From contig JBBCKI010000072.1 in assembly GCA_037190965.1 (NCBI GenBank), forward strand, positions 32,001 to 96,000: a stretch of 64,000 nucleotides of DNA, read 5' to 3'. The translations under genes were made by a program, and so were the position numbers. Shown piece by piece: positions 1 to 64,000 of this stretch. This DNA is from Chthoniobacteraceae bacterium. GTDB taxonomy: Bacteria; Verrucomicrobiota; Verrucomicrobiia; Chthoniobacterales; Chthoniobacteraceae. The notes under the pieces were generated by a model. That model saw nothing but the letters and a program-made list of their open reading frames with translations. It searched no databases and was not told where the DNA came from. Position 1 is the stretch's first letter. Each line of letters starts with the position of its first letter.

Positions 1-485
1 TCATGGAACCCTCGGTTGTCGACTGCCGGGACGGTTCTCTATACATGAGTATCCGCACAAAGCTCGGTTATCTTTACCAGGCCAGATCCAACGATAGCGG
101 GAGATCATGGGTGTCTCTTTCGAGAAGCACCGTGGCCTCTGCTGAAGCTCCAAGCACCTTGATCAGGGGTGCCGGGGGAGAAATTCTTTGGATGTTCTGG
201 TGCAATACCCCCTATGTGCCCGGGAAGAGTAAATGGTTCGAACGGCACGATCTGGCCTGGGCGTACTCTCGCGATCACGGTGGCACTTGGAGCTCTCCGG
301 TGACTATCGAGCACGATAGAAGTAGAAGCTTCGGCTACGTGGACGCAAATATCGTGGGTGAGGAGGTCTTCTTGACGTACTATGACTGGCGCCTTGATAA
401 GACCAAGCCCGATTTCTGGGGGACGAGCCTGAGGCAAAATGTGTTGCCGCTTGGATTGTTCAAGAGTCTGGAGAATTCAGATTAG
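1..485 (+). CDS. Sialidase-family/BNR-repeat glycoside hydrolase, C-terminal part (probably truncated by the window edge)
   Basis: Asp-box motifs SNDSGRSW and SRDHGGTW; EPSVV and GY motifs typical of sialidase propellers. Confidence 0.75.
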   Translation, partial: MEPSVVDCRDGSLYMSIRTKLGYLYQARSNDSGRSWVSLSRSTVASAEAPSTLIRGAGGEILWMFWCNTPYVPGKSKWFERHDLAWAYSRDHGGTWSSPVTIEHDRSRSFGYVDANIVGEEVFLTYYDWRLDKTKPDFWGTSLRQNVLPLGLFKSLENSD

Positions 486-601
486 AGCGGTTTTGAATTT
501 TTCCATAAAGGCGTCCGCTTCCGGATGGCGGGCAAGGGCAAAACAGGGTGCCGAGATCAAGGGTTGCCAAACGGGGTGTGCCCGCATCAAATTGAGGGTT
601 C

Positions 602-1261
602 ATGCGCGGTATTTTCATTTCATTCGAAGGCTCTGACGGGTGCGGGAAATCGACCCAGATCAAACTTCTGGCCCGGCGGCTGGAGGAAGCCGGGGTGCGT
701 GTCCTCCTGACGCGGGAGCCGGGCGGGACGCCGATTGGCGAACAGATCCGGCATTTGCTTCAGACCGCCAAGGAGGGGGAGGCGATGGAGCCGCAAACGG
801 AACTGCTTCTTTTTGCCGCCAGCCGCGCGCAATTGGTTCGCGAAGTGATCGAGCCCGCGCTGGCGGAGGGAATTGCCGTTCTGGTCGATCGTTTTTTCGA
901 TTCGACGACCGTTTACCAGGGGGTCGCGCGGAAGCTCGATCCGGCCCGGGTACGTGAAATCAATGAGTTTGCCCTCGGTTCCCTGCGGCCCGATCTGACG
1001 ATGGTGCTTGATCTTGACCCGAAGCTTGCCCGGGAGCGGATCGAAGCCCGCTCTGAGCCGGGAACGCAGCGTGACCGGATGGAATCGCAGCCGCCGGAGT
1101 TTTACGAGGCGGTGCGCGCCGGTTATCTGGCGGTCGCCGGAGCGGAGCCCGAGCGCGTGAAGGTGATTGATGCCGGGCACTCCGTGGAGGAGGTGCAGGC
1201 GCGGATTTGCAACATCTTGGAGGAGAAATTTCATGGCATTCTCGCCGGAAGCCGCATTTGA
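602..1261 (+). CDS. tmk: Thymidylate kinase
   Basis: FISFEGSDGCGKSTQ P-loop, TREPGGT, DRF and YQG motifs. Confidence 0.97.
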   Translation: MRGIFISFEGSDGCGKSTQIKLLARRLEEAGVRVLLTREPGGTPIGEQIRHLLQTAKEGEAMEPQTELLLFAASRAQLVREVIEPALAEGIAVLVDRFFDSTTVYQGVARKLDPARVREINEFALGSLRPDLTMVLDLDPKLARERIEARSEPGTQRDRMESQPPEFYEAVRAGYLAVAGAEPERVKVIDAGHSVEEVQARICNILEEKFHGILAGSRI

Positions 1262-2210
1262 GTTCCTGAGCCGCGCTCATCAGAGTGGACGGCTGGCGCA
1301 CGCCTACCTCATCACCGGCGAGGTCGGCAGCGGCAAGCGCCCGCTGGCATGGAAACTCTCGCAGCGGGTGCAGGCCCGCCCTGAAACCGGGGAGGCGGGA
1401 GAAGCGAACACACATCCCGACGTTCACACCATCGAGCCGGAATCGAAATCGCGCCTGATCCGGGTGGAGCAGACGCGTGAGCTGGAGAAGGCGTTGCAAA
1501 TGCGCTCCTCGCAGGGCGGATTGAAGGTCGGCATCATTTTTGATGCGGAGCGGATGAATGCCGCCGCGTCGAATTCGTTCCTCAAAACGCTGGAGGAACC
1601 TCCCTCGCATTCGCTCCTGATGCTGGTGAGCGCACACCCCGAGATGCTGCTCGATACCATCCTTTCCCGCTGCATTCTCGTGCAGTTGAAGGCCCCTGCG
1701 GATCGCGAGTTGACGCCGCAACAGGGCCGGCTTCTCGATCTGTTGGCCCGCTTCTTCAAGGAGCCCAACCCGGGGCTTGGCGCGGTGTTCGGGCTGGTGC
1801 GCGAGTTCACCGTTCTGCTGGCCGATGCGAAGACGGCGGTGCAGGACGAGGGAGGCGCGGAACTCAAGCGCGAGGAGGCTCTCTACAAACAGACCACCGA
1901 CGGCAAATGGCTTGAGGAGCGGGAGGATCACTTCAAGGCGCTGGCCGAGTCCCGCTATCTCCAGGCGCGCAATGTCTTCATCGAAACGCTGCTTCAATGG
2001 TGGGGCGACGTGCTCCGGCGGCAACATGGCTCCGATGCGCTTGATTTTCCCTCGTATGCCGAGGCAACGGCCGAGCTGGCCGGGCAGCTCCCCACTCAGG
2101 AGGTGCTCCAACGGATCGCCGCGCTGGAGGGGCTGCGGGAAAACTTCAATCGCAACGTCCAGGAGCAGCTCGCTATTGAGGTTGCCTTCCTGAAGGCCTT
2201 CGGAGCATAA
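1233..2210 (+). CDS. holB: DNA polymerase III subunit delta'
   Basis: RLAHAYLITG, HPD, NSFLKTLEEPP and TILSRC motifs; follows tmk; start taken at ATG 1233. Confidence 0.93.
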   Translation: MAFSPEAAFEFLSRAHQSGRLAHAYLITGEVGSGKRPLAWKLSQRVQARPETGEAGEANTHPDVHTIEPESKSRLIRVEQTRELEKALQMRSSQGGLKVGIIFDAERMNAAASNSFLKTLEEPPSHSLLMLVSAHPEMLLDTILSRCILVQLKAPADRELTPQQGRLLDLLARFFKEPNPGLGAVFGLVREFTVLLADAKTAVQDEGGAELKREEALYKQTTDGKWLEEREDHFKALAESRYLQARNVFIETLLQWWGDVLRRQHGSDALDFPSYAEATAELAGQLPTQEVLQRIAALEGLRENFNRNVQEQLAIEVAFLKAFGA

Positions 2211-2253
2211 AAATACTCCATCATCAACAACCCCCGAAATCCGCAAAAATCGT

Positions 2254-3411
2254 ATGAAAAGGAAGCTCAACGTAGGAATGATCGGCTACAACTTCATGGG
2301 CAAGGCCCATTCCAATGCCTGGCGTCAGGCGGGGAAGTTCTTTGACCTCCCGGCGGAGGTGGAACTGAAGACGATTTGCGGTCGCACGGAATCCAGCGTC
2401 GAAGCGGCGCGGCGGCAACTCGGCTGGCAGCAGGCCTCCACCGACTGGCGGCAGGTGGTGGAAGATCCTTCGATCGACATTATCGACATCACCACGCCCA
2501 ACGACAGCCATGCGGAGATCGCCATCGCGGCGGCGCAGGCCGGGAAGGCAATCCTTTGTGAAAAGCCGCTCGGCATGAACGTCGCGGAGTGCGAGCAGAT
2601 GGTGGCCGCCGTGAAAAAGGCGAACGTGGTCAACATGGTTTGCCATAACTACCGGCGCATCCCGGCCATCGCCCTGGCCAAGAAGATGATTGAGGAGGGG
2701 GTGCTGGGAGACCGCATTTATCATTACCGCGCCCGTTATGCCCAGGATTGGATTGCCGATCCGAAGTTCCCGCTCGTCTGGCGTTTGCAGGCGAAGATCG
2801 CCGGATCCGGAACGCATGGCGACATCGACGCGCATATCATCGACCTTGGGCGCTACCTCGTGGGCGAGATCGACGAGGTTTGCGGGTTGATGGAGACCTT
2901 CATCAAAGAGCGGCCGCTGCTGGAGAGCACCGGTTCGGGGCTTTCCGCCGCCGCCGGGAAGACGACGGGAGAAGTGACCGTGGATGACGCGGTGAGCTGG
3001 ATCGGCCGGTTCAAGAACGGCGCGATGGCCAACCTGGAGGCGACCCGCTTTGCCTATGGCCGCAAGAATCACATCACGCTGGAGATCAACGGCAGCAAGG
3101 GTTCGCTCGCCTTCAACTTCGAGGATATGAACCGGCTCCAGTACTTCAACGCCGAAGACCCGGCGGATCGGCAGGGCTTCCGGGACATTCTGGTGACGGA
3201 CGGTTCGCATCCGTTCCTCAACGCCTGGTGGCCCCCGGGGCACATCATCGGCTATGAGCACACCTTCGTGAACACCTTTGCCGATTTCGTCAAAGCCGTC
3301 GTGGAGGGCAAGAGCGTCCAGCCGACCTTTGAGGACGGCCTCGCCAATGAGCGGGTGCTCTCCGCCGTGGAAGAGAGCGCGAAGAACCGTAGTTGGGTGA
3401 AGGTTGGTTAA
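2254..3411 (+). CDS. Gfo/Idh/MocA family oxidoreductase
   Basis: VGMIGYNFMGKAH, CEKP and GDIDAHIID motifs. Confidence 0.93.
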   Translation: MKRKLNVGMIGYNFMGKAHSNAWRQAGKFFDLPAEVELKTICGRTESSVEAARRQLGWQQASTDWRQVVEDPSIDIIDITTPNDSHAEIAIAAAQAGKAILCEKPLGMNVAECEQMVAAVKKANVVNMVCHNYRRIPAIALAKKMIEEGVLGDRIYHYRARYAQDWIADPKFPLVWRLQAKIAGSGTHGDIDAHIIDLGRYLVGEIDEVCGLMETFIKERPLLESTGSGLSAAAGKTTGEVTVDDAVSWIGRFKNGAMANLEATRFAYGRKNHITLEINGSKGSLAFNFEDMNRLQYFNAEDPADRQGFRDILVTDGSHPFLNAWWPPGHIIGYEHTFVNTFADFVKAVVEGKSVQPTFEDGLANERVLSAVEESAKNRSWVKVG

Positions 3412-3480
3412 ACTGGTAAACCCCCGTCCGAAGTCGCTTGAACTCGGCTCGAAAAGCCGTCTTCATGAACGCCGTTTTTT

Positions 3481-4230
3481 ATGAACCGTCTTGAAAATCA
3501 GATTGCCATTGTGACCGGTGCCGGACGCGGCATTGGCGAAGCCATTGCGAAACGCCTAGCCGACGAGGGGGCCAAGGTGGCTTGCGTCAGCCGTTCGGAG
3601 GCGAACTCCGCCCGGGTGGCGGAAGCGATCAACGCCGCCCACGAAGGGGCGGCCCGCGCCTATGCGGTCGATGTGGCCGACAAGAAGGCGGTCTCCGAGC
3701 TGTGCGAGAAGATCCTCGCCGATTTCGGCCGCGTGGACATCCTCGTCAACAATGCCGGGGTGACCCGCGACGGTCTCGCGATGCGGATGAGCGAGGAGGA
3801 TTGGGATGTCGTCATCGACACCAACCTCAAAGGGGCTTTCAACTTCATCCAGGGGATCATGCGCCCGCTCATCAAGCAGCGTTCCGGGCGGATCATCAAC
3901 ATCGCCAGCGTCGCCGGGTTGATGGGCAACGCCGGACAGGCCAACTACGCCGCCAGCAAGGCGGGGTTGATCGGGTTGACCAAGACGATCGCCCGCGAAC
4001 TTGCCAGCCGCAACATCACCTCCAACGCGGTGGCTCCCGGCTTCATCAAGACCGACATGACCGAAGTGCTTCCCGAAGCGGTGAAAACGGGGGTGGTCGG
4101 CTCGATTCCGGCTGGTTGCTTCGGCGAGCCCGAAGATATCGCAGCCGCCGTAGCCTTCCTGGCCAGCCCTGAGGCGAAGTATGTCACCGGGCAGACCTTG
4201 ACCGTCGATGGCGGCATGGTGATGGCGTAA
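3481..4230 (+). CDS. fabG: 3-oxoacyl-ACP reductase
   Basis: TGAGRGIG, NNAGVTRD, GNAGQANYAASK and VDGGM motifs. Confidence 0.95.
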   Translation: MNRLENQIAIVTGAGRGIGEAIAKRLADEGAKVACVSRSEANSARVAEAINAAHEGAARAYAVDVADKKAVSELCEKILADFGRVDILVNNAGVTRDGLAMRMSEEDWDVVIDTNLKGAFNFIQGIMRPLIKQRSGRIINIASVAGLMGNAGQANYAASKAGLIGLTKTIARELASRNITSNAVAPGFIKTDMTEVLPEAVKTGVVGSIPAGCFGEPEDIAAAVAFLASPEAKYVTGQTLTVDGGMVMA

Positions 4231-4240
4231 CTTCTCCAAT

Positions 4241-4717
4241 ATGGAACAACTCCTCCTTCTCCGTCACGCCGAAGCGGAAAGCGTTGCGCGATCCGACAAG
4301 GCGCGTGTGTTGACCGAAAAGGGCCGCGAACAGGCCCGGCGGGTGGGGCGATTTTGCGAGGAGTATAAGATTTGCCCGGATTTGATCCTGGCAAGTCCCT
4401 ACGCGCGGACGGACGAAACCGCCCGCATCGTGGCCGCCCGGCTGAAGATGGAGGTGGTCACAGCGGACTTCCTTGCTCCGGGGATGGCCCCGGAGACCGC
4501 CTTGGAGGAGTTGCGCGCCTATACAAAGTTCCGCACCGTGATGACGGTCGGGCATGAGCCCGACACCAGCCATCTTGCGGCCTCGCTGCTCGGGGTGGAG
4601 GCCGCGAACGCGCTCCATGTCCGCAAGGCGACACTGATCGCGATGGACGTGATGAGCCTGCAACCGCAAGGGGCCGTTCTCGATTTCTTTCTTCCCGTCA
4701 AATTGATGCATTCATGA
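4241..4717 (+). CDS. sixA: Phosphohistidine phosphatase SixA
   Basis: LLRHAEAE, LTEKG, SPYART and VGHEP motifs. Confidence 0.88.
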   Translation: MEQLLLLRHAEAESVARSDKARVLTEKGREQARRVGRFCEEYKICPDLILASPYARTDETARIVAARLKMEVVTADFLAPGMAPETALEELRAYTKFRTVMTVGHEPDTSHLAASLLGVEAANALHVRKATLIAMDVMSLQPQGAVLDFFLPVKLMHS

Positions 4718-5406
4718 GTACCGAAATCATTCGTTCTTCCTCGTTCGCCGCCGATGCGGCCCGCTTGATCGCCGACGCGGCGCGGGAGGCGATCGCCGCG
4801 CGCGGTCTCTTCCGGCTTTCGCTTTGCGGCGGGAACACTCCGCGCGCCGTCTACGCCGAACTGGCGAAGATCGGTCTTCCTTGGGAGAAGGTGCAGATCA
4901 CCTTCGGAGATGAGCGGTGCGTGCCGCCGGAAGACAGCCAGAGCAATTACCGGATGGCGCGGGAGTCGCTGCTGGGCGTGGTGCCGATCCCCGAAGGGAA
5001 TGTGTTCCGCATGCGCGGAGAACTGGAGCCCGCCGCCGCCGCCGAGGATTATGAGCGCAAGCTCTCCGCCGTGGCGGATCGGTTGGGCGAGACGCGTTAT
5101 ATCCACGACCTGCTGCTCCTCGGAATGGGGGATGACGGCCACACCGCGTCGCTCTTTCCCGGTACCGCCGCGCTGGAAGAGACGGAGCGCAGCGTGGTTG
5201 CCAACTTCGTTCCGAAGTTCGACACCCACCGGATCACGTTCACTTTCCCGCTCATCAATGCCGCGCGTCACGTCTGCTTTCTGGTCAACGACCCGAAGAA
5301 GGAGCCGATTGTCCAGGCGGTGCTGGAGAAGAGCGGCGGTTACCCGACCGAGCGGGTTGCTCCCGAGTCCGGGCGAATTACATGGCTTCTCGGTTCCGGA
5401 GAGTAA
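4714..5406 (+). CDS. pgl: 6-phosphogluconolactonase
   Basis: GGNTP, GDERCVPP, SNY and GMGDDGHTASLFP motifs. Confidence 0.95.
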   Translation: MSTEIIRSSSFAADAARLIADAAREAIAARGLFRLSLCGGNTPRAVYAELAKIGLPWEKVQITFGDERCVPPEDSQSNYRMARESLLGVVPIPEGNVFRMRGELEPAAAAEDYERKLSAVADRLGETRYIHDLLLLGMGDDGHTASLFPGTAALEETERSVVANFVPKFDTHRITFTFPLINAARHVCFLVNDPKKEPIVQAVLEKSGGYPTERVAPESGRITWLLGSGE

Positions 5407-5423
5407 TTGGACGACAATCTTTT

Positions 5424-6500
5424 ATGAAGAGCGCTTACGCACCTGGCAGAGTTGAGCTTCTCGGCAATCACACGGATTATAACCAAGGCTACGTTCTTTC
5501 CGCGGCCATCGACCGCGGGGTGACGATGATGGGAGAGCTCACCGGATCATCATGCACGGAACTTCGTTCCATCGCCCTGGATCAGTCATTCGAGACGGCT
5601 GCGGACCGGTTGGTGCCAAGCGAGGAGCACGAATGGGCGAACTATCCGCTTGGGGTGCTCGATGTCTTCGGGAAGGAGGGGTTGCCGGTCTCCGGGTTTC
5701 GCGCGGAGATCGAGAGTACACTCCCGCTGGGCGCGGGGCTTTCGAGTTCCGCCGCTCTGGAAGTCTCGACGGCGAAGCTGCTGGAGAAACTTTTTGGGTT
5801 CACCCTCGATCCGTTGACGCTCGCGAAGCTCTGCCGCCGCGCGGAGAATGAGTTTGTGGGAGTCAATTGCGGGTTGCTCGATCAGGTTTCCTCCGTCTTC
5901 GGTAAAGCGGGGCACGCCATTTTTCTGGATTGCCTCAAGGAGACCGTGGAACTGACCCCGTTTCCCGCGGGTGTGGAACTTCTCATCACGCATTGCGGGG
6001 TGCCGCACCGGCTGAGCGGCGGGGAGTACAACGAGCGGCGGGAGCAATGTTTCGACGCGGCGGCGCGCATGGGTGTTCCCGCTTTGCGCGATGTTACGAG
6101 CGCCCAATTGGAGGCGGCACGGGAGAGTCTGCCGCGCCTTTCGTACCTGCGGGCGGCCCATATTGTGGGCGAGAACGAGCGGGTGTTGCGCGGGGTGGAA
6201 CTGCTGCGTTCGGGCGACGTGAAAGGGTTTGGCGCGTTGATGTTCGCCAGTCACGAAAGCTCGCGAGTGAACTTCGAGAACAGCACGCCGGAACTCGACG
6301 TGCTGGTGGAGATTGCCCGGGATCTGCCCGGGGTGCTCGGCTCGCGTTTGACGGGGGGCGGCTTCGGCGGGGCAACCGTCACGCTGCTCGAGAGCGATAA
6401 AGCCACGGCGACGGCGGAAGCGCTGGCCGCCCGTTATCATGAAAAAACAGGCTTTACCGCACACCCTTATCTTTGTGCCATCGCCGACGGGGCGAGGTAA
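5424..6500 (+). CDS. galK: Galactokinase
   Basis: APGRVELLGNHTDYN, PLGAGLSSSAA, CGLLDQ and GSRLTGGGFGG motifs. Confidence 0.95.
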   Translation: MKSAYAPGRVELLGNHTDYNQGYVLSAAIDRGVTMMGELTGSSCTELRSIALDQSFETAADRLVPSEEHEWANYPLGVLDVFGKEGLPVSGFRAEIESTLPLGAGLSSSAALEVSTAKLLEKLFGFTLDPLTLAKLCRRAENEFVGVNCGLLDQVSSVFGKAGHAIFLDCLKETVELTPFPAGVELLITHCGVPHRLSGGEYNERREQCFDAAARMGVPALRDVTSAQLEAARESLPRLSYLRAAHIVGENERVLRGVELLRSGDVKGFGALMFASHESSRVNFENSTPELDVLVEIARDLPGVLGSRLTGGGFGGATVTLLESDKATATAEALAARYHEKTGFTAHPYLCAIADGAR

Positions 6501-6543
6501 ACTTTTCACTCCCTCTTCGCGAAAGCGCGGTTACCTTTTAGAG

Positions 6544-7524
6544 ATGGACTCGCCATTGCAGTGCCTGGTCACCGAGATTCTCGATTCCTACCGGAAGGTG
6601 GGAGGGATCAACAATTTCGACGGGACGAACCTTCCCTCGAAGTTCGCGATTGCCGAGATCTGTCAGGACCTTCTGCAACTCCTCTTTCCCGGCTTTCTCG
6701 ATCAGGAGCCGATCCATTCCAAGGAGATGCGCCGGGCGACGGCGTATCGGATCGGCTCGATTGCCGATCGCCTGGCCACCGAGGTTGCCAAGAGCCTCCG
6801 GCTCTCGGAGCCCGATTGCCCGCAAGCCGAGGCGGAGCGGGTTGTCATGAAGATGCTCCAAAGGCTTCCCGCCGTGCGTGAGCTGCTGCGGACTGACGTG
6901 GAGGCAGCCTACGAGGGCGACCCTGCCACGCGGAGCTTCGACGAGATCATCCTTTCGTATCCGTTTCTGGAGACGATTGCCATCCAGCGGTGCGCGCACA
7001 TTTTTCATCTGGAGAAAGTGCCGCTCCTGCCGCGTATCATGACGGAGTGGGCGCATGGCCGGACGGGGATCGATATTCACCCCGGCGCGCAGATCGGCTC
7101 GCATTTTTTTATCGATCACGGCACCGGGGTGGTCATTGGGGAGACCTGCGTGATCGGGTCTCACGTGAAGCTCTACCACGGCGTTACGCTGGGGGCGAAG
7201 AGCTTCCAGAAGGACGATCATGGCCGCATCCTCAAGGGAGGCAAGCGGCACCCGAACGTCGAGGATCACGTCACGATCTACCCGAACAGCACGGTTTTGG
7301 GGGGCGAAACGGTGATCGGGAAGGGTACCACCATCGGCGGGAACGTCTTCCTCCAACAGAGCGTGCCGCCTAACTCGCTGGTTTATTACGAGGAGACGCA
7401 ACTCAAGGTGGTCCCCAAGAGAGAGCGGCATCATGGCGGGCCTCGGGAGGAAAAACCGGAAAAGGCCGAGATCGTCAGCGTGGGGCTCGAAGAGCCTGTT
7501 GAGGATTGGGACTGGTCGATCTAA
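6544..7524 (+). CDS. cysE: Serine O-acetyltransferase
   Basis: GDPA, TGIDIHPGAQIG, FIDHGTGVVIGET and KRHP motifs. Confidence 0.93.
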   Translation: MDSPLQCLVTEILDSYRKVGGINNFDGTNLPSKFAIAEICQDLLQLLFPGFLDQEPIHSKEMRRATAYRIGSIADRLATEVAKSLRLSEPDCPQAEAERVVMKMLQRLPAVRELLRTDVEAAYEGDPATRSFDEIILSYPFLETIAIQRCAHIFHLEKVPLLPRIMTEWAHGRTGIDIHPGAQIGSHFFIDHGTGVVIGETCVIGSHVKLYHGVTLGAKSFQKDDHGRILKGGKRHPNVEDHVTIYPNSTVLGGETVIGKGTTIGGNVFLQQSVPPNSLVYYEETQLKVVPKRERHHGGPREEKPEKAEIVSVGLEEPVEDWDWSI

Positions 7525-7571
7525 TTTCCCCCTGATGCCCAGTAAAGTCTCCGCGCGGTTGAAAAATACCG

Positions 7572-7715
7572 CCTCGTTCCCAAACTCCGTTTGGGAACGT
7601 CAGTGTCTTCGAAACTCCAGTTTCGCAACCCTTCGTCACGAAAGGCCGCTAGGGAGGCGCACGAATCGGAGATTCGCAGACAGGGGCATTCCCAATCTGG
7701 AGATTGGGAACGAGG
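7572..7715. repeat. REPIN-like inverted pair of palindromic repeats
   Basis: CCTCGTTCCCAAACTCCGTTTGGGAACG on the left and CATTCCCAATCTGGAGATTGGGAACGAGG on the right, with inner palindromes CGAAACTCCAGTTTCG and CGAATCGGAGATTCG. Confidence 0.8.
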
Positions 7716-7746
7716 GGGCTAGCTGCAATAACCAGATTTTGATTCC

Positions 7747-8907
7747 GTGATTTATCTCGATTACAACGCCACCACGCCTCTGGCTTCCGAGGTCCTGGCG
7801 GCCATGCTTCCGGTTCTGGAGCGCGGGTTTGGAAACCCCTCCAGCATTCACGCCGCGGGCCGCGAGGCGCGCGCCGCCATTGATGACGCCCGCGACCGGC
7901 TCGGGGCGGTTCTGGGCGCGCGGCCGCATGAGATCGTTTTCACCGGGGGCGGCACAGAGGCCGACAACCTCGCGGTCCTCGGTTTGGCAAAAAGCCAGTC
8001 CCGAGAGAAAGGGAAAACCCGGCACGTCATTACCGCGAGCACGGAGCATCACGCCGTCCTTCACGCTGCCGCGCATCTGGAGAAGGAAGAAGGTTTTGCG
8101 GTTACCTGGTTGCCGGTGGACCGGCATGGGGTGATCGATCCCGATGAACTCCGGCGCGTGTTGACTCCGGAGACGGCTCTGGTCTCCATCATGTCGGCCA
8201 ATAACGAGACCGGAACGTTGCAGCCGGTGCGCGAAATTGCGACGCTTTGCCGGGAGCGGGGCGTTCTTTTTCACAGTGACATGATCCAGAGTTTCGGCAA
8301 GCTCCCCGTGAGCGTCCGCGATTCCTTGTCGGAGCCCGGCCCCGATGCGATCTCCCTTGCCGCGCACAAATTTTATGGGCCCAAGGGGGCCGGGGCGCTT
8401 TGGCTTCGGTCCGGCCTATCCATCGACCGGATTGTTTTTGGCGGTTCGCATGAAAACGAACGCCGACCGGGGACGGAAAACGCGGCGGCAATCGCCGGGC
8501 TCGCGCGGGCGGCGGAACTGCTGCTGCCCGGGATGAGCGCCGAGCAGGAGCGGCAAGCGGCGTTGCGTGATGCCCTCTGGGAGGGAATTGCGACGGCCTA
8601 CCCGCGCGCGGTGCTCAATGGGCATCCTTCGGCGCGGCTGGCCAATACGCTCAATGTTTCATTCCCTGGGCTTAACGGAGAGAGCCTGCTGATCAATTTC
8701 GATCTCGAAGGGATCTGCGTTTCCAGCGGTTCGGCTTGCATGGTCGGATCAATCCAGGCCTCGCATGTGCTTCTGGCGATGGGGGTTGCCCCCGAATCGG
8801 CTCACGCGGCGGTCCGTTTTTCGCTTGGGAAGGGGACGACTGAAAAAGAGATTGAAAAGGTCGTTGCGCGAATGCCTGCAATCGTCGACAGGTTGCAGGC
8901 AGAATGA
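7747..8907 (+). CDS. iscS: Cysteine desulfurase (IscS/NifS type)
   Basis: IYLDYNATTP, GNPSS, NNETG, HKFYGPKG and SSGSAC motifs. Confidence 0.93.
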   Translation: MIYLDYNATTPLASEVLAAMLPVLERGFGNPSSIHAAGREARAAIDDARDRLGAVLGARPHEIVFTGGGTEADNLAVLGLAKSQSREKGKTRHVITASTEHHAVLHAAAHLEKEEGFAVTWLPVDRHGVIDPDELRRVLTPETALVSIMSANNETGTLQPVREIATLCRERGVLFHSDMIQSFGKLPVSVRDSLSEPGPDAISLAAHKFYGPKGAGALWLRSGLSIDRIVFGGSHENERRPGTENAAAIAGLARAAELLLPGMSAEQERQAALRDALWEGIATAYPRAVLNGHPSARLANTLNVSFPGLNGESLLINFDLEGICVSSGSACMVGSIQASHVLLAMGVAPESAHAAVRFSLGKGTTEKEIEKVVARMPAIVDRLQAE

Positions 8908-9530
8908 GATCGCTGAACGCCAAAACTTCCCCATTGGTCCCCCGAGTGATCGACTCGCGGCAAGCAAGCCTGGACGGCATTCTGGAGCCGCTTGCAGCAT
9001 TGCTTCAGTTGCCCGAGGGAGACTTTACCCAGTGCGCGTTGGAGGCTGCCTCCCGGCGCTTATTGGAGCGCGCGGGGTGCCCGGGGCTGGCGGGGCTTGT
9101 CAAGGTACGCTGGAATTACCGGCTACGGACCACGGCGGGGTTGGCGTGCGCGAATGAACAGCTTGTTTCTCTCAATCCACGGTTGATCGCTTTTGGGATG
9201 CCGGAGGTGGATCGCACCCTGCGGCACGAATTGGCGCATCTGGTGGCACGGTATCGCTCAGGGAGACGGCGGATCGAGCCGCACGGCCCGGAGTGGCGGC
9301 AGGCTTGCGTCGATCTGGGGCTCTCCAACGAAAAGCGTTGCCACGACCTGCCGCTGCCCCGTCGCCGCATGCAGGCAAAGCATCATTACCGCTGCCAACA
9401 TTGCCGCTTCGACGTTTTCCGGGTCAGACCGTTCCGGCGGGCGGTGGCTTGCCTCAAGTGCTGCCGCACTTATAGCGGCGGGAAGTACAATGAGAAGTTC
9501 CGGTTGGTGAAGGTCGTGTCAAATCCGTAG
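8904..9530 (+). CDS. SprT-like zinc metalloprotease with C-terminal zinc ribbon
   Basis: WNYRLRTTAG, HELAH and HGPEW motifs; CQHC and CLKC cysteine pairs. Confidence 0.88.
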   Translation: MRSLNAKTSPLVPRVIDSRQASLDGILEPLAALLQLPEGDFTQCALEAASRRLLERAGCPGLAGLVKVRWNYRLRTTAGLACANEQLVSLNPRLIAFGMPEVDRTLRHELAHLVARYRSGRRRIEPHGPEWRQACVDLGLSNEKRCHDLPLPRRRMQAKHHYRCQHCRFDVFRVRPFRRAVACLKCCRTYSGGKYNEKFRLVKVVSNP

Positions 9531-9556
9531 CAGGTTTGCTTTCCCGAATGAGGGAT

Positions 9557-9740
9557 TGAATTCTGGAGGTCCGTCCCTTAGCGAAGGGGGTATTCTCGAA
9601 AACCTGAAGATGACTCTATGACTTTTCAGGCTGGGAAATAGGACCTTATGTGGAATACCACTGAATCTATCGTTACCCCCTTCTAAACCCTGGCGAAAGG
9701 GTTCTTTGGAGCGGTCAACCCCGCAAGGGAATCCAGTTCA
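9557..9740 (+). ncRNA. Candidate structured non-coding RNA (family not identified)
   Basis: Nested helices including a perfect 10-bp GAAGGGGGTA/TACCCCCTTC; a GCAA tetraloop; G-U pairs favour the + strand; lies between convergent genes. Confidence 0.45.
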
Positions 9741-10029
9741 GAGGCGCCGATTTTTTCTTTATTCCGTTCAGCTTGTTGTGGTGCGGTTTTGCCATTTTTT
9801 GGGAATACATGGCCTTAAGTATTCCGAAACAAGGGGCCCGATAGGCATCATTTTTCCTGTGTTCGGGGCGGGTGCGTTCCCTTGGGTGACCCAGATTCCG
9901 GGAAGGATGCTCGTCGGCAACTTCAGACGAAATGATGCCTCCGACGTTCGAGATGATCGAAAACACCCGGACCGTTTACGAGATCGTGAGGACGGCGCAG
10001 AAAGCGGTGTCTTCCAGGGCGTAGTGACG

Positions 10030-10611
10030 CTATCGGCTCGTCGCGAAGTACCCGGGTTCGTTGCCGGGCTTCCACTTGATGTTGCAGCCAAGGCTGGGCT
10101 TTTGATCCGGATTCACAGGTTGATCGGCCAGAACAGCATCGATGGCGGCGCGGAGGTCGTGGCCGGTCGGCGTCTCCTGACGGGGGCGGGTGGAATCCAA
10201 CTGGCCCCGGTAGACGAGACGGCGGTTGGCATCGAAGAGGAAAAAGTCGGGCGTGCAGGCGGCGGTGTAGGCTTTTGCGACAGCTTGGGATTCGTCGTAA
10301 AGCACCGGGAGGGCGAGCAGGCCGGCGAGATCGCGGGTGGGCTCGGGAGCGTCATCGGGATATTCGGCGGCATCGTTGGAGGTAATGCCGACAAATCCCA
10401 CGGATTTTTGCGCGTAGTCCCGGGCGATTCTGGCAAGCTCCTCCCGCACATGGATGACGTAGGGACAGTGGTTGCAGAGAAAGACGACCATCAATGCTTT
10501 GCTCGCGGCGAAGTCGCCGAGGGAAACCGAACTACCGGAGATGACATCGGGAAGGCTGAAGGCGGGGGCTTGGGTGCCGAGCGGAAGCATGGTGGATTGC
10601 GTGCGTGCCAT
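10030..10611 (-). CDS. Thioredoxin family protein (AhpC/TSA-like)
   Basis: CNHCPYV, AACTPDFF, YRGQLD and GCNIKW motifs. Confidence 0.92.
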   Translation of the reverse strand: MARTQSTMLPLGTQAPAFSLPDVISGSSVSLGDFAASKALMVVFLCNHCPYVIHVREELARIARDYAQKSVGFVGITSNDAAEYPDDAPEPTRDLAGLLALPVLYDESQAVAKAYTAACTPDFFLFDANRRLVYRGQLDSTRPRQETPTGHDLRAAIDAVLADQPVNPDQKPSLGCNIKWKPGNEPGYFATSR

Positions 10612-10714
10612 GCCGGGATATTGGAGGATTGAGGCTCGTCAGGCGAGAGGGAAAGTAAAGTGAATTGGGGTGTTTCGGGTTGAGTGAACTGTTGGAACCG
10701 GTTTACGGTGCGAA

Positions 10715-11569
10715 ATGGCTTATACGGTCTTGAAATTGTCCTGCCCGGATCGTGTAGGGTTGCTTGCGCAGCTCACCGGCTTTGTGGCGGCTCACGGAGG
10801 CAACCTTCTGGAGGTGCATCAGTTCACCGATCCTTTGACGAAATGGTTCTTCGCCCGTATGGCGATCGATTCCGAGAGTCTCGGGTTTGATCTGTGTGCG
10901 CTCCGCAAAGCCTTCGCGCCGCTTGGCGAAGAGCTGGATGCGGAGTGGACGCTTCGTGATGCGGCCCAGCGCAAACGCGTCGTGATCCTCGTTTCCAAGG
11001 CCGATCATTGCCTGACTGATCTTCTCTGGCGGTGGCGAGCGGGGGAGATGCCGATGGAGATTCCATTGGTGATCGGAAATCACGATACGCTGCGGCCTCT
11101 TGTAGAGCGCGAGGGCATACGATTTGATAGGGTGCCGGTGACTCCCGAAACCAAGGAGGAGGCCTTCCAGACGATGCAAAGTCTGTTTATGAAGGCGGAG
11201 GCCGATGTCGTGATCCTTGCACGCTATATGCAAGTTATCCCCGCCGCGCTATGCGAGGAGTGGCATGGCAAGATCATCAATATTCATCATTCCTTTTTGC
11301 CGTCTTTCGCCGGGGCCAATCCTTATCGTCGGGCCTACGAGCGTGGAGTGAAGCTGATCGGGGCGACTTGTCACTATGCAACGCCGGAGCTCGACGAAGG
11401 GCCGATCATCGACCAGGAGGTCGTGCGCGTGGAACATTTCCATACGCCCGAGGATCTGCTGCGGCTCGGGCGCGATTGCGAACGCCTCGCGCTGGCACGC
11501 GGCGTCCGTTACCACGTGGACGACCGTGTGATGATGCACGGTAACCGCTCGATTGTATTTAGAGACTAG
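10715..11569 (+). CDS. purU: Formyltetrahydrofolate deformylase
   Basis: ACT domain CPDRVG; LARYMQ, INIHHSFLPSF and GVKLIGAT motifs. Confidence 0.96.
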   Translation: MAYTVLKLSCPDRVGLLAQLTGFVAAHGGNLLEVHQFTDPLTKWFFARMAIDSESLGFDLCALRKAFAPLGEELDAEWTLRDAAQRKRVVILVSKADHCLTDLLWRWRAGEMPMEIPLVIGNHDTLRPLVEREGIRFDRVPVTPETKEEAFQTMQSLFMKAEADVVILARYMQVIPAALCEEWHGKIINIHHSFLPSFAGANPYRRAYERGVKLIGATCHYATPELDEGPIIDQEVVRVEHFHTPEDLLRLGRDCERLALARGVRYHVDDRVMMHGNRSIVFRD

Positions 11570-13709
11570 TGTTCTGTAACAAGGTGCTAGCCAAAGTCGG
11601 CTGTTGCGAGCCGGGCACTGCGGCATTGCGCCTGCGGGCGCGTTCGCGGAAGTACAATTGGGCTTGCGAGGGGGCGTGGCCCGGTTCGGGTTTGAGGCGG
11701 ATGTAAGAGCCGTCGGCCTGGAGCTCCCGGGCTTTCACGCGATCTTTCAAAAACGCGGGAAGCATCTCTTCGATAATCGACTTCTGCAGCTTGGGGCTTT
11801 CGACAGGGAAGGCAATTTCGATGCGGCGATAGAGATTGCGGGGCATCCAGTCCGCGCTGCCGAGGTAGAGGGAGGGATCTCCGTCGTTGGCGAAGTAGTA
11901 GATCCGGCTATGCTCAAGGAATCGCCCGACGATGCTGATGACGCGGATGTTCTCGCTCAGGCCAGGGATGTTCGGGCGCAGGCAGCAGATGCCCCGGACG
12001 ATGAGGTCGATTTTCACCCCGGCCTGCGAGGCTTCGTAAAGCGCGGAAATGAGCGTTTCATCTACGAGCGCGTTGAGTTTGGCGATAATGCGGGCGGGCT
12101 TTCCCGCCAGCGCGTGATCGCGTTCGCGTTCGATCATCGCCTTGAATCGCGGGGCGAGATCAAAGGGAGAGACCAGGAGTTTTTTGAACCCCGGATATTC
12201 GGCAGGGCCGGTGAGGGTGTTGAAAAGGGTGGCGACTTCGGCGGTCAACTCGGGGTTGCTCGTAAAGAGACCCAGGTCGGTATAAATCCGCGCGGTGCGC
12301 GGGTGGTAGTTGCCGGTGCCAAGGTGAACGTAGTGACGGATGCGGTCTTCGTCGCGCCGGACAATGAGGAGCATCTTGCAATGGGTCTTAAGCCCGACGA
12401 CGCCGTAGACCACGTGCACGCCGAACTCCTCCAGCTTGCGGGCCCATTGGATGTTGGCGGCTTCGTCGAACCGCGCCTTGAGCTCCACGATGACGGTGAC
12501 TTGCTTGCCGTTAGCAGCAGCTTCGCCCAACGCGGCGACGATGGGGGAATCGCCGCTGGTCCGGTAAAGCGTCATCTTGATGGCGAGGACGAGTGGATCG
12601 GCTGCCGCGTTCTCGATGAACTCGACCACGTCGTCAAACGGCTCGTAAGGATGATGCAGTAGTACGTCCTCCCGCCTCAGGAGTTGCCAGATATCGGTGC
12701 CAGGGGGGAGCGCGGGATCGTGCGCGGGATGGAAGGGGCGATCCTTGAGATGGGCAAATGCCTCGTTGGCAAGAAGCGGGACGAGGTGAGTCATCGTGAT
12801 CGGCCCGTCGAGCGGGTAGAGATCGGCGTTCTCCAGTTTGAAACGCTCCAGCAGGAAGGCTTGAAAATCGGCGGGGCAATCGGCCTCCACCTCCAGGCGG
12901 ACGGCATTGCCGCGATTGGCGCGCCGGAGTTCCTGCTCGATGGTCCGGAGAAGGTTTTCGGCTTCCTCGTCATCGATGTAGAGGTCGCTGTTGCGGGTGA
13001 TCCGAAAGGCGTGGACGCCTTCGAGGATCAGCCCTGGAAAAAGCTCCACGACGCGGGCTTTGATGAGGTCGCTCAGGTAAATGTAATCCCACGCCTCCTT
13101 TTCTCCGGGGGCCGATTTCTGGCGGGGGAGGGCGATGAGCCGGGGGATCACGCGCGGCACCTGCACAATGGCGTAAAGCGGCTCCTCCTCGCCGGGGCGG
13201 CGGGCGCGCGCCATCAGGTTGTGGCTTTTATTGAGGACCTGTGGGAAAGGGTGGCTGGCGTCAACGGCGAGCGGCGTCAGGACCGGGAAGACCTCGTTGC
13301 GAAAATAGGTTTGCGCCCACTCGGCAAGGTCGGGCGGAAGCGAGGCGACATGGTGAATGCGGATACCGTGTTTAACCAGTTCGGGAACGATTTCTTCATT
13401 CCATAGACCGTATTGCATGGCCACCAGTTCATGCGCGCGCTTCTGGATTTCCTCAAAAACCGTCGCGGGAACCATGCCGTCGGGTCCAATGTCGGCGGCA
13501 CCGCTGTTGATCTGCTGCTTGATGCCCGCCACGCGGATTTCGAAGAACTCATCAAGATTGGAGGAAAAGATGGTCAGGAACTTGACCCGCTCCATCAGCG
13601 GCTGGGTGGCATCCTGAGCCTCCTCAAGCACACGGCGGTTGAATTCCAGCCAACTCAACTCGCGATTGATAAAGTTTTTCGGGGCGTCGATCTCCTGTTG
13701 CATCACCAT
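11559..13709 (-). CDS. ppk1: Polyphosphate kinase 1
   Basis: NRELSWLEFN, SNLDEFF, ELKARFDE, KTHCK and GRFLEHSR motifs. Confidence 0.97.
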   Translation of the reverse strand: MVMQQEIDAPKNFINRELSWLEFNRRVLEEAQDATQPLMERVKFLTIFSSNLDEFFEIRVAGIKQQINSGAADIGPDGMVPATVFEEIQKRAHELVAMQYGLWNEEIVPELVKHGIRIHHVASLPPDLAEWAQTYFRNEVFPVLTPLAVDASHPFPQVLNKSHNLMARARRPGEEEPLYAIVQVPRVIPRLIALPRQKSAPGEKEAWDYIYLSDLIKARVVELFPGLILEGVHAFRITRNSDLYIDDEEAENLLRTIEQELRRANRGNAVRLEVEADCPADFQAFLLERFKLENADLYPLDGPITMTHLVPLLANEAFAHLKDRPFHPAHDPALPPGTDIWQLLRREDVLLHHPYEPFDDVVEFIENAAADPLVLAIKMTLYRTSGDSPIVAALGEAAANGKQVTVIVELKARFDEAANIQWARKLEEFGVHVVYGVVGLKTHCKMLLIVRRDEDRIRHYVHLGTGNYHPRTARIYTDLGLFTSNPELTAEVATLFNTLTGPAEYPGFKKLLVSPFDLAPRFKAMIERERDHALAGKPARIIAKLNALVDETLISALYEASQAGVKIDLIVRGICCLRPNIPGLSENIRVISIVGRFLEHSRIYYFANDGDPSLYLGSADWMPRNLYRRIEIAFPVESPKLQKSIIEEMLPAFLKDRVKARELQADGSYIRLKPEPGHAPSQAQLYFRERARRRNAAVPGSQQPTLASTLLQNTSL

Positions 13710-13886
13710 TCTACCTTAGCCTCAATTTCAGATTTGGAACATGTGATTATTGGAATAGGGGAGGGCCTGCCTACGGATCAATCGTGATAATGTGACGATT
13801 AGGTGTCAAAACCGGGCCCACCCGGGGAAAACGATTGCAGTCCCGCCTTAAAATCCGGACATTCGGTGCCGTTTCCCGGCCTTCTC

Positions 13887-14408
13887 ATGAAACTCACCCT
13901 TCGCTCTGCTGCTCCGGGCATTTTTGCCCTCGGTCTTCTGTTTGCCTGCCAATCGGTGTTTGCCGAAACGCCTTCCCAGATTCCACCCGAATCGCCGACG
14001 CCAACCGTCGTTTATACGGGAGGAGGCAAGTGGACGGAGCCAAGGAAAGTGGTGAGAGACTTTTTCAGCCGCCTGAAGTCGAACAATGTGGACGAAGCTT
14101 ACGACGAGTTGCTGAAAGGGACCAAGATCGCGGAGTCGGCCAAGGATGTTTCGATGCTCAAGGCCAAGACCCGTGAGGCGCTTCAACTCGGCGGTGCCAT
14201 CGAAGGCAACGATCTGATCGCAACGAAGGAGGCGGGCGAACACCTCGTCAGTTTGACCTATCTCTCCCTTGGCAAGACTTACCCGCTTCGCTGGCGGTTT
14301 TATTTCTACAAGGCTTCCGATCAATGGAAACTGATCGACATCCGCATTAGCGATCGTCTTGCGGAGATGCTCGGTGAGCAGGGGGCGGCGGCCGAGACTG
14401 CGCCATGA
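13887..14408 (+). CDS. Hypothetical exported protein
   Basis: Signal peptide ending VFA; overlaps the next gene (ATGA). Confidence 0.7.
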   Translation: MKLTLRSAAPGIFALGLLFACQSVFAETPSQIPPESPTPTVVYTGGGKWTEPRKVVRDFFSRLKSNNVDEAYDELLKGTKIAESAKDVSMLKAKTREALQLGGAIEGNDLIATKEAGEHLVSLTYLSLGKTYPLRWRFYFYKASDQWKLIDIRISDRLAEMLGEQGAAAETAP

Positions 14409-15307
14409 GCATGAGCGGCGCGGTTTCCCCGGGTAAGCCTGCAAATCCCGGTTCGCCCGGTCCATTGAGGATGCTGGGGCAGACCCTCGCGTTCATCCGG
14501 TTTTCCCATACGGTTTTTGCGTTGCCTTTTGCGCTCGGTTCCATGCTGGTCGCGGCGGACGGGTTGCCCTCCTGGCGGCTTTGCGGGTGGATCGTGGCGG
14601 CGATGGTCTTTGCTCGCACTGCAGCGATGGCCTTCAACCGGCTGGCGGATTGGCAGATGGACAAGCGCAATCCCCGCACGGCGGGCCGTCATAAGCTGGT
14701 CTCTTTCCCCGGGGCCGTGGCGCTTTGTCTATTTAGCGCCCTCTGTTTTGTAGGGGTGACCTTTGCGATCAACCCGCTTTGTTACAGGTTGAGCCCGGTG
14801 GCTCTGGGGCTGGTGTTTTTTTACTCCCTGACCAAGCGTTTTACCTCACTGTGTCACTTTTACCTCGGGTTGGCGCTCTCCGTCTCACCCGTGGGCGCGT
14901 GGTTGGCGGTTACGGGCGGGTTCGCCCTCCCTCCCTTGATTCTCGCGGCAGGAGTGGTGCTCTGGGTAGCGGGGTTTGACCTTATTTACGCCACCCAGGA
15001 TCATGAATTTGACCGGCGAGAGGGGTTGCATTCTCTCGTGGTTCGCCTGGGCGTCACGCGCAGCCTGGCGGTCGCCCAATGGCTGCACGGCGCGGTGGTA
15101 CTCCTGCTTGCGGCTTTCGGTGCGGCTGCGGGCCTCGGAATGATTTATTACGGCGGACTCGCGCTGGTGGTGGCGGCGCTGATATATGAGCACCGGGTGG
15201 CGCGTCGGGCGGATCTGGATGCCATCAACCAGGCTTTCTTCGTCAGCAACGCTTTCGTCGGGCTGGTCTTTGTGACCGCGATTTTGGCTGACGTGCTTTG
15301 TCGATAG
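14405..15307 (+). CDS. UbiA-family polyprenyltransferase (MqnP-like)
   Basis: IRFSHTVFALPFA, AMAFNRLAD..MDKRNPRT and GFDLIYATQD motifs. Confidence 0.9.
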   Translation: MSMSGAVSPGKPANPGSPGPLRMLGQTLAFIRFSHTVFALPFALGSMLVAADGLPSWRLCGWIVAAMVFARTAAMAFNRLADWQMDKRNPRTAGRHKLVSFPGAVALCLFSALCFVGVTFAINPLCYRLSPVALGLVFFYSLTKRFTSLCHFYLGLALSVSPVGAWLAVTGGFALPPLILAAGVVLWVAGFDLIYATQDHEFDRREGLHSLVVRLGVTRSLAVAQWLHGAVVLLLAAFGAAAGLGMIYYGGLALVVAALIYEHRVARRADLDAINQAFFVSNAFVGLVFVTAILADVLCR

Positions 15308-15327
15308 AAGAGAGCTCGGAGCAATAA

Positions 15328-15378
15328 AAAACGGTTCCCGAAAATGAGGGCATCCCTCTTGTTCACAGGAACCGTTTT
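15328..15378. terminator. Hairpin between convergent genes, probable bidirectional terminator
   Basis: AAAACGGTTCC / GGAACCGTTTT 11-bp inverted repeat. Confidence 0.6.
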
Positions 15379-15397
15379 CGAGATTTTGAAACCTGAT

Positions 15398-15769
15398 CTA
15401 TTTCAGAAAATAGCGCTTGGAGCGAAGGGTCCCCGTTGTTTTGAAATCCTTGGGGTTGTTTTTCAAATAGAGAACAACAGTGTTATAATTGAGTTCGGTA
15501 ATATCGGAAATCTCTTTCTGGCTCAGCCCTTCCGGAGATTGGGAAAGCGCTTTGAGAATGCGGCCGCGCACTTCTTCGGAGCTGGTGCGCTTGCGGCGGA
15601 CCTCGACGACGACTGCCTTGCCGGTCATCCCAGCGATCTGGGCTTCGAGATCAACAACAACCTGGCGGGCGTCTTTTAACTTTTGCTGCAACTCCGATAG
15701 TTGACTGGAGCGCAACTGATGAATTTTTGCTTCGAGTTCCTGAATTTGAGATTGGACATCTTTTTCCAT
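15398..15769 (-). CDS. Small DNA-binding protein, coiled coil plus winged helix (123 aa)
   Basis: Heptad-rich N-terminus, RRKR linker, then ILKAL..PEGLSQKEISDITELNYNTVVLYL helix-turn-helix and a wing; start ATG 15769. Confidence 0.75.
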   Translation of the reverse strand: MEKDVQSQIQELEAKIHQLRSSQLSELQQKLKDARQVVVDLEAQIAGMTGKAVVVEVRRKRTSSEEVRGRILKALSQSPEGLSQKEISDITELNYNTVVLYLKNNPKDFKTTGTLRSKRYFLK

Positions 15770-15849
15770 AGGACAGGGAGTCAATACCATTGCGATTTGC
15801 CTTTCGTCAATGGTAGCCCGCAAATCGAATATGATAACGTTTTGGATTG

Positions 15850-16033
15850 AACCTAAAAACGGCGTGGATCGGGGCGATCTGACGCAAGATGCGGCCAGGG
15901 TACGGGCTCCGCGCAGAGACTGCGCTTCGCTCCGTAAGAAGTAAACCGCTGATCGCGATAAAGCGGTCTGCTGGCCGCGAGTGACTTTCGTCGAGCTCAG
16001 CAGCTCATCCCCTCCCATTACCGTTTTTAGGTT
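15850..16033. other. 184-nt fold-back element (ncRNA or MITE)
   Basis: Perfect 13-bp terminal inverted repeat AACCTAAAAACGG/CCGTTTTTAGGTT plus several internal helices. Confidence 0.5.
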
Positions 16034-16191
16034 GAAACTTTTCAGGGTTTGATGTCCGATAAGGGGCGACGATCAATAAGAAGGCTGGATGTAAAACGAC
16101 GGTGAATGACGGGTGAATTTACTGGGGCAAGCCTGGGGCGAGCCAGGGCAGATCAAGGAAAACTTGGAAAATTGGGTAAACTGAGGAGGTT

Positions 16192-18096
16192 TTGAACCTG
16201 AAATATTCCGGAGAGTTGAGACATCTGAGAGAGATGGCGGGCCTGGATGAGCCTTCACCCAGGCCGACGATTCGAGTGTTTTTTGATGAGGTCGTCGGCG
16301 CGCTGTTTTTGCACGGGCAATTCATGTCTCTCTGGCGTGATCCGGAGGAGGAACACGAAGGAGCGAACCCTACGGAGCAGGAGAGGGTGGATGTTGCCCT
16401 CATTTTTTCCCGTTCACCGGGTGAGGTCCCGCTTGCCATCGGGCGCGATCTGGCGGTTCGCCTGGGCGAGGTTACCGAAGCGATTCCCGATGCCGCGGTG
16501 ATGGTGGTGTTGACTGGAGGGCTTCCTTCGGGCGATTGCGCGATGATGCTCTGCCATGGCGGCGACGGATTACATGGTTTTTTGACGAGTGAAACGCTGA
16601 CCCCCGAAACTCTCGCCCTGGCGATTCGCATTGCCGCAAAGCGGCAGCAGGGCATTCTGGAGATGCGCCGCATCGTGGCAGAATTGAACTGGCGGGTGAA
16701 AGAGCGGACCCGCGAGAATCGCGAAGCCGGAGAGCGTCTGGAAAAGGCGGTGGCGGAAAGGGAACGTGCGGAGCGACGCCTCAGCGAGGCTCATGACGAA
16801 CTCGGGATTCGCATTCTGGAGCGGACCTCGCAACTGGCTCATGCCAATGAGCTCTTGAAGGTGGAGGTGGCGGAGCGAAAACGGGCTGAGCGCGAGTCGA
16901 AGAAGGCGAAGGAGCAGGCTGAGGCGGCCAATCGTGCCAAGAGCGAATTTCTCGCCAACATGAGCCACGAGATTCGTACCCCGATGAATGGGATCATCGG
17001 CATGACGGAGCTGGTGCTCACCACTCCCCTGGATCCTTTGCAAAGCGAGTATTTGCATCTCATCAACCGTTCGGCGGAGTCGCTGCTTACCTTGATCAAT
17101 GATGTCCTCGATTACGCAAAGATCGAGGCGGGCAAGTTGTTGCTGGGTGAAGAGCCCTTCAGCGTCCGGGAGGTGCTGGAAGATGCGGTAAAAACATTGA
17201 GTGTGCAGGCTTCGCAGAAAAACCTTCAATTGGTTTTAAGCGTCTGCCCCGAGGTTCCTCTCCTGGTCGTTGGCGATCCGGGGCGGCTTAGGCAGGTGAT
17301 CCTCAATCTCGTGGGGAATGCCGTGAAGTTTACCGAAGCGGGGCAGGTGATCGTTTCGGCGAGCGCTTCCCTGGCGAGTGAGGAACGTGAGGACCTGGAG
17401 GGCCGGGTAGAACTGCGCTTTGAGGTTTCCGATACCGGCATTGGAATTCCTCCGGAAAAGCAGCAGCAGATTTTCGAAGCGTTCACGCAGGTGGATGGTT
17501 CGGTGACTCGTCGTTATGGTGGGACGGGGCTGGGCCTTGCGATCGTGACCAGCCTCGTGCAACAGATGGGGGGCGAAATCCAGCTCGACAGCCAGGTCGG
17601 CGCGGGGAGCACCTTCAAGTTTGCGATCCCGGTGGATATTTTTCTGCGGGAAGAAGGTTTGCCTTCGCCGGACGCAGGTTTCAAGCTTGGGCAAGAGCCC
17701 TATCCGTCCTATACGCCTTTCGGGACAGAGCGACGGGTCTTGATTGTGGAGGACAACCCGGTCAATCAACGGGTCGCGGAGACCATGTTGCTTCGCGGCG
17801 GTTACCAGGTCACGATTGCGGCCAACGGCAGGGAGGCGTTGAACGCGGTGCAGAGAGAGGTTTTCGATCTGGTGCTGATGGATATTCAGATGCCTGAGAT
17901 GGACGGTCTGGAGGCGACCCGGCAGATTCGGTTGCTCGACCGTATCGATGGAAGACTGCCGATTGTGGCGATGACCGCCCACGCCATGAAGGGTGATCGC
18001 GAGCGTTGCCTGGAAGCGGGGATGGATCACTACCTGTCCAAGCCATTCCACAAGCGGGAATTGCTGGAAGTCGTCGAACGCTTTGTGCGGCGGTAG
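16192..18096 (+). CDS. Hybrid sensor histidine kinase/response regulator (start uncertain)
   Basis: H-box [17 protein letters not shown] boxes (NAVKFT, DTGIG, GGTGLGL), C-terminal receiver [10 protein letters not shown]. Confidence 0.93.
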
Positions 18097-18210
18097 ACGG
18101 TAAAAACGAGAGGCAAATCTCCTTTTCGCGTGATTTTGGGCGTGCCTTATGCTTTCTCGCATGACGTGGTCCGGCTTCCTTCCGGCCCGAAGAGTTCTCT
18201 TATCAGCCCT

Positions 18211-18696
18211 ATGAAAAACCAGACTTATTCCATGTTTGCGGCTTCCGTCTGTGCGGCCGCGCTTGTTCTGAGCGGATGCGCCAGCAACGAGCCGAGGCCC
18301 GTTCACCGGCAGCCTTCCAAGTACTCCAACAAAGCCAAACACCGGGATGACCGGAGAGACGATCGGAGAGATCGCAGAGACGATCATCGGGATCGCCGCG
18401 ATGACCGAGACGACCGCCGGGACGATCGCGGTGATCGCAGCGAGTGGAACCGGGCTCCCTCGGTGGGGATGACTAAATCGGAAGTGCGGAGACGCTATGG
18501 AGCCCCCGTGGAGGTTTCATCCACCCCGCAGGGAGAGGTTTGGTTTTACACGGCGAGAGTGAGTGGCCGCGATTTCATCCCAATCTACGGTGCCGTGACG
18601 CACCGTAGGAATGGAGGCTCGATTGGGTTTGATTCCCATGGCCGTGTGAGCGCCTTCCAGTGGGGCCGCGATTATCGCAACGCCTGGTGGTACTAA
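18211..18696 (+). CDS. Lipoprotein with Arg/Asp-rich tract and SmpA/BamE-like domain
   Basis: Lipobox LSGC; GMTKSEVRRRYGAP motif followed by WFY. Confidence 0.75.
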   Translation: MKNQTYSMFAASVCAAALVLSGCASNEPRPVHRQPSKYSNKAKHRDDRRDDRRDRRDDHRDRRDDRDDRRDDRGDRSEWNRAPSVGMTKSEVRRRYGAPVEVSSTPQGEVWFYTARVSGRDFIPIYGAVTHRRNGGSIGFDSHGRVSAFQWGRDYRNAWWY

Positions 18697-18697
18697 A

Positions 18698-18847
18698 AGC
18701 GTCTCTCAAAATCTTTTCCGAATGCACTGGCGCGGCGTCGCTGAGCTTGGGCAGGGGCACTGCGGCCCCAGCCACTGCGCTCTGCTCGTTGCTTCAGAAG
18801 CCATGGCGCTCCCATTACCTTTCGGACATTATTTTCGAGAAAACGCT
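18698..18847. mobile_element. Possible degenerate MITE-like element
   Basis: Imperfect terminal inverted repeats AGCGTCTCTCAAAATCTTTTCCGAA / TTCGGACATTATTTTCGAGAAAACGCT. Confidence 0.4.
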
Positions 18848-18886
18848 ATAAAATCAACTGACCGCCAAGCAGGCTGAACAATAACC

Positions 18887-18925
18887 GGGCCGTGCCCTCG
18901 GGGGAGAGGGGCACGGCCCTTTTTT
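18887..18925 (+). terminator. Rho-independent terminator
   Basis: GGGCCGTGCCC/GGGCACGGCCC stem followed by six T. Confidence 0.85.
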
Positions 18926-19116
18926 GGGATTCTGATGGGGATGCCTCCCCGATTTGCCATCTTTTTCCCCCGGTGCACGCCACAAGCCGATTGTTTGGGG
19001 GACGGTGAGTTACGGTGTAATGAAGCCAGGGCTCACGGTTTCCCGTTCCGCCAGACTAGCGGTATCGAGGGCTAAGAGGAATCAGGCAGATGCCGCTTGG
19101 GGGGTGGTGCAATCCC

Positions 19117-20364
19117 TTATCCCGACTTTGTTGCGGCCATCGCGTTTCCCGCGATCCACCCGGTCGTCCAGGCTGCCTGGAAGTTGAAGCCACCGGTAAT
19201 ACCGTCGATGTCGAGGAGCTCTCCCGCGAAATGGAGACCAGGGACAATCTTGCTTTCCATCGTCTTGAAGTTGACCTCGCTCAGGCGAACTCCGCCGCAG
19301 GTGACAAACTCCGCCTTGTTTGTGCTTTTGCCGGTGACATGGAACTCGGTCGCGGAAAGTTGGTCGGCCAGCTTTAGCAACGCCGGTCGCGAAAGCGCGG
19401 CCCAGCGGGTATCCGGGGCGATTCTGGCGGCGAAAACCAGTTGCTCCCAGAGTCGGGACGGGATCGGTTTGATCGGCGTTTTGATAACCGGCGTTGATTG
19501 GCGTCGGGCGCGCAATTCTTCGGCGATGGCTTCGCGGGTCAACCCGGGCAGCCAGTTGATTCGCAGGGGAAACCGGTACTCCATGCCGTGAAGCTCGCGT
19601 GCTCCCCAGGCTGAGAGCCGCAGGATGACCGGGCCGCTCACGCCCCAGTGGGTGGCGAGCAGGGGGCCGCGCTCACGTAATCGGGTGCCCGGCACGGAGG
19701 CTTCCACCGGCTCCACGGAGACACCCGCCAAATCCCGAAGCCACGGCGTTTCGATATGAAAAGTGAAGAGGGAGGGAACCGGGGGTTCGAAGGTATGCCC
19801 CAGTGCGACCGCCGGTTCCGAAGAACTCGCGGAGCGGGGGCCACCCGTGGCGAGGAGGAGGCGGTCGCAGGAGATCGTCTTCCCGTCGGAAAGCGTCACT
19901 TCAAAGCCTTCGCTTTGCGCCTTTCGGGCGATTTTGCCGGCGCCGCATTGCGACACCAGTTCCACCCCGGCCTCGCGAGCCTCGCCCATCAAGCAGTCGA
20001 TGATGGTTTGCGAGGAATCGGTGATGGGGAACATCCGTCCGTCGCTCTCCGTCTTGAGTTTGACGCCGCGCGATTGGAACCACTCCACCGTATCGGCGGC
20101 CGCAAAGCGGGAAAATGCGCCAAGCAACGCCCGCTCGCCTCGAGGATAGTGAGCCGCCAGGGCGCGGGTCTCAAAGCAGGAGTGGGTGACATTGCAGCGG
20201 CCTCCCCCCGAGATGCGGACCTTGGACAGAAAATGCGGCCCTTTTTCCAGCACGACGACCGAAGCGGCGCCTCCGCTGGCGCGGGCACAGGCGATGGCGG
20301 CAAAAAAACCGGCCGCGCCTCCGCCGACCACGCAGGCGGAGTAATGATCACGGGAAGGACGCAT
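19117..20364 (-). CDS. HI0933/BaiN-family flavoprotein
   Basis: GGGAAG, KVRISGGGRCNVT, VTCGGV and GITGGFNFQAAW motifs. Confidence 0.93.
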   Translation of the reverse strand: MRPSRDHYSACVVGGGAAGFFAAIACARASGGAASVVVLEKGPHFLSKVRISGGGRCNVTHSCFETRALAAHYPRGERALLGAFSRFAAADTVEWFQSRGVKLKTESDGRMFPITDSSQTIIDCLMGEAREAGVELVSQCGAGKIARKAQSEGFEVTLSDGKTISCDRLLLATGGPRSASSSEPAVALGHTFEPPVPSLFTFHIETPWLRDLAGVSVEPVEASVPGTRLRERGPLLATHWGVSGPVILRLSAWGARELHGMEYRFPLRINWLPGLTREAIAEELRARRQSTPVIKTPIKPIPSRLWEQLVFAARIAPDTRWAALSRPALLKLADQLSATEFHVTGKSTNKAEFVTCGGVRLSEVNFKTMESKIVPGLHFAGELLDIDGITGGFNFQAAWTTGWIAGNAMAATKSG

Positions 20365-20374
20365 CCAGGATTAA

Positions 20375-22006
<1,632 letters not shown>

Positions 22007-22024
22007 GCTGCGGCGTGCAAAGGC

Positions 22025-22195
22025 TTAAAACCGGCGCGGACCCGGCTTGGGAGTGCGGGGGGCGGATGTCTCGTATCCGCCGTTAACGGCCTTCATCCCG
22101 CCGTCCACAAAAGTTTTATAAAACTCGAACAGGACGGCGGTCACAAAACCCGCCAGAATGACGAGGATCAATTTCTGAAAGAATGAGTTTTGCAT
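22025..22195 (-). CDS. Small hypothetical membrane protein
   Basis: 56-aa ORF with one hydrophobic helix, filling the gap between co-oriented genes. Confidence 0.5.
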   Translation of the reverse strand: MQNSFFQKLILVILAGFVTAVLFEFYKTFVDGGMKAVNGGYETSAPRTPKPGPRRF

Positions 22196-22234
22196 GGGTG
22201 CGCCGCCGATCATAGCGGAGGCGGCGCGCCGATG

Positions 22235-23011
22235 TCACCAGAAACCCCATTGGCCGGTCTGCATAATGTAGAGGCCAAGGATGAGGTTTGTGATGGCGTG
22301 GGCAACGACGCACGCGGCAAGGCTGCGGGTGCGGATGGCGATGAGGTTGTATAACGCGCTGGTAATGAGGGCGGTCCAGAAGTCCTGCCCGGGTTGGAAC
22401 GTGAAGGTCTTCAGGCCAGGTAGAAAGTCCGGGGACAGGTGCGCAAGCCCAAAGCAAAGAACAACCGCCAAGAACGAGAACCGCGTGGCGGTGCCAAAAG
22501 GAACCTTCTCAAAATCCTCACGGATGAGATACCGGAGCAGAAAGCCGCGCCAGAAAATCTCTTCCAGGAGCGGGACCACAATGACAAGCCGCGCGAAGCG
22601 AAGCGCGAGACTTCCCCAATAGGTGGGGGAGCCATGGACAAAGACGTTGGGATCGAAACCTTCCAGTCGTGGAGCCGCGCCGAAAATTTCCTGGGGAGAA
22701 ATCCAGATGCCTAGAACGAGAATTGCTATTCCAAGCGTCCATGCCCAATCTTTCCCCTGTTTTGGCCAGCTTAACGAATAGTACCGCCAGTAGAAGGCAA
22801 GTAGGCCGCCGCACACCAGCGTTTGCAGCGGGAAGATCCAGTATTTCGGCTGCGCGAGCAGGAACTCCGTGCGTCCCAAGCCCTGAATCCACCCCGGCAG
22901 CATCATGAAAAACATGAACGCAAAGAACGGAAAACAGAAAGCCCGTAATGCCGGAGTCATGAGGGGCTCGGCAGGCGGCTTGGAGGCTTGGGGTGCTTGA
23001 GCGGGAGTCAT
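22235..23011 (-). CDS. CAAX prenyl protease-related membrane protein (CPBP family)
   Basis: VVPLLEEIFWRGFL, FGLAH and AHAITN motifs. Confidence 0.9.
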   Translation of the reverse strand: MTPAQAPQASKPPAEPLMTPALRAFCFPFFAFMFFMMLPGWIQGLGRTEFLLAQPKYWIFPLQTLVCGGLLAFYWRYYSLSWPKQGKDWAWTLGIAILVLGIWISPQEIFGAAPRLEGFDPNVFVHGSPTYWGSLALRFARLVIVVPLLEEIFWRGFLLRYLIREDFEKVPFGTATRFSFLAVVLCFGLAHLSPDFLPGLKTFTFQPGQDFWTALITSALYNLIAIRTRSLAACVVAHAITNLILGLYIMQTGQWGFW

Positions 23012-23067
23012 GGCGCGGGTAATCTTGAGGAAAGCGGCGAATAATACAACTTTTCTAACAAACGGAC

Positions 23068-23313
23068 ATGGCTGACGTCGATCCCGAGAAGATTCTTGCG
23101 GAGCTGGAGGCGGCGCGGTTGGCGGCTTCATCCCGACGCGCCAAACCCGGTCGAAACGCCGTGCTCGTGGTTATCGTGCTTCTCATCCTTGCGATAGCTT
23201 CCATCGCGCTTTGGGTCCTGACGCTGATGCTCGACGGGCTGCCAAGGCCTGAAAGGTCTGAGGGCAAAGGCTCGCCCTCCGCAGCCGCGCCCGCCGTCGG
23301 GAAGGCTCCGTGA
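23068..23313 (+). CDS. Small single-pass membrane protein
   Basis: 81-aa ORF with one strong transmembrane segment. Confidence 0.6.
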   Translation: MADVDPEKILAELEAARLAASSRRAKPGRNAVLVVIVLLILAIASIALWVLTLMLDGLPRPERSEGKGSPSAAAPAVGKAP

Positions 23314-23421
23314 CTTTTATGAAAAATCTCCTTTGCCCCAGTCTGTTGAAGTTCCTAAAATCGTCATCTGCCGGGCTGAACTGGGCCTGATTCAAATTTC
23401 CTGTTTACCCGCTAACACCTT

Positions 23422-24450
23422 ATGGCAAAACCCCCTTCCTCAGCCATCGGCGTTGACCTTGGCAGGCACTCGATGAAAGCAGTGCTTCTTGCGCGCAAAG
23501 GCAATGGCCGTCTCTCGCTCACCCGCTTTGCCACGCGCGATTTGGCCGTTGAGCTCCATACCGCCGATGAACTGGCTGCCAACCTCAAGGCGTTGCTCCA
23601 GGAGCTGGGGGGGAGCGCAAAGGCCTGCGGGATCGCCATTTCTTCCTCCGACTCGTTTTTGCGCATTATCGAGCAGCCCGAGATGGAGCCGGAAACCCTG
23701 CGCGATGCACTGCGGTTCAACAGCCAGATGCTGCTTAACCAGGATTGCAAAGATTTTGTGCTCGATTGCGACCGGATCTCCGCCGATTCGTCCGGGGGAA
23801 ACAATGGGTCCTCGCGCTATATCGTGGGAGGCCTGCCGAGAGCGCAGGTGCAGGTGATCCATGACGCGTGCCTGAAGACGAAGACCCCGATGACGGCGCT
23901 GCAGCTCAGCCCAATGGCGGTTTTCAACGCATTCGAGTTTGCCAATGAGGAAACCTTCAATACCCAGGGGTTCGTCCTTGTCGATATCGGCCATCTCTCT
24001 TCAGAAGTAATTGTCGGGGCAAAGCGCGAGTTGATTCTGGCCCGAACACTTGGCTACGGCGGCAACCATTTTGTGGAAGAGTTGATCTGTCACGGGGCGT
24101 CGGGTCCCGAGGAGGTGGCTCAGGCGCTGGCCGAGGAGGAGGTGCTTACCATCGAGAATGCGCGGCTTTCGCTCACGGAGCTTGTCCGTTCGATCAGTTC
24201 CTCCATCGGATTCGTTGAGGCGCGGCATGAGGTGGCGATCCCGAGAGTTTTTATTTCGGGCGGGATGGCGAAGTCACCCGCGATTCTGAAGATTCTCTCC
24301 GAAGAACTGCAACTCCCGTGCGAAACATGGGACCCCTTTGCCAAATGCGAAGTCGCTGTTCCTGCGGCACGCAAGGAGGCGTTGGGAGGGCAGCTTCCGG
24401 TATTAAGCGCGGCCTGCGGGGCGGCGGCGGAAATTTTGAAAGGACGTTGA
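23422..24450 (+). CDS. pilM: Type IV pilus assembly protein PilM-like
   Basis: Actin-like fold motifs IGVDLGRHSMK, VLVDIG, ISGGMA and WDPF. Confidence 0.85.
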   Translation: MAKPPSSAIGVDLGRHSMKAVLLARKGNGRLSLTRFATRDLAVELHTADELAANLKALLQELGGSAKACGIAISSSDSFLRIIEQPEMEPETLRDALRFNSQMLLNQDCKDFVLDCDRISADSSGGNNGSSRYIVGGLPRAQVQVIHDACLKTKTPMTALQLSPMAVFNAFEFANEETFNTQGFVLVDIGHLSSEVIVGAKRELILARTLGYGGNHFVEELICHGASGPEEVAQALAEEEVLTIENARLSLTELVRSISSSIGFVEARHEVAIPRVFISGGMAKSPAILKILSEELQLPCETWDPFAKCEVAVPAARKEALGGQLPVLSAACGAAAEILKGR

Positions 24451-24459
24451 GGGGAACTC

Positions 24460-25119
24460 ATGGCGCTACATCTTAATTTTTATCACGAAATCCAGCGCGA
24501 AGCTCAGGCCCGGGCGCGGGACCCGGTGAAACTTGCAGGGTTGGCAGGAGCGGCGCTGGCGGTCCTGCTTCTCGCCTACTATGGCTACCGGAGCTACGCC
24601 GTGAGCCGTGTGGAGGCCAAGCTCGCCTCGGTCCAGAAAGAATGGAAACGGCTCGAACCGGCGCAGGCTGAGGCCAAGAAGCGCGAGGCTGAGCTTTTCG
24701 TTCTGCAAAAGAGCAACAAGGCATTGGTCGATCGTCTTCATGGACGCCTCTATTTTGCCCCTCTGCTTGACAAGATTGCGACAGCCACGCCCCCCACGGT
24801 CCAGATCACTTCGCTTGCCGCTGATTACGCCGATCCTGAGAAACCGGCAACGGTCCTGGTTTCGGGCATCGCCGCGGGGCTCCAGCCACGGAGCGCCGCC
24901 GAGGCATTTCGTCTTGCGCTGGAGAAAGAGGTTTCAGGGCAGTATCCGAAAGCGACCGCCAGCTTCGACGCCAACTCACTGGAGGAGGCTGAGGAGAATA
25001 TCGAATGGAGCGGGGAATCGCTTCACACCGCCCGTTTCAAAATTCGGCTGACGCTTGAGGGTCGTCCGCCAGCAAAAGAAGAGGCACCCCCGGCCCCCAA
25101 GAAAGCGAAAACCAAATGA
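24460..25119 (+). CDS. PilN-like protein
   Basis: N-terminal LNF motif, transmembrane helix, coiled coil; follows pilM. Confidence 0.7.
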   Translation: MALHLNFYHEIQREAQARARDPVKLAGLAGAALAVLLLAYYGYRSYAVSRVEAKLASVQKEWKRLEPAQAEAKKREAELFVLQKSNKALVDRLHGRLYFAPLLDKIATATPPTVQITSLAADYADPEKPATVLVSGIAAGLQPRSAAEAFRLALEKEVSGQYPKATASFDANSLEEAEENIEWSGESLHTARFKIRLTLEGRPPAKEEAPPAPKKAKTK

Positions 25120-25676
25120 ATCTGACCAAGGAACAACTTCAGAAGGCCGCGCTGGGAGTGGTGCTCGTCCTTGTCGCCCTGTATGCCTATTTCAGCATGC
25201 TGTTGGGGCCGCTCGGAGCGCGGGAGAAGCGGGCGCAAAAGGCGATGGACGCCCTTGCGCCGAAGATGAAGGAAGCAAATACCCAGATTACCCGGACCCG
25301 CTCCATCGAAGCCGAAGACCCATTTGGAGCGGCGGCTGGAATCGCCCGGGAGGCAATGGCGACGCGCATCCCCGACGGGGCTGCCATCGTCTGGTTGCCG
25401 CAAAGACTCTCGGAGTTTTTCCATAGCCAAGGAATCAAGAAGATTACCTCCAAAGCGGAAGCCGAGCAGGATGATCTTAGCTTGCCGGGCTACCGCCTTT
25501 CGACCTGGCAGGTTAATATCGCCGAAGTCGAGTTTGTGCCTTTTGCCGCTGCCATCGCCGCGATGGAGAACCAGGAGGGCTTGGCACAGATCACCTCCCT
25601 GCGGATTGAGACCAATGCCGCCAACGTTCAATTCCAAAACGCCAGCCTGAAGTTCTCAACCCTGGTTAAAAAGTGA
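25116..25676 (+). CDS. PilO-like protein
   Basis: N-terminal transmembrane helix, coiled coil and alpha/beta domain; overlapping start/stop with neighbours. Confidence 0.65.
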   Translation: MNLTKEQLQKAALGVVLVLVALYAYFSMLLGPLGAREKRAQKAMDALAPKMKEANTQITRTRSIEAEDPFGAAAGIAREAMATRIPDGAAIVWLPQRLSEFFHSQGIKKITSKAEAEQDDLSLPGYRLSTWQVNIAEVEFVPFAAAIAAMENQEGLAQITSLRIETNAANVQFQNASLKFSTLVKK

Positions 25677-26125
25677 AAATCCTCTCTTTTCTTTCCCTGC
25701 TGTCATTGGCTTTTGCCGTGCTTCCCGCCAGCGCTCAAACGGTTGAAGATCTTCAGATCAAAGAGCGGTCGTTTTTTACGGCGTCAACGGCCAGAAATCC
25801 GTTCTTGCCTGTCGGTTGGGCAAAGCCTGAGCCAATCGTTCCTACGGTGGGTAAGCCTGTCAACCCGACGGCCGTGGTGTCGGATGCATTCTTCAAGCCG
25901 GAGCGCTTCGTGGTGACCAGCATTTCCATCGGCGCGCTTCCGCTGGCCTTGATCAATGGGAAAACTTACGGCGAGGGCGACCTCATTCCCGTGGAGGCCG
26001 GGATCAACGTGCAGGTCTATGCCATTCGCGACGGGGAAGTGACTTTGCGTTACCAGAGCAAAACGATCGTTTCGGCGATCCAGAGCGCGGAGGCCAAGAA
26101 GCAAAGGCCGAAGCCGAAGCATTAA
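25673..26125 (+). CDS. PilP/GspC-like exported protein
   Basis: Signal peptide, RNPF motif and ALINGKTYGEGD beta domain. Confidence 0.6.
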   Translation: MKILSFLSLLSLAFAVLPASAQTVEDLQIKERSFFTASTARNPFLPVGWAKPEPIVPTVGKPVNPTAVVSDAFFKPERFVVTSISIGALPLALINGKTYGEGDLIPVEAGINVQVYAIRDGEVTLRYQSKTIVSAIQSAEAKKQRPKPKH

Positions 26126-26230
26126 CGAGCGGAGCGGCCTACTTCATAAAAATCCGCCGCGACTTGCGCCGGGGGGCCAATCGCCCCTATCGTTGGGTTC
26201 CTGTCTCCCAAGCCAGATTCCAACAACGAT

Positions 26231-27565
26231 ATGTCGCCTTCTCTTGAATCTCTTTTCGACTTCACCCGGTTTCAGAGCATTTCCGCCGATGCGAATTACA
26301 CCCCGCAGGTGGCGGCGTGTGCGGAATGGCTGAAAAGCCGTTTCCTTGCCATGGGGTTGGAGGCGAAGGCGTACCCGACTGCCGGGCATCCTGTGGTGCT
26401 GGCGCGCAATGTGCCGAGGGCGGATCGTCGCACAGTGCTCATCTACGGGCATTATGATGTGCAACCGGCGGATCCGCTCAATGAGTGGACGACACCTCCC
26501 TTTGAACCTCGCGTGGAGAATGGCATGATCTATGCCCGGGGCATTGCCGACAACAAGGGGCAGATCATGGCGCACATCCTTGGTGTGGAGAAGGCGCTGG
26601 CCGAGAAGGGGGATCTCCCCGTGAACGTGATTTTTCTGGTGGAAGGCGAGGAGGAAATCGGCAGCGGGCATCTGGAAGCCTTCCTCAAGGAGCATCGTGA
26701 GGCGTTGAACCCCCATGTGATCGTCATTTCTGACACCAGCATGGTCGCGCCCGGCGTCCCTTCGTTGGACTATGGGTTGCGGGGTGTTCTGGCGATGGAG
26801 GTTCGCCTGCATGGCGCGGCGACGGATCTGCACTCCGGGAGCTACGGCGGGATCGCGCCGAATCCCGCGATGTTGCTCGCGCGGCTTCTCGCAACGCTTC
26901 ATGACGAGCAGTTCCGTGTGGCGGTGCCGGGCTTTTATGACGCGGTCATTCCCGTTCAGGATTGGGAGCGGAAGGAGTGGGCTCAACTGCCGATGAGCGG
27001 GGAGGAGGATTACAAGAATGAGATCCGTTCTCCCTCCCTTTTCGGGGAGGCGGGATACACGCCGTTGGAGCGGCTCTGGGCCCGGCCCACGGCGGAGGTC
27101 AACGGAATTGGCGGCGGATACCAGGGGCTGGGAAGCAAAACGGTGATCCCGCGCGAGGCCTTTGCGAAGCTGACCTTCCGGCTCGTTCCCAACCAGACCC
27201 CGGAGGAGATCGAGGAGAAGGTGATCGCCCATCTCAAACGGCATTGCCCACCGGAGGTGCGGCTGGAGATCAGCCCCGGGCATGGCGGTGCACCGTTCTT
27301 GTGCGATCCGAAAGGAGCCAACAGCCTGGCCGCGGGTCGTGCGGCAATGCGGACCTGGGGTCAGGATCTGGCACTGATCCGGGGCGGGGGTTCGATTCCG
27401 ATTTTGCAGACTTTCCAGCGGATTCTCGGCGTCGATATCCTGCTTATCGGACTGGCGTGGCCGGGGTGCTGCGCGCATGCTCCCAACGAAAACTTCCCCG
27501 TGGAAAGCTTCGAGACCGGGATCCGCTTCAATCAGGCGTTGCTGGAAGAGCTAGCCGCAGGGTAG
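26231..27565 (+). CDS. M20 family dipeptidase
   Basis: YGHYDVQP, ARGIADNKG, EGEEEIGS, DLHSG and HAPNE motifs. Confidence 0.94.
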   Translation: MSPSLESLFDFTRFQSISADANYTPQVAACAEWLKSRFLAMGLEAKAYPTAGHPVVLARNVPRADRRTVLIYGHYDVQPADPLNEWTTPPFEPRVENGMIYARGIADNKGQIMAHILGVEKALAEKGDLPVNVIFLVEGEEEIGSGHLEAFLKEHREALNPHVIVISDTSMVAPGVPSLDYGLRGVLAMEVRLHGAATDLHSGSYGGIAPNPAMLLARLLATLHDEQFRVAVPGFYDAVIPVQDWERKEWAQLPMSGEEDYKNEIRSPSLFGEAGYTPLERLWARPTAEVNGIGGGYQGLGSKTVIPREAFAKLTFRLVPNQTPEEIEEKVIAHLKRHCPPEVRLEISPGHGGAPFLCDPKGANSLAAGRAAMRTWGQDLALIRGGGSIPILQTFQRILGVDILLIGLAWPGCCAHAPNENFPVESFETGIRFNQALLEELAAG

Positions 27566-27639
27566 CGAGGGCGCGGGAATTTTGCGCGGCGGGGGCAATC
27601 TCGCCGTGCGCCGCCGGGGCGGGTTCTTACGCTCGTGGC

Positions 27640-29595
27640 ATGATTAAGACTGCGTTGACGCTGACAGGGGATCAATTGCAACGGATGGCCCGCTATGTGC
27701 GCCATCGGATCGAGGGGATCGAGGCCGCCCGGAGCCATGGGTGGATTGCCGACCGCGAACGGTTCGACCGGGAGTGGAACGATGACTTTTCGCACAGGAG
27801 CCGGGAGAGTGCGGTTTTTGCGAAGTCCAACGAATCGCTGAACATGGTTGGCTCCGGGGTTGACTATATCCGCTCCCGGATCATGGAGGAGATCTTCGGG
27901 AGCAAGCCGTGGTTTTCCGTCGATTCGAAATCGCGCCGAAGCGGCGGGGCGGCGCTTTCCGATCAGGTGGCGCGGCATCTCCGCTGGAAGCTGGGTCAAG
28001 ATCAGATCAACTTCGAGGGAGTGGCGGTCGATCTGATCACGCAGGCCTGCAAGATGGGGGAATGCGTGGCCAAGATTTTTTACAAGACTGACGAAGAGAG
28101 CTTCGAGCGGATTGCCTCGATTTTGTGGGATACGGAAACCGCTTCGCCGGTACTGACCCCGGAGGGCGATTTTATTTTTGAGGAGGACGCGCATCTTTCA
28201 GGGCAGAGGAGTGGCGAGTCTGAGGCGGAATGGAGACCGGGGCAGGAGGGTTCCTCGGCGGCGCCCAAGCCGTTGCCACCCGGAACCTGCTGGAAGGAGC
28301 AGATTGTCTCGGAGCACCGGGTCCATTACACCGGGGCGAAGGCGGTGCCCATGCACTTCAAGGACTTCTATTGCCCCTTGAATGCGCCCTCGATCCACGA
28401 GGCCGACTTTGTGGCGCACAGGACTTCCATGCGTCTGTCGGATTTGTGCAGGCATCTCGGCATTTCTCCGGAGACTTTCGCTGACCGAGGGGAGGAGAAC
28501 TATCTCGCGCGGGCCTTGGAGCAAATCCGACGGGCGGGCGCGCGCGCGGAGACGGGGGCGGAACAGCCGCGGGCGGGAGAAGGCGAGGAGCCGGATGCCG
28601 CCGAAGCCGATCCGGAGTTCCGGCTGGTGGAGGCTTACTTTCAATTCGACGCGCGGGACGATGGCCGCTCCTGCCGGATCTTCATGATGATGGCGTATGA
28701 CTTCGATCTACCCATCTTCTGGGACTACAGCGCCAACGTGACTCCGGGCGGACGCTATCCGTTCGAAGCCGTGGTCATCAACAAGGAGCCGCATCGTTGG
28801 TACGGGAAGAGCTGGTTCAAGAAGTACGAGAAATTTCAACAGTTGATCGACAAGCTCCTCAATCAGATCCTTTATCGAAATGAGCTCGCGGCCAATCCCG
28901 TCAAATTCCGTCGCAAGGAGGCGGTGGTGCAATGGCAGGATGATCAACCGTTCGAGATCGGACCGGACAAGGTGTTCGATCTCAACGACGGCTACACCGC
29001 TGACGACGCCTTGCAGACGGCGAAGATTCCCGAGTTGGACGAGCAGACGAAATATCTCCTTGAAACCGTGGTGTCCAGTTGGCGGACCCGGTCGGGAGTG
29101 ACGACGGCGACACAGGGGATGTTCGGCGGTCTCCCCTCGGAGCATACCGCCACGGGGGTGGCGCAGATCGTGGAAAGCGGCACCACGATCTTCAAACCAC
29201 AGGTCCTGGACATCAAGCGGGGTTTGGAGGCCGTGCTCAGGCAGTTGGTGACGCATCAGTATACCTGCCAAACGACGGACGAGACGTTCACGTATATGGA
29301 GGGGAATGAACGTGTCCAGGGGACGCTCTCCTGTGAAAGCGTGCGCAATCTGGATTTCAATATTGAACTGACTTTGACGCGCGCTCGCCAGATCCGACGG
29401 CTTGAAGCCGCGCGGGTGGGGGCGGAGTTCTTCAGTAAATTCCTGGCCGTTCCCGACGAGTTCAAGCCGGTGGCGGCTCCGCTTTTCGCGACGATTTACA
29501 AGAACCTCGAAATCGACAACGCCGACGACTATTTCCGGCAGGCTGTCGAGATTGCCCGGGAGCGGGACAATGAAACGAAGGAGGCACGCGCGTGA
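27640..29595 (+). CDS. Phage portal-like protein (podovirus/P22-like type), 651 aa
   Basis: Portal-like size and motif order: G..VAKI, YPF...RWYGKS....Q..IDK..NQ......ANP, SGV....QG and TATGV; start ATG 27640. Confidence 0.7.
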   Translation: MIKTALTLTGDQLQRMARYVRHRIEGIEAARSHGWIADRERFDREWNDDFSHRSRESAVFAKSNESLNMVGSGVDYIRSRIMEEIFGSKPWFSVDSKSRRSGGAALSDQVARHLRWKLGQDQINFEGVAVDLITQACKMGECVAKIFYKTDEESFERIASILWDTETASPVLTPEGDFIFEEDAHLSGQRSGESEAEWRPGQEGSSAAPKPLPPGTCWKEQIVSEHRVHYTGAKAVPMHFKDFYCPLNAPSIHEADFVAHRTSMRLSDLCRHLGISPETFADRGEENYLARALEQIRRAGARAETGAEQPRAGEGEEPDAAEADPEFRLVEAYFQFDARDDGRSCRIFMMMAYDFDLPIFWDYSANVTPGGRYPFEAVVINKEPHRWYGKSWFKKYEKFQQLIDKLLNQILYRNELAANPVKFRRKEAVVQWQDDQPFEIGPDKVFDLNDGYTADDALQTAKIPELDEQTKYLLETVVSSWRTRSGVTTATQGMFGGLPSEHTATGVAQIVESGTTIFKPQVLDIKRGLEAVLRQLVTHQYTCQTTDETFTYMEGNERVQGTLSCESVRNLDFNIELTLTRARQIRRLEAARVGAEFFSKFLAVPDEFKPVAAPLFATIYKNLEIDNADDYFRQAVEIARERDNETKEARA

Positions 29596-29861
29596 CGCCG
29601 GAACAGAAGATGGAGCGGGTGGCCGAGATCGCTCAGGAATTGACGCTGCTCAATCGTCTGCCCGCGGAAGGGGCGGCGATTCTGGACCGCGAGCTGGAAC
29701 GGCTCGTGGCGTTTCATACCGAGAAATGCTGCGATTGCAGGCTCCCGCCCGAGCAAAGCGCGATGCACCGGGAGGCCCGTGCCCTCGCGCGCGGTCTGCT
29801 CGGGTTTTTCGACAAGCGGAAGACCGCGCTCAAGGACGAGTTGGGCCAGTTGCGGCGATAG
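29592..29861 (+). CDS. Small helical hypothetical protein coupled to the portal-like gene
   Basis: GTGA start/stop overlap; SD-like GGAGG upstream; 89 aa. Confidence 0.7.
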   Translation: MTPEQKMERVAEIAQELTLLNRLPAEGAAILDRELERLVAFHTEKCCDCRLPPEQSAMHREARALARGLLGFFDKRKTALKDELGQLRR

Positions 29862-29918
29862 GTACAGTAACCACTCCGGTTGGAACAGCCGCTTCGGCAG
29901 CAGGCTGCGTTGTCAACA

Positions 29919-29952
29919 TCAAGCTGTTATCTACGGATAGCAGCTTGAGTTT
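29919..29952 (+). terminator. Stable hairpin with cUACGg tetraloop, probable terminator
   Basis: TCAAGCTGTTATC-TACG-GATAGCAGCTTGA, 13 bp including one G-U pair; only a short T run follows. Confidence 0.55.
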
Positions 29953-30008
29953 CCTCCTTGCCTGGGAAAAGAATCCGGCGGTCGACGCGACTCAGCGTTG
30001 ACTGGATA

Positions 30009-31916
30009 CTAGATCCCGTTCCTCCTGCGGCGGAGCAGGAACGCTGCAAGAGCCGCGCTTCCGGTCAAAGCCCACGTCGTCGGTTCAGGCACCGCAGCCA
30101 GGATCGTATAACCGCCAAGATTATGGTAGCCGGTGTAGTTATACGCGTCGCCTTCGTTCAGGAAATAGAGCGCTTCGAAGCCGCCGGTGTCGGTCGTGAC
30201 CCAGGCATCGCCATCCCAAACCTGGAAAACTCCTTGACCAAGGAGAGTTGTCAGGTCGGAGCGGCGATCGCCATCCCACGCGAAAAAGCCGCCATCGAGG
30301 CGCAGGAGATTATTGGTGCCGCCATTCTGATTCATAACAAGGTTGCCGCCGAGGGAAAACAGCGCCTTGTCCGCGATCGTAATGGTATTGTCACTCCCGA
30401 AATTTCCGAAAGTCAGGTCCCCGGAGTTATTCCAGATGGAGCCCTCTCCGGTCACAACAACAGTATTATTCTTTGCATTGGCATTCGATTCACCGATGCC
30501 GGTGCTGCCGCTCTCCAAAAGGGCTCCACTTTCAACCTTCAGGCTTTGCCAGCTGGAGAAGCTTCCGACACTCAGGACCGTCGTGCTCCAGGAGGTTCCC
30601 TCTCCTTTTACCGTGACCGAGTGCCCGGTTCCCGAATAACCGACCGTTCCGGTTCCGCTCGTCACGGTAGCTCCGTTCTGGATGGTGATGGAGTTGGATG
30701 TCCCGGACCGTGCGCCAAGCTCACCGGAAAGAGTCACCTGAGTCCCCGGTCCCGTGATGAGAATCGAGTTGTTCACTGCCCTAGAGCCTCCTCCAGCACG
30801 AATAATGGCTCCGTCTACCGTAGCACCGTCTTGAATTGTCAATGTGTTGTTGGGCCCGGCCTCTCCCACTGTTACCGATCCGGTGAAGGAGGTGCCAGTG
30901 CCGGTAATGAGCATGGAGTTTGAAGAACCAAGCGTACCGCTGGCAATGAGGGTGGCGACGCTTGTGGAACTCACGACGACCGCCCCATCCTGGATGGTCA
31001 GGGAATTTCCTGTGCCGTGGCTACCGACCCGGAATCGACCGGTCGTGGTGATGCTGGAACCGGATCCACTCACCACGATCGAATTGCTGCTCCCCCTGAC
31101 GCCGTCATTCCCTCCACCAACGTAAATATCACTCGCGGAAGTCCAGGAACCGCCATCTTCGATAGTCAAGGAATTATTGTTCCCGAAAGCGCCGATTTGA
31201 TTGGCACCGTAATTGGTAGTTACCAAGGTAGAGCCGGAGCCTGAAATGAGGGCCGTATTGTTCTTCCCTCGACCGGCGGTATTGCTGTTGCCCCATCCAA
31301 CCACGAAAGACGAGAAAGTCACTGAGGCTCCATCCAGAATCTGCAACGAGTTCGAATCGCCCTCCTGCCCAATACTGGCATAAGTACCCGATAGAACCGT
31401 GCCGGATCCCTTCACCGTCACCGAATTACCGTTCGAACCCAGATTGTAACCGGCTGAAAGCCCTATATTGGAAGACACCAGCCCGAATCCGAAATACCCC
31501 CCATCCTCAACCGTCAAGGAGTTATTGCTCCCATTGTAGCCTATTAAAACGTTGCCGTTCCCCGCAAAACGGGAACCCTCCCCGGTAACCTTGAGCGAGT
31601 TTCCCCCGCTGGTCTGGTTATATCCGAGGCTCGCCAAACTGTCTCCCACCACGGCGGAGCCGTTGCGAATAATCAATTCATTGTAGGATGTGGTGCTTCC
31701 CGTTGTCATTGCGCCGGAAAAAGTTTTGGGAAACGCTTCCGTATCTCCAATGATATATTGTGCCTTGTCTACCTCTGTGCCTCCTGAATTCATAAGCTCT
31801 GGCACTGAGTTATCCACGCTGACAATTCCTGCATGGGCTGGAGTCATAATCGAAGACACCGCCAGGGAACTGAGAGCGAGGGTTACAGCAAAGGCACGAG
31901 AGGAAATTGAATTCAT
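30009..31916 (-). CDS. PEP-CTERM surface protein with Gly/Ser/Asn-rich beta repeats
   Basis: Signal peptide; repeated NSLTI.DG..V and V.G.GS units; C-terminal VPEPTTWAL, transmembrane helix and RRRR. Confidence 0.92.
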   Translation of the reverse strand: MNSISSRAFAVTLALSSLAVSSIMTPAHAGIVSVDNSVPELMNSGGTEVDKAQYIIGDTEAFPKTFSGAMTTGSTTSYNELIIRNGSAVVGDSLASLGYNQTSGGNSLKVTGEGSRFAGNGNVLIGYNGSNNSLTVEDGGYFGFGLVSSNIGLSAGYNLGSNGNSVTVKGSGTVLSGTYASIGQEGDSNSLQILDGASVTFSSFVVGWGNSNTAGRGKNNTALISGSGSTLVTTNYGANQIGAFGNNNSLTIEDGGSWTSASDIYVGGGNDGVRGSSNSIVVSGSGSSITTTGRFRVGSHGTGNSLTIQDGAVVVSSTSVATLIASGTLGSSNSMLITGTGTSFTGSVTVGEAGPNNTLTIQDGATVDGAIIRAGGGSRAVNNSILITGPGTQVTLSGELGARSGTSNSITIQNGATVTSGTGTVGYSGTGHSVTVKGEGTSWSTTVLSVGSFSSWQSLKVESGALLESGSTGIGESNANAKNNTVVVTGEGSIWNNSGDLTFGNFGSDNTITIADKALFSLGGNLVMNQNGGTNNLLRLDGGFFAWDGDRRSDLTTLLGQGVFQVWDGDAWVTTDTGGFEALYFLNEGDAYNYTGYHNLGGYTILAAVPEPTTWALTGSAALAAFLLRRRRNGI

Positions 31917-32172
31917 AGTCACTGAGAAACTCTCAGATTTTAGAAAACTGCGCCGCGTGGGGAAGAAAATTCCGGCATGCCTCTGGGGATGGTGTATCGA
32001 AGCATTTGCAAGTTCTTGATATCGAGCATCTTGCATTCGAGGTGGCAAGAATACGTAATATTACTTAGTTGGCTTGGATGGTCTGCTCTGCCGCCTGGCG
32101 GACGGTGAATACCTCCGGATCAGGTTGTGTCCACGATTTAGTTGCCTTTTGGCAATTCGTGACTTGGACGAC

Positions 32173-34119
32173 TTACACCGTCTTGGCCGCAAGCGCTTCC
32201 CATTCCGCCGTGAGGCGTTCGAGGTCCTCGGCGATGGAGAGGAGATCGCGATTGAGTTGCATGGCGTTCCCGCCGGGGGCATAGCTCTCGGGTTTCTCCA
32301 GTTCGGCGGTCAACTCCCGTTGGCGGCCTTCGTGGTGAAGGATCTGCATCTCCAGTGCCTGCACACGCTTCTCGTGCTCGCGCTTGGCGGCGGCGACGGC
32401 TTTGCGCTGTTCGGCTTCCGCGCGTTTCTGTTGCCGGGTTTCGCGCATCGAGAGGCCCGGGGCGTCGGTCTCCTCAGTTTTCGCCGCGCTCGGTTTCTCG
32501 TCCGGCTGGGCGTTGGAAAGTTTCTCCCCGGCGGTCAGGGCCGAGCGCGCGGATCCGGCGCGCGTTTTGTCGAGGTAATACTGGTAGTCGCCCGCATAGG
32601 GGGTCAGCCGCCCTGCGCTGATGTGGAGCACGGTCCGCGCGATCGACCGGATGAAATGGACGTCGTGGCTGATGAAGATCAGCGTTCCCTCATACTGCTG
32701 GAGCGCGCCGATGAGCGCGTCGATGGAGCCGACATCGAGGTGCGTGGTCGGCTCGTCCATGAGGAGGAGGTTTGGGGGATCGAGCAGCAGCTTCACGAGC
32801 GCGAGGCGCGTTTTCTCTCCGCCGCTCAGGACGGCCACCGGCTTGAAGACATCGTCGCCCCGGAAGAGGAAGGAGCCGAGCACCGTGCGGGCGGTCTGTT
32901 CGGAGGGCGGGTTGGCCATCTCCTGCACGCTTTCCAAAACGGTATGCCGGGGGTCGAGCATTTCGACCCGGTACTGCGAGAAGTAGCCGACTTTTACATT
33001 ATGCCCCAGCGTTCGTTCTCCGTTCTGTAGGGCAAGCGTTCCGGCGAGTAGTTTGAGAAGCGTCGATTTGCCCGCGCCGTTGGGGCCGACGAGGACCGTT
33101 CGCTGGCCGCGTTCCGCCTCGAAGTTCAATCCTTTGTAGACGGTCAGGTCGCCATAGGCGTGGTCGACGTCTTTGAGTGTAATGGCGCGAACGCCGCTGC
33201 GGGGCGGCTGGGGGAAGCTGAAGTGGACGGTCTTCTGCGCGGCAAGGGGAGCCTCGATCTTCTCCATCCGGTCGATCTGCTTGAGCTTGCTCTGCGCCTG
33301 GGAGGCCTTGCTCGCCTTGGCGCGAAAGCGGTCGGCAAACCGTTGGAGCGTCTCGATCTCTTTCTGCTGGTTTTTGTACGCGGCGAGATGCTGCTCCTCG
33401 CGGGCGGCTTTTTCGGCGACGTACTTGTCCCAGTTGCCCCGGTAGCGGTTGAGCTTGCGGTGCGCGATCTCGACAATTGAACCGACGAGCGCGTTGAGGA
33501 ACTCGCGGTCGTGGGAAATCATGAGGATCGCCCCCGGATAGCTTGCGAGGTACTCCTGAAACCAGACGAGCGATTCGAGGTCGAGGTGGTTGGTCGGTTC
33601 GTCGAGCAGCAGGAGGTCGGGCTCCTGCACCAGGAGCCGCGCTAGATGTGCCCGCATGATCCAGCCGCCGCTCAACGCACGGGCGGGGCGGTCGAAATCC
33701 GAGGTGCGAAAGGCGAGGCCTGCAAGAATCCGCTTGGCCTTCGGCTCCAGTTGCCAGCCGCCGTGCTCATCGAACACGGCGAGCGCTTCGTGGTGTTCGG
33801 GCGAGTCATCGGGCGTCGTTTTCAGGGTGCGTTGCGCCTTGGCCAGTGCCGGGTGAATGGCCATGGCCAGTTCCAGCACCGTTTCTTCACCGACCGGGGC
33901 GCTTTCCTGCGGCAGAAAGCCAAGGGTGGCGGCGCGTTCCATGGAGACGCGCCCCTCGTCCGGCGAGGCTTCTCCCAGGATCAACGAGAAGAGGGTCGAT
34001 TTGCCCGCGCCGTTGGGACCGACAAGGCCCACCCTGTCGCCACGGTTCACCTGAAGGGAGGCATTCTCGAAAAGAACGCGCCCACCGAAACTCTTGCTGA
34101 CCTGAGAAATTGTAAGCAT
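32173..34119 (-). CDS. ABC-F family ATPase
   Basis: Two ABC domains (GPNGAGKST, LSGG, DEPT), no transmembrane segments, C-terminal coiled coil. Confidence 0.95.
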   Translation of the reverse strand: MLTISQVSKSFGGRVLFENASLQVNRGDRVGLVGPNGAGKSTLFSLILGEASPDEGRVSMERAATLGFLPQESAPVGEETVLELAMAIHPALAKAQRTLKTTPDDSPEHHEALAVFDEHGGWQLEPKAKRILAGLAFRTSDFDRPARALSGGWIMRAHLARLLVQEPDLLLLDEPTNHLDLESLVWFQEYLASYPGAILMISHDREFLNALVGSIVEIAHRKLNRYRGNWDKYVAEKAAREEQHLAAYKNQQKEIETLQRFADRFRAKASKASQAQSKLKQIDRMEKIEAPLAAQKTVHFSFPQPPRSGVRAITLKDVDHAYGDLTVYKGLNFEAERGQRTVLVGPNGAGKSTLLKLLAGTLALQNGERTLGHNVKVGYFSQYRVEMLDPRHTVLESVQEMANPPSEQTARTVLGSFLFRGDDVFKPVAVLSGGEKTRLALVKLLLDPPNLLLMDEPTTHLDVGSIDALIGALQQYEGTLIFISHDVHFIRSIARTVLHISAGRLTPYAGDYQYYLDKTRAGSARSALTAGEKLSNAQPDEKPSAAKTEETDAPGLSMRETRQQKRAEAEQRKAVAAAKREHEKRVQALEMQILHHEGRQRELTAELEKPESYAPGGNAMQLNRDLLSIAEDLERLTAEWEALAAKTV

Positions 34120-34168
34120 CGCGAAAGGCGATGACTCTCGCGAGGATGAGCTTCGGGCGCAAGCCCCA

Positions 34169-35857
34169 TCAGCGATTCCTTGATGAGCTGCTCGTTTCCA
34201 GCAATGGGGCCAGCGACCCGTAGAGAAGACTCTCGTAGATCGCGTAGTAAACCGGCGAATCTTCGCTTCGGGCCAGCATGGTTTCCAGCACATTGCGGGC
34301 AAGCGCCTGTTTGCCCTGGGCGATGTAGCAGGCGGCGATGGTCAGCCCTGCCTGCTGGTTGTAGCCGTCGCAGGCTTTGAGGTCGTCAGCGGCCATTTTC
34401 CAGGAGGTCGTGCCGCCAAGGACGGCTTGGGCGGTCTTGTAGGCGGGCCGGTCGCTCTTGTATTCGAGGAATGACTTGAGGAGCGCCGCCGTCTGCGCGG
34501 TGTCGCGCCCGCGCGCCGCACAAAGAAACAGCGTCGCCCGCCCGGTCAAATTCCAGGGTCTCATGGTGTCGAACCGTTTCGCCGCCTCTGCGGCAAGTTT
34601 CCATTCTCCCACCAGGGGGGCAATCCGCGCCGTGCCGCAAAGGTCATCGGCGTGAGCTGTGGCCGGGTCGAGATCGAGGTCGCTATGAACGGTGATGGCT
34701 TGATATTTCTCCTTCATCCCATGCTTGAGATAGAACATCTCCAGCCATGGGTTGGTGCTTGGGTCGCCGGTGAAAGAGCCGTAGGTTTCTTCGGCTTCCT
34801 TCAGACTGCCTGAACGCTCCAGAGCTCGGGCTGCCGCGATTTTGGCTCCGGCTCCTGACCGGTTGCGGAGACGGACGAATTCTCTCTCCCGGCCAAAATA
34901 GTCCGGGTTGTAACGCGGGCCGAGCTCCAGAAAGAGCCGGGTTGCCGTTTCATTGTCTCCTTTCCGGGCGGCGAGATGGCACAGACTGCTCAACGCGCGG
35001 AACCGGGTGTGTTTGTCATTGGACTTCATCCCGAACTCGAACCCCCGCCGGACGCGATCATAGTCGGCCATGGAATCATCGAAGAACTCATCTCCAAAAT
35101 CCTGGGCTTTCAACTGGATCAACCCCGCATAAAGCAAGTCACCTTGCGCGTCGGGGAAATGGTCTGCAGCATCAGCGGCGAAGGTTTCGAGATCGTCGTG
35201 GTCTCCGCGCCACTTCGGCAGCAGAAAGTAGCCTTTGCTGTTGTAGAGAGGATAATACTCCCGGGCGACGGCGGCCCCCTTTTCGAAATATCGGTTCATC
35301 TGGGAGAAGCTCCAGCTCTGCCCGAGGGCGACCGTGAGCCATATCCGGAAATATTCGGGGTCATCCACCTTGTTGGCATCGATGCTGGTCAATACCTCTT
35401 CGGCTTTATCGAGGCGGTCGCTCATCTGCTTCCATCCCTCTTCGGTGACGGTGCTTGCCCACCCGTACCCGCGGGCTTCCCAGGCATAGTCGGTCCACCA
35501 GTCCGCCAGCGCGGTGCGGGCAGCGGAAGATTCCGGGACCGCCGCCGCCCATTTCTCCAGATCTTCCCGGCGCTTCCCCCATCGATCCTTGCCGGCGCCC
35601 TTCTGCAACGAAAAGGCCCTGTAGAAGGCGGAGAGCTCTGTGTTCGTATCGTCGAGCCGATAACCTTTGGCCTTGATGGATGCTACGAGCGATTCCAGAC
35701 CCGCGTAGTCCGCATTCTTCAAAAGGGCTGCGGCCCTGCCTTGGGCGGCATCGCGTATTTCCTGGCTTGCCGCGGAGGCGCCGACCGGCAGATGCATCGC
35801 CACAACGAGCGCAATGGCTCGAAGCGTGGAGGTAAAAGCGCTCTTTAGAAATTCCAT
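34169..35857 (-). CDS. Exported DUF4034-like helical protein
   Basis: Signal peptide; YAWEARGYGWA and YFLLPKWRG motifs. Confidence 0.7.
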   Translation of the reverse strand: MEFLKSAFTSTLRAIALVVAMHLPVGASAASQEIRDAAQGRAAALLKNADYAGLESLVASIKAKGYRLDDTNTELSAFYRAFSLQKGAGKDRWGKRREDLEKWAAAVPESSAARTALADWWTDYAWEARGYGWASTVTEEGWKQMSDRLDKAEEVLTSIDANKVDDPEYFRIWLTVALGQSWSFSQMNRYFEKGAAVAREYYPLYNSKGYFLLPKWRGDHDDLETFAADAADHFPDAQGDLLYAGLIQLKAQDFGDEFFDDSMADYDRVRRGFEFGMKSNDKHTRFRALSSLCHLAARKGDNETATRLFLELGPRYNPDYFGREREFVRLRNRSGAGAKIAAARALERSGSLKEAEETYGSFTGDPSTNPWLEMFYLKHGMKEKYQAITVHSDLDLDPATAHADDLCGTARIAPLVGEWKLAAEAAKRFDTMRPWNLTGRATLFLCAARGRDTAQTAALLKSFLEYKSDRPAYKTAQAVLGGTTSWKMAADDLKACDGYNQQAGLTIAACYIAQGKQALARNVLETMLARSEDSPVYYAIYESLLYGSLAPLLETSSSSRNR

Positions 35858-36237
35858 GCGTTTTTCTCTATAAATGATACCGCAAAAATGATAAACCATT
35901 AATGAGAGGGGAAGCGATTGCTGCCAAGCTCACGAAACCGGGGGTGGAATAGGGATTCAGGGGCAAAATTCGTGAAAAATGGGGATTTTTTTGGAATGCG
36001 TAAAAAGGGAGGTCGCCACAGGTTTGGGGTGAGCTTCACTGGGATCGCAGGAACGTCCGGCGGATAAAAACCCGTGAGGAGGCGAGCGATTGAGGCCGTA
36101 AACGGTGGAATGACGAAAAAATTTTGAGAGAATTGTCAGTTCTTTCGGGTTATCTCCCGTAATAAATGGCTCTCTGCCAGAAAGAAGGAAAAGTTCGAGG
36201 TTCATCTTTTCCCGGGTAGGCGTATGGGCAGTTTTCG

Positions 36238-36267
36238 TTGACGCGGATAAGGGAAGATTGTTAGAAC
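36238..36267 (+). promoter_or_regulatory. Putative sigma70 promoter for the autotransporter
   Basis: TTGACG, 18 nt, then TAGAAC with an upstream TG; followed by hairpin GCTTTTATC/GATAAAAGC at 36276-36299. Confidence 0.45.
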
Positions 36268-36371
36268 GCGTCCCGGCTTTTATCGAAAAAGATAAAAGCA
36301 AGCACTTGAAACTTGGGAACCCTCGCCGTCGCAGAGGAAAAGCACGGCTTAAAAAATCCGAATATCTGCAC

Positions 36372-39300
36372 ATGAACAACGGAACACGCCTCTTTAAACA
36401 AACCGCCCTACAGGCAAGGGCCCGCTCTGCGGGTCGCGCGTTGGGTAGTACACTTTCTGCCGCGGTGCTTGCCTCCGCAATGATGGCGGGAAGCTCGGCC
36501 TTTGCCGCCGACATCGTCGTTGATAATCCTGCCAGCCCGTTGGTTCTGACCAATTCAGAACAGATCAACATCGAGAACGTTTATCTTCAAAACGGTGCTG
36601 AAATTCAGGGAAACGGTACCGCCGATATTCTCGCCAGCGGAACCTTCGCGCTGGAGAGCGGCAGCGTTCTTCAGGTAGGTCTCGGTGGAACTGCCGGGCT
36701 TGAGAAAACGACAGCAGGATGGGTTACGCTGACAGGGTCGAATTCCTATACCGGCACCACGGAAGTCTTTGGAGGGACCTTGCAGATCGGTGACGGGGTT
36801 ACCGGCTCGCTCAATAGCGCCAGCGCGGTCAATATCCGCATCAACGCGCGCGTTGAACTGAACCTCGCTTCAGGCAGCACTTTTGCCAACAACGTTTACA
36901 TCGAGAAAGTAGGCGGGGACTTCGGGAATTTCGTGGTGAATTCCTCGGGAACCACGACGATTTCCGGAGTAATCTCCGGCGGCGGCGGCTTCTTTCAGTT
37001 GAACTCTGACGGTCACACGATCCTGACCGGCGAGAATACCTCCACTGGCGCGTATGGTGTCGAGGGGGGGACATTGCAGATTGGCGACGGAACCACAGGC
37101 TCGATCAGCTCCGCTGCCTCTGTTTATATTCATGACTCTGCTCAGCTCCTGATCAACCTCGCGGACAACGGGGTTTTCGCTAATGACATCGGCAACGGTG
37201 GCTTGCTTCAGACGATCGCCAACGGGACCAATACTCTCGCGGGAGCGATTTCCGGCACGGGCGCATTTATACAGTCCGGGTCCGGTACCACGATCCTCAC
37301 CGGGACAAACACCTACACGGGATATACCGCAGTTAGTTCCGGCACGCTCCAGATCGGTGACGGCGTCAGCGGGTCGATCAATGATTTGAGCGACGTCTAT
37401 GTGGAAGAGGCCGGCTCGCTGGTTCTCCACCTGCGTAACGACGGCATCTTCGGTAGCGACGTTTACAATGATGGCAAGGTCTTCACCTCTGCCTCCGGCA
37501 CCAACACGGTCTCCGGCGTCATCAGCGGTACGGGTTCTCTGACCCAGAACGGCAATGGAGTTACAATCCTCGACAACCAGAACACTTACAGCGGTGCCAC
37601 CTCGGTGCTGAGCGGCACGTTGAAGGCAGGCGCTGATTACGCCATCTCCTACGAATCCGCGGTTTCGGTTGACGCAGGAAGCACCCTCGACTTGCGGTAT
37701 ACCGACCAGGAGATCGGCTCCCTGTCCGACGGCGAGAACGGCGGCGGGACCGTCCGGATCCGCCGTGGCGAACTCAGGACCGGCTACGACAACACCGACA
37801 CCACCTTCAGCGGTTCCATCACCGGCTGGCGCGGTCGGTTGGTCAAGACCGGCAATGGTACCTTTACGCTTACCGGGGCCAATACCTACACCGGCAGCAC
37901 GGTTGTTGCCTCCGGCACGTTGCAGATCGGCGACGGCGTCAGTGGTTCGATCAGCGCCCAGTCCCGCGTCTACATCGACAGTGACGCCAGCTTGGTGCTG
38001 AATCTCGCTGACGGCAGCGAGTTCGAAAACCGCATCCGTAACCGGGGCTCGATCTTCTCGATTGCCGACGGAACGACGACGATCTCCGGGCGCATCAGCC
38101 GCGGCGGCGACTTCTACCAGGCCGGTACCGGAACGACGATCCTCACCGCCAACAACACCTACTGGGGGAATACCTACGTTCAGAGTGGCACTCTTCAGAT
38201 TGGTGATGGATCGACTTACGGGTCCGGCATCTCCAATTCGGAATACGTTCAGGTTGACGCGAATGCAACGCTCGCCATCAAGCTTGCTCATAACGACGAG
38301 TTCAACAACGATGTGACCAACAACGGCACAGTCCGTTCCATCGTTGGCGAAGTGGAAATCGTTCCAGATGACTGGGTTCCCGCGGTCAATAACATCTCGG
38401 GCCAGATTGTTGGCACGGGTGGATTCATCAAAGAAGGCAAAGGAACGACGGTCTTTACCAACGCATACAATGATGATCCCTCGTATGATACCGCGCATTA
38501 CTACGCAGGGGATACCGAGATCCGTGAAGGGACGTTGAAGACGGACGGGTTGTGGAACCTCAGCATCTATTCCAAGCATAACGTTTCAGAAGACGCCGTG
38601 CTGGATCTGAACGGGTATAATCAGAATATCCGGGCGCTGACTGGCGCCGGTCGTGTGGAGAATATCGATGGCGATCTCTACATCGGGTATTTGTATGACT
38701 TCGACGAAGAGGACTGGGTGATCGGGGAGTCGAGCGATTATGGTGTGTTCGACGGCGTCCTGGCCGGATCGGGAAATATCTATAAAGGCGGTTACGGCCT
38801 CTGGGCTCTCAACGGGGAGAACACCTTCGACGGTTACCTGGAGAATAATGCGGGGGCGATCGCGCTCAATGGCTCCATTGAGGCGCAGGTTGACAACAAC
38901 GCCTTCTTCTTCGGAAACGGCTATGTCGGTGGTGGCTTCCACAACCATGGAGAACTGATTGCGCTCGATTACGAGACCGGTAATCCGGGAACTCTTACCA
39001 TCGGTGAAAACTTCGAACAATTCGACGACTCCATCTACTACGTTGCGGTCAAGTCGGCGAAGAACCACAGCAAGGTCGAAGTGCTTGGAGAAGCTCATCT
39101 CGACGGCACTGTCGTTCTGACTTCGTTTTCCAAATACAAGCCCAAGCGCGACGACAAGTTGACGATCCTCACCGCTGACGATGGCGTCGAAGGTAAGTTC
39201 GACAAGCTCGAGAGCCGGCTGCAGAAAACGATGCTCAAGCCGAAGCTCGTCTATAAAGACGACAAGGTTATCGTCGAATTCCAGCAGCGGAAGTTCGCGA

Positions 39301-40517
39301 GCCTCTCGGGCCTCACGCCGAACCAGAAGGCAGTCGCTCGCGCCCTCGACAAGGACTCGAACCGGAAGAGCCTCAACAAGCTGTTCGACAAGCTTAACGA
39401 CCTCGATTTCGACGACGTCCCCGGCGTTCTGGCAAAACTCTCGCCTGAGCAGTTCGCGGCGATCTTCAACATCGGGTTTGCAACCTCTCAGTTGCAGTTC
39501 ACCAACATCGAGCGCCGCCTCGACGACGTCCGCCGTGGTAAGGCTGGCTTCAGCACGAACGGCCTCGCGTTGAGCAACTCGCATGGCACGCTCAATTACG
39601 ACGGCATGCCGATCGTCAACGAGAAGAACGGCCTGACCCTCGCGGGCTGGGACGGCAAGAGCGTCGTCGGCAAGCAGACGGTGGCCCCGGTCATCTCTGA
39701 GAGCCGCTGGAGCTTCTTCGCAACCGGCAGCGGCGAATGGGCGGACGTGGAATCCACCCGCAATGCTCGCGGTTCCGACTTCCGTACGGGCGGCGTGAAC
39801 ATCGGTGCGGACTACCGCGTCAACGAGAACCTCGTTCTCGGTATCACGGCGGGTTACACGAATACGACCTCGGACCTGTTTGACGGCGGCAAGATCGACG
39901 TCAACAGCGGACGCGGCGCGGTCTACGGCACCTGGTTCAACGATGGGTTCTACGTGAACGCCCTCGCGGGCGGCGCGTACAACTCGTACGACACCAAGCG
40001 CTCGACCTTCGGCGGCAAGGCTCATGCGAGCCCCAACGGCGGTGAGTTCGACGCGTTGCTGGGTGGTGGTTACGACTTCTGCGTCGGCGGGTTGACCGTC
40101 GGGCCGATCGCTTCGTTGCAGTACACCTACCTCGGGCTGAGCAGCTTCAATGAATCGGGTTCCGATGCACCGCTGCACTTCCGCTCGCAGCATCAGGATT
40201 CGTTGAAATCCACCCTCGGTCTGAAGGCGGCTTACACCTTCAATATCGGGAGTGTGGCGATTACGCCGGAAGTTCGCGCTCAGTGGGTGCACGAGTACCT
40301 CGACAGCACCGCTGCGGTTGAATCCAGCTTCGCTTCGGGTGGCAGCACGTTCACGGTGAACGGCCCGAACATCGGTCGCAATGGGGTCCTGATCGACGCG
40401 GGTGTTTCCGCCCAGATCACCCAGGGCGTCTCGGTGTTCGCTTACTACACCGGTGATTACGGCCGCACGAATTACACTTCCAATAGTGTGAACGGCGGTT
40501 TCCGGATCAACTTCTAA
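36372..40517 (+). CDS. Autotransporter with passenger-associated (PATR) repeats and C-terminal beta-barrel
   Basis: Repeated G.GTT.LTG.NTYTG.T.V..GTLQIGDG units; LTPNQKAVA linker; barrel ending GGFRINF. Confidence 0.94.
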   Translation: MNNGTRLFKQTALQARARSAGRALGSTLSAAVLASAMMAGSSAFAADIVVDNPASPLVLTNSEQINIENVYLQNGAEIQGNGTADILASGTFALESGSVLQVGLGGTAGLEKTTAGWVTLTGSNSYTGTTEVFGGTLQIGDGVTGSLNSASAVNIRINARVELNLASGSTFANNVYIEKVGGDFGNFVVNSSGTTTISGVISGGGGFFQLNSDGHTILTGENTSTGAYGVEGGTLQIGDGTTGSISSAASVYIHDSAQLLINLADNGVFANDIGNGGLLQTIANGTNTLAGAISGTGAFIQSGSGTTILTGTNTYTGYTAVSSGTLQIGDGVSGSINDLSDVYVEEAGSLVLHLRNDGIFGSDVYNDGKVFTSASGTNTVSGVISGTGSLTQNGNGVTILDNQNTYSGATSVLSGTLKAGADYAISYESAVSVDAGSTLDLRYTDQEIGSLSDGENGGGTVRIRRGELRTGYDNTDTTFSGSITGWRGRLVKTGNGTFTLTGANTYTGSTVVASGTLQIGDGVSGSISAQSRVYIDSDASLVLNLADGSEFENRIRNRGSIFSIADGTTTISGRISRGGDFYQAGTGTTILTANNTYWGNTYVQSGTLQIGDGSTYGSGISNSEYVQVDANATLAIKLAHNDEFNNDVTNNGTVRSIVGEVEIVPDDWVPAVNNISGQIVGTGGFIKEGKGTTVFTNAYNDDPSYDTAHYYAGDTEIREGTLKTDGLWNLSIYSKHNVSEDAVLDLNGYNQNIRALTGAGRVENIDGDLYIGYLYDFDEEDWVIGESSDYGVFDGVLAGSGNIYKGGYGLWALNGENTFDGYLENNAGAIALNGSIEAQVDNNAFFFGNGYVGGGFHNHGELIALDYETGNPGTLTIGENFEQFDDSIYYVAVKSAKNHSKVEVLGEAHLDGTVVLTSFSKYKPKRDDKLTILTADDGVEGKFDKLESRLQKTMLKPKLVYKDDKVIVEFQQRKFASLSGLTPNQKAVARALDKDSNRKSLNKLFDKLNDLDFDDVPGVLAKLSPEQFAAIFNIGFATSQLQFTNIERRLDDVRRGKAGFSTNGLALSNSHGTLNYDGMPIVNEKNGLTLAGWDGKSVVGKQTVAPVISESRWSFFATGSGEWADVESTRNARGSDFRTGGVNIGADYRVNENLVLGITAGYTNTTSDLFDGGKIDVNSGRGAVYGTWFNDGFYVNALAGGAYNSYDTKRSTFGGKAHASPNGGEFDALLGGGYDFCVGGLTVGPIASLQYTYLGLSSFNESGSDAPLHFRSQHQDSLKSTLGLKAAYTFNIGSVAITPEVRAQWVHEYLDSTAAVESSFASGGSTFTVNGPNIGRNGVLIDAGVSAQITQGVSVFAYYTGDYGRTNYTSNSVNGGFRINF

Positions 40518-40548
40518 GCGAAGAAATCCCTGTTGGTTGATTGTTGTG

Positions 40549-40586
40549 AAGTCCCGCCCCTTTAACCGGGGGCGGGGCTTTTTTTT
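40549..40586 (+). terminator. Rho-independent terminator
   Basis: GTCCCGCCCC/GGGGCGGGGC stem followed by eight T. Confidence 0.88.
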
Positions 40587-40794
40587 ATCCCGGATTGCGG
40601 AAATCCGGAGCGCCCGGTGGACCGTATTCGCCGGAAAGCACGGTATCGGCTTCCAGCGCCGCTCCAAATTCCGAGTTGCCCGTACGCATCGGAGGCGATA
40701 GGTTCGCGCCCCATTTCGTCGGATCCGCCTCTTCTCCCGATTGAGAGAGGATGTTTTCCGGCATATCTCGCGCGCTATTCACTTCCGAGACAAA

Positions 40795-42168
40795 ATGAAA
40801 CTCCGTCAACTCATGCAGGAGAACCGGCTCACGCTTGGGCTGGCGTCTCCGATGATTGCGGGGCAGCTCGGGCAGATGATGATGGGATGGGCCGATACGA
40901 TCATGGTTGGGCGGCTCGGGGTCGTGCCCCTGGCGGCTTGCGCTTTCGCCGTCATGGCGGTGCATGTCTTCCTGGTATTCGGTTTCGGGTTGATATCGTC
41001 GGTGTCGATCCGTGTTTCGCACGCATTTGGTGCAAAGAAGCCGCGCGAGACGGGAGAAGTCTTGATCGCCGGCATCTTGATGGGATTGCTGACCGGCTTG
41101 GTGATGGTAGGGCTGATGTATTTGGCTGTTCCATGGCTCCCACTCCTGGGGCAAGATCCTCAGGTGCTTACCGAAGGCCGTGGCTTTATGCTCCTCCTCG
41201 GGTGGTCGATCATCCCTGCGTTGCTGACGATTGTCGGCAAGGATTTCTCCGAGGCACTCTCACGTCCATGGCTTCCATTCTGGATCATGATGGGCGGTGT
41301 GGGGCTCAATATTTTCCTGAACTGGTTGCTCATCTATGGCCGTTGGGGCATGCCTTCCCTGGGCCTCGCTGGTGCGGGTGTTGGTACTCTCGTGGCGCGC
41401 ATCGCGGTGGTAATCACTCTTTTCGCAGCACTCTTCCTTGGCAAAAGCTACCGACCTTACCTCGTTAAAAGCATTTCGCGAAGCGATCTTTGGCACCAGC
41501 TTGGCTCGCTTTTCCGACTTGGCTGGCCCTCGGCGTTGCATCTGTTGGGAGAGGTCGGCTTGTTTGCCGCAGCAACCTTGATGATGGGGTGGATCGGAGT
41601 GACCGCGCTGGCCGCGCATCAGGTGGCCCTTACCTGCGCCTCGACGGCCTTTATGTTTCCGCTCGGGCTTGCATTCGCCGTCACGGTGAGGGTTGGGCAA
41701 TCCCTGGGGGCGCGCGAGTTGCACCGCATTCGGCCGATCACCTTCGGGGCGCTGGGGATTGGGGTGTTGATGATGAGCAGCTTCGCGTTGTTCTTCATCA
41801 CCGGCGGGGCATGGCTCGCCCGTTGGTTTGTGGATGACCCTGCGGTGGCAGCCCTCGCCACGATGTTGTTGATGATCGCCGGGTTCTTTTCGCTCTTCGA
41901 CGGCTGCCAGATCATCGCGATGGGTGGTTTGCGCGGCCTGGCTGATGTGCGCGTGCCGATGATCTTTGTCTACGTGGCCTACTGGGCAATCGCACTCCCT
42001 TCGGCGTACTCGCTCGCTTTCCACGCAGGTTGGGGGGCATCCGGAGTCTGGGTCGGCCTGCTGATCGGGCTTTTCTGCACCGCAGTGGCCATTGTCACCC
42101 GCTTCTGTCTGACCAGCGGGAGGCCCGTGGCTTTCTCCGTGAGCCGCGAGGCGGCGGAAGTATTCTAA
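40795..42168 (+). CDS. MATE family efflux transporter
   Basis: DTIMVGRLG, AAHQVAL and RVGQSLG motifs; many transmembrane helices. Confidence 0.93.
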   Translation: MKLRQLMQENRLTLGLASPMIAGQLGQMMMGWADTIMVGRLGVVPLAACAFAVMAVHVFLVFGFGLISSVSIRVSHAFGAKKPRETGEVLIAGILMGLLTGLVMVGLMYLAVPWLPLLGQDPQVLTEGRGFMLLLGWSIIPALLTIVGKDFSEALSRPWLPFWIMMGGVGLNIFLNWLLIYGRWGMPSLGLAGAGVGTLVARIAVVITLFAALFLGKSYRPYLVKSISRSDLWHQLGSLFRLGWPSALHLLGEVGLFAAATLMMGWIGVTALAAHQVALTCASTAFMFPLGLAFAVTVRVGQSLGARELHRIRPITFGALGIGVLMMSSFALFFITGGAWLARWFVDDPAVAALATMLLMIAGFFSLFDGCQIIAMGGLRGLADVRVPMIFVYVAYWAIALPSAYSLAFHAGWGASGVWVGLLIGLFCTAVAIVTRFCLTSGRPVAFSVSREAAEVF

Positions 42169-42245
42169 TCATCCACGAGCTGATCCATCGTAATCAACCA
42201 TTCGCTTTGCTTGCGGTTTCCGGGTGATTCGCGCATGTTTGGGTA

Positions 42246-42635
42246 ATGCAAGTGACGTTGTTGAAGTCGAAGATTCACCGGCCCGCCGTAACCGGTGCCA
42301 GTCTGCATTACGAGGGGAGCCTCACGATTTCGGCGGATTTGGCCGAGCAGGTCGGGCTTTTGCCCTATGAGCGAATTCTCGTGAGCAACATGGGCAACGG
42401 GGAGCGGTTCGAGACTTACGTGATCTATGGAAAACGCGGAGAAGGGATCATCGAGCTGAACGGCGCCACCGCTCATCTCGGCAAAGTCGGCGATCGGCTC
42501 ACCATCATGAATTTTGGGTGGTACACCCCGGAAGAAGCGGCCGCCCACAAGCCACGCGTCATCGTCCTGAACGAACGCAACGAAGTGGTGCGTGAGGGAA
42601 TTCAGAACCCTTCCGCTCTTCAGCCTGTCGGCTGA
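42246..42635 (+). CDS. panD: Aspartate 1-decarboxylase
   Basis: KSKIHR, YEGSLTI self-cleavage site, NGERFETY and LNGA motifs. Confidence 0.96.
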   Translation: MQVTLLKSKIHRPAVTGASLHYEGSLTISADLAEQVGLLPYERILVSNMGNGERFETYVIYGKRGEGIIELNGATAHLGKVGDRLTIMNFGWYTPEEAAAHKPRVIVLNERNEVVREGIQNPSALQPVG

Positions 42636-42687
42636 GGCCAGGTGATCGGGGCAGAGCCCCGTTGCTTGCCTTTGGAACGCGTTTGCC

Positions 42688-43272
42688 ATGAAAGGATTTC
42701 TCGAACAACCGGTATTGACCACGGAGCGCCTCCAGTTGCGGCCTTTCGGCCTGGAGGACGCCCCCGACGTGCAGCGGCTCGCGGGGGCTCCCGAGATTGC
42801 CGCCACGACCCTTCGCATCGCCCACCCCTACCCGGTGGGTGCCGCGGAGGTTTTTATTTTCGGGCAGGAATCGGCATTCATTGATGGTCTTGGAGCGACC
42901 TTTGCCGTTGTCGAAGCCACGACCGGCACCCTTTGTGGCTGTGTCGGGCTGGGATGCGATCGAGAGCATTCCCATGCGGAGTTGGGTTACTGGATCGGCG
43001 TTCCCTACTGGGGGCGCGGTTATGCGACCGAAGCCGCCCGGCGAGTCCTGGCCTTCGGTTTCTCTCATTTCGGGCTGCACAGGATCGCCTCCCGGCATTT
43101 TGCCTCCAATCCCGCCTCCGGGCGGGTGTTGCAAAAGATCGGTATGAAATACGAAGGTCGTCGCCGCGAGGCATTCTTTAAGCAGGGACGCGGCTTTGAG
43201 GACAGCCTCGAGTACGGCTTGCTGAGCCGGGAATGGGCGGACTCGATCCGGGGCGGTTTAGAAACGCCGTAA
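42688..43272 (+). CDS. GNAT N-acetyltransferase (RimJ/RimL type)
   Basis: TERLQLRP, ELGYWIG, WGRGYATEA and NPASGRVLQKIG motifs. Confidence 0.92.
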   Translation: MKGFLEQPVLTTERLQLRPFGLEDAPDVQRLAGAPEIAATTLRIAHPYPVGAAEVFIFGQESAFIDGLGATFAVVEATTGTLCGCVGLGCDREHSHAELGYWIGVPYWGRGYATEAARRVLAFGFSHFGLHRIASRHFASNPASGRVLQKIGMKYEGRRREAFFKQGRGFEDSLEYGLLSREWADSIRGGLETP

Positions 43273-43308
43273 CGCTCTGCGCGCGGGCGAAACCCGAAAC
43301 CTGATCGG

Positions 43309-43830
43309 GTGAATGTCCTCTCAAAACTGTTCGATTTAGGAGCATGGTATTTCTCTCCCGGGCTCTCCATTCCGGAGGGAGTGACCCCGGTATCGGGTTT
43401 TAACGCGCAACGTTATCTTGGCCGGTGGTACGAAATCGCCCGGTTCGATCATTTTTTCGAAACGGGTTTGAGTCGCGTGATGGCGGATTATTCGATGCGC
43501 GAGGACGGATCCATCGATGTGTTTAATCAGGGTTTCGACGCCCGTAGGTCGAAATGGCAGGAGGCGCGGGGGATTGCGCGCTTCATGAGCACCCCGGACA
43601 TCGCGAGCCTGAAGGTCTCGTTCTTTTGGCCCATCTGGGGCGCTTATCACGTCTTTGCCCTCGACCATGCGGACTACCGGTGGGCCATGGTTGCCGGGGC
43701 AACCCACTCCTATCTCTGGATCTTGAGCCGGGAGAAAACCATGGAGCCTGACCTGCTGGAGTCTTTGCTCCAGCAGGCTCGGGCTGCGGGGGTCGATACC
43801 GGCAAACTGATGCTCGTCGCTCAGGAGTGA
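43309..43830 (+). CDS. blc: Lipocalin family protein
   Basis: RYLGRWYEIAR, LKVSFFWP and YLWILSR motifs. Confidence 0.9.
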   Translation: MNVLSKLFDLGAWYFSPGLSIPEGVTPVSGFNAQRYLGRWYEIARFDHFFETGLSRVMADYSMREDGSIDVFNQGFDARRSKWQEARGIARFMSTPDIASLKVSFFWPIWGAYHVFALDHADYRWAMVAGATHSYLWILSREKTMEPDLLESLLQQARAAGVDTGKLMLVAQE

Positions 43831-46796
43831 GGCGCCTTGGCTAACCAGTCCGCCACGGCTTTGCATTCCTTTCTCCCCAGCCGGAGGAAAGCGGTCTCAG
43901 CCCACTGCGCCGGTGTGGTCCGGTGCTCTTCATCCGTTAAAGCCGAGTCCGCCCCATTCGCGAGGAGGATCTTGACCAGAGAAAGCTGCCCATGCCATGC
44001 CGCCGCGTGGAGCAGCGTGCCTTTTGACTGGTCGGCATTCCGCCCATTGACCGGCAGCCCTTGCGTGAGCATCCATTCCACCACGGTGGTCTGCCCGGCT
44101 TGGATGGCGGCGACGGCGGTGGCCGGGTCGCGGGCGATCTCCGGATCGAACTCCGCGGCGGCCTGGAGACGCGCCAGATCGCCCAGCGCCGCGTAGACCC
44201 ACGGGGGAGCTTCCGCTCCCTGTTCGAGCAACAGGCGGAGGAGAGGAGCGGTCTCGGCAACGGTTTCAGGGCCAGCCGAGACGATCGACTCCAGAGGCGT
44301 CTGCCCGAAGCGGTCTTTGCGGTCAAGCGGTGCGCCAAGGGCGAGAAGCCGTTGCGCCGCTGCGGTTGTGCGCGCAAAGCGGATCGGCGAAGCAAGGCTG
44401 GGGAAGGCCCGGGTCACGCTCTCCGGATCGCTTTTGAGGAAAGCTTCGACCCGGGCGTCATCGCCCAGCATCAACGCTTCGGGCAGGCCGATGAATGCGC
44501 CGCGTTGCACGAGCGTCTGCGCCATCGCTCGCCGACGGTTATGCAGCGCAAGGAGCAGCGGCGTCCAGCCATCGTAAGACGCATCCTTCCCGTCGATGTC
44601 TGCCCCGGCGGCGATCAACCAGTCGAAGATCGGCCGGTTTCCGCGTTCGATGGCCACATGCAACGCCTGGGGAGTCCCTCCCCAGAGCGGGTGAGGCGCA
44701 GGCTGGCTGATAAGTTCGGGATTTCCGGCGACCATCGTCTTGAGAGAGGCAAGGTCCTCACCCGTGCTCTCGCTGATCGCGCGAAGAAAACGCCGGGGCA
44801 GGTCATCCTGTTCCGGAGCGCGCTTGCCTCCTTTTCCGGTGAGAAAGGCGATCATCGGGTGTCGGCCCCGGTCGATGGCAAACTCAAGCGGGGTCCAGCC
44901 GTCAGCGGCGGGAGCGTTGATGTCCGCGCCGAATCGCAGCAGCACTTCGGCGGTTTCCGGCGTGGAGGACCATTCCCCGCAATGATGCAGCGGCCGCATT
45001 TCTTCCTCCTTCGGGTTGACGGCTTCGACATCCGCGCCCGCTTCGCAAAGAAGGCGGACGATCTCCGCGCTACGCTCGGGGTGCCTGCGGTTGCGACAGG
45101 CCCAGTGTAGCGCCGTCATCCCTTCGGGGTCGGTCGTCTTCGCGGCCTTCGGGTTCTGCTGCAGGCATTCACGCACGCGGTTAAGGAGGCCGAGCGTGCA
45201 GGCGGTCCAAAGATCGATCTCCGCACCCCGGCGAATCAGTTCATCCGCCACCGCCTCGCCTTCCGGGAAGGCCCCGTAAACACAGGCCGCCCGGTAGAGC
45301 GCGGTGCGACCCTCGGCGTCGGGTTGGTTGAGCAATTCGGGCTCGTCCTCGATGCGGCGGATGACCTCTTCCTTCAGGCCGCAACGCGCCAGCGACGGGA
45401 GATCGGCGTCGGTGCCGTGGTCTACCAGCAGTTGGGCAATCTCATGCATGCGAGGGCGGTGCCAGACGCACTTGAACGCGATCCCTTCCACGGCGGTTCC
45501 TTCCCAGCGCGGCGACCAGGGATGGCTGTTGGTGAGCTCGGGGTGCTCGTGGAGGAGCCGGTGCACGGTGTCGATTTCACCCTCGTTAATGGCGTCGAGA
45601 AAACCCTTCGCGGCTTCGGGAGCCACTACCGGGGCAGGGGATGCAGGGGCTGCTGGTGCTCCGAATCGGGAGAGAAGGCGCGTTTCCCTGGCGTTGCAGG
45701 CGGCGTATTCCACCGCCGTAAGCCACTGTGGTTTGCTGGCTCCAGTGTGATCGGGCGGAGCCAGCATCGCTCGGAGGCTCCAGTCGATGCGGCTCGATTC
45801 CCTCTCCAGAAGATGCCGCAGCAGCTTGAAGTGCGCGCCCTTCCACGATTGCACGGCATGGAACAGCGGTGTTTGCGTGCCGGTACCATCTTCGCGGGGC
45901 TCCGCCCGGGCGTTGATATCCGCGCCGCGATCGAGGAGCAGATCGACGCATTCGGTTTCGCCAAAATCAATGGCAAAATGCAACAGCGTGGCTCCTGCGA
46001 GATCGGGATTCCCGCGCCCCGCAAGTTCAGGGAACCGACGGGTGATCAGGCCGGGATCGGCATCGAGAAACCCAGCCAACCGGGCGCGGTCGCCGCGCAG
46101 GATGGCGAGGAAGACGTCGTCCTGGTGCACCGCGCCGTGCTCGATGAGAAGGTCGAGGCAACGATGCCGCGAGGCATTGCTCCCCCGAACATACGTCCAC
46201 GCAGCATGAAAGAAGGGTGTCATCAGGCCATATTTGGTGGGGATCGGCTCGAAGGAGACATCGGCCCCATGGGCGAGGAGATACTCCAGCCCATCGACGT
46301 CCACCCCTTCGCAAACGGCAAAGACGATCGGCCCGTAGTTGCCGCCGTACTGCCCATTGGGGTTGGCCCCGACTTCGATCAGCAGATCGGCAATCGCGTA
46401 CCGGAGGGCGCGGGTGTTGCGTCCGCCCCCGCCGCAGATGCCGCGAGCAAGGGCGAGATCGAGGTCGTGCTGGCCGGGAGTGGCTTGCTTCAGAATCTCT
46501 CGCACGCGGACAATGTCCTTGCGGTTGGCCGCGCTGACCAGCGTGTCGGAGGCCTGGAGAATGATTGGCGGGTTCACGACCGCTTCCACATACGCTTTCA
46601 GCGCGCGCCAGCTTGGGAACCCATATTCCCTGGCGAGGGCGAACTGGGCTTCGGTGAGCTTTGTTGCCGGGGAGGCAACTCTCAAGGTTTTGAGCCGTTG
46701 CTTGGCTTCATTGCGGAGCCGCTCCAGATTGGGGCGAATGGGGAGCGAACGCTTCGATGGCGTTGGCGTCGGAGACGATGAATCAGATTTGGACAT
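43821..46796 (-). CDS. Large ankyrin-repeat protein with conserved N-terminal helical domain
   Basis: Multiple TPLH/TALH ankyrin repeats; N-terminal LP.RPNLERLRNEAK...AQFALAREYGFPSW; SD GGAAGG before ATG 46796. Confidence 0.9.
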   Translation of the reverse strand: MSKSDSSSPTPTPSKRSLPIRPNLERLRNEAKQRLKTLRVASPATKLTEAQFALAREYGFPSWRALKAYVEAVVNPPIILQASDTLVSAANRKDIVRVREILKQATPGQHDLDLALARGICGGGGRNTRALRYAIADLLIEVGANPNGQYGGNYGPIVFAVCEGVDVDGLEYLLAHGADVSFEPIPTKYGLMTPFFHAAWTYVRGSNASRHRCLDLLIEHGAVHQDDVFLAILRGDRARLAGFLDADPGLITRRFPELAGRGNPDLAGATLLHFAIDFGETECVDLLLDRGADINARAEPREDGTGTQTPLFHAVQSWKGAHFKLLRHLLERESSRIDWSLRAMLAPPDHTGASKPQWLTAVEYAACNARETRLLSRFGAPAAPASPAPVVAPEAAKGFLDAINEGEIDTVHRLLHEHPELTNSHPWSPRWEGTAVEGIAFKCVWHRPRMHEIAQLLVDHGTDADLPSLARCGLKEEVIRRIEDEPELLNQPDAEGRTALYRAACVYGAFPEGEAVADELIRRGAEIDLWTACTLGLLNRVRECLQQNPKAAKTTDPEGMTALHWACRNRRHPERSAEIVRLLCEAGADVEAVNPKEEEMRPLHHCGEWSSTPETAEVLLRFGADINAPAADGWTPLEFAIDRGRHPMIAFLTGKGGKRAPEQDDLPRRFLRAISESTGEDLASLKTMVAGNPELISQPAPHPLWGGTPQALHVAIERGNRPIFDWLIAAGADIDGKDASYDGWTPLLLALHNRRRAMAQTLVQRGAFIGLPEALMLGDDARVEAFLKSDPESVTRAFPSLASPIRFARTTAAAQRLLALGAPLDRKDRFGQTPLESIVSAGPETVAETAPLLRLLLEQGAEAPPWVYAALGDLARLQAAAEFDPEIARDPATAVAAIQAGQTTVVEWMLTQGLPVNGRNADQSKGTLLHAAAWHGQLSLVKILLANGADSALTDEEHRTTPAQWAETAFLRLGRKECKAVADWLAKAPHS

Positions 46797-46920
46797 AAAC
46801 CTTCCTTCCAAGGGTGCCCGATGTCCGCGATCCCGGGCGGGAAGTTAGGTTGTTTGTTTGTCGCAAACCGAGTAGGCTTTGCCCTTTACGCGGACCGTTG
46901 GTGTCTCGAATCACCGGGTT
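46797..46920 (-). promoter_or_regulatory. Candidate cis-regulatory structured RNA leader
   Basis: Nested helices plus an alternative pairing that covers the SD sequence. Confidence 0.55.
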
Positions 46921-47197
46921 GGATCATTTGTGAAACCGGCGGCAACGGCAAGGGAAAAATCCAACGGTGCGGTAGCACCGGTAGTCCGCTCGCGCCGCGA
47001 GCGCGGGTTTGACTTTCGTGTCTCCTTGAAAGTCGCATCCCAACAAGTATAGCCCGTTCGGCAGGGATGAATTCAAACGAGCCTCCTGATCGTCTCCCGC
47101 GCTCTCGGCGAGAGCGTGCTACCTTGGCCCGTCCTGCAAAGCACCTCTCCATTTCCAGGATCGCCAAGGGACCTGTTTCGACGGCAGACTCCCTCCC

Positions 47198-47869
47198 GTG
47201 CTTTTCGAAGAAATCGAACTCCTCAACGACCCCGAACCCCGGGGGGCTGCCTTCAACATGGCCCTGGACGAAGCCCTGCTTTTTCATGCGCACGGGCAGA
47301 GACCTCTTCTGCGCGTTTACCGTTGGGTCAGGCCGGCGGTTTCGTTCGGGTACTTCGAGAGGTGGGAGCCTGTCGTGGCGGCAAGCCCGGAGCGCGAAGC
47401 GATCCGTCGCTGGACCGGCGGGGGCGTAGTCCTGCATGGAGAGGATTGGACCTACTCGGTAATTGTCCCCCGAAGTCATCCGTTTGCCCGGAATCGTGCC
47501 ACGGAATCATACCGGGTTCTGCATGCGCTGCTGGCGAAAGCGATGGAGGCGGAAGCCGGAGGACTGGTCCTTACCCCTGAAGCCGCCGAAAAGCGATCCC
47601 GCGCCTGTTTTGAAAATCCGGCTCAATATGATCTCCTGCGCAACGGCGAGAAGATCGCGGGGGCGGCTCAGCGGCGTTCACGCCTCGGGCTCTTGCACCA
47701 GGGGAGCGTGCAAGGGGTTTCGCTACCCTGTCAGTTTGCGGAGCGGTTTGCGGCGGTTCTCGCGGTACGCATCATTCCCCGTGCCGTCACCTCGCAGGAA
47801 TGGGAGGCCGCGTTGCAACTGGAAGAGGCCAAATACGGCACGGAAGCGTGGAACCGTCGGATTGGCTAG
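47198..47869 (+). CDS. Lipoate-protein ligase A family protein
   Basis: NMALDEALL, RRWTGGGVVLH, KIAGAAQRR and LHQGS motifs. Confidence 0.9.
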   Translation: MLFEEIELLNDPEPRGAAFNMALDEALLFHAHGQRPLLRVYRWVRPAVSFGYFERWEPVVAASPEREAIRRWTGGGVVLHGEDWTYSVIVPRSHPFARNRATESYRVLHALLAKAMEAEAGGLVLTPEAAEKRSRACFENPAQYDLLRNGEKIAGAAQRRSRLGLLHQGSVQGVSLPCQFAERFAAVLAVRIIPRAVTSQEWEAALQLEEAKYGTEAWNRRIG

Positions 47870-48114
47870 GTTGTGTGTACGAATTGAGAAAAGTGAGCCT
47901 TCGGTTGCAAGGATTGTGGCGTCGCGGAGCTCCGCCCTCCGTTGGAGGGTATTTCACTCTGGAAGCCTTCACCCTGCGCGCGCTTGCCGCGCGGTAGATG
48001 GAGGGCGGAGCTCCGCGACGCCGCCTATGGCCAAAGGCCCTCTATTCAACGCCTGCTTGTGCGGCCTTTTCTTGACCGCACCGATCTTTCCAAATTCGTA
48101 AACACAACCTAGCC
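47864..48114. mobile_element. MITE-like element containing an inverted REP-like pair
   Basis: 22-bp terminal inverted repeat (21/22 match) and an internal perfect 23-bp inverted repeat. Confidence 0.7.
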
Positions 48115-49347
48115 TTACCTTCCGTGTAAAAAAGCCAAGGCGCTTTTGGCCGCGCGAGTCCCCGTGGCAAAGCATCCTTGCATGAGATAGCCGCCTGTCG
48201 GGGCTTCCCAGTCGATCATCTCGCCCGCGACAAACACGCCGGGGCGTTGCCGAAGCATCAGGCCGTCCGTCAGTTCCTCCCCGCGAACCCCTCCTGCGGA
48301 GGAGATTGCCTCCGCGATGGGGCGAGGGGCACTGAGCGGCAGCCGGAAATCCTTGGTTTCCGCCGCGAGCGCCTCGGCGGAGGCAAACGGCTCGCGGGTT
48401 TCCAGCAGGGCAAAAGCGGCCTCGCTCAAACGCCAACGTCCCCGCGCCTCCGCGAGCCAATTCTTCCGGAGGGGGCCGAGGCGCGCAAGGAGGCTTTTTG
48501 CGCTTGAACCGGGCTTGAGATCGATCGACAGAACGGCCCCTCCCTGTTGCTTTGCTGCCGTTCGCAAAGCCGCGCCAATCTGGTAGAGAGCGCCCCCTTC
48601 CAGGCCGTAGCGAGCAATCATTAGTTCGCCCGTGGCTTCATGATCGCCGCAACGCACGGCAATATTTTTGAGCGGTTTACCCTCTGCTTTGGCAAGAAAC
48701 TCCGGCGTCCATAACGTCTCCGAGACTTCCCAACCGCAGTTCGCCGGTTCGAGCGGGGCAATCGAAATGCCCAGCCTTTCCAGCGTGGAGCACCATTGGC
48801 CATCGGAGCCGGTTTCCGGCCACGATCCGCCACCCAACGCAAGGATGACGGCATCCGCTGAGAAGAGAACGGGGTTGTCGTCCACGGTAAATTCCAGAGA
48901 GATTGGCGTCCCTGGGAGGGCATCCGCGATGCCGGTCCAGCGGTGGTTCATGGCAAACTTCACACCAACCCCCCGGAGTCGCTCGATCCAGCGGCGCAGC
49001 AGGGGAGCCGCTTTCAGGGCCTTGGGATAGACCCGTCCCGTGGAGGCTGCAAAGGTTTCCACCCCCAGGCCCGCCGCCCATGCACGTAGGGCGTCCGCGT
49101 CGAAATCCGCTAGCATTGCCTCCCACTGGGGCGGGGAAAGCCCCGGCCCGGAGTAACGTGTTACAAACTGCTCGCGAGGTTCGGCTTTCGTCAGGTTCAA
49201 CCCGCCGCGTCCGGCCACGAGGAACTTGCGTCCCACGGAACGCTTTGCGTCAAAAAGGGTAACTTCCGCATTGGCTCCAGCGGCTTCGGCGGCCACTTCT
49301 GCCGCGCGCAAACCGGCCGGGCCGCCGCCAACCACTGCAATCTTCAT
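48115..49347 (-). CDS. HI0933-like flavoprotein (second paralogue)
   Basis: GGGPAG, GRKFLVAGRGGLNLT, AISSAGGV and WEAPTGGYL motifs. Confidence 0.92.
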   Translation of the reverse strand: MKIAVVGGGPAGLRAAEVAAEAAGANAEVTLFDAKRSVGRKFLVAGRGGLNLTKAEPREQFVTRYSGPGLSPPQWEAMLADFDADALRAWAAGLGVETFAASTGRVYPKALKAAPLLRRWIERLRGVGVKFAMNHRWTGIADALPGTPISLEFTVDDNPVLFSADAVILALGGGSWPETGSDGQWCSTLERLGISIAPLEPANCGWEVSETLWTPEFLAKAEGKPLKNIAVRCGDHEATGELMIARYGLEGGALYQIGAALRTAAKQQGGAVLSIDLKPGSSAKSLLARLGPLRKNWLAEARGRWRLSEAAFALLETREPFASAEALAAETKDFRLPLSAPRPIAEAISSAGGVRGEELTDGLMLRQRPGVFVAGEMIDWEAPTGGYLMQGCFATGTRAAKSALAFLHGR

Positions 49348-49359
49348 AGACCCCGTAGT

Positions 49360-50172
49360 TCACAAGGGTCCACACGCCGCGTCGAGCATCTTGTGGAGCG
49401 GTTTCTCCGCGATTCTCATATACATGGCGGAGTCCAGCTCCCAAGCGTGGCGCAAGGTATCGAGATGGTCGGCGGGCAGTACGGCGGGGCGGGGTAGCGA
49501 GGGGTCGTACGGCAGTTCCAGCGTCACCATCGCGGGGGCGCTGCCGTCGGGGTAACGCAGCCCGTAGCCGCACCATTGGCCGAGCGAACCGGGGCAAACC
49601 TGCGTTTCGAAGCCCGGGTCGGGTGCGTCCTCCCAGACGCGAAACCGGTACGGCGCGCGTTCTTCTTCGCTGAGCGCCTCCCACATCGCTCTGGCGAGGG
49701 GCGTGGATTGCGGCCCGTCGGCATCGATCTCCGCCAGCGCCCAATGCAGGCTGACGATGCGGCTGGGGCGCATTTCGATAATCAGGTCGCGCAACGCACG
49801 GCTCTCCGGTTCCGACCACGGGGCGGGTCCCGGCGGCTCTTCGCTCGATGGGCTCCAGTTCGTTTCACAATTGCGATTCAGGTCAACCCGGTTGGCGTTG
49901 TACCGGCTGTTGCGCGCGTATCCGTCGGGGTTGGCCACCGGAATGGCGGCAACGCCGAGATTAGGTGCACCCGGGCGCAGGCGATTTTCCAGAAAGGACT
50001 CAAGAACGAGCACCGTCGCGCGTTCGTCGCCGTGCAGCCCTCCGATCAGGAGCGTTCCGCCCGCGGGATCCCCTTTGCCATGGAGAAAAAGATCCCGTCC
50101 TTCTACCGATTGCCCGTAAATTCGGGTGAAAAGGGGGGTTGAGTTACCGAGGTTCCGCCCGGAAAGTGTCAT
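49360..50172 (-). CDS. mpaA: M14 zinc carboxypeptidase, murein tripeptide amidase MpaA-like (start uncertain)
   Basis: GQSVEGR, HGDE, NPDG, NANRVDLNRN and SEPE motifs; adjacent to an Ala-Glu epimerase. Confidence 0.8.
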   Translation of the reverse strand: MTLSGRNLGNSTPLFTRIYGQSVEGRDLFLHGKGDPAGGTLLIGGLHGDERATVLVLESFLENRLRPGAPNLGVAAIPVANPDGYARNSRYNANRVDLNRNCETNWSPSSEEPPGPAPWSEPESRALRDLIIEMRPSRIVSLHWALAEIDADGPQSTPLARAMWEALSEEERAPYRFRVWEDAPDPGFETQVCPGSLGQWCGYGLRYPDGSAPAMVTLELPYDPSLPRPAVLPADHLDTLRHAWELDSAMYMRIAEKPLHKMLDAACGPL

Positions 50173-51256
50173 GAGCATGAGTAAACAGAAAAAAATGCAT
50201 GCCGTCATCCGCGCGATGCATCCACGTAAGGTGTTCCGCATCAGCCGTGGCGCAAGGACGGAAATCACGAACGTTTTTGTTCGAATCACCGCGCGGGGTG
50301 TTTCCGGCTATGGCGAGGCCTCCCCAAGCCTCTTTTATGGAGAATCGGCGGCGGGCGTCCTCGCGCGTTTGGAGGCGGCCCGTCCTCTGGTTGAGGCGTT
50401 GGAGATCGAGACCCCTGGCGACATCGCCCTCGCGTGGTCGGACCTTTGGCCGGTGGTCTCCCCGTCGCGCGCGGCGCAATGCGCGCTCGATATCGCCCTC
50501 TGGGATTGGCTGGCTCGAAGCCGGGGGCAAACCGTGGCGGAACTCGCGCTCGGCAGGCTGCCCGGCCCCGTGAAGAGCTTTTGCACCATCGGGCTTTCCG
50601 ATTATGAGGAGTTGGACGAAAAAGTTCGGGAACTTCACGGCTTCCCCGCGATCAAAATCAAATCAGGCACGGAGGCGAGCCTTGATCCCATCCGGTTCGT
50701 TCGCGAGCGAGTAGGCCCGGGACCGGCGATTGCCGTCGACGCGAACTGCTCGTGGGCGGAGGCTGATATCCCGATGCTCTCCGGCGAGCTCTCCCGTCTC
50801 GGGGTGGTCTTTTTGGAGCAGCCGCTCCCACCGGAGCAAAATGGTCGGATGCCTGCGCTTGCAGCTGCTTCGCGCGTCCCCATCATGGCGGATGAAAGCT
50901 GTGTCCTTCAGGAGGATGTGGAGCAGATCAAGGGGGTGTTCGCCGGGTTCAATATCAAGCTCGTTAAATGCGGTGGGCTCACCCCGGCGTTGGCGATGTT
51001 GCGGCGAGGGCGCGAACTGGGCCTCCGTGTCATGGTCGGCTGCATGCTCGAAAGCAGCCTCTTGATTTCCGCCGGTGCCGTGATCGCTCAGGCGACTGAT
51101 TATGCCGACCTCGACGGCTCCTGGCTGCTGGCGGATGATCCCTTCGTTGTTCCCGGAACCGAGGCCGGATTGCCATTGAGCGCCGGGATTCTCTCTCCCG
51201 GGGCGGGAACGGGCTTCGGGGTCGAGCCGGTCGAGGGATTATTCCAGGAGTTTTAG
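50171..51256 (+). CDS. Dipeptide (L-Ala-D/L-Glu) epimerase, enolase superfamily; start may be 50171, 50177 or 50195
   Basis: FRISRG, KIK, DAN, EQP, ADES, NIKLVKCGG, GCMLES and DLDG motifs. Confidence 0.92.
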   Translation: MSMSKQKKMHAVIRAMHPRKVFRISRGARTEITNVFVRITARGVSGYGEASPSLFYGESAAGVLARLEAARPLVEALEIETPGDIALAWSDLWPVVSPSRAAQCALDIALWDWLARSRGQTVAELALGRLPGPVKSFCTIGLSDYEELDEKVRELHGFPAIKIKSGTEASLDPIRFVRERVGPGPAIAVDANCSWAEADIPMLSGELSRLGVVFLEQPLPPEQNGRMPALAAASRVPIMADESCVLQEDVEQIKGVFAGFNIKLVKCGGLTPALAMLRRGRELGLRVMVGCMLESSLLISAGAVIAQATDYADLDGSWLLADDPFVVPGTEAGLPLSAGILSPGAGTGFGVEPVEGLFQEF

Positions 51257-51265
51257 CTGGACGTT

Positions 51266-51598
51266 CTAAATCTCGGTGGGTTGGGCAGGCTGGGCGGCGG
51301 GAGCAGCTTTACGAAACCGGGAAGCCACCGCAAGGCAACCGCGCACGGCCGTTCCGGCCAAACCGCCGATACCGACAAAGCCGATCAAGTTAAGCGCCCA
51401 GGCCTGCTGGGTCACCGTCAGCGGAAGGCGCGTAAAATTTTCTTGAGCTCCCTTCTCTAGCAGCCTGATGCCGGCTGTTCCCGCAGCCACGAAAAGGATG
51501 GCGCAAACGAACAGAACCCAGCCCTTGCGACCCCGGCTTGCCAGGAAGGTCAGAACTGCTGCTGCGGCGACGATGAGGCCGATAAAAGTCAGGGTCAT
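51266..51598 (-). CDS. Hypothetical membrane protein
   Basis: About three hydrophobic segments; overlaps the upstream ORF. Confidence 0.6.
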   Translation of the reverse strand: MTLTFIGLIVAAAAVLTFLASRGRKGWVLFVCAILFVAAGTAGIRLLEKGAQENFTRLPLTVTQQAWALNLIGFVGIGGLAGTAVRGCLAVASRFRKAAPAAQPAQPTEI

Positions 51599-51822
51599 TT
51601 GGATTTCAGAAGGTTGACGAGCCCCTCGGCGAGGAACCCGATTCCGAGACCGATCAGTGCACCGAAAGGAACGGTGAAGAGGGAGAAAACGAAAAACTGG
51701 ACGATGATGCCGCCCGTTGTCGCCTGAACAGGAGCGCCTTTATAGGCGGTGATCAGACCGATGATGGTATAAGCCAATCCGGCCAGCGCCCCTACGATGG
51801 AGATTTGTTTTCTAAGAATCAT
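51595..51822 (-). CDS. Hypothetical membrane protein
   Basis: Two hydrophobic helices; start taken at MILRKQ. Confidence 0.55.
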   Translation of the reverse strand: MILRKQISIVGALAGLAYTIIGLITAYKGAPVQATTGGIIVQFFVFSLFTVPFGALIGLGIGFLAEGLVNLLKSK

Positions 51823-51906
51823 GAGCGTGAAGGCAATTCGCAAGAATGGCCCTGGCACCTGCCAAGATTCCAAAGTCGTGGGTAGGATACAATCGGAAAA
51901 TACGGG

Positions 51907-52992
51907 TTAAACCCTGGCAACCGTGTTGTTCTTGAAGAACGTCGGGACAGTCAGATTCGCCGGTCCTTGTTTGGAGGTGGGATGGGTCACCAGACGGCAG
52001 ATCTTGCGCGCATGCTCCCGAGGGTCGGTGTAATACCAGGCGGGCAATGGCCGGAGCCGATCCAGGAAGCTCTCCCACTGAAAGGAAATGAGGGAAACCT
52101 CCGTTGGAATTCGAATTCCCTTCTCCAAAAACCAGCTCATGGCCACCAGCGTGTCCATTGCGTGGGAGATCAGGATGGCTGTGGGATGCGGCCTCTGGGT
52201 GAACATGCGTTGCAGGCGCGAGCGAATTTGGTCCACCTGGCCGGAATGCTTGACCACCCGATGGGTCGCGGCGGCCGACCCGATTCCTTGAAAGGCTTCG
52301 ACAAACCCTGCTTCCTCCGCCGCTTCGCCAGCCGAGCCGAGGTTTCGCATCATGTAGACGATGTCGCGATGGCCGAGCCCCAGGAAAACACCGGCTGCGT
52401 GTCGGGTCACTGCCCGCAGGTCATCATTGACGAAGGAAAAGGTAATCTGGGGAAAGGTGTTTCCCATCATCACCAGTTTCAGCTTTCGATCTTGGAACCA
52501 GCGCTGGACGGCGGCGGAAGCCTTGGCCAGGATCCAATAATCCGCCTGGGCTTGCCGCACCAGTTTCTCCAGCACGGCTCCCGAGCCTCGCCCTCCCAAC
52601 CGCAGCTCTACCACCAACTCGAAATGAAAGCCGTGACGGTGGAATTCCTTTCGCATCTCATCGATCACGATCAGCGGCCATGAGGAGACGGAATCCGGGT
52701 TTTCTCCAAAAAGCAAAACCACCCGTTTCTCTTGCGATCTCGCAGCGGTTCCGGAGAAGCCGCCGATGATCTTGGCAGGATGTCCTCGGGTAATCCGCAG
52801 CAGACCCTCGTCCTGGAGAGCATGTAGAGCTCTCCGAAGGATCGGGCGGCTGACATCGAAGGACTTGCATAACACGCGTTCCGCGGGAAGTTGCATGGCC
52901 CAAAGCCCCGCGCGAATGGAATCGCGCAGACCCTCGGTGATTTGATCCACCAGGGTCGTTCGTTTGAAGTCAGGCTCGCCGGGATTCGTCAT
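51907..52992 (-). CDS. Transcriptional regulator, GntR helix-turn-helix fused to a LacI-type sensor domain
   Basis: LPAERVLCKSFDVSRPILRRAL helix-turn-helix; LGHRDI, PTAIL and GIRIPTEVSLI motifs. Confidence 0.88.
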   Translation of the reverse strand: MTNPGEPDFKRTTLVDQITEGLRDSIRAGLWAMQLPAERVLCKSFDVSRPILRRALHALQDEGLLRITRGHPAKIIGGFSGTAARSQEKRVVLLFGENPDSVSSWPLIVIDEMRKEFHRHGFHFELVVELRLGGRGSGAVLEKLVRQAQADYWILAKASAAVQRWFQDRKLKLVMMGNTFPQITFSFVNDDLRAVTRHAAGVFLGLGHRDIVYMMRNLGSAGEAAEEAGFVEAFQGIGSAAATHRVVKHSGQVDQIRSRLQRMFTQRPHPTAILISHAMDTLVAMSWFLEKGIRIPTEVSLISFQWESFLDRLRPLPAWYYTDPREHARKICRLVTHPTSKQGPANLTVPTFFKNNTVARV

Positions 52993-53083
52993 CTTCAAGG
53001 CGGCAATTAAGGTTATGGATTCGTGGTGGGCAATGGAATTTTCCACGGCTTTACGATGGATGCACGGAATGCGGCCGCTCTTA

Positions 53084-54577
53084 ATGGCTCAAAACACGAT
53101 GAAAACCACTGAAGATCATGATGGCGGTAACGCTTCCCTCCTGGCCGGTGTCGGCAAGAACGAGATCACGACCCGCAGGGCGGCCGCACTCATCCGCGAT
53201 CCGCTTTATGCCAAGGCTTTGGTGCTGGCCGATGGATCGAAGGAGATCGTCATCATCACGATGGACGTGGTCGCCATCGGGGGGATCTGCGATGTGAGCG
53301 ACGCCTTCCTGCCTTCATTGCGGCGGCGCATCGAGGCCGAACTGGGTATTCCCGGCAATCGTGTCATGGTGAACGCCTCTCACACGCATCCTCCCGGCGA
53401 AATTGTTTGTGGGGAAGAGGAATTGATTGAGCGGACTTTCGATGCCGTTCGGCAGGCGCGGGGAAGCCTTGTGCGGGTGGTGATCGGCGTCGGTTCCGGA
53501 TCCGAAAGCCGGATCAGCATGAACCGCAATCTGAGTCTCAAGGACGGCAGCCATTGGACGATTCGCCACGCCAATCCATGCCCGCCGGATGAGGTCATGG
53601 CCGACATCGGGCCGTCGGACCCGGAAGTCGGCGTCCTTCGGATCGACCGCGAGGATGGCGCCCCTTTTGCCGTGGTCTATAATTTCGCCTGTCATCCCTT
53701 GTTCGGGGATGCCATCGGGAGCGTGACGGCCAACTACCCCGGTGTCGCATCCCGGATCATTGAAGAGCATTGGGGTCACGAAACCATGGCCTTCTTCCTC
53801 CAAGGCGCCGCAGGGGATGTCATTGACGTGGAGTTCAAGGATTTCCACCGGGCGAGGGATGTCGAGCCGATGGGCATCCTGCTCGGGTTGGAGGTTCTCC
53901 GTGTGCTCAAGCGAGTTTCACCCGGGAGTTCCACCATGGAGATGATATCCGAGTCCCTCGAACTTCCCCGAAAGGATGATTTTTGCGACCGGATGGCCAG
54001 TCTCAGGAAGGAGAAGGAGGAACTTTTTGAGTCTCTCCGGTTCACCAGTCTGAATTTCGCGGATTTTCTGTCGCTCTATCATCAGCAAACCCTCAATGCC
54101 AATTTCCCTTCGGGGTACGCGTATCACTATCTTCGGGAGGCAAAGCAAGGGGACGAAAAGCGCGCGCAGATGGATCGCTTGAACCGCGCGAATATTGAGA
54201 AATACCTAAGTAACATCCAGGCGATGGAACGAATGGCAAGGATCTGCGACGATCTGGCGACCTTGCGGCGGCATCAGATCATCAATAAGGAAAGCGGAAG
54301 CCAAACCATTACGGCAGAGATTCAGGGAATCCGAATCGGGAGTGCCGTAATCCTGACTGCTCCGCTGGAGGTTTTAACGCAGGTGGCGCTCAACGTCAAA
54401 GCGGCGTCCCCTCACAGGTATACCTTCATCGCGGCCTTCTCCAATGGCTATATGCACTACGGCCCCCCGTCCACCGATTACGACAAGGGAGGTTACGAGG
54501 TGACCGAATGCTTTCTGGCGCCGGAATGGCAGGCGCTTTTCGAGTCCAAAGCGCAGGAAATTCTTCAGCGGTTGTAG
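53084..54577 (+). CDS. Neutral/alkaline ceramidase-like hydrolase
   Basis: DPLYAKAL, NASHTH, NFACHP, QGAAGD, NGYMHY and GGYE motifs. Confidence 0.75.
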   Translation: MAQNTMKTTEDHDGGNASLLAGVGKNEITTRRAAALIRDPLYAKALVLADGSKEIVIITMDVVAIGGICDVSDAFLPSLRRRIEAELGIPGNRVMVNASHTHPPGEIVCGEEELIERTFDAVRQARGSLVRVVIGVGSGSESRISMNRNLSLKDGSHWTIRHANPCPPDEVMADIGPSDPEVGVLRIDREDGAPFAVVYNFACHPLFGDAIGSVTANYPGVASRIIEEHWGHETMAFFLQGAAGDVIDVEFKDFHRARDVEPMGILLGLEVLRVLKRVSPGSSTMEMISESLELPRKDDFCDRMASLRKEKEELFESLRFTSLNFADFLSLYHQQTLNANFPSGYAYHYLREAKQGDEKRAQMDRLNRANIEKYLSNIQAMERMARICDDLATLRRHQIINKESGSQTITAEIQGIRIGSAVILTAPLEVLTQVALNVKAASPHRYTFIAAFSNGYMHYGPPSTDYDKGGYEVTECFLAPEWQALFESKAQEILQRL

Positions 54578-54595
54578 CCGCTTTGCCTGGGGCGT

Positions 54596-55039
54596 TCAGA
54601 CCGCGACGGAGGGAGGCGGCGCTTCATCGGTTTCCACTTCATCGGCTTCTTCTTCGCTGGCATCTGCCAGGGCGAGAGGGGAATCGTGGACCAAGCTGTC
54701 GAGCACCTGTTTCAACTCGATCAGCCGGATCGGTTTGGCAAGAAAGGCCACCGCGCCGGAGGCTGTTACGTAGGGGTGATCCGCCGTCAGCTTTCCTGAG
54801 AAAAGGATGATCTTGGTCTGCGGGAAACGGGAGAGAATGTGATGGCAGACCGTCAGGCCGTTGAGGCGCGGCATCATGATGTCCATGACGATGATGTCGG
54901 GCTGGAAACGATCGACGTTTTTCACGACATCGATGCCGCCCGACGTGACGGTTGCCACTACCTCTTCGTTGCAATGACGCACGTAAGAGGCAAGGGCGGA
55001 GGCCAGCTCCCTGTCATCATCGGCTATTAGAACACGCAC
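54596..55039 (-). CDS. Single-domain response regulator
   Basis: VLIADDD, DIIVMDIMMP and FLAKP motifs; acidic tail. Confidence 0.9.
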   Translation of the reverse strand: MRVLIADDDRELASALASYVRHCNEEVVATVTSGGIDVVKNVDRFQPDIIVMDIMMPRLNGLTVCHHILSRFPQTKIILFSGKLTADHPYVTASGAVAFLAKPIRLIELKQVLDSLVHDSPLALADASEEEADEVETDEAPPPSVAV

Positions 55040-55076
55040 GGAGGTACTCTGTAGAATTTTCCGTGCCAGATTGGCC

Positions 55077-55898
55077 TTATTCCTTCAACCCCGAGAGAGA
55101 CATGCCTCGGATGATCTGTTTTTGGAAGAGGAGGAAGATGATAATGACCGGGAGCGTGCAAAAGACGCTGACGGCAAAAGTGAGCCCGTAGTCCGACGCA
55201 TAGGAGGTCTGGAAAAGGGCAATCCCGACCGGGAGGGTATAGCGGTCGAGGGAATCGAGGAAGACCAGCGGCGCGAGAAAGTCGTTCCACGAGCCGATGA
55301 AAGTGAAGATGCCAAGGGTTGAAAGCGCCGGGCGCGCGAGAGGAAGTGCGATGGACCAGAAGATGCGAAGAGGGCCCGCGCCGTCCATTGCGGCGGATTC
55401 TTCGAGTTCTTTCGGGAGATCGACAAAGAACTGGTGGAGCAGGAAAACGCCAAAGGCCCCGGCTCCCGCAGGGACGATCAGCGCGAGCGGCGTGTCGAGC
55501 CACCCAAGCCAATTGAGGATCAGGTAGACGGGGACAAGCAGGATTTGCCCGGGCACCATCATCGTGGCGATCAGAAGGGGGAAGAACCATCGCTTGCCGG
55601 GCGGTTGTAGCCGCGCCAGCGCGTAGGCCGACAGCGACGAAACCGCAAGAACGAGAAAAGTCACCGAGCCGGAAATGAGAAAACTGTTAAAAAACCAACG
55701 GGCAATCGGGATCTCCTCCGCGTTGCCGAGCACCGTGCGAAAGTTATCGAGCGTCCATCGCTGCGGAAGGATGCTCTCGAAATGGATGATCTCGGATTCG
55801 GGCTTGAACGCGGTGAGAAAGATCAGCGCCACCGGGGCGAGAAAGAGCAGCGCAAGGAGCATGACGAAGAGTTCCAGCAGGCGGGATTTTCGTTTCAT
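55077..55898 (-). CDS. Carbohydrate ABC transporter permease
   Basis: ELEESAAMDGAG EAA loop; SWNDFLAP motif. Confidence 0.93.
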   Translation of the reverse strand: MKRKSRLLELFVMLLALLFLAPVALIFLTAFKPESEIIHFESILPQRWTLDNFRTVLGNAEEIPIARWFFNSFLISGSVTFLVLAVSSLSAYALARLQPPGKRWFFPLLIATMMVPGQILLVPVYLILNWLGWLDTPLALIVPAGAGAFGVFLLHQFFVDLPKELEESAAMDGAGPLRIFWSIALPLARPALSTLGIFTFIGSWNDFLAPLVFLDSLDRYTLPVGIALFQTSYASDYGLTFAVSVFCTLPVIIIFLLFQKQIIRGMSLSGLKE

Positions 55899-56761
55899 CG
55901 TTGTGACCTTCCTAGGCGGAATTGGATGGCGGCGAACACCGCGATGATGAGAAACAAAAGCCAGCTCATCGCCGCGCCATAGCCCATCCGGTAGTGGTTG
56001 AATGCGGTTTCGTAGATATATTGCACCAGCACCCGAGTGCTTAGTTCCGGGCCGCCGCGCGTGACCATGAAGGTCTGCCCGAAGACCTGGAACGCGCCAA
56101 TCAGGCCCGTGACGACAACAAACAGAAGCACCGGGCGCAGTAGCGGGAGGGTGATATAGCGGAACTGCGCCCAGCGTCCCGCCCCGTCGAGGGAAGCGGC
56201 CTCGTAGTAAGACTCCGGGATCTGCTGGAGACCCGCGAGTAGCACCAGCATGGAGCCGCCCACCGTCCACCAGAGCGTCATCAGGACAATGGAGGGCATT
56301 GCAAATCGAGGGTCGGAGATCCAGGGGATCGTGATGCCGATGCGCCCCAGCCACGCGTTGAAGAGGCCGAAGTCATTGCTGTAAAACCAGCGCCAGAGGA
56401 TGCCGACGACGCTCACGCTCATCATCGTCGGGAGCAGAAAGGCCGCGCGGTAGAACCCCTGCCTGCGCGGGATGTTATTGAGGCACACCGCGATGCCGAG
56501 CGCGAGCGCGAGGGTGCAAGGGACCGCCAGTACGGCGAAGTAGAGAGTCGCCCTCAGGGCGCGCCAGAAATACTCGTCATTCAGTGCTTCGGTGTAGTTG
56601 GCCAGCCCGGCGGGCGCGGGCGGCGCGGGCGAGAGCATCTCCCATCGGTAGAAGCTCAGGCCGAGGCCAAAGATCAACGGCAGAATCAGGAAGCCCACGA
56701 AAAGGATCAGGTGCGGGGCCAAAAAAAGGAGCGACGAGAAGCGGCGAGTGCGAGAAGTCAT
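55895..56761 (-). CDS. Carbohydrate ABC transporter permease
   Basis: YYEAASLDGAG EAA loop; TRGGP and GYGAA motifs. Confidence 0.93.
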   Translation of the reverse strand: MTSRTRRFSSLLFLAPHLILFVGFLILPLIFGLGLSFYRWEMLSPAPPAPAGLANYTEALNDEYFWRALRATLYFAVLAVPCTLALALGIAVCLNNIPRRQGFYRAAFLLPTMMSVSVVGILWRWFYSNDFGLFNAWLGRIGITIPWISDPRFAMPSIVLMTLWWTVGGSMLVLLAGLQQIPESYYEAASLDGAGRWAQFRYITLPLLRPVLLFVVVTGLIGAFQVFGQTFMVTRGGPELSTRVLVQYIYETAFNHYRMGYGAAMSWLLFLIIAVFAAIQFRLGRSQR

Positions 56762-58101
56762 GGCGCGGGGGAGCGGGCCGGGGCGGCGTTCTCCCGGCGA
56801 TCGCGCTCAATGGCTTTGTTGATGCGCCTTGTGGCGATTTCGAGCGCCTCTCGGGCCGGAAGCGTGCCGCGCAGGGCGCGCTCAACGGCAAGATCGAATT
56901 CGGTGAAAAATTCGAAGATGAACGGAACGCGCGGAGAGTATCGGACGTAAGGGATCTGCCGCGCGAACGCGCTCTGGATGCGCATGGCGGCAAACTCCGG
57001 AGTCTCGCGAAGGCTGATGCGGACGGGAATCTGCCCGGCGCGCGCCCATTGAAGGCTGTGGTCGGAGAGAAACGTGATGAAGCGCCACGCGGCTTCCCGT
57101 TTCCTGCCCGCAAGCCCGGGGCTCAGGCAAAGCCCGTGGGAGTCGGCCCAGGTGGCAGCTTGTTTTCCCAGCACCGGGAGGGGTGCGCCGCCGAAGTCGA
57201 GCTCCGGCTGTTTCTCAAGATCGGAGAGGAGGAAGAGCCCCTCGAAAGTCAGGGCGACGCGCCCCTGCCGGAAACCGATCCAGGCGTTGAAGTTCTCCGG
57301 TCGGGGGGTAAGCCCTTCGCGGATGAGCCCGGCGCAGAACTCCAGCGCGGCAATGTTGGGCTCGGAGTCGAGCAGGCAGCGCTGCCCGTCCTCGCTGACC
57401 AGTCGCCCGCCGAATTGGGCCATGATCGCCATGAGGTTCGTGCGGAACGTGGTGAAGACGAACCCCCACACTGGCGCGCCGTCGGCGTTGCGGTTTCTGA
57501 AGTGTCGGAGCACGGCGAGAAATTCCTCCCGGTTCGTCGGCGGTTGCGTGAAGCCGCCTTCGCGCAACAGCCGTTCGTTGGTGAACATCCCCAGAGGGTG
57601 AATGTCGAGGGGGACGGCCATCTGGACGTGGTTGATTTCCATGGCTCGCCAGACGTTGGGGTCGAAATCATTCACCGGTAGGGGCGGCAGGGGGGCGGGC
57701 CCGGCAATCAGGGGGCCGAGCGGTTCAAGCAGGTTGGCGCGCGCGAATCGCGGGAGGCTGCTGGCGTGAACCACGAAGACCTCCGGGGCGCGTCCGCCGA
57801 GGCTGGCGACGAAAAGTTTGTTGTAGTAGGTGCCCCAGTCCATGCGCTGCATGAGCACCCGGATATCGGGATTCTGCTGGTTGAACTCGCGGATGATCTT
57901 CAGCATCGTCCGTCCGTCGGGCCCGGTGAATCCGTTCCAGAAGCGAAGCGTGACAGCCTCGGAAGCGGTGGTTCCGGGCCGTTGGAGAAGGAAAAATCCT
58001 CCCGCGAGCAGGGCGAGCAACAGGATGACGCGCAGGAGTCTCATTCGGAACTCACTTCGCGGCGGGCCTTGCGTTTGCGGGCGCTCGTGCGACGTTTTCA
58101 T
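56758..58101 (-). CDS. Sugar ABC transporter substrate-binding protein (start may be 58044)
   Basis: Hydrophobic N-terminus; FWNGFTGPDG, FNQQNPDI and AVPLDIHP motifs. Confidence 0.9.
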   Translation of the reverse strand: MKTSHERPQTQGPPRSEFRMRLLRVILLLALLAGGFFLLQRPGTTASEAVTLRFWNGFTGPDGRTMLKIIREFNQQNPDIRVLMQRMDWGTYYNKLFVASLGGRAPEVFVVHASSLPRFARANLLEPLGPLIAGPAPLPPLPVNDFDPNVWRAMEINHVQMAVPLDIHPLGMFTNERLLREGGFTQPPTNREEFLAVLRHFRNRNADGAPVWGFVFTTFRTNLMAIMAQFGGRLVSEDGQRCLLDSEPNIAALEFCAGLIREGLTPRPENFNAWIGFRQGRVALTFEGLFLLSDLEKQPELDFGGAPLPVLGKQAATWADSHGLCLSPGLAGRKREAAWRFITFLSDHSLQWARAGQIPVRISLRETPEFAAMRIQSAFARQIPYVRYSPRVPFIFEFFTEFDLAVERALRGTLPAREALEIATRRINKAIERDRRENAAPARSPAP

Positions 58102-58143
58102 GGGCTCGGGGAGGCCCGGGTGTCGCCATCAGACAAAGATCCA

Positions 58144-59184
58144 ATGACGAAGAAGCAATTCCATCACCGGTTCCTGCTCCGCCTGCTGGCGGCGACGCTT
58201 GCTATCGCCGTGCCGATACCGTTGGTCTTTGCCGACCGGGCCGGTGCGCCGGACGCCATGTTTTGGGTGCAGAACCCGGTTTTTCCGGCTCCTTCACAGG
58301 ACCCGTGGGTGGTGCAGGGAAATGGCCGCTTCTACGAAGTGCGTTCCGACGGATTGCGGATTCTGGTGCGCACCTCGGATCGATTCCGCGATCTGATGGG
58401 GCAGCTTTCCCACGAGGTTTGGAGGGCTCCCGCTCTTGGGCCGAACTCGCAGAACGTCTGGGCTCCCGAGATGCATTGGTTGCAGGGGAAATGGTGGATC
58501 TTTTATGCGGCGGATGACGGACACAACGCGAACCATCGGGTCTTCGTGATGGAATCCAAAACGGCGGATCCCGCCGACGGTTTCGTGGATCGCGGGCGTT
58601 GGGAGACACAAGGCTGGGCCATCGACCCTACGGTTTTCGCCGGAGAGGACGGGGCGCTCTACGCGCTTTGGTCGGGCTGGCCGGGCAACGCCGATGGCCA
58701 GCAGAATCTTTATATCTCCCGGATGCGCGACCCCGCGACCTTGATGGGAGAGCGGGTGCGGATCGCCGCTCCGACGTTGATGTGGGAGCGGATGTCGCTG
58801 CCGGTCTGCGAGGGGCCGCAGGTGTTGAAGCGGGGCGGCCTGACCTTTGTGGTCTACTCCGCGAGCGGCTCGTGGACGAAGGATTATTGCCTGGGAATGC
58901 TGGTCAATCGCCAGGGCGATTACATGAACCCGGACGCCTGGGAAAAACTCCCCATCCCGGTGCTGACCTCCACGGACGCCGTCTGGGGCGTGGGGCATTG
59001 CGCCTTCCTGAGTTCAAAGGAAACCGGCGATCTCATCTTCTACCATGCCAAAACCCGGCAGGCGGCGGGTTGGGAAGACCGCAATGTCCGGGTGCAGCCG
59101 TTCAGCTGGCGCGAGGATGGTTTTCCCAGCTTCGGGAAGCCGGTGAACCCGGGGCTGCCGGTGGCAATTGTTCCGGGGGGATAG
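58144..59184 (+). CDS. Glycoside hydrolase family 43 protein
   Basis: DPWV, WAPE, AIDP, EGP, YSASGSW and GHC motifs; signal peptide. Confidence 0.92.
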   Translation: MTKKQFHHRFLLRLLAATLAIAVPIPLVFADRAGAPDAMFWVQNPVFPAPSQDPWVVQGNGRFYEVRSDGLRILVRTSDRFRDLMGQLSHEVWRAPALGPNSQNVWAPEMHWLQGKWWIFYAADDGHNANHRVFVMESKTADPADGFVDRGRWETQGWAIDPTVFAGEDGALYALWSGWPGNADGQQNLYISRMRDPATLMGERVRIAAPTLMWERMSLPVCEGPQVLKRGGLTFVVYSASGSWTKDYCLGMLVNRQGDYMNPDAWEKLPIPVLTSTDAVWGVGHCAFLSSKETGDLIFYHAKTRQAAGWEDRNVRVQPFSWREDGFPSFGKPVNPGLPVAIVPGG

Positions 59185-59207
59185 AGCGCCTCTCCAAAAC
59201 TCGATAA

Positions 59208-60404
59208 TTATTTCATCATTTGATTTCCGTTTGCATCCACGAGGATCGGCTCGTAAGGCCACTTTGACTTATCCTGGTAGATTAATTCCTTCGTCTTCAC
59301 ATTGAGGTAAACTGATGTGAAGCGGGGCTCCCCCTTGGCGTCGATGATCAAGTATCCCCAATGGCCGAGTTCATTATCTTTAGGTTCCGAACCAGTGATC
59401 TTTGTCAAAATTTCTATGAGTTCCGGCGTGTCCCAATGAAGTCGGTCGCCCTGCGTTCGGAGTCGAATGCCAGTCGCTTCTCCATCCTCAAACCGTTTGG
59501 AGACAAAAGGATGTTCGAAGGCGGTCTTGAGTGCGCCAAGGATATCGGCGGGCGTCATTGAAACCTCGAGGCGCTTGCCTTCAATAACGGGAAAAACGAC
59601 GTTTACTGTCGCGGTGTGAAGCAATTTCCTTTTTGGCGTTAAGTCGGCTTTCCATGTTTCGCCTTTCAGAGAGCAACTTGAGTACGTCCAACGCATGGCA
59701 CCGATACCGGATACCTCAAAGTGCTTCTTGAAAGTGTTTTTGAACGAACTTTTATTGAAAAGTTCAACGCCCTTTTCGTTCGCTTTAGCCTCTTCCTCAG
59801 CCCAAACCTCACGTGCGCTCCTGGCTCCTTCATCCTCGCGGCTGGAGATGATATTTCCCGTCGTGTAGTCAAAACTATAGGCGGTCTTATCAATCATGAC
59901 CAAATGAAACGCTTCTCCACTGAAACCGGTTGGTTCTGACTGAATTCTAGGACGCCAATCGTAATGGCTTGTGGAATCTTCGAGAAGGGCGGGCTTTTTG
60001 ATGAGTTCCCGTACTTCGTACTCCTTCAGTAGTTTTCCCCGATCGTAGAACGCAATCGCCAAATCTGTGTGCTTTTCCTGATCGCTTGCTCAGGGGCCAA
60101 ACCGGACAAAATATTTTCCATCCTCCGAGAGGTAACCTTCAAAGGTATACCATCCGTTCGTTCGCCACAGTTCATGGAACTCTCCGTCTTCGGTAATCTG
60201 ATAGGCGACGCCAAAGGCGTCGCGTTCGGTAACGAAATTTTCGCCTTCTTCCCGCCACTTAGGGGGAACCATCTTGAACAGGAAATTACCGCGCTCAGTG
60301 GTTTTCACCCACGGAACAGGCATTGCAGGACTGTCTGCAATGGCATCGATTTGGGTGATCGTCCAAGCAACAGCAATGAATGCGATGAGGGGAAGGCTCT
60401 TCAT
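59208..60404 (-). pseudogene. Exported hypothetical protein gene interrupted by an in-frame TGA at 60090-60092
   Basis: ORFs 60090-60404 and 59208-60062 share a frame; the junction reads VRFGP*ASDQEKHTDLAIAFY. Confidence 0.75.
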
Positions 60405-60523
60405 TCTTTCTACAACGTGCCGTAGGCGGAACGTAGAAGAAAGACTGCGGAAATGAAAGCCTATAGGGGGGCGTCTCCTGGACTGGAGGGGCGGTGTGGT
60501 GGTTGGGACTCTGGGCCGCCGCG

Positions 60524-61369
60524 CTACACCAACTCTTCCAAAAACTTCCGCCCGTCGAACGGCTCCAACTGCTCCAGCTTCTCCCCGCGCCCAATGAACC
60601 GGGTCGGTAGCCCCAGTTCATTCTGGATCGCGATGACAGTGCCTCCTTTGCCGCTGCCGTCGAGCTTGGTGACGATCACACCGGTAAGGCCTATCGCCTG
60701 GTTGAACTCCCGCGCTTGTTGAAGGGCGTTGCTGCCGGTGGTGGCGTCGACGACGATCCAGACTTCGTGCGGCGCGGTTTCGTCGTGCTTTGCGAAGATG
60801 CGCTTCACTTTGTTGAGTTCCGCCATCAGGTTCTGCTTGGTGTGCAGGCGGCCTGCGGTGTCGCAGATGAGAAATTCGATGTTCTTGCGCGCTGCGGACG
60901 AGTAGGCGTCGTAGCAGAGCGCGGCGGGGTCGGCGTTGTATTGCCCCTTGATCATCTCCACGCCGATTCGCTCCGCCCAGACGCCGAGCTGCTCGATGGC
61001 GGCGGCGCGGAAGGTGTCGGCAGCGGCGAGCATGACGCTGTGCCGGCGGGACTTGAGGTAATGCGCCAGTTTGGCGGTGCTGGTGGTCTTGCCGGTGCCG
61101 TTGACGCCGACCATCAGGATAACTTTTGGCTTGGCGGGGAAGGGGCGTAGCGGCGGGTTGTCGAGCGGCAGGACCTTGGCGATCTCGGCACGGGCCACTT
61201 CCACCACATCGTCGGCGGTGACTTTCTCGCGGGCTTGCAGCGCCGTGAGAATCTTCATCGTCATCGGTACGCCGAGATCGGAGCGGATGAGCGTTTCTTC
61301 CAGTTCGTCCCAGTCCACCGGCTTCCCGGTGAATTTCTGGAGGATGTTTTTGAAGAACCCGAATGCCAT
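60524..61369 (-). CDS. ftsY: SRP receptor FtsY
   Basis: GVNGTGKTTS, DTFRAAA, DTAGR and TKLDGSGKGG motifs. Confidence 0.97.
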   Translation of the reverse strand: MAFGFFKNILQKFTGKPVDWDELEETLIRSDLGVPMTMKILTALQAREKVTADDVVEVARAEIAKVLPLDNPPLRPFPAKPKVILMVGVNGTGKTTSTAKLAHYLKSRRHSVMLAAADTFRAAAIEQLGVWAERIGVEMIKGQYNADPAALCYDAYSSAARKNIEFLICDTAGRLHTKQNLMAELNKVKRIFAKHDETAPHEVWIVVDATTGSNALQQAREFNQAIGLTGVIVTKLDGSGKGGTVIAIQNELGLPTRFIGRGEKLEQLEPFDGRKFLEELV

Positions 61370-61377
61370 GGTGAAAA

Positions 61378-61827
61378 TCAGGCCGAGGCCGAACCGCCGC
61401 CTGTTCTGGCAGCGCGAGAAGGGCGAGGGAGGTCGGCGCGAATGCGGTCGAGGACACCGTTTACAAACCGGCCCGAATCCTCGGAGCCGAACCGCTTGGC
61501 GATCTCAATGGCCTCGTTGATGGAGACGACAGGGGGCACTTCAGGGCAGAAGAGCATCTCGTAAATGGCGATGCGGAGAATGTTGCGGTCGACGGCGGCG
61601 ATCCGGTGGAGATCGTAGTTCGAGGCCGATTTGCGGATGCGCTCATCGATGGCTTCCTGATTGGCCAACACCCCTTCGGCGAGATTGGTGCCAAACTCCC
61701 GAACTTTCTTATTCGCTGGGCGCAAATCCCAGAAGCCCTCGACGGAACCGGCGTTGATGTTTCCGTTAAGATCGCGTTGATAAAGAAACTGAACGGCCGC
61801 TTCGCGGCCTTCTCGGCGTGCTCCCAT
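61378..61827 (-). CDS. nusB: Transcription antitermination factor NusB
   Basis: RREGREAAVQFLY, DRNILR, INEAIEIAK and FVNGVLD motifs. Confidence 0.96.
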   Translation of the reverse strand: MGARREGREAAVQFLYQRDLNGNINAGSVEGFWDLRPANKKVREFGTNLAEGVLANQEAIDERIRKSASNYDLHRIAAVDRNILRIAIYEMLFCPEVPPVVSINEAIEIAKRFGSEDSGRFVNGVLDRIRADLPRPSRAARTGGGSASA

Positions 61828-61933
61828 GATTAAAATTTTGTCACTCGTTTTGAGTTCGGTAAGAGGTCAAAGATCGGCTCGAAACCGGGCGCGGGCGCGC
61901 GGCATGAGGATAAATGTTCTGGAAATCGGCGGA

Positions 61934-62425
61934 TTAAGACTCGGGATAACGTTGCTTGATATCCCCGATGACTTGGGTGATCCGCACCGCGGCCCGGGCG
62001 GCTTCCGTTCCCCGATTGAGTTCGGCGCAAAGGGTACGGGCACGCGCTTGCTCTTCATTTTTGACGAGGAGAACCTCATGAATGACGGGAGTGCGGAAAC
62101 GGAGAGCGATGTCCTGGATCGCGTTGGTCACCGACTGGCCGATCAACTCGGCATGCGCGGTTTCCCCCTCGATGATGACGCCAAGGGCGATCAGGGCGTC
62201 CATCCCGCCGCGATGAGCAAGTTCCTGCAAAACCACGGGAATTTCAAATGCCCCGGGGACTTCAAAGAGGGTGACCTGGACATTCGGAATGAGGACTTCA
62301 AGCTCGGCGCGGGTGGCCGCGACAAGGCCCTGGACGTATTCCGGATTGTACTGGCTTGCGACAATGCCGAACGACTTCCTCTGGAACGGCGCGAAACGCG
62401 GGCGATTGGGGATGATGTTCGACAT
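61934..62425 (-). CDS. ribH: 6,7-dimethyl-8-ribityllumazine synthase
   Basis: VPGAFEIP and LGVIIEGETAH motifs; located between ribBA and nusB. Confidence 0.93.
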   Translation of the reverse strand: MSNIIPNRPRFAPFQRKSFGIVASQYNPEYVQGLVAATRAELEVLIPNVQVTLFEVPGAFEIPVVLQELAHRGGMDALIALGVIIEGETAHAELIGQSVTNAIQDIALRFRTPVIHEVLLVKNEEQARARTLCAELNRGTEAARAAVRITQVIGDIKQRYPES

Positions 62426-62502
62426 AGGTTTGAAAGTGGTTAAAGCGGCCCGACTTTAGAGAAGTCGCTGGAATCTGCAAGCACCGCCAAAGATAAAAAT
62501 GA

Positions 62503-63702
62503 TTAAAGAAGATGCCCCATTTTGAGCCGTTTGGTCTCCAAATATTTGGCATTGTGGGGGTTTGCGGGCGTGCGGATCGGGACGATCTCGACGATCTCCA
62601 GCCCGTATGCCTCCAGCCCGATGACCTTTTTTGGATTATTGGAGAGAAAACGCATCTTCCTCACGCCGAGGTCGGCGAGAATCTGCGCACCGAGGCCGTA
62701 CTCGCGCAATTCGGCGGGGAAACCGAGGCGTTCGTTTGCCTCCACGGTGTCGAGCCCTTCTTCCTGGAGTTTGTAGGCGTGAATCTTTGCGGGCAGCCCG
62801 ATGCCGCGCCCTTCCTGCCTCATGTAAACAAGAATGCCGCTCTCAGCCTTCTCAATCTGTTGCAACGCCGCATGGAGTTGCGGCCCGCAGTCGCATCGCA
62901 TCGAGCCGAAAACGTCGCCGGTGAGGCATTCGCTGTGAACGCGCACGAGAGTGGGCTCGGTTTCCGAAATCTCGCCTTTGACGAGTGCCAGGTGGTGCGC
63001 TCCGTCGATGACCGAGCGGTACATGTGGAGCTGGAAATCGCCGTAGTCGGTCGGGAGATTGATGACCTGCTCGCGCTCGATCAGCTTTTCCTCCTTGCGG
63101 CGGTAGGCGATGAGGTCGCTGATCGTGCCGATCTTGAGGCCATGTTTTTCCTTGAACTTCAACAGTTCGGGCAGGCGGGCCATGGTTCCGTCATCGTGCA
63201 GAATCTCGCAGATGACCCCGGCGGGCTGAAGTCCCGCGAGGCGGGCGAGATCGACGGCGGCTTCGGTGTGGCCCGCACGCTGGAGCACCCCGCCGCCCTT
63301 GGCCTTGAGCGGGAAAACGTGGCCGGGCTGGACGAGATCGGTCGGTTTGGCCGCTGGATCGACAAGGATGCGGATCGTGGCCGCGCGGTCGACGGCGCTG
63401 ATTCCGGTGCCAATGCCGTGCGCGGCGTCCACCGAGACGGTGAAATCGGTCTTCTGGCTTTCACGATTTTCCAGCACCATGCGCTGGAGGCCAAGTTGTT
63501 CCGCGCGGCGGGCGGTGAGGGGGGTGCAGATCAACCCGCGCCCGTGCATCGCCATGAAGTTGACGGCTTCGGGCGTGACTTTTTCGGCTGCCATCAGGAG
63601 GTCGCCCTCGTTCTCGCGGTCGGCGTCGTCGGTAATGATGACCATCTTCCCGGCGCGGATGTCGGCAAGCACCTCTTCGATCGTATTAAACTGAATCTCC
63701 AT
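62503..63702 (-). CDS. ribBA: Bifunctional DHBP synthase / GTP cyclohydrolase II
   Basis: [29 protein letters not shown] and QEGRGIG motifs. Confidence 0.97.
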
Positions 63703-63761
63703 CGGAATCTCTATTGATAGGCCGGAAAGGGCGGGCTTGCACGTAATTCCGGCAGTTTGCG

Positions 63762-64000
63762 CTAAAACCCCGGGGGGCGATGAAAGGTGAGGAGCGGTTC
63801 GCCGGGGAGATGACCTCCCGGATAGTGCCTCGGCAGCCCGAAAAAGGCGGCAAGGGTGGCGGCGACGTCGGTGAAGCTCTCGCGAATTCCCAGCGGGCCG
63901 GTGCGCCCGTCGTAATGCGCGAGGATGGGGACTTCCTCCCGGGTGTGATCGGAGCCGGGCAGGGTGGGGTCGTTGCCGTGATCCGAGGTGATGAGAATGA
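63762..64000 (-). CDS. deoB: Phosphopentomutase, C-terminal part (gene starts beyond the window)
   Basis: Manual translation [24 protein letters not shown]...DVAATLA; not in the ORF track. Confidence 0.88.

Follow-up and report, generated by a model that had tools for sequence, protein, structure and literature searches.

A podophage-type portal gene on a Chthoniobacteraceae chromosome as a candidate module of a scattered gene-transfer-agent-like kit

The 64,000-nucleotide stretch of Chthoniobacteraceae DNA analyzed here (the window) contains a real, intact phage portal gene, and we consider it moderately probable that this portal is one module of a head and DNA-packaging kit that resembles a gene transfer agent (GTA) and is fixed in the host and vertically inherited in a clade of Chthoniobacteraceae. 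A large-terminase-like gene and a four-gene head module, both located elsewhere in the same genome, would make up the rest of this kit (Table 1). The first-pass annotation of the window had offered two alternatives, a host-maintained portal belonging to a scattered GTA-like set or a lone portal repurposed as a ring channel or decoy. At the level of sequence the first of these holds, given the co-occurring terminase-like and capsid genes and the purifying selection described below.

Table 1. Positions of the portal locus features in the window and of the associated genes elsewhere in the genome.
Feature	Position	Strand	Description
Conserved non-coding element	27574..27639	+	Upstream of portal; contains TACGCT (27628-27633)
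Portal protein gene, 651 aa (P0001)	27640..29595	+	SU10/N4-type podophage portal family
Partner ORF, 89 aa (P0002)	29592..29861	+	Helical, of no known family; GTG start, 4-nt overlap with portal stop
Hairpin	29919..29948	.	Between convergent partner ORF and PEP-CTERM gene; 13-pair stem, 4-nt loop
Large-terminase-like gene	C56:1417-3222		Single matching copy in the window's genome
Head module, four genes	C66:16107-20329		Scaffold-like protein, major capsid protein, small protein, adaptor-like protein

Results

An intact portal gene and its surroundings

The portal ORF is uninterrupted along its 651 aa, as the first-pass annotation had described, and its ATG at 27640 is supported by the relatives' proteins, which align from residue 1-2 and have this N-terminus in common; the public gene call (P0003) is shorter, at 636 aa. 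The flanks are also as claimed, with an M20 peptidase gene upstream (26231-27565) and a PEP-CTERM gene downstream of the portal and its partner ORF (30009-32048, minus strand). These neighbors are housekeeping genes. A Pfam scan that covered 51 ORFs of the window matched neither a phage family nor an integrase, in agreement with the claim that no other phage genes lie in the 64 kb. No att-like repeats were found around the portal-partner pair, and the composition of the locus is host-like (G+C 0.596 vs 0.598 in the window), both as previously stated. The portal had further been called solitary, which is correct within the window and incorrect genome-wide, with the terminase-like gene residing on C56 and the capsid module on C66. 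The SU10-type portal family itself is represented by one copy in the window's genome.

The identity of the protein as a portal, for which a structural check had been proposed, is borne out by both sequence families and fold. It matches SU10_portal (Pfam PF23899) over residues 74-515 with 91.3 bits (cut-off 30; E 6.5e-26) and the portal family PHROG 1216 at E 3.9e-21, and 63 of 63 database homologues carry PF23899. When the AlphaFold2 model (pLDDT 72.7, pTM 0.65, residues 408-513 of low confidence) was compared with solved structures using Foldseek, all matches listed were phage portals or portal-containing assemblies (probability 1.00, E 1.6e-17 to 1e-8, TM 0.31-0.47 on the query), the top ones being Pa223, SU10, N4, DEV, A4, VP1, PaP3 and T7. 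The nearest relatives are thus the portals of SU10/N4/Pa223-type podophages: the fold is common to the portals of podophages SU10, N4, Pa223, DEV, PaP3 and T7, and SU10 also belongs to the same Pfam family. Unlike these podophage portals, the window portal is found on a bacterial chromosome, away from the usual phage neighbors. The earlier label 'P22-like' is not supported, as Pfam at E up to 1 returned SU10_portal only and P22 is not among the Foldseek matches listed.

The portal's identity to solved portals is only 9-15%, and neither for the portal nor for the terminase-like protein did a sequence or profile search of solved structures bring up a relevant entry. The only cultured phages with a match to the portal are two Paenibacillus phages (26% identity over 29% of the length); the gene order of Paenibacillus phage API480, terminase-small gene-portal, recurs in some relatives. 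Of 1.84 billion cluster representatives, three lie above ~49% identity to the portal and the remainder at or below 33%, and viral contigs searched with exact portal peptide patterns gave no match.

Of the 17 loci from relatives, 16 have the partner ORF directly after the portal and the 17th is ended there by its contig, and the pair and its 4-nt overlap are kept although the flanks vary between genomes. Ten partner sequences align with 40 invariant columns. The protein has no match in Pfam, PHROG or PADLOC, and a search of a protein atlas gave a best score of 0.78 and no lead. A partner ORF also accompanies the portal copy of a prophage-like region in a congener (G002:C7, ~95-151 kb), to which we return below. 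The hairpin reported downstream of the pair is real and appears in both the minimum-energy and the centroid fold, the surrounding region (29862-29990) having a folding z of -2.44. A T run is missing after the stem and the terminator scan does not report it; it is possibly a two-way terminator.

An upstream element common to the portal and the head module

The TACGCT motif that had been noted before the portal ATG was confirmed, and it lies inside a non-coding element conserved among orthologues (Table 1). Fourteen portal orthologues can be aligned over this stretch although the genes before it differ, and the element profile also matches three chromosomal portal loci that had been kept out of it; at the prophage-like portal copy of G002:C7 it has no match. 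In a whole-genome scan with the portal-only profile, the second-best non-self match was C66:16034-16068, ~40 nt before the first gene of the head module, and the sharing with the head module is limited to the 5' half of the element. After one iteration the profile was significant only at C66 and C72, a result that is partly circular because the genome's own sequences sat in the profile. The element was not found before the terminase-like gene (0/8), and a scan for sigma-70-type promoters returned none upstream of the portal.

Terminase-like and capsid genes elsewhere in the genome

A search for isolated terminase and capsid genes in the rest of the genome, suggested in the first-pass annotation, recovered both. 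The C56 protein matches PHROG 2 weakly (E 2.5e-12) and PHROG 24361 at 9e-6. It has no Pfam match, a profile search of solved structures matched nothing, and its fold model, with a mean pLDDT of 50.9, was too poor for a fold search. Many of its columns are invariant in seven of seven sequences, including what we take to be P-loop-like, Walker-B-like, coupling-motif-like and acidic nuclease-like residues, and in three relatives (G001, G002 and G005) the gene lies directly upstream of the portal. On the basis of the weak PHROG match, the synteny and these motif-like residues, we refer to it as large-terminase-like.

The C66 capsid protein matches PHROG 334 (E 3.3e-25) and Pfam PF13252 (54.5 bits, cut-off 23) and has 41 remote matches among cultured phages, at ~25% identity. 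The last protein of the head module is called adaptor-like from embedding similarity only (0.96-0.97, to clusters with SU10_adaptor); Pfam and tblastn gave nothing for it, and no cultured phage matched. When the proteins of phage API480 were searched against the window's genome, the portal was the sole match, two capsid matches (E 0.4-0.5) proving a dead end. A Pfam SU10_MCP search of the same genome gave no match, but its controls were silent too.

Shared distribution, scatter and descent

The portal, terminase-like and capsid genes each occur in the identical 8 of 41 genomes (the window's genome and 40 relatives). Besides the window's genome, the carriers comprise all five congeners and 2 of 19 family members from other genera, whereas none of the 16 genomes from other families is a carrier, and the congener G002 has two copies of each of the three genes. 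In five further portal-bearing genomes, the terminase-like gene was found in four and the capsid gene in all five. With one exception, the genomes compared are metagenome bins. The carriers are soil and lake Verrucomicrobia of three genera and more.

These distributions bear on the second alternative of the first-pass annotation, that the portal by itself acts as a ring channel or decoy and that its co-occurrence with terminase and capsid is incidental. In favor of such a role, the portal is accompanied in the window by nothing but its 89-aa partner amid housekeeping genes. We nevertheless judge it very unlikely, given that across 41 genomes the terminase-like and capsid genes have a phyletic pattern identical to the portal's, including the duplication seen in G002, that the portal adjoins the terminase-like gene in three relatives, and that its upstream element is common to the head module.

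In CP170506.1, a closed chromosome, the three genes map to 0.70 Mb (capsid), 1.26 Mb (portal) and 2.25 Mb (terminase-like). Distances of 0.55 and 0.99 Mb, filled by ordinary genes, separate the blocks, so that one head would probably be unable to hold the whole set. A phylogeny of the portals places the 17 chromosomal copies in one clade (SH-aLRT 100), within which the genus forms a subclade and to which the prophage-like G002:C7 portal is the outgroup. The portal tree follows taxonomy; together with the shared occurrence of the three genes and the housekeeping flanks, this indicates that these phage-derived genes are chromosomally fixed and vertically inherited. The blocks could instead be an unrecognized active mobile element, or a phage with spread-out genes that the host does not own. 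In favor of this, G002:C7 likewise has its terminase, its head module and its portal ~10-30 kb from one another, so that wide spacing may be ancestral. The separations of 0.55 and 0.99 Mb across ordinary genes, the lack of integrase and repeats around the portal pair, and the placement of the congeners in one portal subclade make this reading highly improbable.

Intactness and purifying selection

The portal is intact, with no internal stops, in all 17 relatives' loci read. The terminase-like gene is intact in eight of eight loci, and the capsid gene is complete in seven of eight, the eighth being cut by a contig end. Codon-model estimates of omega are 0.070 (portal), 0.023 (partner), 0.060 (terminase-like gene) and 0.053 (capsid gene), tree-wide values for which synonymous sites are saturated (the portal tree has a length of 12 substitutions per codon). 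Pairwise dN/dS between the window's genome and G004 is 0.124 for the portal, 0.172 for the partner, 0.111 for the terminase-like gene and 0.079 for the capsid gene, compared with 0.052 for PtsI and 0.136 for ABC-F, the two controls. These estimates indicate that the four genes are under purifying selection, like the housekeeping controls. The orthologue comparison that had been proposed to reveal decay or dN/dS near 1 thus gave intact portals in 17 of 17 loci and dN/dS of 0.08-0.17.

That the genes are leftovers of a decaying prophage would be in line with their phage origin and with the other phage debris present on C34, C51 and C62. It is extremely unlikely in view of 17/17 intact portals and 8/8 intact terminase-like genes across three genera and more, omega of 0.05-0.07 with dN/dS like that of housekeeping controls, a tree that follows taxonomy and a composition that is the host's. 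The tests of intactness and selection refute decay, unless the orthologues represent recent transfers of an active element.

A prophage-like relative and the search for further kit members

The congener region G002:C7 carries homologues of all the kit genes that could be traced, with identities of 65% for the terminase, 38% for the scaffold-like protein, 77% for the capsid protein, 39% for the adaptor-like protein, 53% for the portal and 42% for the partner. Beyond these it encodes RecT, an exonuclease, a DnaC-like loader, small-terminase-like and tail-fibre-like genes and an endolysin; because some of its genes are of cellular type, it cannot be asserted to be one intact prophage. Its small-terminase-like gene has no counterpart in the window's genome, and for the tail-fibre-like and large proteins beside its portal that genome offers no more than short partial matches, one of 39.8% over 118 aa and one of 27.7% over 119 aa, within the sporadic C34 and C51 clusters.

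A gene for a tail, for lysis or for a small terminase that follows the kit's phyletic pattern was not found, in a search that divergent or unrelated tail genes may escape. The tail-like and lysis genes tested in the window's genome have sporadic distributions, unlike that of the kit. Three groups of genes were rejected as kit parts: the C34 cluster is sporadic, its capsid gene occurring in just 3 of 41 genomes; the C51 cluster has a 263-aa protein in 4 of 41 genomes and an endolysin in 8 of 41, the latter a different set of eight; and C62, reached via Pfam Phage_capsid, is an ordinary myovirus-type prophage with its own terminase and portal.

A relative of this kind (terminase 65%, capsid 77%, portal 53%) in a congener implies that such phages meet these hosts, and the kit could accordingly be an anti-phage device, in which host-made portal, capsid and terminase proteins blend or compete with those of infecting relatives of the G002:C7-type phage, spoiling their assembly or diverting their tails, and gene transfer is not selected. 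Besides the presence of the related element in a congener, such a purely intracellular role would need no tail or lysis genes, and none were found in the kit. However, a PADLOC search (E up to 0.01) gave no match for the portal, the partner or the terminase-like protein, we found no experimental precedent, and a device of this type has no obvious need for intact terminase columns, an adaptor-like protein and a whole head module at omega 0.05-0.07. We regard it as unlikely.

The heads could also serve as a protein compartment, or as a device for storing or exporting DNA, without gene transfer; they might then stay inside the cell or hold something other than random host DNA. Conserved genes limited to head and packaging functions, with no lysis gene sharing their pattern, would suit this role. 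However, the portal, the terminase-like motor and the adaptor-like neck protein are components for passing DNA in and out, and encapsulin-type compartments have none of these. No sign of cargo was found, leaving the compartment reading improbable.

Discussion

The reading we favor, a host-fixed GTA-like kit with a functional portal, suggests how the scattered genes might work. The three blocks (portal and partner, terminase-like gene, head module) would be switched on together, and procapsids would assemble on portal rings, each ring sitting at one capsid vertex as the opening through which DNA is pumped. The terminase would then fill the procapsids with DNA, and the filled heads would be released as gene-transfer-agent-like particles. 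Production of such particles is inferred. With neither tail nor lysis genes found for the kit, the heads may be tail-less or use foreign tails.

One comparison is with the GTA of Rhodobacter capsulatus (RcGTA), which is described as comprising 24 or more genes at five loci and as widespread in Rhodobacterales (PMC5026251). As in RcGTA and other GTAs, phage-derived structural and packaging genes are here host-fixed, multi-locus, inherited and selected. Unlike RcGTA, the kit has a portal of SU10/N4 podophage type, and no sequence kinship between the two was seen. Whereas the terminase, portal and capsid genes of RcGTA are described as sharing one prophage-like cluster, those of the kit are split by 0.5-1 Mb, and neither tail and lysis genes nor a regulator gene were found for the kit. 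Our literature search found no published description of such a scattered portal, terminase and capsid set.

A second comparison is with the capsid-forming PICIs (cf-PICIs), which are described as releasing tail-less, DNA-filled capsids that later acquire tails from phages (10.1101/2025.02.11.637232). Like these satellites, the kit would make its own capsids and package DNA without tail genes. In contrast, cf-PICIs are compact, self-packaging mobile islands, whereas the kit is scattered and probably could not be packaged together, follows host phylogeny, and has neither integrase nor att repeats at the portal locus. With its genes scattered, no integrase among the window ORFs and no flanking repeats, we rejected the kit as a cf-PICI itself.

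It is possible, though doubtful, that in Verrucomicrobia (PVC group) the kit is the first GTA-like system, arisen from a podovirus by independent taming, reduced to head, neck and packaging motor, and laid out in three blocks as much as a megabase apart. At least its portal and head blocks would then still fire from a common promoter-like element, and its DNA-filled heads, released with no tails of their own, would become infectious through tails taken from related phages. Tail borrowing by kit heads is speculation on our part; if true, the kit would parallel the tail-stealing cf-PICI satellites while being owned by its host.

Few independent GTA lineages are known, and each has altered views on bacterial DNA exchange and on the taming of viruses. 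The present candidate stands apart in its new phylum, its podovirus-type ancestor, the lack of tail genes found and its split core genes. It would make testable both the borrowing of phage tails by host-owned capsids and the coordination of scattered virus-derived genes, for which the upstream element common to the portal and head blocks offers a direct handle. For annotation, it cautions against taking a portal, terminase or capsid gene that stands by itself in one of these genomes for prophage debris or for a sign of bin contamination.

A predicted SU10/N4-type portal gene among housekeeping genes

The window corresponds to positions 32001-96000 of contig C72 in a genome of 4.21 Mb (73 contigs, completeness estimate 97%). 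The uninterrupted, portal-like ORF of 651 aa described there by the first-pass annotation (P0001) encodes a protein that matches Pfam family PF23899, SU10_portal (91.3 bits, cut-off 30; E 6.5e-26), and PHROG 1216 'portal protein' (E 3.9e-21). That annotation had also suggested a structural comparison with portals. An AlphaFold2 model made with 19 homologues as input (mean pLDDT 72.7, pTM 0.65, residues 408-513 weak) was compared with the Protein Data Bank using Foldseek, and among the matches listed all were phage portals or portal-containing assemblies, the best being those of Pa223, SU10, N4, DEV, cyanophage A4, VP1, PaP3 and T7 (E from 1.6e-17, probability 1.00, TM 0.31-0.47); searches of solved structures with the portal sequence and profile found nothing. 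Judged by these family and fold matches, P0001 is a genuine SU10/N4-type podophage portal; the matches do not support the P22-like type first proposed. The public gene call, P0003 (636 aa), starts at 27685 and lacks the first 15 residues encoded from the ATG at 27640; conservation of the N-terminus among orthologues speaks for the longer protein. The partner ORF that follows the portal (P0002) had no match in Pfam, PHROG or PADLOC.

A Pfam scan of 51 ORFs in the window returned no phage families. The description of the locus also held in its details: the portal-partner pair, where no att-like repeat had been seen, lacks meaningful flanking repeats, whether direct or inverted, the portal's G+C content is host-like (0.596 vs 0.598 for the window), and the hairpin at 29919-29948 folds with a 13-pair stem, which has no T run and is absent from the terminator scan's list. 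Further along the window lies an ankyrin-repeat protein, unusual in a free-living bacterium.

Positions of the portal locus, of related genes on other contigs and of other phage-like segments
Feature	Position	Strand	Description
PilM-like and related genes	23422-26125		pilus assembly; just upstream of portal
M20 peptidase			upstream of portal
Portal gene, P0001	27640-29595	+	uninterrupted ORF, 651 aa
Partner ORF, P0002	29592-29861	+	89 aa; GTG start, 4-base overlap with portal stop codon
PEP-CTERM protein, ABC-F ATPase		opposite to portal pair	downstream of portal pair
Autotransporter	36258-40517	+	beyond PEP-CTERM and ABC-F genes; 1419 aa, passenger-associated transport repeats, C-terminal beta domain
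MatE transporter			beyond PEP-CTERM and ABC-F genes
Ankyrin-repeat protein	43821-46811	-	996 aa; many repeats (Pfam Ank_2, E 5.5e-53)
Terminase-like gene	C56:1417-3222		71% identity to G002 copy; PHROG 2, E 2.5e-12
Small ORF	C56:3232-3567	-	about 95-111 aa; opposite strand to terminase-like gene
Scaffold-like protein	C66:16107-17072		321 aa
Major capsid protein	C66:17262-18722		486 aa; PHROG 334, E 3.3e-25; Pfam PF13252, 54.5 bits, cut-off 23
Small protein	inside C66:18933-19385
Adaptor-like protein	C66:19397-20329		310 aa; language-model likeness to SU10 adaptor clusters
PtsI	C66:20332-22098		adjoins head module
Myovirus-type prophage	C62:11700-23800 (locus L022 3706-15816)		terminase PHROG 15, strong; portal PHROG 21; fused protease-capsid protein PHROG 617; head closure, baseplate, tail fibre
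C34 cluster	C34:24000-42600 (locus L020)		long, same-strand; capsid gene PHROG 1005
C51 cluster	C51:6698-10129 (locus L019)		short, endolysin last; weak homology to tail/lysis side of G002:C7

Terminase-like and head genes elsewhere in the genome

A search for isolated terminase and capsid genes in the rest of the genome, also proposed by the first-pass annotation, found a terminase-like gene on contig C56 and a capsid gene on contig C66; the portal is solitary within the window and not within the genome. In three relatives (G001, G002 and G005) a gene of 599-611 aa lies directly upstream of the portal, and those of G002 and G005 match PHROG 2 'terminase large subunit' (E 1e-9 to 4e-12); its homologue in the source genome (G000) is the C56 gene, for which terminase is a weak assignment. 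Genes of a prophage-like region in the congener G002 led to the head module, four consecutive genes on C66. The 310-aa product of the last scored 0.96-0.97 in a language-model search against clusters bearing the SU10 adaptor family; since Pfam and tblastn against phages gave no match, a SU10-type adaptor is a lead only.

The G002 region (contig C7, about 95-151 kb) holds a homologue of each traceable gene of this kit (portal and partner, terminase-like gene, head module), together with RecT, an exonuclease, a DnaC-like loader, small-terminase-like and tail-fibre-like genes and an endolysin. Here, too, distances of tens of kilobases separate the terminase, the head module and the portal, and because cellular-type genes, such as one for a glycosidase-like protein, intervene, we call the region no more than prophage-like.

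The small ORF beside the terminase-like gene is kept in G000, G001, G002 and G005, and in three of them it separates the terminase from the portal; Pfam gave no match for it, and either strand may be the coding one. Pilus genes lie close to both loci: pilus assembly genes just precede the portal, and the terminase-like gene is closely followed by genes for two PilB/PilT-type ATPases and a prepilin peptidase (C56:3320-8703), an adjacency of terminase and ATPase seen again in G003. This proximity may be chance.

The kit genes co-occur and are scattered over the chromosome

Among G000 and 40 relatives, portal, terminase-like gene and capsid gene each occur in the identical 8 of 41 genomes, a count that overstates the statistical weight because relatives are non-independent samples. 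All three are present in the five other genomes of the genus and, elsewhere in the family, in 2 of 19 genera; none was found in 16 genomes from the order's other families. G002 has two copies of each. Chromosomal copies share 67-78% (portal), 69-82% (terminase) and 84-93% (capsid protein) identity with G000, and the second copies on G002:C7 53%, 65% and 77%. Five further portal-bearing genomes, reached via public loci, all have the capsid gene and four have the terminase, the one without a terminase match being a metagenome bin; carriers are metagenome bins in all cases but one. The closed 5.62-Mb chromosome CP170506.1 has its capsid gene at 0.70 Mb, its portal at 1.26 Mb and its terminase at 2.25 Mb, which shows that the scatter is real and no assembly artefact.

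Scanning one genome per species yielded 18 portal loci, all in Chthoniobacteraceae, 'Spartobacteria' or Verrucomicrobiota bins, and the protein database holds 63 portal homologues, all of which carry PF23899 and lack a functional name. Synteny in relatives, another suggested comparison, proved constant for the pair and variable for its surroundings: in 16 of the 17 loci of relatives the partner ORF comes directly after the portal (at the 17th the contig ends), mostly with the 4-nt overlap retained, while the housekeeping flanks vary by genome (PtsI; RecD2 with XseA and RecA; pseudouridine synthase; LysR with AcrB). An 858-aa conserved protein stands beside the portal in several genomes. The head module, too, is a conserved block in varying contexts.

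In G000 the gene neighbouring the head module is PtsI; in G004 PtsI immediately precedes the portal (locus L010 531-2297). As it adjoins both, this hints that portal pair and head module were formerly neighbours, with rearrangement breakpoints at the module borders.

An upstream element common to the portal and head blocks

The stretch of about 70 nt that precedes the portal start is conserved across 14 orthologues whose upstream genes differ. Four loci (three chromosomal, one the prophage-like copy) had been excluded from this alignment by eye; the element profile detects the element at all three chromosomal loci (E 3.7e-6 to 2.2e-4, in 920 nt) and finds no match at the prophage-like copy. 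The hexamer TACGCT, noticed earlier shortly before the ATG, is present and falls in the 3' part of the element; the 5' part contains a TTGACA-type hexamer with its conserved lead-in, followed at a distance of 17-18 nt by a G+C-rich block. The 5' part is present again ~40 nt before the head module's first gene, a site that ranks as the second-best non-self match of the portal-only profile in the whole genome (E 0.41). The same profile matches 3 of 7 relatives' head-module upstream regions (E 9e-6 to 1.5e-4, in 2.5 kb); one iteration raises this to 6 of 7. With the iterated profile the C66 and C72 sites alone are significant in the genome, a partly circular result, both G000 sites being in the profile. 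None of eight regions upstream of the terminase gene was matched. We read the element as a putative promoter or operator common to two of the three blocks, portal and head; a promoter scan recognised no standard sigma-70 promoter in it.

Purifying selection and descent

The first-pass annotation had weighed a simple prophage relic, to be judged by decay and dN/dS in relatives. All 17 portal orthologues are intact, without internal stops. Tree-wide codon-model fits (GY+F3X4), in which synonymous sites are saturated, gave the portal an omega of 0.070 (9 sequences, 617 codons); the partner, terminase and capsid genes had values of 0.023, 0.060 and 0.053, respectively. For the closest pair, G000-G004 (dS 0.56-1.19), pairwise dN/dS of the four genes in the same order was 0.124, 0.172, 0.111 and 0.079, vs 0.052 for PtsI and 0.136 for ABC-F as controls. 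A tree of 26 portals groups the 17 chromosomal copies in one clade (SH-aLRT 100) with the genus as a subclade (98); the sister group comprises the second G002 copy and one database protein, and longer forms of 760-800 aa branch further out. Among 1.84 billion cluster representatives, 433 matched the portal at E up to 0.001, three of them above about 49% identity and the others at 33% or less. Together, the intact copies, values well below 1, the tree and the cluster matches refute a decaying relic and fit a single capture by the ancestor of a Chthoniobacteraceae subclade, with vertical inheritance thereafter.

A head and packaging set that may resemble a gene transfer agent

Tail-side genes of G002:C7 have no G000 counterparts beyond short partial matches in sporadic clusters on C34 and C51, and no tail or lysis gene belonging to the kit was found in G000. 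Three other candidates for kit parts were rejected. The C62 segment is an ordinary myovirus-type prophage with its own terminase and portal, unrelated to the kit; the capsid gene of the C34 cluster occurs sporadically, in 3 of 41 genomes; and in the C51 tail/lysis remnant the 263-aa protein occurs in 4 of 41 and the endolysin in 8 of 41, but in a different genome set. As these pieces are of different kinds and tail-side counterparts are missing, the kit appears, as far as traced, to be head, neck and motor only.

As a gene-transfer-agent-like system, the kit might work as follows. Some signal would switch on the blocks jointly; rings of the portal protein, possibly joined by the 89-aa partner, would seed procapsids built from the capsid and scaffold-like proteins of C66; the terminase-like motor would pack DNA into these, and the adaptor-like protein would close or extend the neck. 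The heads may be tail-less or may take tails from another source, as cf-PICI capsids do (10.1101/2025.02.11.637232); alternatively, the kit may act inside the cell against related phages.

Among the literature matches listed, as far as their text was available, none described such a system (Verrucomicrobia gene transfer agent; Chthoniobacter portal; domesticated tailless heads). The terminase, portal and capsid genes of RcGTA remain in one cluster, whereas here these core genes are split from each other. In all, RcGTA has 24 or more genes, distributed over five loci (PMC5026251). The present system further differs in its apparently podovirus-type ancestor and in a host phylum that is new.

The scattered gene-transfer-agent-like module first proposed thus stands as regards selected, scattered portal, terminase-like and capsid genes: that a functional portal belongs to a selected, scattered head and packaging set we consider very probable, and the gene-transfer-agent-like reading as a whole is moderately favoured. 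With distances of up to a megabase between the blocks, one particle could hardly hold the whole set, and the proposed particles of these Chthoniobacteraceae could share a hallmark of gene transfer agents, the inability to package their own gene set.
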